IMG/VR virus record: IMGVR_UViG_3300015610_000614
Location: 1 to 35,693 of that record
Source of the DNA: a virus
Lineage: Duplodnaviria > Heunggongvirae > Uroviricota > Caudoviricetes
Strand: one strand, 5' to 3'
DNA length: 35,693 nucleotides
Made by a program: the position numbers and the translations under genes. Below the pieces are notes generated by a model. It was not told the DNA's origin. It was given only the letters and a program-made list of their open reading frames with translations, and ran no database searches. The stretch's first letter is position 1. Each line of letters starts with the position of its first letter. Below are positions 1 through 35,693 of this stretch, piece by piece.

Positions 1-56
1 ATTTGGAAATGGGGAATTTTTCAAGTATAAAATTTTATATCCACAATAGTAATACT

Positions 57-134
57 TGGTTCCGCCGCTAGGAATCGAACCCAGACGTCATGCTCTTCAG
101 GCACGCGTGCTCTACCAATTTACACCACAACGGA
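57..134 (-). tRNA. tRNA-Phe(GAA)
   Basis: Cloverleaf on minus strand; anticodon loop CTGAAGA, T-loop TTCGATT, encoded CCA. Confidence 0.92.
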
Positions 135-169
135 ATAGAGGGAGTCTAAGCCATCATCTCCCAGGGACC

Positions 170-703
170 TCAAATAACGTCTTTATCACGAAAGATTTCT
201 AGACAGCGTAGATAATCTTTATGAGTAAAACCAAACTCAGCATCAGTATGTACAAAATTGCAGCTTTGATGCTCTAGCATATCGGAATCATCATCAATGA
301 TTACGTAGTCATAAAACTCGCCGCCGTACTTATTGAGCCAGTACTCAATTTCAACACCACGTTTGCCATTGATTACTGGAGTTCGATCAATAACATGACC
401 TGTTAGACCAAATGCTTCCATGTACGTCTGCATTTTATACAAATTAGATACATGCTTACGATGCGTAGAACTAACTACGATTTTAGCCCTAGTAATGTCG
501 GTTAGACGATTAATAAGTGCTACAGCAATAGGATCAATGTAGTTAGTTACCTGATGCTCGTAGGCACTAATGATTTCAGCATCATGACTAAATACGCGAC
601 GATAGCCTTCTTCAGAAATTTTACGGGCCGCAGGCCCTAGAGCATAGGTGCTACGCGTAGAATTAAGAACGCCATCAACATCTAGAAAAATATACTTATT
701 CAT
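170..703 (-). CDS. HAD-family phosphatase, HAD_SAK_2 (RNA-repair associated) type
   Basis: FLDVDGVLNS, IVVSSTHR, YVIIDDDSDM and FVHTD..GFT motifs. Confidence 0.85.
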   Translation of the reverse strand: MNKYIFLDVDGVLNSTRSTYALGPAARKISEEGYRRVFSHDAEIISAYEHQVTNYIDPIAVALINRLTDITRAKIVVSSTHRKHVSNLYKMQTYMEAFGLTGHVIDRTPVINGKRGVEIEYWLNKYGGEFYDYVIIDDDSDMLEHQSCNFVHTDAEFGFTHKDYLRCLEIFRDKDVI

Positions 704-1023
704 TTGCGAGTGCAGTCATCGAACATAGGTTCGCCATTGCCATAGGTAATCTTACCGTCGTGCTTCTCAGGAACGTAATCTTCCCACCAGCCCTCGATAC
801 CGTCTGAGTAAGAATCACCGTCTTCTTCCAGTTCTTCCAGTTCTTCTTCGCTAATATCGTCAGTCAGAGGATAAACACCGTACGACTCAGCATGTTCAAC
901 ACCAAACTGCCACGCTTCGTCACTCAGCTCTTCGTCGGTAACATCATCATCAAAGATGAAGCCCTGAGCAGTATCCGTACCGGAAAAACCAGCGTGAGCA
1001 AAAAACACAACCTTGCGAGCCAT
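700..1023 (-). CDS. acidic hypothetical phage protein
   Basis: 107 aa, D/E-rich, promoter and RBS upstream, overlaps next start. Confidence 0.75.
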   Translation of the reverse strand: MARKVVFFAHAGFSGTDTAQGFIFDDDVTDEELSDEAWQFGVEHAESYGVYPLTDDISEEELEELEEDGDSYSDGIEGWWEDYVPEKHDGKITYGNGEPMFDDCTRK

Positions 1024-1075
1024 TTCAATTTCCTATCAACTTAAAGAATAATTATAAAGCGTTTGAGCAGGTATA

Positions 1076-1390
1076 TCAAGCTAAAAATTTCGCAGCTTTA
1101 GGTTTTGCTAATTCCACATCTATTTCACAGTAGTGTTCATTAATTTTAGTAGCAAAAGGAAGAATACCGCTAGAACGATATGCCCTTACTATTTTTATTC
1201 CTTTTGATTCAATATAGTGTGCAAAATCACGAAGAGCTTGACGAGAAAACTTCCCAGTCAAGCCCTTAACCCAAACTACTGTTGGGGATTCCCATAATAG
1301 GGTACATTGAGCAGAGTATTTAGCATATGGATCGTCCGTATCATTATCATAAAATCTTAGTAACGATACTACAGGTTCTTCTCTTACCAT
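1076..1390 (-). CDS. hypothetical protein
   Basis: 104 aa ORF with RBS, same strand as neighbours. Confidence 0.7.
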   Translation of the reverse strand: MVREEPVVSLLRFYDNDTDDPYAKYSAQCTLLWESPTVVWVKGLTGKFSRQALRDFAHYIESKGIKIVRAYRSSGILPFATKINEHYCEIDVELAKPKAAKFLA

Positions 1391-1404
1391 AATACTCTAC
1401 CTCA

Positions 1405-1481
1405 TGGAGCGTATGAAGGGATTCGAACCCTCGTCCTCTGGATGGCAACCAGAAATAATTACCAGGCTATACTACACACGC
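1405..1481 (-). tRNA. tRNA-Gly(GCC)
   Basis: TCTGG-TTGCCAT-CCAGA arm, TTCGAAT, CCA. Confidence 0.92.
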
Positions 1482-1576
1482 AATAATTTCACAATGTAAG
1501 AAACCATATTCATCACGATAGAATCGTAATAGTTCCTTACTTCTAGTTTTTAGTCTAATTAACTTATTCATATATT

Positions 1577-1650
1577 TGGGTTAGCTCCGGGAATCGAACC
1601 CTGTTCTGTTGTTTCACAGACAACGACATTACCAATATGCTAAAGCTAAC
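1577..1650 (-). tRNA. tRNA-His(GTG)
   Basis: GTTGT-CTGTGAA-ACAAC arm, TTCGATT, CCA. Confidence 0.9.
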
Positions 1651-1653
1651 ATT

Positions 1654-1730
1654 TTAATTAGGTATATACTTATTATTCTTTCTAGCATTATCTGACTTAG
1701 TCAGATACTGTAAGTTTTCTGGTACATGTA
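1654..1730 (-). pseudogene. HNH endonuclease C-terminal remnant
   Basis: Reads LHVPENLQYLTKSDNARKNNKY, matching the end of the 11953..12567 HNH; no start. Confidence 0.8.
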
Positions 1731-1752
1731 ATCAAGTTAATATTTGGTATAC

Positions 1753-2157
1753 CTAAAATGGTATATCGTCGTCCCATGAATCATCTACGTGTTTAGCAGC
1801 AAACTCGTGTCCGTGATGCTTATCAAATACTTTGCCAAACACGTTATCTATACTATAGAAACTAGCGGGTTTTTTAGGTACTAAATCAGGATTAATATCC
1901 GTAGATTTATGCAGTTTAGGATCGTACTCTCCATCAGCCTCAGTTGATTTAGCTTCGGCTTTCTTTTTATACTTAGACTTAATAGCATCTACGATTAGAT
2001 CGTAGGAAAACTTCATATCAGTATTACCGACACACCAGATAATATAATCTGGATAGTTTTCCATAACCCAATGCCATGTATTACCTGAGTGTTTTCCAAA
2101 GGTAACACGATCCATACTATCTATGTCTTTTTTAATGTTACCAAAAGATGTTGCCAT
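1753..2157 (-). CDS. ExoX-C-terminal/DUF3820-like protein with SSB-like C-terminal tip
   Basis: DRVTFGKHSG...W...YPDYIIW motif; ends WDDDIPF. Confidence 0.7.
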   Translation of the reverse strand: MATSFGNIKKDIDSMDRVTFGKHSGNTWHWVMENYPDYIIWCVGNTDMKFSYDLIVDAIKSKYKKKAEAKSTEADGEYDPKLHKSTDINPDLVPKKPASFYSIDNVFGKVFDKHHGHEFAAKHVDDSWDDDIPF

Positions 2158-2266
2158 TTATATCCTTTACCATATATCAACGCCCTAGCGTCTCTATCAA
2201 CCCCACGGAATCTTTACGTATAGGGAATCGCCCCGACATCCTTTTATTAGCTAGGACGCTGATATA

Positions 2267-2343
2267 TGGTACCACTGACAGGACTCAAACCTGTAAATCT
2301 TTCCGTTCGTAGCGGAGTGCTGTATTCATTTAGCTACAGTGGT
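2267..2343 (-). tRNA. tRNA-Arg(ACG)
   Basis: TCCG-CTACGAA-CGGA arm; T-loop TTTGAGT; CCA. Confidence 0.88.
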
Positions 2344-2346
2344 ATT

Positions 2347-2423
2347 TGGTAGTGAGAGTGGGAGTCGAACCCACGATAGGTGGCTTATGAAACCACTGCC
2401 TTAAGCCTCTTAGCTATCTCACC
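2347..2423 (-). tRNA. tRNA with CAT anticodon (elongator Met or lysidine Ile2)
   Basis: GTGGT-TTCATAA-GCCAC arm, TTCGACT, CCA; identity not resolvable by eye. Confidence 0.85.
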
Positions 2424-2463
2424 AAAATTTAAAAGTATCAACTACATTTTATTTAATTATATT

Positions 2464-2538
2464 TGGTACACCTTGACGGTTTCGAACCGCCGACCCTCTC
2501 TGTGTAAAAGAGACGCTCTACCCCTGAGCTAAAGGTGC
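2464..2538 (-). tRNA. tRNA-Val(TAC)
   Basis: TCTCT-TTTACAC-AGAGA arm, TTCGAAA, CCA. Confidence 0.92.
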
Positions 2539-2630
2539 TTATTTTATTTTACATCCGAGAGATTGAGCCTCTACAACTGTCTGCTCTAGCGTACCAGTAT
2601 GTAGACTGCGGTACGCTACTACGTAAGTGT

Positions 2631-2870
2631 TCATTGGCACTTGATACCTTGGCCATTTTCGTCTAGAACTTGACGCGCTTGGCCTTGCTCGCCGACTACA
2701 TGCTTATATCCAGCAATGCAACGAGTTTCAGTAAGGCCATTTACACCATATGAGAAATCGTTATTCCTAGGAGCTGCGGCTACTAGTATGACCATTGCCA
2801 CAACAGCAATTAGCATAATAAGTTCAGTAACAGTGAAGCCCTTGTTAGCGCGTTTCATATTCTTTCTCAA
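2631..2870 (-). CDS. small protein with type IV prepilin N-terminal cleavage/methylation motif
   Basis: KG|FTVTELIMLIAVVAMVILVAA followed by a short Cys-pair domain. Confidence 0.75.
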   Translation of the reverse strand: MRKNMKRANKGFTVTELIMLIAVVAMVILVAAAPRNNDFSYGVNGLTETRCIAGYKHVVGEQGQARQVLDENGQGIKCQ

Positions 2871-3011
2871 TTGATTTAAAAATTTATTTTACAGGTAAAT
2901 CAGTACAAATTCAAGCTAGAAAATTTGGAAGTCCAGGTCAGGCTCGAATTGATGTATTTCCGCTTCAGGAGGAGGTCTAGACATCCTACCCGGCACCGAT
3001 GCTCAGCAGTT

Positions 3012-3085
3012 TGGAGACCCTAATTGGATTTTAACCAATCTAGCGGAGGTTGCAGTTCCGAGCCTAGTCACTCGGCCATAGGGTC
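3012..3085 (-). tRNA. tRNA-Cys(GCA)
   Basis: Loop CTGCAAC, acceptor GACCCTA/TAGGGTC, U discriminator, atypical T-loop TTAAAAT. Confidence 0.85.
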
Positions 3086-3208
3086 ATATTTGTTTGATTT
3101 TCTTATATTATCTTCTGCCGATAAGTATTGTAAGTTTTCTATAACATGTAGTCCAGAAACTAAAGTACCCCGTAACGGTATAATATGATCTACATGGTAA
3201 CCATATGG
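3068..3208 (-). pseudogene. HNH endonuclease remnant
   Basis: [41 protein letters not shown]; in-frame TGA just upstream; stop lies inside tRNA-Cys. Confidence 0.85.
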
Positions 3209-3260
3209 TCAGGTACTTCGTCTAGTACGGCGATATACAATTTTAGCGATTTAGGATCGT

Positions 3261-3446
3261 TCATGATAGGTATGACTTCAGTTTAGCAACAGTTAAGGTT
3301 TTTGGAATATCTGTATTAGTTAGTATAGATAAATACTCCCTTTCAATACGTTCCATATGGGCCTCTACATCTACTCCTTGAACAATTAGCCTATTCCGCA
3401 GTAAACGTCGTTCGTACTCTTTGTATAACTCTAGTTTAGTTTTCAT
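3261..3446 (-). CDS. hypothetical protein
   Basis: 61 aa, TAATG coupling to upstream ORF. Confidence 0.65.
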   Translation of the reverse strand: MKTKLELYKEYERRLLRNRLIVQGVDVEAHMERIEREYLSILTNTDIPKTLTVAKLKSYLS

Positions 3447-3577
3447 TAGTGCAACTTAATTACTTTAATCAGGATATACACAGGAATAATAAAAAATAGA
3501 GCAATTAGCACTCGGAAGCCTGTATTGATAATAATATCTTCAATATCAAACCAAAACTGACGCAGGCTTTTCCACAT
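3446..3577 (-). CDS. small membrane protein
   Basis: 43 aa (MWKSLRQF...LIALFFIIPVYILIKVIKLH) translated by hand; RBS GAGGA and promoter at 3604-3632. Confidence 0.6.
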   Translation of the reverse strand: MWKSLRQFWFDIEDIIINTGFRVLIALFFIIPVYILIKVIKLH

Positions 3578-3760
3578 AATTTAATCCTCGATTTAAAGAT
3601 TAAATTATACAGCCTTAAGTAAGGTTAAGCAAGCCTGAAAAAGCGAAGCCCAGGATATTCAGTCCCGGGCTTTCGCAGTGCTTGCAGGCACACCAGTTTT
3701 GTCAGAACCCGTTTGGGAATGCGCTACTGCAATAGCGTCTGTTTTGTGATGGATTTTAAT

Positions 3761-3837
3761 TGGTTGCGGAGGGTGGATTTGAACCACCGATCTCGGACTT
3801 ATGAGGACCGCGGGATGCCTGACTTCCCTACTCCGCT
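3761..3837 (-). tRNA. initiator-type tRNA-fMet(CAT)
   Basis: 1:72 mismatch, CTCATAA loop, TTCAAAT T-loop, CCA. Confidence 0.85.
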
Positions 3838-4100
3838 ATTTCATATTTATTACTTTTAGTAATATTATCTTTAGCTGTCAAATACTGTAAATTATTTAGT
3901 ACATGCAGACCACTAACTAGCTCACCTTGCAGAGGTATTATATGATCTACGTGGTATCCTAAAGGACAGTTACTGTAGAATAAAGATATTTTATCTAGTT
4001 CTGTCCACGGTACTACGCGCAATAAACTAGCCGCTTTATACTTAGCCTGTCTTTTAGGCTGTGTTTCTTTTCTGCAGGAATATCGGAAATTGAACTAGCG
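3828..4100 (-). pseudogene. HNH endonuclease remnant (track ORF 3828..4022 is its C-terminal part)
   Basis: ...[45 protein letters not shown]; frame extends upstream to a TAG with no start; stop inside tRNA-fMet. Confidence 0.8.
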
Positions 4101-4133
4101 TATTTGTCGGCGTACATAGTATTTAAGTAAATT

Positions 4134-4210
4134 TGGCTACCCGGGAAGGACTCGAACCTTCAACCTTTGATTTTGGAGATCACTGCTACTGCCAATTGAG
4201 CTACCGAGTA
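4134..4210 (-). tRNA. tRNA-Trp(CCA)
   Basis: Loop CTCCAAA, TTCGAGT, G discriminator, CCA. Confidence 0.9.
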
Positions 4211-4213
4211 ATA

Positions 4214-4408
4214 TTATTTTGTAAAGTAATTAATCAGCGTACCTATTTTGTCAGCATAGGCACCTATAACAAGTAACATACCTACAGCAAACACTGTTCC
4301 AGCAGCAATCACTTTACTAGTCGCCGCTGTACTAGAAATGTTCAGTGTAATAATTTCTAGAGTAAGTATCTTTAGTTTGAATTCGTAAGTAGTATTTTCA
4401 GTTGTCAT
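4214..4408 (-). CDS. small membrane protein
   Basis: 64 aa with hydrophobic C-terminal segment. Confidence 0.6.
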   Translation of the reverse strand: MTTENTTYEFKLKILTLEIITLNISSTAATSKVIAAGTVFAVGMLLVIGAYADKIGTLINYFTK

Positions 4409-4415
4409 AATACTA

Positions 4416-4499
4416 TGGAGGAAGATAACTGAATCGAACAGTCACCGTTTCCAATGGCAGGGATTTCAAGTCCCCTTTGCTCCCAGAGCGCTATCTTCC
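4416..4499 (-). tRNA. tRNA-Ser(TGA)
   Basis: Loop CTTGAAA, long variable arm, CCA. Confidence 0.88.
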
Positions 4500-4521
4500 T
4501 TAAAATCTATTACACTATTAA

Positions 4522-4611
4522 TGGTGGTAGGACAAGGATTCGAACCTTGGCAGCTATCTCTAACTGGCTACTGTTTAGCAAACAGGCACATTTCCACTCT
4601 GTCAGCCTACC
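4522..4611 (-). tRNA. tRNA-Ser(GCT)
   Basis: Loop TTGCTAA, long variable arm, CCA. Confidence 0.9.
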
Positions 4612-4694
4612 AATATGTCAGTTTCGTGGATAAATAATCTATATCCCCGAAACTTGGAGTCGAACCAAGAAGTAAGTATTATTATCAACAATAG
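4612..4694 (-). ncRNA. Y RNA (YrlA-like) element A, truncated
   Basis: 5' TGTTGA...TTACTTC then T-arm CTTGG-TTCGACT-CCAAG and long hairpin; 3' GTTAC strand missing. Confidence 0.5.
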
Positions 4695-4706
4695 TTTTAA
4701 AATATG

Positions 4707-4803
4707 ACCGAGAACTACTAAAACGAGTGCCGACTCGAACGGCTAAGTTTTCTTTTTGAGAGAAATTATCAACCAATGATGTAATCGTTTTAATCACTAC
4801 GGT
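4707..4803 (-). ncRNA. Y RNA (YrlA-like) element B
   Basis: ACCG-TAGTG...TAAAACGA-TTACATC...GCCG-TTCGAGT-CGGC...TCGTTTTA...TTCT-CGGT. Confidence 0.65.
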
Positions 4804-4813
4804 GTATTTAATA

Positions 4814-4898
4814 ACCTGTAACATGCAAAACACTGACTGCCTTTCGGCAAATGGTTAGAATTAAGAGTTCTAGAAGTAAGTGTTTTTATCAACAAGGT
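4814..4898 (-). ncRNA. Y RNA (YrlA-like) element C
   Basis: ACCT-TGTTG...AAAACAC-TTACTTC...GTGTTTT...GTTAC-AGGT; internal TGCC-GAAA-GGCA hairpin. Confidence 0.7.
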
Positions 4899-4907
4899 TT
4901 GAGAATA

Positions 4908-4974
4908 TACTGTAACAAGTATAGCAGCACGTTTTTACACCGAAAGTAGAAGTATCTGCTAAAAACAACAAGTA
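4908..4974 (-). ncRNA. Y RNA (YrlA-like) element D, minimal
   Basis: TACT-TGTTG...TAGCAG-ATACTTC...CTGCTA...GTTAC-AGTA inside a perfect 15-bp stem (4896-4910/4972-4986). Confidence 0.65.
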
Positions 4975-4989
4975 TATTCTCAAACCCTC

Positions 4990-5680
4990 GTCAGGATAAG
5001 AGGCACCAGATTACCGCAAGCATACGAAGCGTTACGGAAGTCGACTGACTACGAACATTCGATTGGCCTAATCGAATGGGTACTGGATTTTTACATCGTT
5101 TTGCCGAGGACTGACTCACTCGTTAAGCCGGGCGATTTAGCCGGTTACTCCACGATTTTTACCGAAATTATTGCCGCGTTTAGGCCTCAGTTTTGTAGCA
5201 CCTAGAGTGGTTTCCTGCTCGAAGATGCATCTGGCTTCGGAATAAAATAACACCACTGCCTATAATATATCGAAGGACTCGCTTCCTATAAGCTAACTCT
5301 GACTGGTTACATGGATTGACTATGCTTTAAATACTTGTCCAATTGCATAGTTTCGTGTGGATTTATATTGCGGTTTCGTTTAGCTTGCTCACCGATATTA
5401 CTCGATAGGGTATCTCTCCCTATTATCTATGATGGTACGCTACGCAACTAAGTTTCTATGTTTTACATCCCCGAAACTATAAGATGTTGCCCCTAACTCA
5501 TCTCGACTGGCTACGCACATACCGGACGTTGGCACCCGGTAACGGTATAGGGTTCCTAGATTATAGCTCTAGGCCGCATTGACAGTACCCTTCGACTGGC
5601 TGACTACAGTTCATATAAGCAGGGATTTACACGGTAGCTAATTGACGGTGGTAGCAATTAAGCCTCTGCCGAGGCACCGC
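4990..5680 (-). ncRNA. putative large structured ncRNA downstream of Ro60
   Basis: About 690 nt without an ORF in the track; long-range helices 5072-5085/5583-5595 and 5347-5355/5472-5480; motif GTAG(T/C)CAGTCGA three times. Confidence 0.55.
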
Positions 5681-5686
5681 ACATTC

Positions 5687-7012
5687 TTAAATAGAGAATT
5701 CCTTCTCTAGAGCTTGAATGTAATCAATAGATGCTTCGGAGAAGCCGGTGATGGTTTCCCACTCACCGCTATTGATACCGTTTTGGTATGTACCTACATT
5801 TAGGAAGTAGCCCTTATCGCCACCGTAAGCCTTAGGACCGCGAACACGATCATGCGATTGTTCATCAGTGATGACAATAATACGATCAGATTTGCTATCA
5901 GCAAACTGGCTTAGCGACTCGCCTAGCCTAGTACCAGTACAGTGTTGGCTGTTCTTAATAGCATCGGCTAGAGCGAACCCTCGATGGGCAGGGATACGTA
6001 GTGCGTGACCACTGAAGCTGTAGATTTCTACTTCTTCGCAGATTTCACGGCAAAGCATACCAAGTGCTAGAATAGCATCCTGACGGGTTAGGTCAGACTT
6101 TGCACTTACAGGAACACCGAAAGTGCTGCTAGACACGTCTAGGTAGAGCTTAGTCTTACCAGGAAGCTTTTCACAAGTTGCAAGCGAGCGAATCATCATG
6201 TCTTCTAGCATATCCTCAAACTGAGGAACGATACGAGCTGCTGCAATGTAGCGGAAAGGAAGAACACGCGAAGCATCCACTTCCTTTGCGTATGCACGAA
6301 TCATAGATTCGTCAATACCGGCCTGTACCATATTACGAAGATTACGAAGGAAAGCAAGAGCACCAAGCTTACGTTCCGCCATTAGACGCTCAAACGTTTC
6401 CTTCTTATCAGCGCCCGCAGATAGCTGGGTTTCCCAAGTATCAGGAGTCTTCAGTTGCTGATTTGCTACTTTACGGAAAAGTTCTGCCTGCTCAACAGAG
6501 GTAGGCTTAACGTGAGTTAGGAACATAACATCACGGATACGAATAGCAGCAGAGTTACGGTCGTACTTTGCAAGTTGGTATTCGTTGAACTTACCGAAGG
6601 CCTTAGCTAGACCCTTCTTTACCTGGTTGCTGATAGGGGTCTTACCCTCAGACCAGTATAGAGATAGGAAGTCACCCATCTCGTCCGCACGCTGAATAAC
6701 GCTATTAAGCGTATCAGCGGTAAGCGCTGACTTACGAGCAAGCTCGCGAGCAAGCACTAGCGGAATATGACGCAGCTTAAACTTGCTACGTGCAGCGATC
6801 GCTAGGTTTTGCACAAACTTAGGATCGACCTTTGCAACCAGTTCCTTCACCAGTTGATGCGTGGTCTTGCCATCGACATAGAACTGATCTTGGAACAGTA
6901 GATTAGCTAGTACAAGGCGTACTAGTTGTTGTTCTTGAGGAATGCTACGAACAGCAGTACCGGCTGCATTAACAGTCATAGGAGCGGATACGCGACGATT
7001 GAAGCTACTCAC
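5687..7012 (-). CDS. rsr: Ro60/TROVE-domain ribonucleoprotein with C-terminal vWA domain
   Basis: FQDQFYVDG, KFNEYQLAKYDR, TPDTWETQLS, LGALAFLRNLRNM, RVLPFRYIAA, YLDVSSST (MIDAS-like), IIVITDEQS. Confidence 0.95.
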   Translation of the reverse strand: MSSFNRRVSAPMTVNAAGTAVRSIPQEQQLVRLVLANLLFQDQFYVDGKTTHQLVKELVAKVDPKFVQNLAIAARSKFKLRHIPLVLARELARKSALTADTLNSVIQRADEMGDFLSLYWSEGKTPISNQVKKGLAKAFGKFNEYQLAKYDRNSAAIRIRDVMFLTHVKPTSVEQAELFRKVANQQLKTPDTWETQLSAGADKKETFERLMAERKLGALAFLRNLRNMVQAGIDESMIRAYAKEVDASRVLPFRYIAAARIVPQFEDMLEDMMIRSLATCEKLPGKTKLYLDVSSSTFGVPVSAKSDLTRQDAILALGMLCREICEEVEIYSFSGHALRIPAHRGFALADAIKNSQHCTGTRLGESLSQFADSKSDRIIVITDEQSHDRVRGPKAYGGDKGYFLNVGTYQNGINSGEWETITGFSEASIDYIQALEKEFSI

Positions 7013-7059
7013 GATTTATTTCCTTTTTGATTAATTTAAGAATATATTATATAGTTAAA

Positions 7060-7188
7060 ACAGGTAACAAACAAGACAGAATTTTTAGCGCTCTATCCGC
7101 TGAGCTACCTTGGCTTTCGGCCTCGGGATGGATTCGAACCATCGACCTCTCCATTAGCAGTGGAAGTAACTGTCTTAATCAACACTGT
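7060..7188 (-). ncRNA. Y RNA (YrlA-like) element E, complete permuted tRNA-like domain
   Basis: ACAG-TGTTG..AAGACAG-TTACTTC; T-arm GATGG-TTCGAAT-CCCATC; acceptor stem closed by GAAA loop; D-arm GCTC-AGCGGATA-GAGC; CTGTCTT..GTTAC-CTGT. Confidence 0.85.
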
Positions 7189-7201
7189 TTATAAAATATT
7201 T

Positions 7202-7332
7202 GCCGAGAATAAGTTAAATAGGCTTGTTTGAGACTACTATCTTACCATTAGATGACACTTAAAGTAAGTGCTAGGAATCGAACCTAGATTCGCAGTTTTG
7301 GTTTAAAGAAGTAACTATTTATGCACTACGGC
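7202..7332 (-). ncRNA. Y RNA (YrlA-like) element F, complete permuted tRNA-like domain
   Basis: GCCG-TAGTG..AAATAG-TTACTTC; T-arm CTAGG-TTCGATT-CCTAG; closed acceptor CACTTA/TAAGTG; D-arm ATCT-AATGGTA-AGAT; CTATTT..TTCT-CGGC. Confidence 0.85.
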
Positions 7333-7436
7333 GAATTATTGGAAGCGACGTATACCTAACGATCACTAGGATCGACCAAGACTTCCTTTGATATACGTTA
7401 TTACTGTGTTCTTGTCACACGCGATCACAAACTTAA

Positions 7437-7553
7437 AGTCGGTAACGGTTAAAACTGGTAATTGCACCCATGCCCACTTGTGCACGACGGAATCGAACCG
7501 TCTAGGTTTTTTATTGCCGAAAAATAGAAGTAACAGTTTAGATCAACACGACT
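7437..7553 (-). ncRNA. Y RNA (YrlA-like) element G
   Basis: AGTCG-TGTTG..AAACTG-TTACTTC; T-arm GACGG-TTCGATT-CCGTC; CAGTTT..GTTAC-CGACT. Confidence 0.8.
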
Positions 7554-7772
7554 AATGTTAGAAAACATAATTCTCTAACATTAGCCTATGCGCATAGGCT
7601 AACGGGTCCGATGGGCAACCAGCCCAGGTGTACGTGCTCGGCATTCCAACTTACACACGTTTTATTTTTAACAAAAAGCTGCTGAGAATAACCGTGACAG
7701 TTATCTGGTCTTACTTTTAACGAGGCAGGACTAGTAATTCTCGTTGTCACTATTGTTTGCGATATATGACAC

Positions 7773-7858
7773 ACCGCGAATAATTTAGTGGTTACTTTAT
7801 AATAGAAGTAACTGATCTTAACAGAAAGTATTTAACTTTCTGCTACTCTCACTACAGT
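7773..7858 (-). ncRNA. Y RNA (YrlA-like) element H, degenerate
   Basis: ACTG-TAGTG...GTTACTTC...ATTCG-CGGT with inserted hairpin; no T-arm. Confidence 0.45.
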
Positions 7859-7972
7859 AGCTTTTAGTTTAAATAAAAACTAGCACGTAAGTTCCATGGA
7901 GCAGGATTTAACCAGAAAGGAGACATTTTACGTGAAAGGCCTGATAGGACCTATCCTTACGTGCTAGTATAT

Positions 7973-8048
7973 TGGTGGAACCCGATGGACTCGAACCATC
8001 AACGCACCGCTTAAGAGGCGGGCCTTTAGCCAGTTAAGTTAAGGTTCC
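7973..8048 (-). tRNA. tRNA-Lys(CTT)
   Basis: CCGC-CTCTTAA-GCGG arm, TTCGAGT, CCA. Confidence 0.9.
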
Positions 8049-8050
8049 AG

Positions 8051-8182
8051 TTAATCTTTATTCTTCTTACCGAAGGCCATCTTAGCCTTCACTTGCTTCA
8101 TGCGTTCAGCCGCATTAGCCTTTTGGTTACGAGTGTATTCTTCGGCCTTAGCCTTGTTAGATTCAATATCACGAAAGTACAT
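8051..8182 (-). CDS. small basic hypothetical protein
   Basis: 43 aa MYFRDIESNKAKAEEYTRNQK... translated by hand; RBS GAGG. Confidence 0.6.
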   Translation of the reverse strand: MYFRDIESNKAKAEEYTRNQKANAAERMKQVKAKMAFGKKNKD

Positions 8183-8206
8183 TATAACCTCTTTAGTAGA
8201 AAAATC

Positions 8207-8282
8207 TGGCTCCGAAGGTAGGGATCGAACCTACGACAAACGCATTAACAGTGCGCCGCACCTACCTCTGTGCTACTTCGGA
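8207..8282 (-). tRNA. tRNA-Asn(GTT)
   Basis: Loop CTGTTAA, TTCGATC, G discriminator, CCA. Confidence 0.92.
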
Positions 8283-8288
8283 ATTGTT

Positions 8289-8363
8289 TGGCGGTATGTA
8301 CGAGGATCGAACTCGTGTATCAGCCGTGACAGGGCTGTGTAATAACCATTATACGAACACACC
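8289..8363 (-). tRNA. tRNA-Asp(GTC)
   Basis: CAGCC-CTGTCAC-GGCTG arm, CCA. Confidence 0.92.
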
Positions 8364-8364
8364 G

Positions 8365-8439
8365 TGGTATCCCATTGGGGTTTTGATCCCCACTCAATAG
8401 TTTGAAGGACTATCGGCCACACCAGCTGCCTCATGGGAC
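8365..8439 (-). tRNA. tRNA-Glu(TTC), atypical
   Basis: ATAGT-CCTTCAA-ACTAT arm (C at position 33), T-loop ATCAAAA, CCA. Confidence 0.75.
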
Positions 8440-8613
8440 ATATTTATTCTTTTTGCTTAAATTATCTTTAGCACTAAGATATTGTAAATTTTCTAATACA
8501 TGTAAACCACTAACTAATTCACCGTTTAAAGGAATTATATGATCTACGTGCATTCCTTCTGGTCTATTTCTATAAAACTCATCTATTTTGTCTAAATCAG
8601 CCCAGCTAGGTAT
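8431..8613 (-). pseudogene. HNH endonuclease remnant
   Basis: [46 protein letters not shown]; nearby ATG out of frame; stop inside tRNA-Glu. Confidence 0.85.
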
Positions 8614-8775
8614 TGCATATTAATTCCTCATTTAAAGATATATTATATATCTCTTTAAGTCAGAAATCAAGATGAAAATTAGGCAGTCAGCTCGGGCTCT
8701 CTTTCTGTGACTATTAAGAACGCTATTCTTTCGTTGCGCTAGGCAAGTACTGGGAACCGCTGTTCACCTAATATT

Positions 8776-8852
8776 TGGTACTGGATTAGGGATTCGAACC
8801 CTATATCTTAGCCTTATCAAGACTCTGCTTATGCCGCTTAAGCTTCTCCAGT
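8776..8852 (-). tRNA. tRNA-Ile(GAT)
   Basis: Loop TTGATAA, TTCGAAT, CCA. Confidence 0.9.
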
Positions 8853-8857
8853 ATATA

Positions 8858-8934
8858 GGGCAGAGGAGGATGGATTCGAACCATCGAATGCCGGCTTCAA
8901 AAACCGGTGTCTTAGGCCTCTTGACGACTCCCCA
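8858..8934 (-). tRNA. tRNA-Gln(TTG), ends CCC rather than CCA
   Basis: CCGGT-TTTTGAA-GCCGG arm, T1 start, G discriminator. Confidence 0.88.
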
Positions 8935-8984
8935 ACAGAACAATTATTATATTCTATTGAATAAACAATTTCAAGTTTAAATTT

Positions 8985-9085
8985 TGGTACGGGGGGTGGG
9001 AATCGAACCCACATTAGCCGCCTTATCTGGACGGTTCTTACAGAGGTATAAGCTCTGCCCTGAGGCCATTATTAGAAACCCCCGC
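8985..9085 (-). tRNA. atypical 101-nt tRNA-Ile(TAT)-like RNA with a second anticodon-like arm
   Basis: Acceptor GCGGGGG/CCCCCGT-A-CCA; arm 1 loop CTTATAC; arm 2 CCGTC-CAGATAA-GGCGG; normal T-arm. Confidence 0.7.
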
Positions 9086-9092
9086 ACTGATA

Positions 9093-9287
9093 TTACTTCA
9101 CAACCTTACCACGAATTTCACCAACCTTATAAGCCTTCTTAAGCATCCTAGCAATTTCGATGCAATGCTTAAGATGCATAGTACTACGATAGTTACCAAA
9201 CTCGTAGTAAGAGTTCTCACGCAGCCACTTAGCAAGTGCCACATCGGACATATTAATGAAATTCAGCTTTTCAAAATCATCAAACAT
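9093..9287 (-). CDS. hypothetical protein
   Basis: 64 aa directly behind promoter 9308-9336. Confidence 0.6.
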   Translation of the reverse strand: MFDDFEKLNFINMSDVALAKWLRENSYYEFGNYRSTMHLKHCIEIARMLKKAYKVGEIRGKVVK

Positions 9288-9530
9288 TTTTCAGAAACAA
9301 GAGTTAAATTATACTCATATTTGCTTTCAAAATCAAGTTCAAAATTTTAACCATATAATAGCATACAGATATAAGTTTTTGTGGCTTTACCCACTGGCAC
9401 TCGGTGTAATAAATATGCAAACTTCAGTTTCTAAAACTGTCGGGATTCCAGCCCGCTTTCCCTTGATGGAATGGTCTTAGCGCAAATAATAGGACTTGTA
9501 AGCCGAAGTTTGCGTCTATATGCTATTATA

Positions 9531-9606
9531 TGGTTCCGGCACTAGGAATCGAACCCAGATAAGTGGAGTACAAAACCACTGTAATATGCCATTATACGAT
9601 ACCGGA
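9531..9606 (-). tRNA. tRNA-Thr(TGT)
   Basis: AGTGG/CCACT stem with TGT centred in loop; TTCGATT; CCA. Confidence 0.8.
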
Positions 9607-9607
9607 A

Positions 9608-9680
9608 TAGTCGAATCGGATAGGATTTTCACCTATACTTTTCAGTATTGTCTACCTGCCTCTAGTTGGGCTACCGATTC
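9608..9680 (-). ncRNA. tRNA-like RNA lacking an anticodon arm
   Basis: Acceptor GAATCGG/CCGATTC, D-arm GCC/GGC, hairpin ATACT-GAAA-AGTAT, T-like arm ATAGG-TGAAAAT-CCTAT; no anticodon stem, no CCA. Confidence 0.55.
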
Positions 9681-10011
9681 TAGTGTTGAGTCCTTCGACT
9701 AGGAAACGAGTTTTAGGTCTTGGTTCGTTTCACGTATACCTCAATAGCGTAGTAATTTTAGACAGCTAACCTATTTCGCTGTTTATGGCAGGTCTTTAGT
9801 CGAGCCTACTTGTCCGTATTCTTTCAACGGTGAGCTGATAGCTGTACCATACACCATAATTTATGTCTACTCAATATCAGCTATCCCACGCCGTCGGGGA
9901 ATTACTGAAGGCCCGTGGCCTTAGAAGTAGTTGCCGCTAATCGTTCCCCTAGCCCGGCAAGGCAGAGCGCTATTCCCTTAGGGGGACAAAGCGTCGAATA
10001 GACATAAATTA

Positions 10012-10088
10012 TGGTAGAGCCACTGGGATTCGAACCCAGGTCTTACACCTTAAAAGGGTGATGTTATGAACCGCTTAACTATAGCTCC
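10012..10088 (-). tRNA. tRNA-Lys(TTT)
   Basis: CACC-CTTTTAA-GGTG arm, TTCGAAT, CCA. Confidence 0.92.
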
Positions 10089-10350
10089 AATATACTAATT
10101 TAGATGCCCTAACCTTTTGTAATTAGGAACCGGATTTGATAATGCGGCCGCATTTCCGTGTGTTTACGTTTACACCAGCATCTAAATTAGGACATTTTGT
10201 CCTCATTTCGCTTTTGCTTGCGACGACTCAGTTTATGAGTCCCTGCTTTCCTAAAGAGCGAAGCAGCAACAAACTGATTGCGCTCTTTAGGAATTTTCTT
10301 TTTCTTCACATCAGACATATATTATATTCCTTTTCTATATCTGACGCAAG

Positions 10351-10575
10351 TCAGAAATTATTTTGCTTTACAATATGCTGATCATACCACTCCTGTTCGC
10401 TAGGGTACATAGGCATCATAGCTACTTCGCCTTCCGTAGGAAGTTTAGGTGGATTACTAGGCTTTACGGTGATTACTGATTTTTCAGCATCAGGAAAGTT
10501 CAGCTCAACTTCCGTGTCAGCACTAAACATAGCAAGAATCTTAATTGCTTGACTAACTTTCATTTCATTTCTCAC
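10351..10575 (-). CDS. hypothetical protein
   Basis: 74 aa behind promoter 10589-10617. Confidence 0.65.
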   Translation of the reverse strand: MRNEMKVSQAIKILAMFSADTEVELNFPDAEKSVITVKPSNPPKLPTEGEVAMMPMYPSEQEWYDQHIVKQNNF

Positions 10576-10755
10576 TAATTGAACAATTATTATAAATCAA
10601 ATTATCGCAATCAGCAAGTTCAATTTTTTGAAGCCTTTTGATTGCTGTCGTTTTCCACGACAGAAATAATATTATGCCAAAAGCAATCAAAAAGATCAAG
10701 ACAGAAATTTAAAGGCTGCGCCGTTTCCGAACACAGCCTTTAAGAAGAGAAATTT

Positions 10756-11175
10756 TTAGGGTTTGGCGCCGGCGACCGGAACCTCGTCTAAAATAATGCG
10801 TGCTACAGGCTCTTCAATAGTGTAGAACCTATTACACCTGTGTGACATTGTAATAACTACCGCGCTAGTAGTAGCACCTACAATTGACATGAGAAAGTTA
10901 TTTCCCTGGTTTAAACGATCGTAACGACTTAGGGTCAACGCATTACCATCGTCATAAGCATGAATACCTAAATATGTACAGTCTCGACGTACTGTATAAT
11001 GTCCCGAAAGTATTAGAGTATTAGTTACTCGATCTTTCATACTTTGCTCTATAACGAACTCTGCGACTACAGGGTTGGTCTTAGCTTCGTAATCTGGATA
11101 AAGAAATACGCACAGCGTACTAATAATTAATACGAGAGCTGTAATTACTAAATGTACTCTAATATGGATTTTCAT
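10756..11175 (-). CDS. membrane-anchored hypothetical protein
   Basis: N-terminal TM segment, two further Cys; coupled to upstream ORF by TAATG. Confidence 0.7.
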   Translation of the reverse strand: MKIHIRVHLVITALVLIISTLCVFLYPDYEAKTNPVVAEFVIEQSMKDRVTNTLILSGHYTVRRDCTYLGIHAYDDGNALTLSRYDRLNQGNNFLMSIVGATTSAVVITMSHRCNRFYTIEEPVARIILDEVPVAGAKP

Positions 11176-11405
11176 TATACTGGAATCTTGCTGCTAAGTA
11201 ATTTAAATATCCACAAGGCCATAGAAACTACAGAACTTCCTAGAACTATTAAGCCCCAGCGCAAAGCGCTGTCTCTATCTTTTTCTAGGGATATTAGTCT
11301 GTCTTCCATGTCATGTAATTTCTTCTGTGCCAGTGCAAATGCAACGGCATCTTCAGTACTTAACTGAGAAGGGTGAAAGTCCTTATCAGACATATGTGCT
11401 CCCAA
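11175..11405 (-). CDS. small coiled-coil plus TM protein (XhlA/holin-like topology)
   Basis: LHDMEDRLISLEKDRD then RWGLIVLGSSVVSMALWIFKLL. Confidence 0.6.
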   Translation of the reverse strand: MGAHMSDKDFHPSQLSTEDAVAFALAQKKLHDMEDRLISLEKDRDSALRWGLIVLGSSVVSMALWIFKLLSSKIPV

Positions 11406-11473
11406 CGATTAATTATAGTATTAAGTCACTAATCCATCCTTATTTTAATTAATTTATAGTTTTAAGACGAACA

Positions 11474-11502
11474 AAAGCCCGGTAAATACTACTATACCGG
11501 GC
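11474..11502 (-). terminator. intrinsic terminator
   Basis: GCCCGGT/ACCGGGC hairpin followed by TTTT on minus strand. Confidence 0.7.
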
Positions 11503-11514
11503 AACATAAAAATC

Positions 11515-11589
11515 TGGTGCTGATTGAAAGAATCGAACTTTCATCACTCCCATACCAAAGGAGTATAATAACCGCTATACTAAATCAGC
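11515..11589 (-). tRNA. tRNA-Thr(GGT)
   Basis: Acceptor GCTGATT/AATCAGC, loop TTGGTAT, CCA. Confidence 0.88.
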
Positions 11590-11950
11590 TATTTCTATGT
11601 TCAGTTTATGCTTAAGGCTTATTCACGTGAAAACCAGAAGACTTATTTGTTCTGAACATAGAGATAGCTGCTGCCCTACCTCACGGACTGACTACCGTCC
11701 TCCTGCTTCCGCGGAGAGTAATATAAGGAACAGCTAGAGCCGTACTGCTGTCGTCGTCTGCTTTCTAAGCACACTCTCCGTTCGTCTTTCGATAAACGAA
11801 GTCATGTAGAGACTTTCAGGGCCGCGGGCACCTGCGTATTCAATTAATGCGCCATCCACTAGACCATTTCAATTATCTTAGGTGTTTAGCCTACACAGGA
11901 GTATTGAAGCTCCCGTAGTCTTCGCAACCTTTCGGACTTGGCCAATGGCC
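11590..11950 (-). ncRNA. putative structured ncRNA (~360 nt)
   Basis: No ORF in track; several hairpins including 19-bp 11586-11604/11652-11670; contains GTAGTCAGTC. Confidence 0.4.
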
Positions 11951-11952
11951 AC

Positions 11953-12567
11953 TTATTTTATTTCGTATTTGTTATTCTTTTTTAGGTTATCTTCTTGAAA
12001 CAAATACTGTAAATTTTCTAATGTATGTAGACCGCTTACTAATTTACCTCTTAAAGGAAGTATGTGATCTACGTGCATTCCTTCTGGACAATTATTATAG
12101 AATTCTCTAATTTTATCTAAGTTAGCCCAAGAAGGTGTTCTTTCTTTTATGTTTAATTTTTGTTCTTTTGAATTAAAAGTGTGGCAAGTTTTACATTCAT
12201 GCCTTACTTCTTTTAGTCCCTTATTACTATTTAAACCAAAACGGCTAAACGGTAATATATTACCACACTGATGACATAGCTTATGATCTATCAATTCTAA
12301 TAATACATATCTCCAAGAGGATTTTCCTCCTGTTAAAAATCCGGGTGGATTATCAAGTAATGGAGCTATATGTTCTGCTAAAGCGTCCTTTACAGGTTTC
12401 TTGCTTTTATAACCTAGCTTATAAGAGGCGTCTTCGAGATTTAATGTATTTATTACACTATCTATCAATGAATAAATAGTTATTCCATTATATCCTCGTA
12501 TAGCTTTCTTTATTTGAAGATTTGGGTCTAAATGTAAAGTTTCTATTATTTCTTGTGTAAAGTTCAT
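11953..12567 (-). CDS. HNH homing endonuclease (intact)
   Basis: CxxC pairs (CHQC, CKTC) and HVDHILPLRGKLVSGLHTLENLQYL..DN..KNNKY. Confidence 0.9.
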   Translation of the reverse strand: MNFTQEIIETLHLDPNLQIKKAIRGYNGITIYSLIDSVINTLNLEDASYKLGYKSKKPVKDALAEHIAPLLDNPPGFLTGGKSSWRYVLLELIDHKLCHQCGNILPFSRFGLNSNKGLKEVRHECKTCHTFNSKEQKLNIKERTPSWANLDKIREFYNNCPEGMHVDHILPLRGKLVSGLHTLENLQYLFQEDNLKKNNKYEIK

Positions 12568-12637
12568 ATTTTCAATCCCCTATGTATATAAATATTATAA
12601 CATATGGGTACCGAAAAATCAATACCAAGATTTTTAA

Positions 12638-12712
12638 TGGTGGAGGCCGAGAAAATCGAATTCTTCTAGTCACGATCCGTGCAAGGGAACGCCGCAGCCC
12701 ACTGCTGCCCCC
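12638..12712 (-). tRNA. tRNA-Ala(TGC)
   Basis: G3:T70 pair, loop CTTGCAC, short D-arm, CCA. Confidence 0.85.
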
Positions 12713-12905
12713 AATAATTAAATACTCTAGTTTACTACCCGGAATAAAGTTTCATCGTCATCTACTCCGTATGCTATTCCCGCCGGGTCATGACTCCCTG
12801 ATTACCGTGAATAGCACTTAGACTTGACTACACGTACACGCGTTTCGGTGTAGTTCCCATCTAGCAATGTCTTTTGCGTTCAGACTAGCTAAAGTATTTA
12901 ATTAT

Positions 12906-12981
12906 TGGTCTCCGCTGCAAGGCTCGAACTTGCGACCACATGCTCCCAAAGCACGCATTCTTCCAACTGAACTAAACGGAG
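12906..12981 (-). tRNA. tRNA-Pro(TGG)
   Basis: Loop TTTGGGA, C1:G72, TTCGAGC, CCA. Confidence 0.92.
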
Positions 12982-13178
12982 ATTGTGCCGGTTACGCTTC
13001 CCCAGATAACGAGGCAATTCCGGCGTCCAGGTTGATATGGACCGCTGTCATACACGCCGCTTTATATTTCACAAGACGGGCTTTTGACTATACATATACT
13101 GATCGGATACTACGTAAGTATCACTATTATTTTTATTACTGGGAAATATAACCCGAAGCGCTGAGGCGGCTTTTTACC

Positions 13179-13436
13179 TTAATCGTACATATTACCTTGG
13201 GGTACATTAGGAATATCTAAGCTATCAATATAACTCAACTGATACTCAAACTTTGGTAGATAACCAAGCACAGGATCATAGGTAATATTATAATCTAAAT
13301 TACGCAGCTTTGCAAGTTCAGAATTAACGGCCCGCCTATTTGCACGTTCATCAGAACGCATAAAAAAGTGACCGGTCTTAGTATGCTTACCGCGTGAGCA
13401 GTGCTGACAGGAGCAAGACTTTGGACTGATTTTCAT
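13179..13436 (-). CDS. hypothetical protein with N-terminal Cys cluster
   Basis: SCSCQHCSRG; 4-bp overlap with upstream ORF. Confidence 0.7.
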   Translation of the reverse strand: MKISPKSCSCQHCSRGKHTKTGHFFMRSDERANRRAVNSELAKLRNLDYNITYDPVLGYLPKFEYQLSYIDSLDIPNVPQGNMYD

Positions 13437-13756
13437 GTATGTTCAATCACCTTAATAGGAGTATGACTAATTGCAATAGCACAAGCCTTACAAGGACAAG
13501 CCATACCGTAGGAACCATCTCGCTTAACACGAGTTACACGAATTTTATATGCTTTTTCTAGATCTTTACAGCGATTAATCGCATCAATCTCACAATGCAA
13601 ATAAGCATAGCCATATGCAGAATACCCTTTTCCGGCCATTTTGTTATACTTATCCTGCATAGGATGTGTTTTAATATAACTGTTTTTTCCGATAGAAAGA
13701 ATTCGTCCTTTCTTATCATAAATAATTGCAGTCATCTGTTGTTGTTGCTTAGCCAT
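13433..13756 (-). CDS. CMP/dCMP-type zinc-dependent deaminase-like protein
   Basis: LHCEIDAI (HxE) and ACPCKAC (PCxxC). Confidence 0.85.
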   Translation of the reverse strand: MAKQQQQMTAIIYDKKGRILSIGKNSYIKTHPMQDKYNKMAGKGYSAYGYAYLHCEIDAINRCKDLEKAYKIRVTRVKRDGSYGMACPCKACAIAISHTPIKVIEHT

Positions 13757-13813
13757 TTGCTTTTCTCACTGTCTAAGCAATTATTATATTCTTATTTTAA
13801 GAATTAATCAAGA

Positions 13814-14170
13814 TTAAATATTTACTTCTTCAATAGCGGATTGAATAAAATATACACGCCAAGACTCACATACGCGAGGAATACCAGTTTCGTACCCATA
13901 ACCAACTAGGTCATAGATTACGTCTGATACAATGTCATATTGATCATCAATGCACTCAGCATTGCGATCTTCAGCAGGAAGCATATTGTAAATAGCAATT
14001 ACGTGCTCTTCATTAATATCTTCCTGACGCATATTCTTACGCAGGTAATCACAAACTGCTGCACGCCAACGGCATTCATCTAGAGTAAGACCGTCGAAGC
14101 GCTTAGTATTGTAACAATCACCATCATTTTCCCAAGAGGTGATCTCAATAGCGTAACCAGCCTTAATCAT
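13814..14170 (-). CDS. hypothetical phage protein
   Basis: 118 aa behind promoter 14202-14230. Confidence 0.75.
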   Translation of the reverse strand: MIKAGYAIEITSWENDGDCYNTKRFDGLTLDECRWRAAVCDYLRKNMRQEDINEEHVIAIYNMLPAEDRNAECIDDQYDIVSDVIYDLVGYGYETGIPRVCESWRVYFIQSAIEEVNI

Positions 14171-14240
14171 TTAAATGCCTTTATCAATTAATTAAAGAAT
14201 TATTATAGCGTTATCTAAGTAATCAATCAAGATTGAAATT

Positions 14241-14323
14241 TGGTACGGCCGAAGGGATTCGAACCCTTATGCACTAGGCGGGAAATTTTAAGTTTCCTGT
14301 GTATTCCATTCCACCACGACCGC
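14241..14323 (-). tRNA. tRNA-Leu(TAA)
   Basis: GGAAA-CTTAAAA-TTTCC arm, variable arm, CCA. Confidence 0.92.
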
Positions 14324-14333
14324 GTTAAACTTT

Positions 14334-14417
14334 TGGTAGGCAAGGAGAGACTCGAACTCTCAATCCTTTCGGCGACGGCTTCTAAAACCGTAGTGTATTC
14401 CATTCCACCACTTGCCC
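14334..14417 (-). tRNA. tRNA-Leu(TAG)
   Basis: ACGGT-TTTAGAA-GCCGT arm, variable arm, CCA. Confidence 0.92.
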
Positions 14418-14426
14418 ATTAAATTC

Positions 14427-14498
14427 TGGAGCGGGCGACAGGCATCGAACCTGCATCTTTCGGCTTGGAAGGCCAAACGTATTCCTCTAACCGCACGC
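14427..14498 (-). tRNA. tRNA-Gly(TCC), reduced D-arm
   Basis: Loop CTTCCAA, U discriminator, CCA, only 72 nt. Confidence 0.8.
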
Positions 14499-14504
14499 AT
14501 TGTA

Positions 14505-14724
14505 AAAACATTGTCAGTGACACAGGACTCGAACCTGTACCTACTTTGGCCAAACTCCAGTAAATGACATTAATAATATACAACCTGTAGCTAATCAGTG
14601 TATATTAAACGGCCCTAGAAAGTCCTGCCGGGCCCCTAGCGTTATACCGTGTCGTACTGTGCATATCAGTGCAATGAGTATTAATTAGTGTTCTACCAGT
14701 TAAACTAGTCACCGACAATGTTTT
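14505..14724 (-). ncRNA. tRNA-like RNA with 17-bp extended acceptor stem and large domain replacing the anticodon arm
   Basis: 14708-14724 pairs with 14505-14521 (one G-U); D-arm GTTT-AACTGGTA-GAAC; T-arm ACAGG-TTCGAGT-CCTGT. Confidence 0.7.
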
Positions 14725-14820
14725 CATTTTACCATAATTTAAACAGCCTAACAGGCAGGCACAAGCTCAATAGTTCGCCTACGAAGTGGACTCTCACCAC
14801 ACACTTGGCTGTTTAAATTA

Positions 14821-14906
14821 TGGTGGAGCTACAAGGACTCGAACCTCACGCTGCCAGCCCTACTTATATAGCAACCGGGTTACAGCCGGCCGTAGGGAAA
14901 AGCTCC
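14821..14906 (-). tRNA. tRNA-Tyr(GTA)-like RNA lacking a D-arm
   Basis: Acceptor GGAGCT/AGCTCC-A-CCA, GCCGG-CTGTAAC-CCGGT arm, T-arm TTCGAGT; only ~9 nt where the D-arm should be. Confidence 0.65.
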
Positions 14907-15314
14907 AATTACCACTTCATCCTCAAGCGGTCAAGAGAACGCTAATTTCTTAGTCGCCAAGCATATATCGCGACATAATAAGTTTTTGGTATTCACTCTA
15001 CCAGAGGGACGGGTTTCGCAATCCACACGCCGCACTTTAGTAACCTTATAGGAAACGCTGCATCGGTCACGCTAGCGAGTTACCATCGTCTCGCGGCTAG
15101 ATTCCAAGTCTAGCGGGTGTCCTCATTTACGCATCGGAGTATTCGTCGTAAAATTAAAGTAGTTTACGAACACTGCTGATTCAAATATCAATCAGCAACT
15201 TAAGTATTATACGCTGTTTTTATAACACAATCAAGATGAAAATTTCAAATCTTCAAAGCCAGATCGCCTTAATCATCAACAGAACATATATTATATATCA
15301 AAGGATAACTAATT

Positions 15315-15512
15315 TCAAGATTGATTTTTGAAAGCCCTAATCGCAGCAGCATCAAGGCTAGCATATTCTCGAAACTTGTCGCGTCCGTTATCATCGTAGC
15401 ACTTAGACGCTAGTTCCTCTAGATGTACTAGCTGCTCAATTGTAAGCATATTGCAGGCTAGAAATCTACTCATGAAAGCATCAATAAGGAATTCTTTTGT
15501 ATAGCCTGCCAT
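15315..15512 (-). CDS. hypothetical phage protein
   Basis: 65 aa, RBS GAGA, typical phage composition. Confidence 0.7.
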   Translation of the reverse strand: MAGYTKEFLIDAFMSRFLACNMLTIEQLVHLEELASKCYDDNGRDKFREYASLDAAAIRAFKNQS

Positions 15513-15550
15513 ATATTCTCAATCAATTAAAACATTATTTTATAATGTTT

Positions 15551-15748
15551 TTACTGAAGCATCAAGTGTAAATTTTTAATATCAAAAACTAGAAAACTAA
15601 TGCCGATTACCATTAGAAGCATGGATACGATTTCTTTCCAGCCATACTTACTATTTCGGAACGCATAAAGATGCGCCCAGGCCATAACTACAATGGCGGC
15701 ATCAATCAGAATGTATGTAGATACCTTCAATACTTCAAAGCCACTCAT
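15551..15748 (-). CDS. small two-TM membrane protein
   Basis: ATG at 15748 preferred over track start; two hydrophobic segments. Confidence 0.6.
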   Translation of the reverse strand: MSGFEVLKVSTYILIDAAIVVMAWAHLYAFRNSKYGWKEIVSMLLMVIGISFLVFDIKNLHLMLQ

Positions 15749-15929
15749 AGTCGTCAGGATCTCCGTGCTCAAAGGTATTAAAAAGCTCTGCCTTGGCATC
15801 TAGCACTACTTCGCCATCGCTAGTTGCGTGACGTTTAGCCTTATTCTCGGCAGCGTAATAACTACCCGCATTTACAGCATAATGGTAGTCGCCATCTTCA
15901 GTTTCTACAGTTACGTAAAATGTATACAT
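15735..15929 (-). CDS. hypothetical protein
   Basis: 64 aa acidic ORF. Confidence 0.7.
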   Translation of the reverse strand: MYTFYVTVETEDGDYHYAVNAGSYYAAENKAKRHATSDGEVVLDAKAELFNTFEHGDPDDYEWL

Positions 15930-15939
15930 AGTTATTAGT

Positions 15940-16014
15940 TGGTCCGGCGTGCAGGAATCGAACCCGCATAATTTCTTTAGAAGAGAAATGTCCTATCCAT
16001 TGAACGAACGCCAG
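15940..16014 (-). tRNA. tRNA-Arg(TCT)
   Basis: TTTCT-CTTCTAA-AGAAA arm, TTCGATT, CCA. Confidence 0.92.
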
Positions 16015-16019
16015 GTATA

Positions 16020-16394
16020 TTACTTCTTTTCCTTAGAATTCTTTTCCAGCTCTTCGTCGAGAAGCTCATTAGCTTTCTTACGAATAAGAGTCATTACCTT
16101 CTGAGCCTCAGGAGTTTCTGCAGCCTTAAAAGCATAGTTAGCTCCCACAAGGATGGCAGTTTCGGTTCGGTTCGGAATAGCAAATGTTAGTACTAGCAAT
16201 AGTACCCCAGCAACCCCTGCCCTAGAGAAAGCCTTAAAAGACCCACCTAGTGTGGGTCCGTCACCGTAAGCGGAAGTATCAAGATATACAATTACACATA
16301 GTATACTGATAACAATTAAGATACCACTAGCAAAACCTAGAAAGGCAATGATTGTATTTAGCTTAAGCCAAAAATATAGTAGCAGTAATTCCAT
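16020..16394 (-). CDS. membrane protein
   Basis: Two TM segments then IPNRTETAILVG. Confidence 0.75.
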   Translation of the reverse strand: MELLLLYFWLKLNTIIAFLGFASGILIVISILCVIVYLDTSAYGDGPTLGGSFKAFSRAGVAGVLLLVLTFAIPNRTETAILVGANYAFKAAETPEAQKVMTLIRKKANELLDEELEKNSKEKK

Positions 16395-16678
16395 TACTCA
16401 CGCCCATTTACACAAGGATAAAAGTTTTCACGTTGAACAGGATCATTATAGAATTGCTCAAACTCACTACCAATTAGCGGCTGAATCTTATTTACAGAAT
16501 ACGCCTGCTCATTGTCATAATCCTCTTCAGAGTCATCCCAGCGAGGACTATAGTGATCGGCAAACAACTCGCGCTGTTCCTGCTCCATAAAATCAGATGC
16601 TAGCAACTCCGCCCCCATCTGCCGTCTTAGCCCACACAACACACTCCTGCGAACCACCGCAGGAGTGTGCATTCTCAT
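16394..16678 (-). CDS. hypothetical phage protein
   Basis: 94 aa, coupled to downstream ORF. Confidence 0.7.
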   Translation of the reverse strand: MRMHTPAVVRRSVLCGLRRQMGAELLASDFMEQEQRELFADHYSPRWDDSEEDYDNEQAYSVNKIQPLIGSEFEQFYNDPVQRENFYPCVNGRE

Positions 16679-16764
16679 ATGAAATAATCCACATAATATC
16701 TTCCATTTACTTTCCCAATCAATTTAAGAATCTATTATAGATTCTTTTAATTAATCAAACAAGA

Positions 16765-17553
16765 TTAAATTTCTACAAGTTTCGGAGTATATTCTAGGCT
16801 TGTGTGATCGTAGCCATAATAGCCACGCGGGCTTGATACAACGCGAGTATCGCCAATTTTGTAATCAACAGCCGCATGAATGTGCCCATGGCACCATACC
16901 GCGATATTGCTACGGTTTAGGATTAGTTCCGATAGGTCAGAAGCGTAGCCTCCGTTCATGTGGAAATCATCCTTAAACATTGGATCAATACTAAGAATAC
17001 TAGGAGCATGGTGAGTTACCACAACACATTTCTTGTGTGCAAATTCACTAGCCATCCTGTCAATGTAGGCTTTAGTGAATGTATGCAGTCCTAGTGTATG
17101 CGTAGGACGCAGTTTAGTATAACCCCGGGCATCATTTGTTACGAACCTGTAGTCACCTAGCGCATTATGCACTGTGTACATCGTTACTGGGTTACCCTTA
17201 TTAAGGTCTGCCCACAGTGTGCCCCCAATAAAGATTACATCATCAATAATAATCCAGCTATTCTGTAGATAATACAAATTAGGATATTTACTACAAAAGT
17301 CAGCCAGAATGTCCTCAGTTTTATGTAGCTTTCCATGGTAGTACTCATGGTTGCCTGCTACATAAATAACATTCTTATATTTACTAGTAACGTCATCAAA
17401 GAAATCCTTGATACGTTTACCATCTACAGAATTCTTACCTATACGTGCAGCGACACAGACGTCACCAGCTAGGACCAGTGTATCTGCATCTACTTTTTTA
17501 ATATCTACTTCTTTAAATTCCAGGTGTAGATCACTGGTAATAGCAAATTTCAT
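16765..17553 (-). CDS. calcineurin-like metallophosphoesterase
   Basis: SDLHLE, LAGDV, AGNHEYY, VTHHAP, HGHIH motifs. Confidence 0.92.
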   Translation of the reverse strand: MKFAITSDLHLEFKEVDIKKVDADTLVLAGDVCVAARIGKNSVDGKRIKDFFDDVTSKYKNVIYVAGNHEYYHGKLHKTEDILADFCSKYPNLYYLQNSWIIIDDVIFIGGTLWADLNKGNPVTMYTVHNALGDYRFVTNDARGYTKLRPTHTLGLHTFTKAYIDRMASEFAHKKCVVVTHHAPSILSIDPMFKDDFHMNGGYASDLSELILNRSNIAVWCHGHIHAAVDYKIGDTRVVSSPRGYYGYDHTSLEYTPKLVEI

Positions 17554-18014
17554 TATAGTTCCGGAAATTCAAACCAAATAGGAGTTTCTCGCCCAGTCCA
17601 TTTACAGAAGTGTGCCTTATCACGACGATAATATTCCCGATAAGCTTCTACTACATCTGGAATATTCTTTAGGTCATCGGCTACGCACTTAGGAAACTCT
17701 GTAATTAGCCCAGAACGCCCGAGCTTAGGATCAGGAAGAGATTCAATAACACCAATACTTTTATGAGTTTTACCATAGCGGTATGTATATTCATCACCAA
17801 CCTCCAAGGCAAGTTCCATCAGCCAATCATAATTTTCTTGGCATGTGCGAGCCCAGATAGCGCACGGATGATTTTTATGGGTTAATTCGTAGCCAACAGC
17901 ATTGCCAGCCACACGATGCACAGAACTGAGCAGCTGCGCATATTCTAGGATCATTTTAACTATGTGCTTATCACAATGGTATTGGGCACATAGCTTAATA
18001 TCACGGTCTAGCAC
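17553..18014 (-). CDS. pyrimidine-dimer DNA glycosylase (endonuclease V-like family)
   Basis: CAQYHCDKHIVKMILEYAQLLS, THKNHPCAIWAR, EYTYRYGKTHKS, VVEAYREYY; atypical GTG start. Confidence 0.82.
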   Translation of the reverse strand: MLDRDIKLCAQYHCDKHIVKMILEYAQLLSSVHRVAGNAVGYELTHKNHPCAIWARTCQENYDWLMELALEVGDEYTYRYGKTHKSIGVIESLPDPKLGRSGLITEFPKCVADDLKNIPDVVEAYREYYRRDKAHFCKWTGRETPIWFEFPEL

Positions 18015-18152
18015 GGATAGTGGAATGAATAGTGCCGTCGTCGGCTTGATATACTGTTTTCATAAAATATAATTCCCTATCAAAGAAACTATATTTTATG
18101 CAAAATTAAGGCAGAAAACAAGATTAAAAAAGCCCGCCTAAGCGGGCTCAGT

Positions 18153-18359
18153 TTAGGGTCCGTAAGTATCTAAACACGTATAGCAGATTTTATTTCCATC
18201 TAAATCTATAGGCATTTTTTCATAGTTATGCCAAATAGAACAACTAGCACACTGCGCTAGTGGGTAAGTATCCATTGCTGGATCATATTCAATTCCGTAC
18301 TCCTCACATACTTCTTGAAGAGTTTTACGAGTTCGATATAGAGAATCTAAAAACTTCAT
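18153..18359 (-). CDS. small Cys-rich (Zn-finger-like) protein
   Basis: CASC and CYTC pairs. Confidence 0.65.
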   Translation of the reverse strand: MKFLDSLYRTRKTLQEVCEEYGIEYDPAMDTYPLAQCASCSIWHNYEKMPIDLDGNKICYTCLDTYGP

Positions 18360-18490
18360 TAGATTACTTCTTGTACTTTCCAGCCATGATATTCTTTGAT
18401 TTTACCATTTAGTAATTCCGATAATTTACTAGTAAGTATTCTGTGTCGTTTTGCAAAAGCAGAAGCACCTCTATAAATTATAACATACAT
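18359..18490 (-). pseudogene. possible homing-endonuclease C-terminal DNA-binding remnant
   Basis: 43 aa ...AFAKRHRI...SELLNGKIKEYHGWK translated by hand. Confidence 0.4.
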
Positions 18491-18501
18491 GTTGTTTGTA
18501 A

Positions 18502-18945
18502 TCAAATATTTTTTTCGTTAACCCCATCTTGCTTATATTTTCCTTTATTTGATACATAATGTATCGCAAAAAGAAGATTACACGCAGCATGTGACAAGTG
18601 AGGCAAGCCGGACTCTGGGTCTATGTGTTCTCCCCGCAGGAATGCAAATATGTGTCGTAAAGCAGAATTAAGTACCCGTATAGTACCTAAGCCAGTACCT
18701 ACTTTCCAATTATTGGCAGCATATTTAGTAGCACCAAACTCTAGTACTTTTGCAACTTCTTCTACAGAATCAAAAGGTACTAGCGACCAATTTGTTTTAC
18801 CGTTATCTAATTTTACTGCTTCTGTGGGGCCCTTTACCTCTGGAGGATTAAAATGTCCTGGACCAATCTTTCTATCCTGCCAATGTTCTAGTACCTTACT
18901 AGAAGGCCCTACTACTTTTTCTAGTTCGATTTGCTCTTGATTCAT
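18502..18945 (-). CDS. dATP/dGTP diphosphohydrolase-like protein (DUF5664)
   Basis: KLDNGKTNWSLVP, VLEFGATKYAANNW, ALRHI, DPESGLPHLSHAACNLLF. Confidence 0.88.
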   Translation of the reverse strand: MNQEQIELEKVVGPSSKVLEHWQDRKIGPGHFNPPEVKGPTEAVKLDNGKTNWSLVPFDSVEEVAKVLEFGATKYAANNWKVGTGLGTIRVLNSALRHIFAFLRGEHIDPESGLPHLSHAACNLLFAIHYVSNKGKYKQDGVNEKNI

Positions 18946-19130
18946 ATAATAAATAAGAAAGCCAGGCTTATTAGGCCTGGCTGGTTAACGAAACGCCCAG
19001 CAAGGCGATTTACACGTCATACACTGATTTGTCCCACGAGTCCTTGCTGAGAGCCGCTTCGATAATCAGTTTCGGAAGATTAGGTTGTTTCTTGCTTCAT
19101 CGCGGTTAGCAGCCAACTCCAATGCTGCTA

Positions 19131-19313
19131 TCATTTCTTTAACAATACCGGCACTTTAGCTGCCTTCTTTCTATTTAGAAAACTTAGTACCAATACGTCC
19201 AATTCTGGCTTTTTAGCAAATGGTTTACCCGCATAATATTTATCAAAAACGGGAAGTAGCTGATTCAGAATCATATCTTCCAGCTTTTGGATGTATTGGT
19301 TACTATAGTTCAT
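19131..19313 (-). CDS. hypothetical protein
   Basis: First gene of leftward block, behind promoter 19344-19372. Confidence 0.6.
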   Translation of the reverse strand: MNYSNQYIQKLEDMILNQLLPVFDKYYAGKPFAKKPELDVLVLSFLNRKKAAKVPVLLKK

Positions 19314-19415
19314 AAATAGACTAATATTATTAGATTTTCATAAATTATAGCAGCTTAGGAAGACCTGTGCAAGTGGGAAATTTTGATGGGCGCAGAGCGC
19401 GTTGTAAATTTCGCG

Positions 19416-19444
19416 CTTGTTGTTATAACCTATTTGGCCTATAA
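19416..19444 (+). promoter_or_regulatory. rightward sigma70 promoter at the early-region divergence point
   Basis: TTGTTG-17 bp-TATAAT, back-to-back with leftward promoter 19344-19372. Confidence 0.75.
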
Positions 19445-19478
19445 TATACCCATATTTTGAAAATTAAAGGCAATTATC

Positions 19479-19691
19479 ATGAAATATTTTTGGAATGATG
19501 CAGCTGGCCTTAATTCCGACATTGAACGTCATATTAAGGAAGAAAAGAATCTTCTAGCAAGGATCGAAGCACTGGAATCTATTGAAGAGCGTAATGCTTT
19601 GCAGAATGCATCGCTTCGTACATATCGTAATTTTCTGTGCCAGCTTATGCAAAGTAAGGCTGATACTGTCAACAAGCTGGGGCGTAAGTAA
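19479..19691 (+). CDS. hypothetical protein
   Basis: 70 aa, RBS AAGG, first gene of rightward block. Confidence 0.75.
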   Translation: MKYFWNDAAGLNSDIERHIKEEKNLLARIEALESIEERNALQNASLRTYRNFLCQLMQSKADTVNKLGRK

Positions 19692-19870
19692 TGAATCAAC
19701 TAATTAATCAATTGACGGACTCAGGTACGGTTTTGGGTCTACGTGCGGCACGCACCATTATGCTGTTGCTGCAAAAGCTAGAATCTACGGAGAACTTTAT
19801 CAAGCAGGAAGCACATCTAGCGGGTAAGTATCCACTGCCTGAAGTTACTAATTCTGAGGAGCATTTTTAA
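19691..19870 (+). CDS. hypothetical protein
   Basis: 59 aa translated by hand; TAATG coupling at both ends. Confidence 0.7.
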   Translation: MNQLINQLTDSGTVLGLRAARTIMLLLQKLESTENFIKQEAHLAGKYPLPEVTNSEEHF

Positions 19871-20091
19871 TGAAATTTTGGACCAAGATTCGTAAACACG
19901 GCTGGGAATCTGGTGAAGAATATGCCTGCTTTGAGTTTCCTGACGATACAGCACATGCAGTAGCGGTCAAGGAAGTAGATGCACATCTGGCAATCAATTT
20001 TCAAAAACGAGTGGGGGCATTGCTAAGTGTGGTACCGAAAACTAAGAAACCTATTTTTAGCTTCTCTTTTAAGCCTACCGACGCTGCTTAA
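19870..20091 (+). CDS. hypothetical protein
   Basis: 73 aa, TAATG coupled; overlaps next ORF by 65 bp. Confidence 0.55.
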   Translation: MKFWTKIRKHGWESGEEYACFEFPDDTAHAVAVKEVDAHLAINFQKRVGALLSVVPKTKKPIFSFSFKPTDAA

Positions 20092-20446
20092 TGCTGCCCC
20101 GTCTTCCGAAGTATATTGTCTAGCTGCAAATATACATAACGAGGCTCGTGGAGAACCATATCTAGGACGTCTAGCAATTGCTGTAGTCACTATTAATCGC
20201 GCCCGCAGTGGCGTATTTAATAGTGACATTTGCGCCGTTGTATACGACAAAAAGCAATTTAGCTGGACTAATAACAGGCTAAGACTAGAGCCTACGCGGG
20301 AGGATTATATGATCGCTGCGCTGGCTCTATCTGGAGAACATGAATTAAAAGAGTTTGATGCGCTATACTTTCATGCTGTGTATGTAAAACCACAGTGGAA
20401 GCTTACTAGATTGCGTCAGATTCATAACCATATATTTTACAAATGA
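20027..20446 (+). CDS. SleB/CwlJ-like cell wall hydrolase (Hydrolase_2)
   Basis: CLAANIHNEARGE, VTINR, VVYDKKQFSWT, ALYFHA, NHIFYK. Confidence 0.9.
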   Translation: MWYRKLRNLFLASLLSLPTLLNAAPSSEVYCLAANIHNEARGEPYLGRLAIAVVTINRARSGVFNSDICAVVYDKKQFSWTNNRLRLEPTREDYMIAALALSGEHELKEFDALYFHAVYVKPQWKLTRLRQIHNHIFYK

Positions 20447-20829
20447 ATGAAGAAATTACACTAGAAGATGTAATTAGAGCATATAGCGATTTAATGTTAT
20501 TTTATAAGGCTGAAAATATTCCAGCACTTATCGACGCCCAGGCCGAACATGTCCGAAAGCTACAGCTTAGGATCTACAAGCAAGATAAATCCCTAGAAAT
20601 GCGTGAGCTTGTTGTGAAAGAAGATTATGGAGACGAGCTAGTAACTAAAGTTATTGAGGACCGCGACAATAAACTTACTAATCTGTTTAGCAAGGTATTT
20701 GAAGATATTAGCAAAATGTCTAAAGAGGGCTTCCGTGCTAAAATGGAATTAGTTAAGGGTAGCGATCTTTACATTGATACTCTACTAGTAGAGCCCGTAC
20801 CAGACTATGAAAATTTAACCCACATCTGA
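20443..20829 (+). CDS. hypothetical protein
   Basis: 128 aa, overlapping start. Confidence 0.7.
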   Translation: MNEEITLEDVIRAYSDLMLFYKAENIPALIDAQAEHVRKLQLRIYKQDKSLEMRELVVKEDYGDELVTKVIEDRDNKLTNLFSKVFEDISKMSKEGFRAKMELVKGSDLYIDTLLVEPVPDYENLTHI

Positions 20830-20948
20830 CCAATTAGGGGTAGCAGTTCGAAAATTTTCGAGTTGCTACCCCCTTTCTTTTGGGTTATAATATATCTTTA
20901 AGGTTGAAATAATGAGTTTAGCCGAACAATATGTAAAATTTATAGTAA

Positions 20949-21131
20949 ATGAAGAATTTTGACGATATTCTTCAATGTCATCCGTATGGTACAGTTTGTT
21001 TTAAGTGTAATAACAACATTGCAAACTGCACTAATAATCCATATATCTACACAGACAAACAACTAGCCGAACTAGAAAAAGTACTGGCAGATATTATTAG
21101 AAAGAACACAAATGCAACCACATATTCATAA
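20949..21131 (+). CDS. small Cys-containing hypothetical protein
   Basis: 60 aa, behind TTGCTA-17-TATAAT promoter. Confidence 0.55.
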   Translation: MKNFDDILQCHPYGTVCFKCNNNIANCTNNPYIYTDKQLAELEKVLADIIRKNTNATTYS

Positions 21132-21420
21132 AGATCTGATCATCGCCTGGGCTAATGGCGAAGAGATTCAATATCTCAGTGAAGTAACTAATAGATGGCA
21201 CGATATTACTTGGACTCCAGATTGGGATATTGGTTCAAAGTATCGAGTCAAACCTAAGCCGTCCATGCTTGACAAACTGATGCACAGCATTCAGGAGTCT
21301 GGTCAGGGCCATATTCAATGGAATATGAACAGCAACGCTACTACAACTATCAGCATCACTGCAGATACTGTATTTCTAGAAAAAGCACTACGGGAACTAT
21401 GTAATCATGCACAAGCATAA
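21112..21420 (+). CDS. hypothetical protein, paralog of 21407..21688
   Basis: HKDLIIAWANGEEIQY...W...PDW....YRVKP. Confidence 0.8.
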   Translation: MQPHIHKDLIIAWANGEEIQYLSEVTNRWHDITWTPDWDIGSKYRVKPKPSMLDKLMHSIQESGQGHIQWNMNSNATTTISITADTVFLEKALRELCNHAQA

Positions 21421-21688
21421 AGACCTAATTATCGCCTGGGCTCATGGGGCTAAGATTGAGTATCAGCTAGAATCAGGTGGCTGGTGTGAAGTCGATAACC
21501 CTAATTGGGATAGTTATTTCAGGTTTCGTATCAAGCCTAGTAAAGTAGAACGCCTAAAGGAGCTGATCTTCTCCAATAATGGAGATTGGGATCAACATGG
21601 TGATTTTCTCACTTTTAAAATCTATCGTAGTGACCTAGAAACTGTATTAAATAAACTATGCAACCAGTATACCGAGACTCAACCCTAG
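21407..21688 (+). CDS. hypothetical protein, paralog of 21112..21420
   Basis: HKDLIIAWAHGAKIEY...W...PNW....FRIKP. Confidence 0.8.
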   Translation: MHKHKDLIIAWAHGAKIEYQLESGGWCEVDNPNWDSYFRFRIKPSKVERLKELIFSNNGDWDQHGDFLTFKIYRSDLETVLNKLCNQYTETQP

Positions 21689-21816
21689 CCAAAGGTAGCC
21701 TAGCCCTGCAACTTTACCAAGAGTGGCAGAAGTCTAAGAAGCCAGAAGATAAAAAGAAGCTCGACCAGCATATGAAGCAGGTCGAAGATAACTATAGGAA
21801 ACTATCAAATGTTTGA
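21658..21816 (+). CDS. small hypothetical protein
   Basis: 52 aa ...LAKGSLALQLYQEWQKSKKPEDKKKLDQHMK translated by hand. Confidence 0.6.
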   Translation: MQPVYRDSTLAKGSLALQLYQEWQKSKKPEDKKKLDQHMKQVEDNYRKLSNV

Positions 21817-21846
21817 GTTTAAACTACATGTAAGCCTAGTACAAGT

Positions 21847-22140
21847 ATGAATAAGTATAAAGTATTCCTAACAGTAGAGTCCAAGTCCCTAAATCTCCGA
21901 GGTTATCTAGGGTATGGTTGGTTCACGGCTGAAGCAGCCTCGCCAGAAGAAGCTATCGAGCTATACACCACAGTTAATACTAAAGCCTATTCACAGGCTT
22001 TAGATGATATGACTAAGCCGTTGTTTCTGCTGTCAGCCCCTAATAGTCTAAAAATCATCGTAGTCCCTCAACAGCAGTTCCAATCCTCAATCTGGAATTA
22101 CAGTATTAGAGCAGAGTTAGATGAAGCAGATCCAACTTAA
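21847..22140 (+). CDS. hypothetical protein
   Basis: 97 aa in co-oriented run. Confidence 0.65.
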   Translation: MNKYKVFLTVESKSLNLRGYLGYGWFTAEAASPEEAIELYTTVNTKAYSQALDDMTKPLFLLSAPNSLKIIVVPQQQFQSSIWNYSIRAELDEADPT

Positions 22141-22330
22141 CGAGCCATTCCAAGTAGCGGGTTACATGCTTTACAAAGCAGGTACCCCACTCTACGGTGA
22201 AGAGCTTCCCAATCACTCCCCTCGCTTACGCACTCTAGTGGTCAATCACAGCCAAGGAGATTACTTGTTCATGCATAACGCAAGGCCAGTGTACGTAAAA
22301 GAACTCCCGGAATCTCCTGAAGAAAAATGA
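22121..22330 (+). CDS. hypothetical protein
   Basis: 69 aa, overlapping start. Confidence 0.65.
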   Translation: MKQIQLNEPFQVAGYMLYKAGTPLYGEELPNHSPRLRTLVVNHSQGDYLFMHNARPVYVKELPESPEEK

Positions 22331-22720
22331 GTTTGACATGTGCCAACAACGTATGCTACAATAACAGCTGTGCTAGAGTAGATGATAAACATCGAACGAA
22401 ACGCACAGCCGAGCAATGCGCCTCGAAAACTTTCGAAAGCATTGCGAGATTAACAATCTCCCCCGCGGGATGAGATATGAAAAATACGGATGAAGCCATG
22501 AAGGAGTGAACATTTTTCTTTATCTCGATTCCTGGGCGGTGATTGATTAAATCTCACGCAATGCCAGCAAATTACTAAACGCCGAAAGTGTATCTATTAT
22601 TTTACCTTTTATGGTAAATTTTATTATTACAATTATTACAATTCTGAATAAGCTATAACTAATATAGCAAACCATACGTTCTTTACGCTCCTCCATGACT
22701 AGGGAACTCTAGCAAGAATC

Positions 22721-23437
22721 ATGAAAAACCTAAAACTATTTAATTTCGGAAAACTACTAGAAAAGGCATCTGGCAACTCTAGTGATAACAAAGAAGCCTG
22801 TGTAGAGTTTCTAGCAGGTAATCCTCAGCTGAAGCTAGACACGCCTTGGTGGTGTGAACAAGCACTAGCAGCAATCGCAGAACATGCACCAGTTAAAGTA
22901 GATGGTAAATACAACGGAAAAGCCACGATTGCCTCAATTGAGGATCGATGGCTAAAAGGTTTAGTATTTTATCTAATTACTCAATCCCCTAGTAACTTCC
23001 ACAGTAAGGCGGTTACTAAGTATCCTCAATATGGGTCATTAACTCCAATGGTGATGGCTGGGTATAAGCAGTATAGGAATATTCAATACGAGGAATGGGA
23101 TAAGCTCTCGTGCGAGAAGATGCTCCCTAGTTTACTACGTCCGCTAGTCGGGCTCCAGCCGCTACTGAAGGTAGATCGTGGCGAATTGCTACAGCTTAGG
23201 GAAGAGCTTGGTACCGGATACGTTCATAGCTACTACGGTAATAAGAGTATACTAAAAGAGTATCCGGTAGCTGCTAGACGTATGCTACTACAAAATTGGC
23301 TATGCGATCCTAATGTGTACCAAGACAACGGTAATCTAATTGTTCTAGATCCCTTCAATTGGGATTACAAACCAGAACCCCTTATCTCCACTGAAGTAAC
23401 GACTAAAGTAGTAGATACGTCCGACAGTTGGTACTAG
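22721..23437 (+). CDS. D2: T5 D2-like protein
   Basis: KYPQYGSLTPMV...YRNIQYEEWDK and MLLQNWL...LIVLDPFNWDYKPE resemble recalled T5 D2 motifs. Confidence 0.7.
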   Translation: MKNLKLFNFGKLLEKASGNSSDNKEACVEFLAGNPQLKLDTPWWCEQALAAIAEHAPVKVDGKYNGKATIASIEDRWLKGLVFYLITQSPSNFHSKAVTKYPQYGSLTPMVMAGYKQYRNIQYEEWDKLSCEKMLPSLLRPLVGLQPLLKVDRGELLQLREELGTGYVHSYYGNKSILKEYPVAARRMLLQNWLCDPNVYQDNGNLIVLDPFNWDYKPEPLISTEVTTKVVDTSDSWY

Positions 23438-23480
23438 ACTACTAAAAATCGACCCTAAGGTGAGTAAATCACTATAAATT

Positions 23481-23585
23481 CCCGTGATAACAGTGGATGT
23501 TGCAATTTAGGATCGACTTAATTGTAACGTACGCTGCAATTTAGGATCCGCCCGTGATAACAGTGGATGCTGCAATTTAGGATCG
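23481..23585 (+). repeat. 35-bp direct repeat x2 plus a half copy
   Basis: CCCGTGATAACAGTGGATG(T/C)TGCAATTTAGGATCG at 23481 and 23551; GCTGCAATTTAGGATC at 23533; inverted copy at 24143-24158. Confidence 0.9.
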
Positions 23586-23730
23586 GAACCGCTTTTCGTC
23601 CACGCCAATTTTTTTGTTGGTCCCCCCGCCCCTTGGAATTAATTTTGTACGCAGTACGCCGATCCTAAGTCGCCACAATCGCCCATAATCGCTAGAAATC
23701 GCCCATAATCCCCATTTAATTCAAATTATC

Positions 23731-24051
23731 ATGCAATACGATAAAGAAACCACCGATAAGCTAGTTTCTATGTATAATGGCGGATCCTCAGCTGAGGAAA
23801 TCGCCGAGGCACTAAATCTATCAACTCGCTCTGTTATCGGTAAACTCTCCAGCTTAGGTATTTACAAAAAGAAGCAATACCTAAATAAGCTCGGGCAGCC
23901 TCCAGTTAAAAAAGAAGAGTATGTTGCTCGAATCGCAGATTTGCTCGAAGCACCACTAGATACTCTAGATTCGCTTGAAAAAGCAAATAAGCGAGTGCTC
24001 CAGATGATCGAAGAAGCACTACAAGAGCTCCGGGCTCTTAAAGATGCTTGA
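23731..24051 (+). CDS. D3: T5 D3/A2-family DNA-binding protein
   Basis: EEIAEALNLSTRSVIGKLSSLGIYKKK HTH-like motif; follows D2-like gene as in T5. Confidence 0.7.
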   Translation: MQYDKETTDKLVSMYNGGSSAEEIAEALNLSTRSVIGKLSSLGIYKKKQYLNKLGQPPVKKEEYVARIADLLEAPLDTLDSLEKANKRVLQMIEEALQELRALKDA

Positions 24052-24094
24052 TACGTACGTTTCGTCAATCACCAGGCCTTCGGCCTGGTGTAGA

Positions 24095-24133
24095 AAAAGC
24101 CCCACAGCTATAACGGCTGTGGGGCTTTTATTT
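24095..24133 (+). terminator. intrinsic terminator ending the rightward early block
   Basis: AAAAAGCCCCACAGC...GCTGTGGGGCTTTTATTT. Confidence 0.85.
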
Positions 24134-25052
24134 TGTACGTACGATCCTAAATTGCAGCATTTGTACGCAGTACGCAACTCGGGAGTATTTACACACTATA
24201 CGCGGCTCGGGGCTTGCCGCAGCTTAGGATCGGAAAACTGGCCTTGATTTTCGGATTTGCACTGAGTATAATTTTGGCGCTGAAAACAGACTTGAAAAAT
24301 TAAGGTACTAATGAGTAAAACAGACTAATCGATCCTAATCTGCGGCGACTAACTCGAATCGTATAAAAGTATAGATGTAGAAAAGCCCTGATACTTGAGC
24401 ATCTCACTGAGAGCACAGAGGTATCAGGGCTTTGAGGGTGGAGTTCACCAGCCGCTCTTTGAAAAGAATGTCCAAATCTACACTAGTGTTACGGTGATCA
24501 GCCTTTCCACTAGATACCGCCTTTCTTGGTATTTTATCATCCGCGTTTTCCTAAGTTGCGGAATCCCTTCGTCCCTAAGCTGTCAACGGTCGTGTAGTAC
24601 TAACGCACGACGGAATCAAGGTAGGTCCAGGCCCGGTGGTCTCGCCGACCGGTAAAGCGTCCATTATTGCCTGAGGAGCAGGCAGTCCAAGTCACCTCAG
24701 TTGAACTCCTAGGTATGAGTGCTTTGGTCGCGGAGACTTAGGATCTCGGCGATTAGAGCTAAAACGTATACCCCAAGGGAAGCACGGGTCTGCGCTGGGT
24801 AGTCGCTCCGCGACGTGCTTGCGGCGGCTTAGGGTTTCGAGTGTTATATTTAGGCTGGCCACTCATCATCAGTACGCTCCAGCTTAGGGTATTCTGCGGC
24901 TACCTAATCCCTAGGTAATACCAGTCCAGGCCCTAATCATCAATTTATAAATAAATTATAGCTTGTTTTGGGTTGCTTTGCAAGCTCGAATTTCTTTAAC
25001 TGTCAGATGCTTAACTACAATATGCTCAAGATCCTCAACTGTAGTAGTTGGC

Positions 25053-25286
25053 TTAATCGCCACATACGCTGCCGTCAAATCCAATAATACACTCAGCAAC
25101 AAAGCGATCGAGCATAAAATGATCCTGAGCTGCAATATCCTCGCCAGCTTGAAACTTATCACAGAGCTTTACCACAGCATCAGAATCCATGCTAGGGGTA
25201 AGAATGCTTTCTAGCATTTCATCTGTGCTATTAGCTACAAGAGTTTTAACGCAGGTCAGCAAAGTTTGTACAGTTACGTTTGCCAT
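25053..25286 (-). CDS. hypothetical pre-early-type protein
   Basis: 77 aa ORF in leftward block. Confidence 0.6.
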   Translation of the reverse strand: MANVTVQTLLTCVKTLVANSTDEMLESILTPSMDSDAVVKLCDKFQAGEDIAAQDHFMLDRFVAECIIGFDGSVCGD

Positions 25287-25300
25287 TTTGGTATGTTACG

Positions 25301-25447
25301 TTAAAAAAAGTTGGGCGAATCGGTTTTCTTGGAAAACTTCCTCGCTGTGGTAGTATCGGTAGAATTTTCGGACAGTTCGAGGTCGTGAAATTCTTTCAAG
25401 AGATCGCGATAGTCGCCAAAGTATTTTGCCGCTTCAAGTGCTGTCAT
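25301..25447 (-). CDS. small hypothetical protein
   Basis: 48 aa MTALEAAKYFGDYRDLLKEF... behind TTGCTT-17-TAAAAT promoter. Confidence 0.55.
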   Translation of the reverse strand: MTALEAAKYFGDYRDLLKEFHDLELSENSTDTTTARKFSKKTDSPNFF

Positions 25448-25899
25448 AATTTGTGTAAGAAAAGATTATTTTACTTGAAAAATTCCCAAAAAGCAAGAAT
25501 AAATTTTTATCGGTTTTAACCGAATTAATCTTGATTTCCGACGTAAGATAATATTATAAAGCGTTAAGCTATGTTTGCCAAGGCTGAAATTACGTATGTT
25601 TTACACTATGGTAACCTGACACATTGTAACTTTTGCACTTGCTTGCAGGTCGTGTCGTAACGATGTAGTTTTTGCACTTGCCGGTTTTCCACTGGCGCGG
25701 CAGCGCGCTTGGGGAGGTGTGAAAGCGCCTCCCTCTATTTTATCATGGACGCGCGCACCATGTCAACGATTTTTTGCAATACCCACACGAATTAGTCGGA
25801 AATCTATTGACGTGGCCCCAAAATTTGTGGTAAAATTTTGGCGCAAAATTGTTGCGCAAAAACAACAAAGGCCCCGAAGGGCCTGGTCTTGATTGGTAT

Positions 25900-26106
25900 T
25901 TATTCGATAATTGTATATTCCAGTTTTACCTTGACGGGTTTAACGGAATAGAACGAATAGTTATCGGGTACGCTAGGGTCAATACCTTCTTTTTCCATGT
26001 ACCCTTCTAGGTCCATAATTGCTTCCGCAATTGTTTCACCTTCGCCGATATATTTATGGAAGCTACCAGTGTATTCACTAAAATTGGTATAAACTGCGAT
26101 AAACAT
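25900..26106 (-). CDS. hypothetical protein
   Basis: 68 aa, RBS GGAGA, terminator GGCCC-GAAG-GGCC downstream. Confidence 0.75.
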   Translation of the reverse strand: MFIAVYTNFSEYTGSFHKYIGEGETIAEAIMDLEGYMEKEGIDPSVPDNYSFYSVKPVKVKLEYTIIE

Positions 26107-26206
26107 ATATTATTCTCCCTTTCGGTAAAACTTAACTTCGTGGGTTGTTTTGAACTCGCTACATTCATAGAATGTAGCTTCGTCCGGAGTATACACAGTT
26201 GTCATA

Positions 26207-26572
26207 TTACTCGTCGCTTTGCAGCGTCACACTGTATGCGAGTTCATCAGAGATGCGTCCCTCGCGCTGCAAGTCGTCGACGAAGCACGTAAAGGCCATG
26301 CGCCTTGCTGGCTTGTCGGTGCGATACGCCGGCACTTCGGCGCATAGTTCAGTCCATTGTTCAGCGAATGCTTCGTTTACTTCGTCTTCGTCGCTGAACT
26401 CGAATTCTTCGGGCTCTTTCTCTTCTTCCGGGAAAAGCTCAATACCATTTTTGTGCACGAAGTCTTCGCATTCATCCTCGCTCAGATAGCTCAGTAGGTC
26501 GCTAGCGAGTTGATTTGCATCTAGCAGGCCCTCGTCCAGCATTTCGGCCAGCCTGTAGCGGTTCTTTCCCAT
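26207..26572 (-). CDS. highly acidic protein (possible DNA mimic)
   Basis: 34 of 121 residues D/E by hand count; RBS AAGGTGA. Confidence 0.75.
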   Translation of the reverse strand: MGKNRYRLAEMLDEGLLDANQLASDLLSYLSEDECEDFVHKNGIELFPEEEKEPEEFEFSDEDEVNEAFAEQWTELCAEVPAYRTDKPARRMAFTCFVDDLQREGRISDELAYSVTLQSDE

Positions 26573-26759
26573 TTATCACCTTTCATTGCATGATGCCATC
26601 ATAGCACACGTCCAGGCCCAAAACAAGAACCCGACAAAATTAGTAGGAAAAGCCATTGACATGGCTGCCAAAATTATGGTATAATTTTGGCGCACTTTTG
26701 TTGCTTTTAAGCAACAAAAAACCCCGCAAATTGCGGGGTTTTCTTGACTTACGACTGGC

Positions 26760-27092
26760 TTAGTTGTAGGCGATAAGCTCGGCGATTTCCTCAGCGCGCC
26801 GCATCAGATATTCGGCATCCGGCTCCCAGTCATCATCACGAAGGCGGACCGGGGTGCGCACGCCCAAATAAAAGCGATTCAGAGCATGATACTCGCCGAC
26901 CTTGCGGCGGTCCTTCTTCTCATCCTCGCTGCACACGGATACCGAGAATTGGCCCATGCTTTGACCGGAGCGGATCAGGGTAACGGTCACACCCTCGACG
27001 CGAACGATAACGCCGCCATCACGGATAAACTGCGCACGCATTGCCTTACGGTCGGCCTTTTGGATCGCATCGAGCTTGGAATTGGAAGACAT
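26760..27092 (-). CDS. hypothetical protein
   Basis: 110 aa, RBS AAAGG, terminator CCCCGC-AAATT-GCGGGG downstream. Confidence 0.75.
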   Translation of the reverse strand: MSSNSKLDAIQKADRKAMRAQFIRDGGVIVRVEGVTVTLIRSGQSMGQFSVSVCSEDEKKDRRKVGEYHALNRFYLGVRTPVRLRDDDWEPDAEYLMRRAEEIAELIAYN

Positions 27093-27182
27093 ACTAAACC
27101 TTTCAAAATTTGTTTAAGAGTGCCGGTCTTTCCCGGCTGCCAGACTATATTTTAAACCAGAGTCTCGGTTTGCCTATAGGGG

Positions 27183-27548
27183 TTAACCCTCGATCGGCTT
27201 GGAAGTAGCGATGGCTTCCCAGATCGTTTGCAGGGCCTTCTTCGTCGCCTTCGTAAGACTTTCCGTGTCGGGTTCAGACAGGCGGAGGACCGCGCCAATA
27301 GCGGTCGCCAGCTCGGCCTTCGGCCGGGGAGCTTCGCCAGCCTTCGTCTTGTATTCCTTCTTTTGGTAGACGCCCTCGCGGGTGAGCTTGGCGATCACCG
27401 AGCGGGTGGACTTGCCGAGCTTCAGGGCCAGAGCCTCCACAGTTTCAGCCGTCGGGGCTGCCTTGTACGCGCCGACCATTTCCACGGTCTGAGCTTCGGT
27501 GTAGTTCACGGTCTTTTCAGTCTTTGCGGTCATTTTCGTTCCCTTCAA
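27183..27548 (-). CDS. A2: T5 A2-family DNA-binding protein, copy 1
   Basis: EALALKLGKSTRSVIAKLTREGVYQKKEY resembles T5 A2/D3; true start may be the MTAKTEK Met. Confidence 0.7.
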   Translation of the reverse strand: MKGTKMTAKTEKTVNYTEAQTVEMVGAYKAAPTAETVEALALKLGKSTRSVIAKLTREGVYQKKEYKTKAGEAPRPKAELATAIGAVLRLSEPDTESLTKATKKALQTIWEAIATSKPIEG

Positions 27549-27740
27549 TGTTACGGGCTAACGCAAGCCCTAGGTTTAGTGTTTGTCGGTTCTTTTAACG
27601 TCTAAACCGGCAAGAGACATTTTAAACTAGACTCTTAAATTTTACAAGAACTTTTTTTAAACCATTTTTGCCTCAAACCTCCAGCAGGCCGTCTATTTCA
27701 TTCGATTAGGTTTCTATTTTATTCCCGTTTTCTTTGCTTG

Positions 27741-27869
27741 TCAAGAGAATTTTTCAGGATCTGTGAAACTTGCAGTGACCAACAGAAACGATAGTATAGC
27801 ACCTCTTTCGCCAGCGAGCAGCCATCCTAGGGTGACTGCTGTAGCAATTAGCAGAACTGATGATTTCAT
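27741..27869 (-). CDS. small membrane peptide
   Basis: 42 aa MKSSVLLIATAVTLGWLL... with RBS AAGGAG. Confidence 0.55.
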   Translation of the reverse strand: MKSSVLLIATAVTLGWLLAGERGAILSFLLVTASFTDPEKFS

Positions 27870-28125
27870 TTCGTTCTCCTTCGTCATTGCATGATGCCAT
27901 CATAACACGGATTCACACCGCCCAGGTAACCCGACAAAATTAGTGGGAAATCTATTGACACGGCTGCCAAAATTGTGATACAATTTTGGCGCGCATGTGT
28001 TGTAAAAATACAACACATTTTTTGGCGCGCCCGCGCTTAAATTATAGCACGCGCGCCAGGCGGATGCAATAGGGATAAACCCTAATTGCCTGGACGCAAA
28101 AAAGCCGGGAATTTCCCGGCTTGTC

Positions 28126-28482
28126 TTATTTGTCACAGTCTGCCCGATAAATCCGACCTACATTATAACCCCATCCCCTGAGTGCATCCCGCAGGCCCTT
28201 AGCGCATCGTTGAAATGTAGGCCCGTGATCTTTAGCCCTAGGGTGATTTTCGACAACCCAAGCATGGCAGAGTTCATGCGCTACCAGTGTCCGAAAACTA
28301 CCCCGCACGGAACCATAACGGGATTCTATAAAATGTCGGTCTTCTTTGTCCCAGTACAGCGCGCAAGCCTCCTCGCCTTCAGTCTTGAGAGTACGGGTAA
28401 CAATCCGCACAGTCACCGGCCGCGTAAGCCCTAGCAACAGAATGCACGTTTGAACGAATCGACGATCCGAAGTTTTCAGCAT
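28126..28482 (-). CDS. SprT-like zinc metalloprotease
   Basis: LVAHELCHAW (HExxH) and KDHGPTFQR. Confidence 0.82.
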   Translation of the reverse strand: MLKTSDRRFVQTCILLLGLTRPVTVRIVTRTLKTEGEEACALYWDKEDRHFIESRYGSVRGSFRTLVAHELCHAWVVENHPRAKDHGPTFQRCAKGLRDALRGWGYNVGRIYRADCDK

Positions 28483-28540
28483 TTCATAAGCTCCTGAAAG
28501 CCTTGATTATAGGCCCCTAGGGGCCTACAGTCAAGAGCTT

Positions 28541-29239
28541 TTATCGGGGTGCAAAATGATCCTTTACTTGAAATTCCCGCCAATTATACGGCTTGACATT
28601 ATCACGCCAGCCCCTGATTTTGAGAATATGCCGCAAAATAGGCAGTTCAAAATCTTGCGCATCCTCCAGCGCAGTATGAGGCTCGGTTTTGAATTCACCC
28701 GCCAGATAACCCGCCACGACTTCAGCATTGGTTTGCATGGTCATATTACGGGATTCGGTGGGAGCATTAAAGCAGTGATTTTCAATCACGAATTGCTTAA
28801 ATTGCTTTTTGTGGCAAATATTGCCCACAGCCGCTTGCCACAGGCAAAATTCATTCTTAAACATGGAAAGATCAATTCCAGTTTTTGCGCATTTGTCCTT
28901 ATCAAATGCGAGATTGTATGCCGTAACGTCGGGATTATATTGTGCGATAGCCTTCGCAATCCAGCGATTAATAGCCGGAACGCTGGCCATCATACGCGAA
29001 CCCTCGTTCAGCATATTTTGATACATGCCGCGTCGCTTTTCTGCGGCTTGCTTGCCCCAGAATCCCGTATCCTTGGGATTATAAAAAAGCTCTTTGGTAT
29101 CGAAATGATCCTTGACCATAACGCCCATTTTCGCGGCAATATTGCCTTGACGGTCACAGATCACAATTCCCAGATCCGCCACAGTGTCCTCAATCGTGGT
29201 TTCAGTGTCGATAATCGCAAAATATTGTTTTCGTGCCAT
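28541..29239 (-). CDS. DEDDh 3'-5' exonuclease
   Basis: IIDTETT (ExoI), AYNLAFDK (ExoII), HTALEDA (ExoIII). Confidence 0.9.
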   Translation of the reverse strand: MARKQYFAIIDTETTIEDTVADLGIVICDRQGNIAAKMGVMVKDHFDTKELFYNPKDTGFWGKQAAEKRRGMYQNMLNEGSRMMASVPAINRWIAKAIAQYNPDVTAYNLAFDKDKCAKTGIDLSMFKNEFCLWQAAVGNICHKKQFKQFVIENHCFNAPTESRNMTMQTNAEVVAGYLAGEFKTEPHTALEDAQDFELPILRHILKIRGWRDNVKPYNWREFQVKDHFAPR

Positions 29240-29312
29240 CGAGTAAGTCCCCTAGTTAGAACATTGCAGAAGGTTTTATTATGGGGCATTTCCGCCCCTG
29301 TGTCAAGGCTTT

Positions 29313-29816
29313 TTAATGACCTTGTTTCGACGGCACATAGACGCCGCGCATATTGAAATTATCACAGACCGTGCGCAGATACTGCACGTTATCCTCGTAA
29401 AACTTACGATCCTCAATTGCAGCAAATTGTTTGAGGCCAAACAGTTTCGACAAGCCCAAAACCTTGAGCAACCCGCCCGAGCGGGTATCATCAGCAGCAC
29501 GGCTAATAATATGATCCGGCTGGCCCAAAACGTCGCGGATAAAATCGCGGTCGGGCTGATGCAAAACCCGCGCCGTGGCAATGACGACAAAACAGGTTTC
29601 ATCCTTCAAATCAGCCTTATATTTTTCGGCCAGCGGCAGCAGGGAATCATCCATTGCCCGATGCTCATTTTCGCGCCAGTATTGCAGATCAATCCGCTCG
29701 ATACCATCAGTGCCCTTTTGCGTGCGGTAGCGATGCAGCGAGCAAACAATCGTGCCATCCATATCATAAACACGGATTTTAGAGAGCTTGCGCGGCAGGG
29801 TTGCGACGTTGGACAT
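29313..29816 (-). CDS. HAD-superfamily phosphatase (Pnk/Pnkp phosphatase-like)
   Basis: VYDMDGTIV (DxD), IATAR, KVLG, FYEDN. Confidence 0.82.
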   Translation of the reverse strand: MSNVATLPRKLSKIRVYDMDGTIVCSLHRYRTQKGTDGIERIDLQYWRENEHRAMDDSLLPLAEKYKADLKDETCFVVIATARVLHQPDRDFIRDVLGQPDHIISRAADDTRSGGLLKVLGLSKLFGLKQFAAIEDRKFYEDNVQYLRTVCDNFNMRGVYVPSKQGH

Positions 29817-30163
29817 TTTAGAGCCTTTCGGTGTTTGTGAGCCTTAATTCTAGCCCAGTTTTTGCCTTTTGCAAAGCCCCTACAATTTATGGGGTCTTGC
29901 CTGGTTCGTGTCAATCGACAGAAACTAGATAATAGCACGTTGACCAGGCCCAACAATAGGGGGAAACACCTATTGACAGCCTTGCGCGGGGTGTGGTAAA
30001 ATTTTGGCGCACTTTTGTTGCTTTTTTGTCACATACCACAGACCGGGTGTTTTGTCAAATACCAGAGTAAAATAGTAGGAAAAGCCATTGACACGGCCCA
30101 AAATTATATGCTATAATTTTGGCGCCTACCTGTTGCTAAAAAGCAACAGGTATTTATGTGGTA

Positions 30164-30421
30164 TTAAACTTGCTTGACAATCTTTGAATAATGGAGGTTG
30201 TTAGTTTCAATCTCCGCTTCAATAATCGCCCTTTTAGCCTGCTCTATATTGCCGAATTTCTGTTCACGCAGTATAGCAGAAACCAGCATTTGATAGTCGT
30301 TTTGCTCCATCCAATTTGCGACAAGCGCGGCCTTATAGTAAATATTACCGTTAGCTTCTTTGCGTTCGATAATATTATATTCAGGCTTCTTAGACTTAGG
30401 CTTGCGAGAAAACGGCCACAT
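30164..30421 (-). CDS. hypothetical protein
   Basis: 85 aa, in leftward run. Confidence 0.65.
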   Translation of the reverse strand: MWPFSRKPKSKKPEYNIIERKEANGNIYYKAALVANWMEQNDYQMLVSAILREQKFGNIEQAKRAIIEAEIETNNLHYSKIVKQV

Positions 30422-30423
30422 AT

Positions 30424-30627
30424 TTAATCCTCGAGAGTTTGAAAATATTCCTCGCCGACAATATGCAGCTCATCCTCAAAACCTTCTTCCAGCTCTTCGG
30501 GATAATCTGCATCAAAATCAGCGACGCCGCGATTATACGTATTTTGCAATTCTCGCACGTCTTTGATATGGAGATTCTTGCAATCACGCCGCAGGGTTTC
30601 AGCGCAGTCATGAATAATCATGTTCAA
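30424..30627 (-). CDS. small acidic protein
   Basis: 67 aa with D/E-rich C-terminal half. Confidence 0.65.
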   Translation of the reverse strand: MNMIIHDCAETLRRDCKNLHIKDVRELQNTYNRGVADFDADYPEELEEGFEDELHIVGEEYFQTLED

Positions 30628-30663
30628 TCACCTTGATGATAATGATAGGGGAGAATGCCAGAA

Positions 30664-30873
30664 TTACCACGGCAACAGTTTGAAGATACGGCATAATCCA
30701 TACACCGAGGAAAGGCCAAACAGAATAGCGAATCTGTCCAATTTCAGCATATCGGGCAATCCGCCTAGTAGGAAGGCAATTAGCCCGATTCTAACGAAAC
30801 CCGTAGCACATGCCCAGGCCCCGACTAGAAAACAGATTTGCTGGATTTTAGCGATTTTGCTTTTCGTATCCAT
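30664..30873 (-). CDS. small two-TM membrane protein
   Basis: MDTKSKIAK start preferred; two hydrophobic segments. Confidence 0.55.
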   Translation of the reverse strand: MDTKSKIAKIQQICFLVGAWACATGFVRIGLIAFLLGGLPDMLKLDRFAILFGLSSVYGLCRIFKLLPW

Positions 30874-31051
30874 CAGCAGTAGCGCCCGCAATGTATTTGA
30901 TATTTTCCCAGCGTTTCGCTTGACGCTGGGCGGCAAAAGCACGCCACAGCGAACGAATATCAGTAAAAATCATCTGGATAAAAACCCAAATTGCATAGCA
31001 CATAACACCCAGCAAAAGAGTGCCAGAAACGATGCTAAAAATCTTATCCAT
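30848..31051 (-). CDS. small membrane protein
   Basis: N-terminal TM, basic tail, RBS AAGG. Confidence 0.7.
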   Translation of the reverse strand: MDKIFSIVSGTLLLGVMCYAIWVFIQMIFTDIRSLWRAFAAQRQAKRWENIKYIAGATADGYEKQNR

Positions 31052-31066
31052 GATTCAGCCTTTCAA

Positions 31067-31321
31067 TTAAAAGCCAATCTTACCAGATTTGAACATGGAA
31101 CGAAAGCTAAAACCCTTTGCCTTTGCGGGTTTTGCTTGGTGACGTTTGACAGCCGGGGCATGAAAATGCCGACCCACGTTAGCGGGTTCGCCAGCTTGGG
31201 CGGCCATGCTCATTTGAACGTTAGCGGTGTATTCGTTGTGAATGCGCATTTTGCATTCCCTCCTGTGTTGCTGTGAATATAGTATAGCCCAGGCCAACAG
31301 TACGCACATTGGGAGAAACAC
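31067..31321 (-). CDS. small basic hypothetical protein (start uncertain)
   Basis: Internal Met with GGAGG RBS (MRIHNEY...) probably the true start. Confidence 0.55.
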   Translation of the reverse strand: MFLPMCVLLAWAILYSQQHRRECKMRIHNEYTANVQMSMAAQAGEPANVGRHFHAPAVKRHQAKPAKAKGFSFRSMFKSGKIGF

Positions 31322-31483
31322 CTATTGACGTGGCCCGAAATTATGTGGTATAATTTCGGCGCAGTTTGTTGTATTTATACAACAGTGGCGGGCGCCTATT
31401 TCATTATACCATACCGCCTGGTACGCGCAATAAAAAACCCTGCACATTGCAGGGTTTTTGTAAAGGGCTTGACAGCCCTTGAA

Positions 31484-31819
31484 TCAGCCTTCCAGCTTTG
31501 CGATGATCTTTTGCAGGCCGGTCTTGTTGGCCTTGGCCATGCTATCGGCTTCCGCTTCGCTCAGGCCGCACAGCTCGGCCAGCTTAGTAGCGAGCTCCTC
31601 CTTGGTCACAGGGGCTTCGCCCTTCTTCGTGGTGTATTCCTTCTTCTTGTACACGCCCTCGCGCGTAAGCTTGGCAACAATGCTGCGCGCGCTCTTGCCC
31701 AGCGCCTCGGCCAGTGCGGCCACGGTCTCTGCCGTAGGGGCGGCGGTATATTGTTCAATCATGCCAGCGGTCTGCTCGGCGGTGTAGTTCGCAGCCTTGG
31801 TGGTGGTCTTGGTCGTCAT
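31484..31819 (-). CDS. A2: T5 A2-family DNA-binding protein, copy 2
   Basis: AALAEALGKSARSIVAKLTREGVYKKKEY; aligns along its length with 27183..27548. Confidence 0.72.
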   Translation of the reverse strand: MTTKTTTKAANYTAEQTAGMIEQYTAAPTAETVAALAEALGKSARSIVAKLTREGVYKKKEYTTKKGEAPVTKEELATKLAELCGLSEAEADSMAKANKTGLQKIIAKLEG

Positions 31820-31887
31820 ATTTCAATCTCCTGGAAAAGCTAAGGTGTTTGGGATTCTTGAAGCGCTGAATCCCTAAGCGCAGAAAC

Positions 31888-32085
31888 TTATTCTACCACA
31901 GTGATCTGGCTTGCGCCGGCTTCGCGGAAATAATAATCCATGCGCTGCAAGAAACGTGCCAGGCCTAGCAGGCTCGGGCCGAAGTATTCGCCTACGTCGA
32001 TAAATTTAAAGCCCGCATCATTGTCCTCAGTCGCCCGCACATAGCAGCCGCGGATAGTACGTTCAGTCTTGTTGATGGTAAGCAT
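31888..32085 (-). CDS. hypothetical protein
   Basis: 65 aa, RBS GGAGG. Confidence 0.7.
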   Translation of the reverse strand: MLTINKTERTIRGCYVRATEDNDAGFKFIDVGEYFGPSLLGLARFLQRMDYYFREAGASQITVVE

Positions 32086-32443
32086 AGATCCTCCGATTAG
32101 TCAAGGTAAGCCCAGCCAATCATCGGCAGGACGGCGAAGCGACGCACAGGATCATAGCACGTAAATTCGCGCTTCTGGTCATATGCTTCAATGGTAGCAT
32201 GTTCAATCAGGATGGCCATGTGCAGCAGTTGAATCGAACCCATTTTGTTTGCCTCTTTCGATAACCGATGAATCTATTATGCCGATATTTGCCAAGGTGT
32301 GCAAGCTCTTTTTTAAATCCCTACAAATCAGTCGGGATTGCTTGCCTTGCCTGAAAAAATGGACTACAATGATAGGGCCGGTTACGAGACTAATATATCC
32401 ATACACGCTTATGGACCCTCCCTTACGGCCAACTTATTAAAAA

Positions 32444-32630
32444 TCAATTTCAAATCAGCTTTATACGCAGTACGCTTAAATTGTGTTAGATCATTTCAAT
32501 TTCAAATCAGCTTTATACGCAGTACGCTTAAATTGTGTTAGATCATTTCCATTTCAATATATACGCAGTACGCTTAAATTGTGTTAGATTATTTCCATTT
32601 CAATATATACGCAGTACGCCTAAACTGTAT
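32444..32630 (+). repeat. four tandem direct repeats (period 52, 46, 46 bp)
   Basis: Core ATACGCAGTACGC at 32463, 32515, 32561 and 32607, mostly followed by TTAAATTGTGTTAGAT. Confidence 0.95.
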
Positions 32631-32709
32631 TAATCACGTTCAATTGTATTAATCATGTTAAATTAATACCCCCGCATCAAATTGTGTTAACCACTCAAAA
32701 ATTTCAATC

Positions 32710-32738
32710 TTGCAAATATAAAACCCCCATGCTATAAT
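32710..32738 (+). promoter_or_regulatory. promoter for terS operon
   Basis: TTGCAA-17 bp-TATAAT with extended -10 TG. Confidence 0.75.
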
Positions 32739-32766
32739 CTAATCAGTTTAAGTAAGAATTTTAATT

Positions 32767-33288
32767 ATGGAAACTCTACCACAATCAATACCGGACAATT
32801 TACCTGAATTACCGGCAGAGACTCTTAACATAAGCCCGGAAGATCTAGAGATAGCTCAACAGTATCTAATAAGCCAAGATGCTAAAGAAACTGCCGAGTC
32901 CTTGGGACTACCTGTGGAAGTTGTTACCAAATCTTTAGCCCGTAAAGAAGTTAGATCCTTCGTTCATCAAGCGTTTATGCATACTGGTTTTAATAATCAG
33001 TGGCGTATACGTAGTTTAATGGACATTATAATTAAAAAGAAGCTCCAAGAGCTCGAAGAAAGCGACTTAGGTTCTAATAAAGATATTACAGAAATCCTAG
33101 CCTTAAACCATAAATTCACTATGGATATGGCAGGAATAGAACTTGAGCAACGTAAACTGGACATAAAAGAAAAAGAACTTGCGAAGAAGAATGTTCCTAG
33201 CAATCAAACGAACGTCCAGATTAATCAGTCGGGTTTCGGAGGTAACTACGATACCCTTATCGAAAAATTAGTGCGCGGAAATGTATAA
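32767..33288 (+). CDS. terS: terminase small subunit, T5-like
   Basis: SPEDLEIAQQYL...SLG, EVRSFVHQAFMHTGF, IIKKKLQELEESDLGSNKDITEIL, PSNQTNVQIN...NYDTLI match recalled T5 TerS. Confidence 0.82.
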   Translation: METLPQSIPDNLPELPAETLNISPEDLEIAQQYLISQDAKETAESLGLPVEVVTKSLARKEVRSFVHQAFMHTGFNNQWRIRSLMDIIIKKKLQELEESDLGSNKDITEILALNHKFTMDMAGIELEQRKLDIKEKELAKKNVPSNQTNVQINQSGFGGNYDTLIEKLVRGNV

Positions 33289-34540
33289 TAAAGGTTATAA
33301 GTATTTAGAGCGTGGAATTGCTGATAAGGCAATCCAATGCTTCAAGAAATTTCATATTAGTAATGGTGAGTCTAAGGAAAGCTTGCTCAATATGGGCAAT
33401 GCGTACAGACTACTAAATAAACACTCAGAAGCGTTAAAATGTTATGAGCGTGCAAATAGCGACGACGTTAAATCGCTATTTACAGGCCGTTATGGTAACT
33501 ACGACCTAGCTTGTAATAACGCAGGTTTGCAGAATTACACTTTTGGACGTGATGATGCCGCAATCGAATGGTATAAGCGTGCTCTAGTGCTAAATCCTCA
33601 GCATTACGATGCTACTTGGAATTATGCTAGTGCCTTACTACGTAAGTGGTGTAGCGGTACTACTGTTGATTTAGAGTTCGCTTGGAAGCTGTATGGTACT
33701 AGATTCTTAAAAGGTACTCCTGTTAAGCTTGATAGGTTTTTACCTAAGTGGGATGGTAATAGTTACGTTAAACGAATCTGCGTCCTAGCTGAGCAAGGTA
33801 TGGGTGATAAAGTAATGTTTGGGCGTTACTTGTCTAAACTTGCTTTGTGCTGTGATGAGGTGTGGGTTCAAATTCCTTCGGAATTAGACTGCATGTTCTC
33901 TGACTATCGCGTATGTAGAGATAGTGCAGAATGCGTTGGTGGTTATGGAATTCCGTTCTGTGACCTAGCTATGATCTTTGGCGAAGTACCTGGCGATTGG
34001 CTTGCTGGTAAATTTGGTTCACGTGAACTCGACCCACATGAGGTAAAAATTGGTGTATTACATACTGGATCTCCTACTCACGCTAACGACCGCAATCGCA
34101 GCATCCCTGCTGGTTATTTTAGGGATCTTGCTAATTTTGGTACTGTCTATCATCTGGGCTTTAGAGGCCGCAGCATCGTGGACGTTAAAGAAACTGATCC
34201 TAAGTCTTGGCAGGATACTATATCACAGATCCTGAAGATGGATGTAGTAGTTACAATTGACTCTGCAATCGTACACGTATGTGGCTCTCTTGGAGTGCCT
34301 TGCATCATGATGCAGCCTCTAATTGAGACTGACTTCCGTTGGGGCACTGCGACTGAAAAGATCGCTAATGGACTTGATCCTGAATGGAATCGTTGGTACA
34401 CTAGCGTACGCGTAATCGATAACCCTGCCTCGTGGGAAAAAGCACTTGGACGTGTAATGGAAATCCTACGTAATGAGTATGGCTGGGAATACAAGTCTGA
34501 GAAGGCTGCTAATATGATTTTGGAGAGTATGAATGCTTAA
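33281..34540 (+). CDS. TPR-repeat glycosyltransferase (GT9/heptosyltransferase-like C-terminal domain)
   Basis: N-terminal TPRs; PKWDG, VLAEQGMGDKVMFGRY, MDVVVTIDSAIVHVCGSLGVP, DFRW. Confidence 0.85.
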   Translation: MYNKGYKYLERGIADKAIQCFKKFHISNGESKESLLNMGNAYRLLNKHSEALKCYERANSDDVKSLFTGRYGNYDLACNNAGLQNYTFGRDDAAIEWYKRALVLNPQHYDATWNYASALLRKWCSGTTVDLEFAWKLYGTRFLKGTPVKLDRFLPKWDGNSYVKRICVLAEQGMGDKVMFGRYLSKLALCCDEVWVQIPSELDCMFSDYRVCRDSAECVGGYGIPFCDLAMIFGEVPGDWLAGKFGSRELDPHEVKIGVLHTGSPTHANDRNRSIPAGYFRDLANFGTVYHLGFRGRSIVDVKETDPKSWQDTISQILKMDVVVTIDSAIVHVCGSLGVPCIMMQPLIETDFRWGTATEKIANGLDPEWNRWYTSVRVIDNPASWEKALGRVMEILRNEYGWEYKSEKAANMILESMNA

Positions 34541-35267
34541 GACAGTTGATGGACGTTGGGGACGCTGCGAGTACTTCGCTAAGGATGAATACGTAGGCAA
34601 GTCGATGCACTACTACGGCGAGTACAACCCTGACGAAACTGAGAAGATCCTAGAGCTTGCCGGCGACGGGCTATGCCTAGATATTGGAGCTAATATCGGA
34701 GTTATTACTCAAGCCCTACTAGCTAGCGGGCATAATGTAATTGCATTCGAACCTCAACCGCAGGTATTTGAGCTACTATCACGAAATGTAGCCGCTGTAG
34801 TTAATGTACCTGGCACTGGACGCGGCTGCATCTATAATGTTGCTGTTGGTGATGCTGCTGGTACGGCTAAGATGCCTAAGGTACACTACAGCGAGAAGGG
34901 CAACTTCGGCGGCCTAGGGATTGGTACTCCTAGCATTCTAGGTAATATCGAAGTACCTGTAATGGCTATTGATAGTATGTTGCAGGATCTAGAACGTGTA
35001 TCATTCGTGAAGCTAGACGTTGAAGGTTACGAGTACGAAGCGCTGCTAGGAATGCGTGGACTGATCGAGCGCGATAAGCCCATACTTTACGTAGAAGATG
35101 ACCGTGTAGAGAAATCCTCTAGACTTCGTTGGCTAATCAAAAGCTACGGTTATTCAATTGAGGAGCATAAGCCTCTTCTATATCGTGAGAATAACTTTAA
35201 AGGCTTGAAGCGTAACGTATGGGATAAACTATACGCTTCACATAATATAATTTGTACACCAAAATAA
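34533..35267 (+). CDS. FkbM-family SAM methyltransferase
   Basis: LDIGANIG, AFEPQP, FVKLDVEGYEYEALLG, KPILYVE. Confidence 0.9.
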   Translation: MLKTVDGRWGRCEYFAKDEYVGKSMHYYGEYNPDETEKILELAGDGLCLDIGANIGVITQALLASGHNVIAFEPQPQVFELLSRNVAAVVNVPGTGRGCIYNVAVGDAAGTAKMPKVHYSEKGNFGGLGIGTPSILGNIEVPVMAIDSMLQDLERVSFVKLDVEGYEYEALLGMRGLIERDKPILYVEDDRVEKSSRLRWLIKSYGYSIEEHKPLLYRENNFKGLKRNVWDKLYASHNIICTPK

Positions 35268-35294
35268 GAAAAGCCGGGAAATTCCCGGCTTTTC
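35268..35294. terminator. bidirectional terminator
   Basis: AAAAGCCGGGAA-A-TTCCCGGCTTTT between convergent genes; near-identical hairpin at ~28098-28122. Confidence 0.85.
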
Positions 35295-35295
35295 T

Positions 35296-35693
35296 TCAAT
35301 TCTTATAGAAAACTAAATTTCCTGAATTGTAATACTTTGTATATTTGGCTAATTCTTCCTCAGACATACTTTGGGCCTTATACCTAGATAGCCTTTCATA
35401 TTTGTTGTAGTATTCTAAACCTGGTTCAGTTACTCTGTCAAGCGTAAACCCTACCTTGTTATACGCATTGCCAGTAGAATAGTCTCTGCTGGCATAAGAT
35501 ACTATTCTACCAGAAATAAGTTTTAGTAGTTTAGATAACCCCCCAACTACTGTGGTATTGAGTTTAGAACAGTACCTAATAAGTTCAACATCGGCATTTT
35601 TATCAAATCTGGACCTACCAAAAGTGGCAACTGCTACTAGCTCTTCGTTATAAAACAATGCATAGTTAATATTAGTAGGCTGACCTGCCCCTT
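35296..35693 (-). CDS. C-terminal part of a putative phage homing-endonuclease-associated protein (runs off window)
   Basis: Frame open to window edge; ELVAVATFGRSRF, ELIRYCSK..TTVVGGLSKLL, SYASRDYSTGNAY..VGF. Confidence 0.65.
   Translation of the reverse strand, partial: GAGQPTNINYALFYNEELVAVATFGRSRFDKNADVELIRYCSKLNTTVVGGLSKLLKLISGRIVSYASRDYSTGNAYNKVGFTLDRVTEPGLEYYNKYERLSRYKAQSMSEEELAKYTKYYNSGNLVFYKN

Follow-up and report, generated by a model that had tools for sequence, protein, structure and literature searches.

RNA helices anchored on tRNA ends in a phage tRNA gene cluster: possible RNase III processing sites around exchangeable small RNAs

Long stems at the tRNA ends of the cluster

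The DNA analysed here (the window, 35,693 nucleotides, IMGVR_UViG_3300015610_000614:1-35693) comes from an uncultured wastewater phage whose tRNA gene cluster spans 17 kb of a 99.7-kb genome. The five best inverted repeats found by a search of positions 1-17000 are five tRNA-linked stems, the same five that an earlier note on this DNA had picked out; their arms measure 22, 21, 20, 20 and 18 nt, where the note had given 21, 17, 17, 16 and 18 bp. Across the 99.7 kb, a strand-neutral scan returned ten inverted repeats with Watson-Crick pairing over 16 bp or more, and seven fall inside the 17-kb cluster. Strand and spacing suggest that the stems sit in one polycistronic tRNA-cluster transcript. 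From the 3' ends assigned by ARAGORN to tRNA-Arg (2267), tRNA-Thr (9531), tRNA-Lys (10012) and tRNA-Pro (12906), it follows that these four stems start at tRNA position 72-74, i.e. in the discriminator/CCA, in agreement with the previous claim that they begin at the encoded CCA. The helix abuts the acceptor stem, with direct stacking, and leaves the cloverleaf undisturbed.

The Arg module (2168..2271, minus strand) consists of two 22-nt arms (2168-2189 and 2250-2271) separated by 60 nt of cargo (2190-2249). Its 5' arm starts in the ACCA of tRNA-Arg-ACG (2267-2343), and directly downstream of its 3' arm lie the ribosome-binding site and ATG (2157) of ORF 1753-2157; both mismatches of this stem are G-U pairs on the minus (tRNA) strand, as had been stated. 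The Thr module (9349..9535, minus strand) has 21-nt arms (9349-9369 and 9515-9535) with 145 nt between them; the 5' arm lies on the CCA of tRNA-Thr-TGT (9531-9606), the cargo (9370-9514) contains a conserved core at about 9412-9486, and a sigma-70-like promoter is found downstream of the module at 9336-9308. In the Lys module (9853..10015, minus strand), 20-nt arms (9853-9872 and 9996-10015) enclose 123 nt (9873-9995) and the 5' arm lies on the CCA of tRNA-Lys-TTT (10012-10088); a conserved 68-nt RNA gene (9792..9859, minus strand) starts 1-2 nt past the 3' arm, its 5' side being delimited by the stem. The Pro module (12711..12908, minus strand) likewise has 20-nt arms (12711-12730 and 12889-12908), here 158 nt apart (cargo 12731-12888), with the 5' arm on the CCA of tRNA-Pro-TGG (12906-12981). 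A degenerate tRNA-Ala-like gene (about 12640-12712) begins with the final two G of its 3' arm; the tRNA-Ala named in the earlier note is called by neither ARAGORN nor Rfam in the window and is called at the same position in three related contigs (L063, L015 and L047). Finally, the Tyr-like module (14731..14824, minus strand) carries perfect 18-nt arms (14731-14748 and 14807-14824) around 58 nt of cargo (14749-14806), and its 5' arm lies on the CCA of a tRNA-like gene (14824-14907), whose match to the tRNA clan is only weak (18.6 bits).

Comparable stems are anchored on the other end of tRNA genes. One near Lys (10089..10196, minus strand; arms 10178-10196 and 10089-10107, about 70 nt between) has a 3' arm that stops one base short of tRNA-Lys-TTT. 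Another (11586..11670, minus strand; arms 11652-11670 and 11586-11604, 47 nt between), whose 3' arm covers the first 4 nt of tRNA-Thr-GGT, is kept in the related contig L061. A third module (14505..14724, minus strand), with a stem of 17-19 bp (14708-14724 and 14505-14521) enclosing 186 nt, stops just ahead of tRNA-Gly-TCC and shows 93% identity in L061. The same cluster also encodes a phage Ro60 protein (5687-7012), 2.3-7.8 kb away from the modules, adjoined by a YrlA-like RNA at 7070-7176, the sole match to RF02553.

Recurrence, pairing and cargo

Related phage contigs, retrieved via their Ro60 gene, served as the comparison set. A CCA-anchored stem of at least 16 bp occurs at 27 of the 407 tRNAs in these Ro60-encoding contigs versus 1 of 407 control anchors; the stems are thus present in related tRNA clusters, the opposite of the absence that the earlier note would have taken against its proposal. 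Stems anchored on tRNA 5' ends are as numerous (28 of 412, with no control anchor showing one), and therefore the 'locking' of the CCA, on which the note had centred, is half of the pattern. Such stems are missing from most of the Ro60-bearing loci retrieved, those whose Ro60 identity falls below about 49%. Long CCA-anchored stems are likewise absent from the 23 ARAGORN-called tRNAs of phage T5, from Acinetobacter phage YMC13/03/R2096 and from Aeromonas phage Aeh1; phage tRNA maturation in general can therefore do without the device.

Stem length ranges from 17 to 26 bp and is most often 19-22 bp, which corresponds to roughly two helical turns. Each arm pairs with its own partner at 98.8% of positions 4-17 versus 47% with arms of other loci, and arms of different loci are 38% identical. 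GC content is 11% in the outer 8 bp and 30% in the inner 8 bp, and a loose motif, CCA-UAUUUUAG-YA, is common to the arms, which a pure model of length and pairing leaves unexplained. Non-Watson-Crick positions in 39 stems, read on the tRNA strand, comprise 41 G-U, 9 A-C and 19 other combinations (p=2.8e-6). In close relatives, the closing stem of Lys carries the compensatory double changes UA>AU and UA>CG and that of Thr the double change CG>UA, while the Pro stem changes via wobble only. Because of the G-U excess on the tRNA strand and these compensatory double changes, the structure under selection is RNA, and it is its pairing, rather than its sequence, that is selected, which upholds the earlier view that structure and not sequence is conserved.

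The cargo behaves differently from the helix that closes it. Whole modules fold with z of about -5 against dinucleotide shuffles, and the enclosed domains alone are not unusually stable (z -1.6 to +1.5). The Thr, Lys and Pro cargos are RNAs conserved among close relatives, in which they show compensatory changes. The label 'ORF-free' is correct insofar as no sense ORF of at least 40 aa occurs, with mechanical GTG/TTG frames of 32-38 aa overlapping two modules. What did not survive is the enclosed domain as the constant part: cargo length varies from 3 to 174 nt, conservation with covariation is confined to close relatives, and the same type of CCA-anchored stem in relatives caps loops of merely 3-33 nt. 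In a 94%-identical relative the Tyr cargo is wholly exchanged, identity being 94% over the tRNA, 32% over the inner stem and cargo and 93% over the next module; in L063 the Lys module has retained its ACCA arm with the tRNA no longer adjacent. Cargo homologues were detectable in close relatives and none beyond them, and model R1, built from the Pro cargo, found no match in the T5 region (L060). Judged by these comparisons, the cargo is apparently lineage-specific and exchangeable, and the evidence supports the closing helix, tied to the exact tRNA termini, as the conserved element.

A proposed processing route and its rivals

We consider it about an even chance that the stems are processing helices for host RNase III, which would free the tRNA ends and release stem-capped small RNAs. 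It is proposed that the 3' trailer of a tRNA, from the discriminator/CCA on, pairs with the stretch immediately preceding the next gene, often including the first bases of the next tRNA, and thereby closes the spacer into a single RNase III-sized duplex of 18-24 bp. Host RNase III would cut both strands at staggered positions around mid-helix, and the nearly pure A/U outer half (about 8-10 bp) would then melt. On the upstream tRNA a short single-stranded trailer would remain, open to 3' exonucleases; the RNA downstream, whether tRNA or mRNA, would carry a short leader, to be trimmed by RNase P in the case of a tRNA; and the inner half would remain as a terminal stem with a 3' overhang on the excised spacer, freed as a stable small RNA. 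In E. coli, RNase III contributes to maturing the tRNAs encoded by T4, and it cuts precursors of rRNA-tRNA operons in their double-stranded stems (PMC4810235). The phage genome (99.7 kb) has no match to the RNase III families PF14622 and PF00636, which are present in 8 of 14 control genomes. Two features of RNase III helices are present here, namely near-perfect double-stranded RNA of about 20 bp and arms that, on the tRNA strand, flank the spacer RNA and touch tRNA 3'/5' ends. Two RNAs of phage T5 have a related geometry: RNAIII (one of the 'stable RNAs with unknown functions' annotated in NC_005859) lies within a 20-bp helix, containing two U-G pairs, that runs from the GCCA end of the preceding tRNA-like RNA I to the first 5 nt of tRNA-His, and RNAIV lies within a 22-bp helix. 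Their RefSeq-annotated ends fall 8-13 bp inside the helices and leave 3' overhangs of 1-2 nt, the kind produced by RNase III; since the annotation starts tRNA-His one base after the 3' end of RNAIII, that end could also be a product of RNase P. Excision of the RNase III type is consistent with these mid-helix ends, with the AU-rich outer half and with helices 17-26 bp long.

The match of both helix ends to the mature tRNA ends within a few bases, where junction-specific enzymes would cut, could also be read in favour of folding clamps, a rather unlikely role that involves no cleavage of the helix. The spacer would be sequestered, the adjacent tRNAs would fold independently with their ends at a defined junction, RNase P, RNase E/G and RNase BN/Z plus exonucleases would cut at the junctions, and the whole stem would stay on the released spacer RNA. 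The direct stacking on the acceptor stem agrees with such a role, as does the AU-rich trailer, which is similar to the usual RNase E-type tRNA trailers (PMC5222698). However, the outer pairs include the CCA and, between Pro and Ala, the first G's of the next tRNA, so that those bases cannot remain on the spacer RNA, and the annotated ends of RNAIII and RNAIV lie well within their helices. A quite improbable alternative is that the modules are non-canonical Y RNAs whose long stems bind the phage's own Ro60 and tether or gate it. The stems occur in phages retrieved by their Ro60 gene, a YrlA-like RNA adjoins Ro60 here, and Y RNAs, of 80-130 nt, have a long 5'/3' stem bearing the Ro60 site (PMC4201824). 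Ro60, however, recognises a stem-bulge-stem with conserved bases (PMC12135203), and the helices of the window are uninterrupted, perfect and different at each locus, with no stem-bulge-stem among them; the cargo matches neither YrlA nor tRNA covariance models at E<=1-5 and shows no T-arm or D-arm. Moreover, stems are missing from most of the retrieved Ro60 loci, and T5 has the RNAIII/RNAIV helices and no annotated Ro60 gene in its tRNA region.

The inverted repeats might mainly be sites of recombination at the DNA level, comparable to PeSL cassettes in T4-type phages, to MITE-like repeats or to terminal inverted repeats, moving tRNA/small-RNA cassettes between phages; homology between relatives does stop exactly at the module borders, as at Tyr, the Lys module of L063 keeps its ACCA arm away from a tRNA, and the outer arms share a loose motif. 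We give this little probability: the strand-specific excess of G-U over A-C (41:9) and the compensatory changes show selection on a single-stranded sense molecule, the arms, unlike transposon ends, are too dissimilar between loci to be one repeat, and the promoter-like sites include none of the five 3' arms. The exchange of cassettes may instead follow incidentally from the AU-rich outer arms that the modules share. That the stems act as transcription signals, whether as terminators or through -10 elements concealed in the 3' arm, is very improbable indeed, even with TGnTAnnAT-like strings in some 3' arms and the promoter-like site downstream of the Thr stem. The arms are AU-rich and lack the GC-rich stem and U-tract of an intrinsic terminator; among 21 terminator-like sites, just one (14760-14746) reaches a stem arm, and it is a 5-bp hairpin within the Tyr module rather than the long stem; none of 60 promoter-like sites overlaps a 3' arm, and a promoter needs no perfect complementary copy up to 174 nt upstream.

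Beyond excision by RNase III, we tentatively suggest, as a rather unlikely possibility, that helices anchored on tRNA ends form a general platform for docking and expressing RNAs: any short insert would be transcribed along with highly expressed tRNAs, be excised precisely and emerge as a stable RNA capped by its stem. The cargo would then consist of fast-evolving effectors, swapped cassette-like between phages. Possible effectors include decoys or guides against host defences that target tRNA or sense RNA, or ligands for the phage Ro60 and RNA-repair proteins. That phage tRNA clusters matter for escaping host defences is illustrated by T5 tRNA-Lys, which acts against PARIS (PMC11464382). The cargo sequences provide a defined set of candidate phage small RNAs.

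Comparison with known systems

The modules can be compared with tRNA-miRNA genes of murine gammaherpesvirus 68: in both, a unit shaped like a tRNA runs directly into a hairpin about 20 bp long, and in the herpesvirus the processing of tRNA ends is thereby coupled to that by a double-strand RNase. The herpesvirus system is eukaryotic and uses RNase Z and Dicer, its hairpins are the product, and no tRNA follows downstream. Y RNAs and YrlA share with the modules a length of about 100-200 nt, a long stem formed from both ends and, since this cluster also encodes Ro60 and a YrlA-like RNA, the genomic setting. The stems of the window, however, are perfect duplexes sharing bases with adjacent tRNAs, and neither a bulged helix for Ro60 binding nor a mimic of a T-arm or D-arm occurs in their cargo. 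In the leader-trailer helices of rRNA operons and in T4 tRNA precursors, the flanks of a stable RNA in a polycistronic precursor also pair into a long duplex, and its cleavage by RNase III is the first maturation step (PMC4810235). In rRNA operons, however, the excised 16S or 23S rRNA is the purpose of the helix, whereas the known functional products in the phage cluster are the tRNAs on either side, and it is the enclosed RNA that varies. To our knowledge, CCA anchoring is no feature of the rRNA-operon or T4 tRNA-precursor helices.

The T5 RNAs come from a phage tRNA region as well. Like the modules of the window, RNAIII and RNAIV are small non-tRNA RNAs of 100-170 nt, encoded on the tRNA strand between tRNA genes, with a terminal helix that reaches the ends of the neighbouring RNAs. 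They differ in sequence, since blastn of the T5 RNAs against the cluster gave chance-level or tRNA T-arm matches only, and in setting: none of the 23 called T5 tRNAs bears a long CCA-anchored stem, whereas the stems are more numerous here and many cap very short loops in relatives.

Long helices at tRNA termini

The window, the initial 35.7 kb of a wastewater viral contig that is complete at 99.7 kb, carries a minus-strand tRNA cluster (57-16014) of 23 tRNAs as called by ARAGORN; a few extra tRNA-like genes were detected by Rfam or by eye alone, and small ORFs, an HNH endonuclease gene and many sigma-70-like promoters lie between the tRNAs. One tRNA (8779-8852, minus; Rfam 42.8 bits) was uncalled by ARAGORN, and the gene after the Pro stem (12640-12712, minus), with a loop resembling an Ala (UGC) anticodon and perhaps a G3-U70 pair, was uncalled by both ARAGORN and Rfam. 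The phage has its own Ro60/TROVE protein gene (5687-7012, minus; 441 aa, Pfam E=3.7e-15, phrog_850), directly upstream of which is a YrlA-like permuted tRNA-mimic RNA (7070-7176, minus; RF02553, 29.9 bits, below gathering score). At the cluster end, an ORF (170-703, minus) carries the HAD domain known from 'Swiss Army Knife' RNA repair proteins (PF18143, E=4e-23), and this ORF and Ro60 jointly suggest RNA repair or quality control as a theme. Another ORF within the cluster (13433-13756, minus; 107 aa) contains a cytidine/deoxycytidylate deaminase zinc-binding domain (PF00383, E=7e-6). A tRNA-Arg-ACG normally needs deamination of A34, and because this tRNA is encoded in the same cluster, the ORF may be a small TadA-like enzyme. 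The cluster layout resembles that of the phage T5 tRNA region; a tblastx comparison of the T5 20-48 kb region with this genome gave a single match, and a search for a cultured close relative via the neighbouring phosphoesterase reached a top identity below 40%.

The earlier note proposed that five tRNA CCA ends are each locked into a long stem, and this is borne out: the stems of the Arg (2168-2271), Thr (9349-9535), Lys (9853-10015), Pro (12711-12908) and Tyr-like (14731-14824) modules are the top five inverted repeats of the cluster, and all begin at tRNA position 72-74, the discriminator/CCA. The cloverleaf is kept intact, with the helix stacked directly onto the acceptor stem, and the whole modules, each comprising two arms and an enclosed spacer ("cargo"), fold with z of about -5. 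A genome-wide, strand-neutral scan found only 10 inverted repeats with 16 or more Watson-Crick pairs, seven of them inside the tRNA cluster. The window has three more long stems, these anchored at tRNA 5' ends, before tRNA-Lys-TTT, tRNA-Thr-GGT and tRNA-Gly-TCC. A promoter or terminator role of the arms was rejected as unsupported by a promoter/terminator scan.

Comparable stems were found in related tRNA clusters. Among 54 related viral loci collected using Ro60 as the handle, stems of at least 16 bp starting no more than 5 nt from the tRNA 3' end occur at 27 of 407 tRNAs, against 1 for control anchors placed inside tRNAs, and 5' end-anchored stems number 28/412 versus 0 for controls. The stem-bearing tRNA identities repeat across phages (Pro-TGG in seven phages, Lys-TTT, Tyr, Arg-ACG, Phe and Glu), and several stems bridge the CCA of one tRNA to the opening bases of the next, as in Pro>Ala (five phages), Pro>Gln, Tyr>Phe, Phe>Asp and Lys>Ser. 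The stems are 17-26 bp long (mode 19-22) and the enclosed part spans 3 to 174 nt, so the helix is the constant feature. The carriers are closer relatives with a Ro60 identity of about 49-65%; CCA-anchored long stems are absent from T5's own tRNAs, Acinetobacter phage YMC13/03/R2096 and Aeromonas phage Aeh1. An exact 14-mer scan of viral contigs with the commonest arm motif gave 117 matches, all by chance, with no upstream tRNA and no partner arm, and these are usable as a negative control only.

Across 23 CCA-anchored stems, arms pair at 98.8% with their own partners versus 47% with partners from other loci, and identity among the 5' arms is only 38%, which upholds the proposal that the arms are locus-specific and that structure is conserved over sequence. 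In a further detection, by Watson-Crick pairs alone and hence free of strand bias, the non-Watson-Crick positions of the stems on the tRNA strand comprise 41 G-U, 9 A-C and 19 others (binomial p=2.8e-6), a G-U share of 82% against about 55% expected, the latter being an estimate from the window GC skew (a small sense-strand excess of G over C). Closer relatives, taken from public assemblies and reached through the ORF at 10756-11175, display textbook covariation. In one of them, L062, the Lys closing stem has two double changes (UA to AU and UA to CG) plus one GC to GU, and the Thr stem a CG to UA double change; in another, L063, the three differing positions of the Pro stem all go via G-U intermediates. 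What is under selection is thus a single-stranded sense molecule, the transcript.

Enclosed cargo and its exchange

The enclosed domains were described previously as structured, a claim that holds in part. Close relatives share strongly conserved cores in the Thr, Lys and Pro cargos, and each alignment has 8 base pairs changed on both sides (closing stem and cargo together). These three cargos are genuine structured RNAs, a reading that finds no support beyond the close relatives. Folding energy of the cargo alone, however, has no excess stability, so "structured" is not claimable from energy, and the suggested covariance search was equally unproductive: model R1, built on the Pro cargo, recovers its three training sequences only and misses Pro>Ala spacers of equal size in more distant relatives. 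Pro>Ala spacers from six distant relatives were unalignable and gave no consensus structure (MAFFT/RNAalifold). Rfam, at gathering and E-value thresholds, has no family for any stem or cargo; the cargos of the Thr, Lys and Pro modules have no blastn match among 50,697 phage records, and blastn of all cargo against the 54 Ro60-phage loci gave self-matches only.

An unannotated RNA gene of 68 nt (9792-9859, minus) begins 1-2 nt beyond the Lys stem. It has no Rfam family match and has matches in about 50 phage records at 90-98% identity. These come from T4-like phages of Aeromonas, Enterobacter and Serratia, from Acinetobacter (about 98 kb) and Salmonella (about 72 kb) phages and from a Pseudomonas phage. 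The match is an unannotated stretch in all six records whose annotation was read, and in five it adjoins annotated tRNA genes. The RNA has a 46-nt core that hardly varies, whereas the closing stem differs yet pairs in 9/9 aligned sequences.

Between the window and the relative L061, identity is 94% in the Tyr-like tRNA, 32% in the inner stem plus cargo of the Tyr module and 93% in the module next to it; despite the 32% identity, the L061 Tyr module forms a perfect 20-bp stem of other sequence. The Lys module of L063 retains the ACCA arm but lies 157 nt away from a different tRNA-Lys, and in L062, where an ORF with a new tRNA-Lys has been inserted, the stem is still preceded by a 3' remnant of the old tRNA. 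The Tyr cargo replacement and these rearrangements indicate that the modules act as interchangeable cassettes that keep their helix. This exchange probably exploits the AU-rich outer arms common to the modules.

Two local observations accompany these comparisons. The L062 segment 1349-2150 holds the complete new tRNA-Lys and a 200-aa ORF that has a promoter of its own, ahead of the old tRNA-Lys leftover (T-arm plus acceptor strand), behind which the CCA-anchored stem is intact; the arrangement resembles the trace left by a homing-endonuclease-type insertion. The tRNA-Gly-TCC genes of the window (14427-14500) and L061 (6163-6236) are about 51% identical, with a flanking module at 93%, which looks as if one tRNA allele had taken the place of another at the module borders.

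Proposed processing and known systems

We propose, with about an even chance of being right, that the stems are putative processing helices for host RNase III. Their 17-26 bp length, AU-rich outer half (GC content 11% in the outer 8 bp, almost pure A/U, versus 30% in the inner 8 bp), acceptor stacking and simultaneous contact of two genes by one helix fit one binding site for RNase III that is cut, with a stagger, at its centre. After such a cut the weak outer half would melt, and the spacer RNA, capped by its stem, would part from a short 3' trailer and a short 5' leader. Since 11 nt separate the end of the Arg stem from an ORF start codon, the same cut could set an mRNA 5' end there, as happens in phage T7 early RNA. 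No RNase III gene was found in a search of the 99.7-kb phage genome, so the host enzyme would be needed; a phage-encoded double-strand RNA-binding protein was also looked for and none was found. The E. coli RNase III has a role in T4 tRNA maturation and cleaves stems of rRNA-tRNA operon precursors (PMC4810235).

Outside support for the RNase III reading is strongest in phage T5 (NC_005859). Its RNAIII (106 nt, RefSeq label 'stable RNA with unknown functions') is closed by a 20-bp helix with two U-G pairs (10279-10398), in which the 5' arm begins at the GCCA end of the tRNA-like RNA I and the 3' arm finishes within the first five bases of tRNA-His; RNAIV has a 22-bp helix (12827-12954). The RefSeq-annotated ends of both RNAs lie 8-13 bp inside the helices with 1-2 nt 3' overhangs, and the genomic helices extend beyond them.

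These ends are left unexplained, as are the outer pairs that belong to the tRNAs, if the helix is a clamp for folding only and cuts fall at the junctions, an account we regard as unlikely. A reading of the modules as Y RNA-type ligands of Ro60 gains appeal from the phage-borne Ro60 gene but is improbable; Y RNAs require a bulged, sequence-specific helix (PMC4201824, PMC12135203), whereas the window helices are perfect and locus-specific. Equally improbable is a primary role at the DNA level, as recombination joints, which the strand-specific wobble bias contradicts.

Small stable RNAs that lie in the tRNA clusters of phages are a known kind, as are helices processed by RNase III; the window modules are new members, without sequence relatives. 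The novelty lies in the comparative picture, in which a covarying helix sits on exact tRNA termini around replaceable cargo, a long closing helix at the RNA ends being the design that the modules share with T5 RNAIII and RNAIV.

What the first reader, a model, noticed from the sequence alone, without database searches (positions are those of the whole stretch)
4612..7858. Ro60 gene embedded in an array of eight Y RNA-like, circularly permuted tRNA mimics
Seen: four related elements lie on each side of the TROVE gene. Each has a terminal 4-5 bp stem whose sequence varies but whose pairing is kept. Next comes a symmetric non-Watson-Crick loop in two classes (UGUUG/GUUAC or UAGUG/xUUCU), a second covarying stem, and an unpaired UUACUUC. 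Copies E and F carry a T-arm, an acceptor stem closed by a loop, then a D-arm, which is a permuted tRNA. The others step down through T-arm only (A, B, G) to no tRNA domain (C, D, H). Known: bacterial Ro60 (Rsr) binds YrlA RNAs that have tRNA-like domains. Inference: a phage panel of Ro60 RNAs with a constant binding module and interchangeable effector domains, possibly decoys or tethers for host RNases or anti-tRNA defences.
Basis: partly seen in the sequence, partly recalled or inferred. Interest (0 to 1): 0.88.

Follow-up and report, generated by a model that had tools for sequence, protein, structure and literature searches.

The report
Phage Ro60 gene flanked by Y RNAs
A phage gene for the RNA-binding ring protein Ro60 sits in a row of small RNA genes that share one conserved Ro60-type docking stem but carry different heads, two of them tRNA look-alikes; this is a larger, divergent version of the known bacterial Y RNA system, and it also occurs unannotated in cultured phages.

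Summary
Covariance models built only from other viral contigs find six copies in the window: E, D, F, B, C and G, at E 1e-9 to 1e-6. All lie on the Ro60 strand, and there are no other hits in the 99.7-kb genome.

H is atypical. Its outer stems and loops are canonical, but UUACUUC is displaced 28 nt inward. A has a canonical 5' half, while its closing strand seems to lie beyond two tRNA-Ser genes, at about 4401-4414.

E (108 bits, E 9e-28) and F (62 bits, E 4e-15) match a tRNA-like model with a T arm, a closed acceptor stem and a D arm. E also has an anticodon-arm mimic.

The shared module is a divergent form of the published YrlA Ro60-binding stem (GNCGAA becomes RNYGWW, then YUAY as UUAC). 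No tested locus reaches the Rfam YrlA threshold.

The same family forms arrays of 2-9 copies beside Ro60 in about 55 viral contigs, in cultured phages (CcrColossus 8, Xanthomonas 10KY502B 5, crAss001 3) and in bacteria. In five whole genomes searched, it occurs only beside Ro60.

Verdict: these are real Y RNA genes and a scaled-up variant of a known system. Ro60 binding and function remain untested.

The parts
7678..7861 (-). Element H: atypical Y-like RNA. Outer P1 7855-7861/7678-7684, UAGUGAGA, P2 7840-7846/7694-7700, GGUUAUUCU. UUACUUC (7805-7811) is displaced 28 nt into the head and can pair in a hairpin.
   Evidence: Pairing read by hand. MFE z-score -3.3. R2 gives only E 0.14, on an inner register at 7712-7830.
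7437..7553 (-). Element G: P1 AGUCG/CGACU, UGUUG..GUUAC, P2 AAACUG/CAGUUU, UUACUUC. The head has a T arm (GACGG UUCGAUU CCGUC) and a stem-loop in the acceptor position, with no D arm.
   Evidence: R2 33.8 bits, E 9.2e-7. R3 33.5 bits, E 2.4e-7, with the D arm deleted. MFE keeps the module.
7201..7333 (-). Element F: tRNA-like Y RNA. UAGUG..AUUCU class, T arm CUAGG/CCUAG, closed 6-bp acceptor stem CACUUA/UAAGUG, D arm AUCU-AAUGGUA-AGAU (the D-arm type seen in L026, L019 and L058:2529). No anticodon-like hairpin.
   Evidence: R2 41.3 bits, E 8.8e-9. R3 61.8 bits, E 4.4e-15, full length. No 7-nt-loop hairpin found.
7058..7190 (-). Element E: complete circularly permuted tRNA mimic on a Ro-type stem. 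Order: anticodon-like arm UUCCA-CUGCUAA-UGGAG, AGGUC, T arm, closed acceptor stem, UA, D arm GCUC-AGCGGAUA-GAGC.
   Evidence: R3 108.3 bits, E 9.4e-28, full length. R2 44.3 bits, E 1.4e-9. Rfam YrlA 29.9 bits, E 0.0012, below the gathering score of 69. Anticodon-arm spacing.
5687..7012 (-). Ro60 (TROVE + vWA) gene, 441 aa.
   Evidence: Pfam TROVE 3.7e-15. Nearest solved structure is Thermus phage phiLo Ro60, 9KOP/9L5Y, E 4e-18. 57-65% identical to Ro60 of other about 100-kb viral contigs.
4989..5686 (-). About 700-nt non-coding spacer between Ro60 and element D. Not part of the Y family by the models. Holds five hairpin-loop motifs UAGYCAGU and a GUCGAAGG box.
   Evidence: MFE z-score +0.84, so no thermodynamic signal. 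No Rfam family. Not collinear with the L007 spacer.
4894..4988 (-). Element D: minimal class. 15-18-bp P1, UGUUG..GUUAC, P2 UAGCAG/CUGCUA, AUACUUC, 21-nt loop with GGUGUAAAAAC. Its 3' strand overlaps the 5' strand of C by about 6 nt.
   Evidence: R2 44.1 bits, E 1.6e-9. MFE z-score -6.0. Positional orthologues with 18-19-bp P1 lie just downstream of Ro60 in L003, L006, L007, L009 and L013.
4813..4899 (-). Element C: the head is a 5-bp hairpin with 7-nt loop CUCUUAA, then CUAACCA, then a GAAA-tetraloop hairpin UGCC-GAAA-GGCA.
   Evidence: R2 37.3 bits, E 1.1e-7. Same head class in L018:4551, L007:5100, L006:4535 and L009:2592.
4706..4804 (-). Element B: UAGUG..GUUCU class, 10-bp P2, UUACAUC. 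The head has a short T arm, GCCG UUCGAGU CGGC.
   Evidence: R2 39.3 bits, E 3.2e-8. MFE z-score -2.3, and the centroid equals the module.
4612..4700 (-). Element A, 5' part: canonical UGUUGAU, P2 5' strand AUAAUAC, UUACUUC, T arm UUGG UUCGACU CCAA, then a long hairpin UUUCGGGGAUA../..UAUCCACGAAA. No closing strands here.
   Evidence: Full-length orthologues at L007:4968-5091 and L002:2555-2692. Not detected by R2.
4416..4611 (-). tRNA-Ser(GCU) 4522-4611 and tRNA-Ser(UGA) 4416-4499, sitting where A's orthologues carry a third hairpin.
   Evidence: ARAGORN. Rfam tRNA.
4394..4415 (-). Probable closing strand of A. AGUAUUAU (4407-4414), GA bulge, CAAC (4401-4404) pairs with GUUG-AUAAUACU of A: 12 bp directly after the CCA of tRNA-Ser(UGA).
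   Evidence: The MFE and the centroid of 4385-4712 both keep this long-range helix. Recovered by the script.

Best explanation
The region is a phage Ro60 locus with an array of Y RNA genes. These belong to a divergent branch of the bacterial YrlA/YrlB kind.

Each RNA pairs its 5' and 3' ends into a docking stem: P1, a bulged U, two more pairs, a Y-G/U-U mismatch box, then P2. This stem carries a degenerate form of the GNCGAA Ro60-binding motif, followed by a near-invariant (U)UACUUC.

Shown here: the module, its covariation, its exclusive linkage to Ro60, and the tRNA-like heads of E and F.

Inferred: the phage Ro60 ring binds this stem, as shown for X. laevis Ro60, D. radiodurans Rsr and Thermus phage phiLo Ro60 with their own Y RNAs. 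The different heads then act as adaptors or gates. The head types are a complete permuted tRNA with an anticodon-arm mimic (E), a tRNA elbow (F), a T arm only (G, B, A), a GNRA hairpin (C) and a minimal purine-rich loop (D). They would tether Ro60 to different host or phage RNA-handling proteins, such as PNPase and tRNA-binding enzymes, or control access of other RNAs to the ring during infection.

The RNAs are probably cut out of the same long transcript as the flanking tRNAs. Element A seems to enclose two tRNA-Ser genes inside its stem.
For: Model-free evidence:
- TTACTTC occurs 139 times on the Ro60 strand against 37 on the other strand in 54 related loci, clustered just beside Ro60.
- About 100 of these carry P1/P2 stems whose sequences all differ.

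Covariance models built without window sequences:
- R1 found 110 hits, R2 found 186 viral and 119 bacterial hits, and every one lies on the Ro60 strand.
- Six window copies score E 1e-9 to 1e-6.
- These are the only hits in the 99.7-kb genome.
- In CcrColossus and in three of four 4-5-Mb bacterial genomes the hits lie only next to Ro60. The fourth, G002, gave no hit at that threshold.

Covariation:
- 93.5% of cells paired, all 15 of 15 pairs with double changes, covariation score 0.88 against 0.22 shuffled and 0.11-0.16 slid.
- On a plain MAFFT alignment of 27 tRNA-like members, RNAalifold itself predicts P1, P2, T arm, closed acceptor and D arm, with 27 of 29 compensated pairs. The covariation score is 0.81 against 0.23.
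- E and F match this model full length.

Link to the known family:
- The relatives' 5' loop UGGCGAAG is the published GNCGAAN0-1G box, and UUAC fits the published YUAY (PMC4201824).
- Rfam YrlA gives sub-threshold but significant hits to E and to R2-positive elements of Rhizobium and actinophage loci.
- A phage Ro60 has been shown to bind phage Y-like RNAs and host PNPase (PMC12135203).
Against: - No expression or binding data exist for this family.
- The window copies do not keep the canonical box. They have GUUGAU or AGUGAU where the box is GNCGAA. Single C-to-U or A-to-U changes lowered phiLo Ro60 affinity 3-4 fold.
- Rfam YrlA scores 29.9 bits against a gathering score of 69. None of 20 related loci reaches that score.
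- Thermodynamic z-scores of E, F and G are weak: -0.96, -1.38 and +0.49.
- There are no convincing promoters or terminators between the elements, so discrete genes are assumed, not shown.
- A and H depart from the module.
- The seeds of the models were picked with an exact TTACTTC anchor and a pairing filter, and alignments A3 and A4 are fitted to the model. The invariance of UACUUC and the percentage paired are therefore partly built in. The two extra pairs, the strand bias and the plain alignment A7 are not.
- The model E-values come from a short calibration and are rough.
Confidence: 0.74

Rival explanations
1. The Ro60-bound tRNA mimics are decoys or baits. The complete permuted tRNAs, with exposed anticodon-like loops CUNNNAA, and the T-arm heads soak up or sense host anticodon nucleases, tRNA-modifying enzymes or RNases. 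This would protect the phage's own large tRNA set. Tethering to a degradation machine would be secondary.
For: - E and about 14 of 29 tRNA-like relatives have a 5-bp stem, a 7-nt loop with U33- and R37-like positions, and a 5-nt spacer to the T stem. That is the spacing of a real anticodon arm.
- The loop triplets vary: UGU, GUU, GCU, UAU, UUU.
- E's loop triplet GCU equals that of the phage tRNA-Ser(GCU).
- The locus lies inside a 23-tRNA cluster, with a HAD domain of RNA-repair proteins nearby.
Against: - The same arrays occur in 43-kb Xanthomonas phages without tRNA clusters and in bacterial chromosomes.
- Most elements, including five or six of the eight here, have no tRNA body or only a T arm.
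- No RtcB or Rnl2 ligase is found in the genome.
- No nuclease target is known to match the loop set.
Confidence: 0.15
2. The stems are cis-acting processing or folding signals of the long tRNA/Ro60 precursor transcript, for example RNase III or RNase E entry sites or insulators between tRNAs. They would not be ligands of Ro60, and the link to Ro60 would reflect shared operon history.
For: - No internal promoters or terminators are seen.
- D-type elements have 15-19-bp perfect P1 helices that overlap the next element.
- Element A's stem encloses two tRNA genes and ends right at a CCA.
Against: - Processing signals would not need a near-invariant single-stranded UACUUC, G10 and U-U box across Ro60 proteins only 33-65% identical.
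- They would not be expected to occur exclusively beside Ro60 in 4-5-Mb genomes.
- They would not need to keep the known Ro-binding box.
- Arrays also occur where no tRNA genes are near.
Confidence: 0.08
3. They are decayed or permuted tRNA genes: either relics of duplication in a tRNA cluster, or permuted genes that are processed into working tRNAs.
For: - The tRNA covariance model touches E (19.6 bits).
- GenBank annotates parts of homologous elements as tRNA-Thr, tRNA-Gln and tRNA-Ser.
- E contains every tRNA arm.
Against: - The acceptor stem is closed by a 5-nt loop, has two mismatches and has no CCA.
- E carries GCU (Ser) without the long variable arm of tRNA-Ser.
- Relics would not keep compensatory changes in 27 of 29 pairs or a conserved non-tRNA stem.
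- Five or six of the eight have no tRNA body or only a T arm.
Confidence: 0.03

Closest known systems
YrlA / YrlB Y RNAs of Salmonella Typhimurium and other bacteria (Chen et al. 2014, PMC4201824; Rfam RF02553; crystal structure 6CU1)
   Same: - Encoded beside Ro60 on the same strand.
- 5' and 3' ends pair into a stem with a GNCGAA-type box on the 5' strand.
- YUAY lies before the head.
- The head has a T arm, a closed acceptor stem and a D arm (E, F).
- A partner without the tRNA body exists, as with YrlB.
   Different: - The box is degenerate here (RNYGWW).
- UACUUC is near-invariant.
- Scores stay below the Rfam threshold (29.9 against 69).
- There are 6-8 paralogues here and up to 9 in relatives, instead of 1-2.
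- E has a 5-bp/7-nt anticodon-arm mimic, whereas S. Typhimurium YrlA is described as lacking an anticodon loop.
- Several head classes have no tRNA features.
Thermus phage phiLo Ro60 with Yrl1 and Yrl2 (PMC12135203, 2025; PDB 9KOP, 9L5Y)
   Same: - Phage-encoded Ro60, the nearest solved structure to this protein.
- Y-like RNAs lie next to the gene, with a stem-bulge-stem carrying CGAA.
- Binding to Ro60 and to host PNPase was shown there.
   Different: - Two RNAs rather than an array.
- No tRNA-like heads are described.
- The phiLo locus could not be tested with my models, because it was not among the listed hits in the phage collection.
Deinococcus radiodurans Yrn1/Yrn2 and the RYPER machine (Rsr-Y RNA-PNPase)
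   Same: A modular Y RNA: one end binds the Ro60 ring, the other tethers an effector. The genes lie upstream of rsr on the same strand.
   Different: A metazoan-like binding helix and different heads. The effector is known there (PNPase) and unknown here.
YrlA-like RNAs of mycobacteriophages, CcrColossus and Bacillus phage G (reported in Chen et al. 2014, as cited in PMC12135203)
   Same: Phage Ro60 with adjacent tRNA-like Y RNAs. CcrColossus carries the same family as this window (8 R2 hits).
   Different: The 2014 search used a model of the tRNA-like form. I could not read its tables, so I cannot say whether the non-tRNA members and the full array were reported. GenBank records leave the elements unannotated or call parts of them tRNA.
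Circularly permuted tRNA genes of the red alga Cyanidioschyzon merolae (own knowledge)
   Same: The 3' part of the tRNA body is encoded before the 5' part, with the acceptor strands joined by a short linker.
   Different: Those are matured into working tRNAs through a circular intermediate. Here the acceptor stays closed, there is no CCA, and the opening at nt 26/27 carries a Ro60-type stem.

Membership tests
YrlA (Rfam RF02553; Chen et al. 2014) | Encoded within about 4 kb of a Ro60 orthologue on the same strand | tested here: met
   All eight elements lie within 1.1 kb of the TROVE gene on its strand. The same holds for 186 viral and 119 bacterial hits.
YrlA (Rfam RF02553; Chen et al. 2014) | GNCGAAN0-1G motif near the 5' end | tested here: not met
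   The window copies read GUUGAU, AGUGAU, AGUGCA or GUUGUU at that place. The exact box UGGCGAAG/UAGCGAAG occurs in more distant members of the same model family. Column statistics give U-R-N-Y-G-W-W.
YrlA (Rfam RF02553; Chen et al. 2014) | Head with T arm, closed acceptor-like stem and D arm, preceded by YUAY | tested here: met
   Met for E and F only: R3 108.3 and 61.8 bits, full length. UUAC fits YUAY. G, B and A have a T arm only. C, D and H have none.
YrlA (Rfam RF02553; Chen et al. 2014) | Score at or above the curated Rfam gathering threshold (69 bits) | tested here: not met
   E scores 29.9 bits, E 0.0012. No YrlA hit at the gathering score in the window or in 20 related loci. Actinophage and Rhizobium phage loci reach 36-44 bits.
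Y RNA in the broad sense (Ro60-bound modular ncRNA) | 5' and 3' ends pair into a long stem with a bulge or internal loop that holds conserved bases | tested here: met
   P1, bulged U, 2 bp, Y-G/U-U, P2. 15 of 15 pairs have compensatory changes. This holds for six of the eight window copies.
Y RNA in the broad sense (Ro60-bound modular ncRNA) | Bound and stabilised by the Ro60 protein | not testable with these tools
   Only genomic linkage is available. Needs RIP-seq or EMSA.
tRNA (RF00005) | Collinear cloverleaf with an open acceptor end | tested here: not met
   ARAGORN calls none of the eight. The tRNA model gives 19.6 bits on part of E, against a gathering score of 29. The acceptor is closed by a loop and the arm order is permuted.

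The most novel reading that the evidence does not exclude
The phage carries a Ro60 ribonucleoprotein 'tool set'. One ring protein would be loaded with any of 6-8 adaptor RNAs, and their heads include a complete permuted tRNA with a free anticodon loop. The set would serve tRNA surveillance or counter-defence: baiting host anticodon nucleases or tRNA enzymes, or steering host exonucleases. Through a Y-type stem that encloses two tRNA-Ser genes, it would also be wired directly into maturation of the phage's own pre-tRNAs. The near-invariant UACUUC would be a new Ro60 or partner contact, not described for YrlA.
Probability: 0.15. Interest if true: 0.8.

Novelty: new variant of a known kind. Interest (0 to 1): 0.55.

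Why it matters
The function of bacterial and phage Ro60/Y RNA particles is still largely open, and the effector that binds the tRNA-like head of YrlA is unknown (bioRxiv 10.1101/312249).

This family offers natural series of 2-9 RNAs that keep one docking stem and swap heads. The head classes are conserved, and the arrays occur in phages with tractable hosts: Caulobacter crescentus/CcrColossus, Xanthomonas, and Bacteroides/crAss001. Such a series is a ready-made dissection of which head recruits which partner.

The finding also has practical value:
- The elements are missed by the Rfam YrlA threshold.
- Parts of them are annotated as tRNA genes in GenBank phage records, which inflates phage tRNA counts.
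- The models made here find them specifically.

The finding is not a new kind of system.

Tried and rejected
- RNAduplex of the 5' arm against 240 nt downstream picked longer-range chance duplexes, so I replaced it with a strict descriptor scan.
- A first MAFFT alignment of 30 short elements (A1) was ragged on the 3' side and was not used. A length-matched set of nine (A2) was used instead.
- Rfam at gathering score gave only tRNAs in the window. No YrlA hit at gathering score appeared in 20 related loci.
- Megablast of the region against the phage collection gave no match.
- Aligning H with the first array element of six relatives showed no head homology, so H has no identified orthologue.
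- Aligning the 700-nt spacer with the L007 spacer showed they are not collinear. Its fold is no more stable than shuffles (z +0.84).
- RtcB and Rnl2-type RNA ligase are absent from the genome, so there is no RNA-repair operon context as in Salmonella.
- The short ORFs overlapping the elements have no credible PHROG family; the best is E 0.0028 for 4639-4833.
- A scan for other Y-type stems that enclose tRNA genes in all fetched loci gave only the window's element A and a few unconvincing cases.
- The supplement of Chen 2014 and the 2020 Annual Review were not available. I therefore could not check which phage elements were already listed.
- Full-text searches for UUACUUC in a Y RNA context, and for phage Y RNA arrays, found nothing.
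- Thermus phage phiLo was not among the listed hits in the phage collection, so it could not be tested with the models.

Full report
**Setting.** The window is the first 35.7 kb of a 99,693-bp IMG/VR virus record with terminal repeats, rated complete. ARAGORN finds 23 tRNA genes, all on the minus strand. The 441-aa ORF at 5687-7012 (minus) is a TROVE/Ro60 protein (Pfam 3.7e-15). Its nearest solved relative is the Ro60 of Thermus phage phiLo (9KOP/9L5Y, E 4e-18). Everything below is read on the minus strand.

**Checking the observation.** TTACTTC occurs six times on the minus strand between 4669 and 7811. I wrote a descriptor scan anchored on this word, requiring P2 directly upstream, an internal loop and then P1. 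It recovers clean modules for six elements:
- G, 7553..7437
- F, 7332..7202
- E, 7190..7058
- D, 4988..4894
- C, 4899..4813
- B, 4803..4707

Single-sequence MFE folds show the same closing stems. Thermodynamic z-scores are strong only for D (-6.0) and H (-3.3), and weak for E, F and G.

**Independent test with relatives.**
- The Ro60 protein retrieved 54 related loci from viral contigs, at 24-65% identity.
- TTACTTC is found there 139 times on the Ro60 strand against 37 on the other. It is clustered within a few hundred bases of the gene. About 100 of these sites carry P1 and P2 stems of unrelated sequence.
- Nine short, length-matched elements from other contigs gave alignment A2 and model R1.
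- R1 found 110 hits at E<=0.01 in the 54 loci, every one on the Ro60 strand.
- On that alignment 93.5% of cells pair and all 15 pairs show double changes. The covariation score is 0.88, against 0.22 for shuffles and 0.11-0.16 for slid partners.
- Model R2, built from those hits and holding no window sequence, scores E 1.4e-9, D 1.6e-9, F 8.8e-9, B 3.2e-8, C 1.1e-7 and G 9.2e-7. Nothing else in the window scores below E 0.5, and nothing else is found in the whole genome.
- Caveat: the seeds were chosen with an exact TTACTTC anchor and a pairing filter, and A3 and A4 are fitted to the model. This inflates the percentage paired and the apparent invariance of UACUUC. The strand bias, the position next to Ro60 and the two extra pairs described next were not selected for.

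**What the module really is.**
- G-C and U-A in UGUUG..GUUAC
- A-U and G-C in UAGUG..UUCU
- G-C and G-C in UGGYG..UUCC of relatives

Across 109 sequences the counts are GC 81/AU 27 for the first pair and GC 90/UA 11/CG 5 for the second. Only Y-G (G 100%) facing U-U (94-99%) remains unpaired. P2 follows, ending in G. Then comes U-A-C-U-U-C, each base 95-100% conserved.

In more distant loci the 5' loop reads UGGCGAAG or UAGCGAAG. That is the GNCGAAN0-1G box which Chen et al. 2014 proposed as the Ro60-binding element of YrlA and YrlB. UUAC fits their conserved YUAY. In the window lineage the box has drifted to GUUGAU or AGUGAU.

Rfam's YrlA model hits E at 29.9 bits (E 0.0012, gathering score 69). 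It also hits R2-positive elements of a Rhizobium phage, and actinophage loci, at 36-44 bits. No tested locus reaches the curated threshold. I therefore read the family as a divergent branch of the YrlA/YrlB kind that current Rfam thresholds miss.

**The heads.** Twenty-seven 125-138-nt members from other loci were aligned by plain MAFFT (A7).
- Without guidance, RNAalifold predicts P1, the two extra pairs, P2, a T arm, a stem closed by a loop in the acceptor position, and a D arm. 27 of 29 pairs are compensated.
- The pair-count controls agree: covariation score 0.81 against 0.23 shuffled and 0.12-0.18 slid.
- Model R3, built from A7, matches E full length at 108.3 bits (E 9.4e-28) and F at 61.8 bits (E 4.4e-15). 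G matches with the D arm deleted.
- In E and about 14 of 29 such RNAs, the UUC of UUACUUC opens a 5-bp stem with a 7-nt loop CUNNNAA. In E this is UUCCA-CUGCUAA-UGGAG. Five bases (AGGUC) and the T stem follow. This is the spacing of an anticodon arm plus a class I variable loop.
- E is thus a complete tRNA body opened between positions 26 and 27, with the Ro-type stem attached there. Chen et al. called this hairpin a variable arm, and both readings have the same topology.
- F lacks this hairpin. Its D arm is of the GUCUAAUGG..GGAC type, seen also in L026, L019 and L058.

The other heads also recur as classes in other phages:
- D is the minimal class, with a purine-rich loop of the UUGGYGAAAA type. 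It is often the first element downstream of Ro60 and often has an 18-19-bp P1.
- C is a small hairpin, then CUAACCA, then a GAAA-tetraloop hairpin.
- G and B carry a T arm only.

**The two deviants.**
- H (7678-7861) has a canonical outer frame: P1 GCUACUG/CAGCAGC with one A.C mismatch, UAGUGAGA, P2 GUAGCAG/CUGUCAC and GGUUAUUCU. Its UUACUUC lies 28 nt further in and can pair in a hairpin. R2 gives only E 0.14, on another register. I found no orthologue.
- A (4612-4700) has a canonical 5' half, a T arm and a long hairpin. It has full-length orthologues at L007:4968-5091 and L002:2555-2692, which go on with a third hairpin and the normal closing strands.
- In the window that third hairpin is replaced by tRNA-Ser(GCU) and tRNA-Ser(UGA). 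Directly after the CCA of the second tRNA lies AGUAUUAU-GA-CAAC (4414-4401). It pairs with GUUG-AUAAUACU of A over 12 bp. Both the MFE and the centroid of 4385-4712 keep this helix.
- So A is probably not truncated but encloses two tRNA genes, and the feature reaches beyond the stated coordinates. No convincing second case was found in other loci.

**Distribution.**
- Among cultured phages, the family is present in Xanthomonas phage 10KY502B (5 copies), Caulobacter phage CcrColossus (8), Brevundimonas phage Kikimora (6), Microcystis phage Mvi-JY20 (2), crAss-like cr106_1 (2-3), crAss001 (3) and Rhizobium phage RHph_TM30 (6).
- It is weak in Streptomyces and Gordonia phages. It is absent from Ralstonia RsoM2USA and Vibrio Va1.
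- GenBank leaves the elements unannotated, or calls parts of them tRNA-Thr, tRNA-Gln or tRNA-Ser.
- In viral contigs the arrays hold up to 9 copies: L025 has 9 and L011 has 8.
- Ro60 loci of Caulobacterales, Hyphomonadaceae, Chryseobacterium and Elizabethkingia genomes carry them too. All 119 hits lie on the Ro60 strand within its upstream flank, with up to 8-9 per locus.
- Whole-genome searches of CcrColossus and four 4-5-Mb bacterial genomes find hits only beside Ro60.

**Mechanism.**
- Shown: a conserved, covarying docking stem tied exclusively to Ro60, with swappable and partly tRNA-like heads.
- Inferred from the families involved: Ro60 binds the stem, and the heads act as tethers or gates. 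Y RNAs of D. radiodurans tether Rsr to PNPase. Phage phiLo Ro60 binds two phage Y-like RNAs and host PNPase, and single CGAA changes cost 3-4 fold in affinity (PMC12135203).
- There are no convincing promoters or terminators between the elements. They are probably processed from the tRNA cluster transcript.
- The genome has no RtcB or Rnl2 ligase. A HAD domain of the 'Swiss Army Knife' RNA-repair proteins lies at 170-703.
- The decoy or counter-defence reading is possible but untested.

**Novelty.** Phage Ro60 with adjacent YrlA-like RNAs is known: 22 phages in 2014, CcrColossus included according to PMC12135203, and phiLo in 2025. As far as I could find, the following have not been described:
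- the size of the arrays
- the shared stem on non-tRNA heads with conserved classes
- the near-invariant UACUUC
- the anticodon-arm mimic
- a Y-type stem around tRNA genes

I could not read the 2014 supplementary tables. I rate the finding a new variant of a known kind, of moderate interest.

Noticed in passing
window 4989-5686 (-): The roughly 700-nt non-coding spacer after Ro60 holds five small hairpins with the loop UAGYCAGU (near 5606, 5509, 5305, 5120, 5051) and a GUCGAAGG box at about 5592-5599. A similar hairpin with loop UAGUCAGU lies just after the Ro60 stop in L003, L006, L013, L018 and L045. The fold is no more stable than shuffles (z +0.84), there is no Rfam hit, and the region is not collinear with L007.
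   Followed up: partly
window 7881-7966 (-): An 86-nt hairpin closed by the 11-bp stem UAGCACGUAAG/CUUACGUGCUA lies between tRNA-Lys(CUU) and element H and is followed by a U-rich run. It may be a terminator or another small RNA.
   Followed up: no
L002:~4395-4520, L011:~4255-4350, L007:~4430-4540: A conserved motif of about 110 nt lies downstream of Ro60 in three related phages (GGUUCGAC-UAAACUAAGAAGCGAUAAGA ... GCCUUAGGGAAGGGGUCGAC). It has no Rfam match and is absent as such from the window.
   Followed up: no
L058:2750-2817, L059:2173-2240, L061:2781-2855: GenBank tRNA annotations overlap the tRNA-like Y elements found by R2: tRNA-Thr in Xanthomonas phage 10KY502B, tRNA-Gln in CcrColossus, tRNA-Ser in Brevundimonas phage Kikimora. 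They are probably mis-calls of permuted tRNA mimics.
   Followed up: partly
window 4894-4899; L003:3960-3964, L006:4533-4540, L007:4968-4974: The long P1 of the minimal (D-type) element overlaps the 5' strand of P1 of the next element by 5-8 nt, in the window and in three relatives. The two stems are therefore mutually exclusive at their base.
   Followed up: no
window 170-703 (-): A 177-aa protein with the HAD domain of 'Swiss Army Knife' RNA-repair proteins (PF18143, 4.2e-23) lies inside the tRNA cluster. No RtcB or Rnl2 ligase is found elsewhere in the genome.
   Followed up: partly
L002:5341-5606, L061:6356-6701, L060:377-681: Related Ro60-bearing phages encode tmRNA near the locus. Two have the permuted form (96.7 and 57.7 bits) and one the standard form (crAss-like cr106_1).
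   Followed up: no
window 7334-7436 and 7554-7677 (-): The spacers between F and G and between G and H contain further strong hairpins, for example the palindrome UAGCCUAUGCGCAUAGGCUA and AUGUUAGAGAA..UUUUCUAACAU. These belong to no family tested.
   Followed up: no
L056 (Ralstonia phage RsoM2USA): The closest GenBank Ro60 (50% identity) has no R2 hit within 3 kb on either side. An unannotated tRNA-model hit (59.6 bits) lies at locus 2704-2775.
   Followed up: no

Follow-up and report, generated by a model that had tools for sequence, protein, structure and literature searches.

Backward, sigma-70-like promoter modules with two hairpins recur at operon junctions in the leftward gene block of a T5-like phage

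The locus studied here lies in a window of 35,693 nucleotides (the whole stretch of DNA analysed) from an uncultured T5-like phage with a genome of 99.7 kb. From ~24 to 32.6 kb the window holds a block that the initial annotation described as all-leftward, and all its homology-supported genes do point leftward; gene starts in the block are Shine-Dalgarno-rich and of the TTGACA/TATAAT type. This block is the only location of rightward promoter-like modules in the window, and a motif search of the whole 99.7-kb genome returned matches restricted to 24267-31384, on the + strand every time. One unit or tandem pair is found per junction of leftward operons, placed after the end of the upstream operon and back to back with the next leftward promoter. 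The operons flanked in this way are probably first-expressed, pre-early-like ones. The block also encodes A2/D3-like paralogues, small two-HTH proteins with a weakly GcrA-like N-domain; the third of these, which is encoded rightward, sits at the block's left edge and, in relatives, upstream of all modules. The features are as follows.

23731..24051, + strand: third paralogue of par1, exceeding the Pfam GcrA cut-off
24244..24280, + strand: seventh, weaker module (TTGATT, 17 bp, TATAAT, TTTGGCGC), without -10 palindrome
25807..25844, + strand: predicted promoter of module 1 (TTGACG, 18 bp, TAAAAT, TTTGGCGC); palindrome 25818-25841, its left arm altered to pair with TAAAAT
25850..25884, + strand: module 1 post-start hairpin (TGTTG...CAACA at 25850-25867) and GC hairpin (25869-25884), the latter with a terminator-like score on both strands
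26583..26650, - strand: leftward promoter region back to back with module 2 (common 21-mer with TGnTATGAT, common upstream box)
26656..26693, + strand: predicted promoter of module 2 (12/12 consensus, with TG); palindrome 26668-26690
26696..26752, + strand: module 2 hairpin, then strong GC hairpin and U tract (fold MFE -25.8 kcal/mol, z -6.5; predicted RNA ~55-60 nt)
27183..27533, - strand: par1, small two-HTH DNA-binding protein and candidate regulator, one of three paralogues
27884..27950, - strand: leftward promoter region back to back with module 3 (21-mer and upstream box as at module 2)
27955..27992, + strand: predicted promoter of module 3 (TACAAT); palindrome 27967-27989 with compensating ATTGT
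27995..28026, + strand: module 3 10-bp hairpin, then T6, terminator-like (predicted RNA ~33 nt); second TTTTGGCGC at 28020, convergent leftward promoter at ~28040-28070
29973..30010, + strand: predicted promoter of module 4, without -10 palindrome and with half of the TGTTG hairpin only; in tandem with module 5, 115 nt upstream of it
30088..30125, + strand: predicted promoter of module 5 (12/12 consensus); 25-nt palindrome 30098-30122
30127..30162, + strand: module 5 11-bp hairpin, then T-rich tail, terminator-like (predicted RNA ~35 nt)
31325..31362, + strand: predicted promoter of module 6; palindrome 31335-31359 with the paired CCGAAA/TTTCGG change
31367..31462, + strand: module 6 hairpin (31367-31384), then strong hairpin and U tract ending at ~31460 (predicted RNA ~100 nt); convergent leftward promoter at ~31400-31430
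31484..31819, - strand: par2, 61% identical to par1

The pattern TTGACR-18 bp-TAnAAT-TTYGGCGC, from which the modules had been recognised, has six exact matches on the + strand of the window, starting at 25807, 26656, 27955, 29973, 30088 and 31325; shuffled sequences give an expectation of 0. The hexamers of these copies agree with the consensus (-35 TTGACA, -10 TATAAT) at 10-12 of 12 positions and all six carry the TG of an extended -10 box (TGn/TRTGn). The reported seventh copy is also there, with TATAATTTTGGCGC at 24267 and TTGATT at 17 bp, and faces a stretch of ~650 nt in which no gene is supported. Good promoter matches on the minus strand mostly have 17-bp spacers, in agreement with the earlier description of the sense promoters. 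Likewise exact are the 21-mer repeated at 26583 and 27884 and the upstream box at 26629 and 27929, and each module is indeed paired divergently with a leftward promoter.

Related genomes, in which a motif search had been recommended, contain the cassette widely: the exact pattern occurs in at least 120 IMG/VR contigs, all copies within one contig lying on the same strand. When sites are anchored solely on the -10 box and GGCGC, 298 of 344 have an 18-bp spacer, and when they are picked without anchoring on TTTGGCGC, this invariant start region follows 144 of 145. The extended -10 is kept over 210 clade sites (T 97%, G 96%), and even the free spacer positions are strongly conserved. Counting homology-supported genes only, 215 of 244 sites (~88%) face a convergent gene and 167 of 244 have opposite-strand genes on both flanks; the 16 apparent sense-oriented cases are almost all shadow ORFs, that is, ORF-calling artefacts. 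The 38-bp core is nearly invariant, while core genes of the same phages are just 66-73% identical in DNA; since core genes of the clade have diverged to ~60% protein identity, the element is under strong selection.

Hexamers 16-19 bp apart together with an extended -10 are what is expected of a sigma-70 promoter, and the proposed recognition by sigma-70 polymerase is based on this consensus and on the type of the gene starts in the block. Note that the invariance of CGC 3' of the palindrome exceeds what a sigma-70 promoter needs.

The -10 region is covered by an AT-rich palindrome with arms of 10-11 bp, missing from module 4 and the seventh module. The inverted repeat first reported at this place is real and co-varying, but the -10 box forms its 3' arm and loop edge rather than its centre. 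Of 210 sites, 139 form 10-11 consecutive pairs (the maximum in shuffled sequences is 7) and 198 have no fewer than 8 of the 11 pairs. The arms change in a compensatory way in the sets TAAAAT/ATTTTA, TACAAT/ATTGTA and TTTCGG/CCGAAA (9/10); the double change of both arms noticed in the 31325 copy (CCGAAATT/AATTTCGG) is borne out, and in diverged relatives the palindrome differs in sequence and retains its palindromy. It occurs in two registers, of 23 or 25 nt, so that the half-site spacing differs by 2 bp, a variation more easily reconciled with a hairpin than with a rigid dimer site.

A second hairpin, near-perfect and variable in sequence, begins 2-5 nt past the predicted start site, its usual position being 5-7 nt beyond the first G of GGCGC; it scores at least 8 in 176 of 210 sites and in 0 shuffled ones. 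Its stems are perfect across 8-13 bp, including flanks that vary and stay complementary, with only 21 mismatches in all post-start stems together and loops of mostly 3-4 nt. The five TGTTGY-N6-RCAACA sites described for the window are present, each starting 5-6 nt past GGCGC (0.01 expected). Their reading as a '6-N6-6 operator' is not supported in that form: across the clade ~10 unrelated hairpin families with co-varying flanks are found, 2-4 per phage, and because TGTTG-N6-CAACA is one of these, it looks more like the lineage-specific top of a general hairpin than like a fixed operator. G-U pairs are near-absent from the stems, which suits DNA-level palindromes and RNA hairpins equally. Identical hairpin types turn up both within a phage, at different promoters, and in many separate phages; this reuse hints that specific sequences are recognised, and it is left unexplained by the self-terminating units proposed below.

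Terminator-like sites follow the modules closely. On the + strand, 107 of 210 sites (51%) have one within ~110 nt, as compared to 14 upstream and 8 in shuffled sequences, and the count on the gene strand is lower (76 vs 107). RNAs predicted for the clade sites with a terminator have a median length of 35 nt. In the window, terminators or U-tailed hairpins stand between module and next gene in copies 2, 3, 5 and 6. The earlier picture of gene-less promoters running into the next gene is supported in part: the modules are gene-less, but the intervening terminators indicate a short reach, which would stop the rightward units short of deep gene entry. Long antisense shut-off, which had been suggested, is unlikely given that 51% of the sites have a same-strand terminator so close. 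About half of the copies are without a canonical same-strand terminator nearby, so a longer antisense RNA is possible from some.

Since half of the copies have a same-strand terminator, we take the modules to be self-terminating units, which host sigma-70 polymerase would transcribe at operon junctions into hairpin RNAs of ~35-100 nt; we give this reading about an even chance. They appear to be neither mRNA promoters nor drivers of long antisense RNA. The anatomy, conservation, orientation, base-pair co-variation and terminator enrichment described above are observed; that transcription initiates at the modules, and what it would serve, we infer. The polymerase would read the TTGACA box, 18-bp spacer, TRTGn, TATAAT and TTTGGCGC and start within GGCGC; after 2-5 nt the transcript would fold into the perfect hairpin, and the RNA would be released there or at the next terminator. 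We favour a role as a junction device, in which a tightly bound head-on polymerase and the two hairpins would insulate adjacent pre-early operons and might adjust the divergent promoter as well. Short hairpin RNA, made abundantly, would be a side product or serve a second function. The -10 hairpin, AT-rich and formed in single strands (those of a DNA cruciform or of read-through RNA), may confer supercoiling sensitivity on the promoter. Roles in RNA polymerase trapping or DNA entry, raised by the initial annotation, are conceivable.

It is unlikely, in our estimate, that the modules are 'dummy' promoters gated by structure or supercoiling, with a -10 box that can be hidden in a cruciform, and that they time the pre-early hand-over in the first-entering DNA. 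In that case they would constitute a novel kind of control element in a clade of T5-like phages without the A1 gene, and the hand-over could be to entry of the remaining DNA, to shut-off, or to very abundant hairpin RNAs acting as decoys to a nuclease or defence sensor of the host; the modules might then coincide with strand-specific nicks at G/GCGC. The virion-polymerase hairpin promoters of N4 and engineered cruciform-regulated promoters similarly place a small hairpin, its loop 3 nt long, directly before the start, but the modules differ in their complete sigma-70 -35 box and extended -10 box. A phage RNA polymerase gene was not detected, in a search whose control was uninformative. The Rfam scan returned tRNAs only for the window at the gathering score and, for the block, terminator look-alikes only, all sub-threshold.

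To our knowledge, the control of the first minutes of T5-type infection (two-step DNA entry, pre-early expression, shut-off) is still largely unexplained. The present clade keeps a backward 38-bp promoter with two hairpins, strongly selected at the junctions of what are probably the first-expressed operons. As it is short enough for synthetic DNA and should be recognisable by an E. coli-type polymerase, no phage culture is needed to study it by in vitro transcription or in supercoiling, cruciform and insulator assays. Should a function emerge for the bound polymerase or the short RNAs, the modules would represent a new type of phage regulatory cassette and a ready-made self-terminating promoter and insulator part.

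An operator-controlled antisense circuit, in which par/GcrA-like HTH paralogues would bind the palindromes, switch the backward promoters and shut pre-early genes, seems improbable to us. The common TGTTGY/RCAACA core of the window hairpins at a fixed distance, the reuse of identical types, the 2-5 small HTH paralogues encoded per block and, in some relatives, a TAGG...CCTA palindrome abutting the -35 box are all consistent with it. The ~10 unrelated hairpin families, of which a phage has 2-4, the perfect stems with complementary flanks and short loops, and the two registers of the -10 palindrome argue against it, as do the par model, which has two unlike HTH bundles in a single chain and no obvious symmetric dimer, and the limit that terminators set on antisense reach.

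We hold it very unlikely that the units undergo conditional read-through, in the manner of lambda PR'/Q or HK022 put, a phage factor making the polymerase terminator-resistant so that the short RNA becomes a long rightward transcript that would silence pre-early genes and feed late ones. In every locus holding terS, terL and portal, these genes do lie downstream of the modules and co-oriented with them. However, terS has its own, separate promoter; the initial transcribed region is variable except for GGCGC and, unlike that of lambda PR'/6S RNA, has no conserved -10-like pause-inducing element; and no Q-like gene was matched among the block proteins scanned. Moreover, six or seven units, many and dispersed inside an opposite-strand gene block, unlike PR', are more than a late switch requires.

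We are equally sceptical of a DNA-level element, namely a strand-specific nick site with flanking hairpins, or a cruciform pair used in DNA-entry stop, packaging or terminal-repeat duplication. In favour of it, the invariant GGCGC lies on one strand throughout, nicks in T5 follow the consensus R/GCGCRGG (PMC3517423), the T5 terminal-repeat nick is directly followed by a perfect palindrome, and perfect Watson-Crick stems suit DNA hairpins. By inference, the block also matches a T5-type terminal repeat in size and position: like the T5 left terminal repeat (the first-step-transfer DNA, with its 7.9% nick and injection-stop region), it is a palindrome-rich, leftward early block of ~8-9 kb adjoining structural genes. 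However, the T5 leftward unit has no consensus backward promoters, and T5 nick sites have RGG and their own common ~40-nt upstream consensus, whereas the modules lack both and continue from their strand-specific RGCGC with A/C-A-A. Four of five T5 nick sites have no hairpin after them, elsewhere in the genome GGCGC is not specially avoided on either strand, and the perfect -35, TRTGn and -10 at fixed spacing would be left unexplained.

The closest known analogue appears to be the PeSL (promoter-early stem-loop) cassette of T4-type phages (Arbiol et al, 2010, PMC2839356; Comeau et al, 2014, PMC4122927), likewise a repeated, strongly conserved sigma-70-type promoter with a stem-loop, located between small early genes in a plastic region. 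The stem-loop may overlap the -10 box (PMC2839356) or lie just 3' of it, and PeSL stem-loops act as terminators. PeSLs are, however, co-oriented with genes and drive them, whereas the modules oppose every flanking gene and express none, the sites facing a convergent gene departing from PeSL co-orientation; the modules also carry two hairpins (over the -10 and after the start) and an invariant GGCGC start box, and occur in T5-like siphophages rather than T4-type myophages. That the modules are PeSL-like mobile regulatory cassettes, kept mainly as homology patches shuffling small early genes, is in our view a slim prospect: they are present at some syntenic junctions and absent at others, the hairpin families are independent of the neighbouring gene, and modules coincide with the ends of many contigs, but the near-invariant core indicates direct functional selection, beyond mere homology for recombination, and the backward orientation is fixed. 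Such mobility is compatible with the other explanations.

The window carries six exact copies of the promoter pattern TTGACR, 18 bp, TAnAAT, TTYGGCGC, at 25807, 26656, 27955, 29973, 30088 and 31325, all on the + strand, where none is expected by chance; a seventh TATAATTTTGGCGC, also listed in the initial annotation, is found at 24267, where the -35 box is weaker and 17 bp away. We call these promoters, together with their hairpins, modules. A single unit, or the tandem pair 29973/30088, stands at each leftward-operon junction in the window and forms a back-to-back pair with the following leftward promoter; the common 21-mer and upstream box are exact copies. The reading best supported is that each module, set between operons, is a backward transcription unit that terminates itself; we infer both its initiation and its role.

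Over the entire 99.7-kb virus record, whose first 35.7 kb make up the window, the motif occurs only within 24267-31384. This interval belongs to a block of leftward genes (47% G+C vs 40.6% overall) for a HAD-type phosphatase, a DEDD-like exonuclease, a SprT-like protease, small membrane proteins and two paralogous HTH proteins. Elsewhere the genome has the content of a T5-like siphophage, with a 2639-aa tape measure protein, an SbcC-like protein, Pol A, DnaB and >20 tRNAs, and its closest cultured relatives by portal protein are Vibrio T5-like phages (~40% identity). No similarity was found between the block DNA and cultured phages, and the terminase-region and exonuclease proteins gave distant matches only; no T7-like RNA polymerase was matched, but the control search gave no match either. 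By analogy with T5, the block may be a terminal repeat or the first-entering DNA; the T5 left terminal repeat, checked for a counterpart, holds no backward consensus promoters. The ends of the record, classed by IMG/VR as inverted terminal repeats, probably an assembly feature, lie in the tRNA/early region, away from the block.

A motif search in related genomes recovered the exact pattern in at least 120 IMG/VR contigs, within any one of which the listed copies share one strand. Clade statistics were computed on the 210 listed sites with full flanks, identical copies removed. When only the -10 box and GGCGC served as anchor, a TTGACA-like hexamer was found at 18 bp in 298 of 344 sites and at 17 bp in 32, and with the -35 box and palindrome as anchor, TTTGGCGC comes next in 144 of 145. 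Between the hexamers, the positions that the pattern leaves free show strong conservation (A C G G c C C A A A A T T A T R T G n). In diverged versions, from loci fetched via the exonuclease gene and not via the motif, GGCGC lies 0-5 nt past the -10 box, and the -10 region is altered and still palindromic. Rfam returned no family at gathering or E-value threshold, and a literature search on the motif strings no relevant match. Genome-wide strand asymmetry of GGCGC is accounted for by the sense strand being G-rich in general. As a mimic of host promoters the motif was rejected: it is present in no more than 11 small contigs, belonging to MAGs of mixed taxa and unrelated phyla (L184-L194), which are probably mis-binned phage DNA and thus give no host clue. 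A Bacteroidota-type reading (TAnnTTTG) was also dropped, judged from sequence, because the Shine-Dalgarno sites of the block genes are strong and their promoters of TTGACA/TATAAT type. In L098, L100, L092 and other related loci, a TAGGnG...CnCCTA palindrome abuts the -35 box in about one quarter of the modules; between divergent promoters, it could be a shared regulator site.

The inverted repeat around the -10 box is real, although the box is not at its centre, as first proposed, but forms the 3' arm of CC-(A/T-rich)-loop-(A/T-rich)-GG. Ten to 11 consecutive Watson-Crick pairs are formed in 139 of the 210 listed sites, compared with at most 7 in the spacer-shuffled control, and at least 8 of 11 pairs in 198. 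The arms change together, as anticipated from one copy: TAAAAT occurs with ATTTTA, TACAAT with ATTGTA and TTTCGG with CCGAAA (9/10 sites), and more distant relatives carry the pairs CCAATTTTAT/ATAAAATTGG and CCAATTATA/TATAATTGG. The palindrome exists in two registers, 25 nt or 23 nt, so that half-site spacing varies by 2 bp; this variation and the compensatory changes are more in line with a folded hairpin than with a rigid dimer site. The folding molecule could be a DNA cruciform, the rightward read-through RNA or the leftward RNA, and substitutions display no consistent wobble preference that would indicate the folding strand. The left arm as a gene-strand promoter was discarded, since it forms one in only ~23% of sites. 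At 26583-26603 and 27884-27904, the -10 box of the leftward promoters (TATGAT) also lies within a small palindrome, ATGAT-GGC-ATCAT, and -10 boxes inside hairpins are thus not confined to the backward promoters.

Just downstream, 176 of the 210 listed sites carry a strong inverted repeat, and none does after shuffling. It begins at most 15 nt from GGCGC in 150 sites, mostly 5-7 nt past the first G, which places its onset 2-5 nt beyond the expected start. Stem length is 8-24 bp, with only 21 mismatches in total and a mean G+C of 36%, and loops are mostly 3-4 nt; the wobble-pair strand test gave 7 vs 3 mismatches, too few to judge. The five TGTTGY-N6-RCAACA elements of the window are present, each beginning 5-6 nt past GGCGC. 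Their interpretation as a 6-N6-6 operator was not supported in its first form: TGTTG...CAACA is one of ~10 hairpin sequence families, and its flanks vary yet remain complementary, so the element is more probably the top of a hairpin. That the palindromes are protein operators is unlikely in our estimation, even if the reuse of identical hairpins leaves room for sequence-specific recognition.

The antisense placement of the modules is general. When an ORF was admitted only if other loci hold divergent homologues of its protein, a convergent gene lies ahead of 215 of 244 modules, and 167 are flanked by opposite-strand genes on either side. Of the 16 "sense" cases, nearly all turn out to be shadow frames, of the exonuclease or of other genes; the sole real one is terS, on the block's right edge. 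Behind the window promoters lie four unusually long rightward ORFs:

28556-29356, + strand: ORF of 266 aa, overlapping real leftward genes
29316-29840, + strand: ORF of 174 aa, overlapping real leftward genes
30620-31276, + strand: ORF of 218 aa, overlapping real leftward genes
31325-31843, + strand: ORF of 172 aa, overlapping real leftward genes

All four were rejected as genes, being apparent shadow frames of leftward genes; relatives do not keep these ORFs at full length. The rightward promoters, as initially stated, have no ORF to drive. Synteny is kept, with the par (small HTH protein), exonuclease, phosphatase and par genes leftward and the rightward modules between them. A third par gene runs in the opposite direction:

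23731-24051, + strand: third par paralogue, passing the Pfam GcrA cut-off (30.5 bits), with 40% identity to the leftward pair of HTH paralogues

This GcrA-like paralogue lies upstream of all modules, as its counterpart in relatives always does, in the same direction. The three proteins are small, each with two three-helix bundles (predicted structure, pLDDT 87) and an N-domain weakly like the GcrA DNA-binding domain; clustering of the paralogues gave a continuum.

Every match to terS, terL and portal lies downstream of all modules and co-oriented with them, an arrangement compatible with conditional read-through into late genes. We consider this reading improbable. A terminator-like hairpin followed by a T tract is found within ~110 nt on the promoter strand in 107 of the 210 listed sites, against 14 for upstream sequence, 8 for shuffled sequence and 76 for the gene strand, with a predicted RNA of median ~35 nt. 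Window copies 2, 3, 5 and 6 have clear terminators and predicted RNAs of ~33-100 nt. Given these terminators, the module layout seems to contain rightward transcription instead of sending it into genes. In the backward-unit reading, a head-on, tightly bound polymerase and the two hairpins would insulate or tune, the role we favour, and the short hairpin RNA would arise as a by-product or serve a second function.

The closest kind described so far are the PeSL (promoter-early stem-loop) cassettes of T4-type phages, but these drive expression of the gene that follows (PMC2839356, PMC4122927). Hairpin families of the modules are independent of the neighbouring gene, usually 2-4 per phage. That the modules are PeSL-like shuffling cassettes we consider improbable. 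A DNA-level nick or cruciform element is just as doubtful; RGCGC is the sole sequence common to the modules and the T5 nick consensus (PMC3517423) and the analogy, which we abandoned, extends otherwise to one palindrome.

Some local features of the block were also recorded. A TTTTGGCGC direct repeat flanks the hairpin of TGTTG-type modules (27984-27992 and 28020-28028; also L075 and L032/L197) and looks like a target-site duplication; a convergent leftward promoter follows, giving a face-to-face promoter pair with the hairpin as first transcribed element of both. Just behind the seventh promoter, ~650 nt (24280-24950) hold no homology-supported gene, no Rfam match and no look-alike among the fetched loci, and the words CTTAGG, CCTAAG and CCTAGG recur; the stretch may represent a large non-coding RNA or an end-of-repeat region. 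At 25553-25766, a leftward TTGACA-18-TAAAAT promoter with its own spacer palindrome has a ~290-nt leader ahead, with repeated GCAAGTGCAAAA words and an opposite-strand terminator-like hairpin at 25711-25734. A stretch resembling this leader, TTTGCACTTG...CCACTGGCGCG, follows a module-type promoter in the related locus L085.
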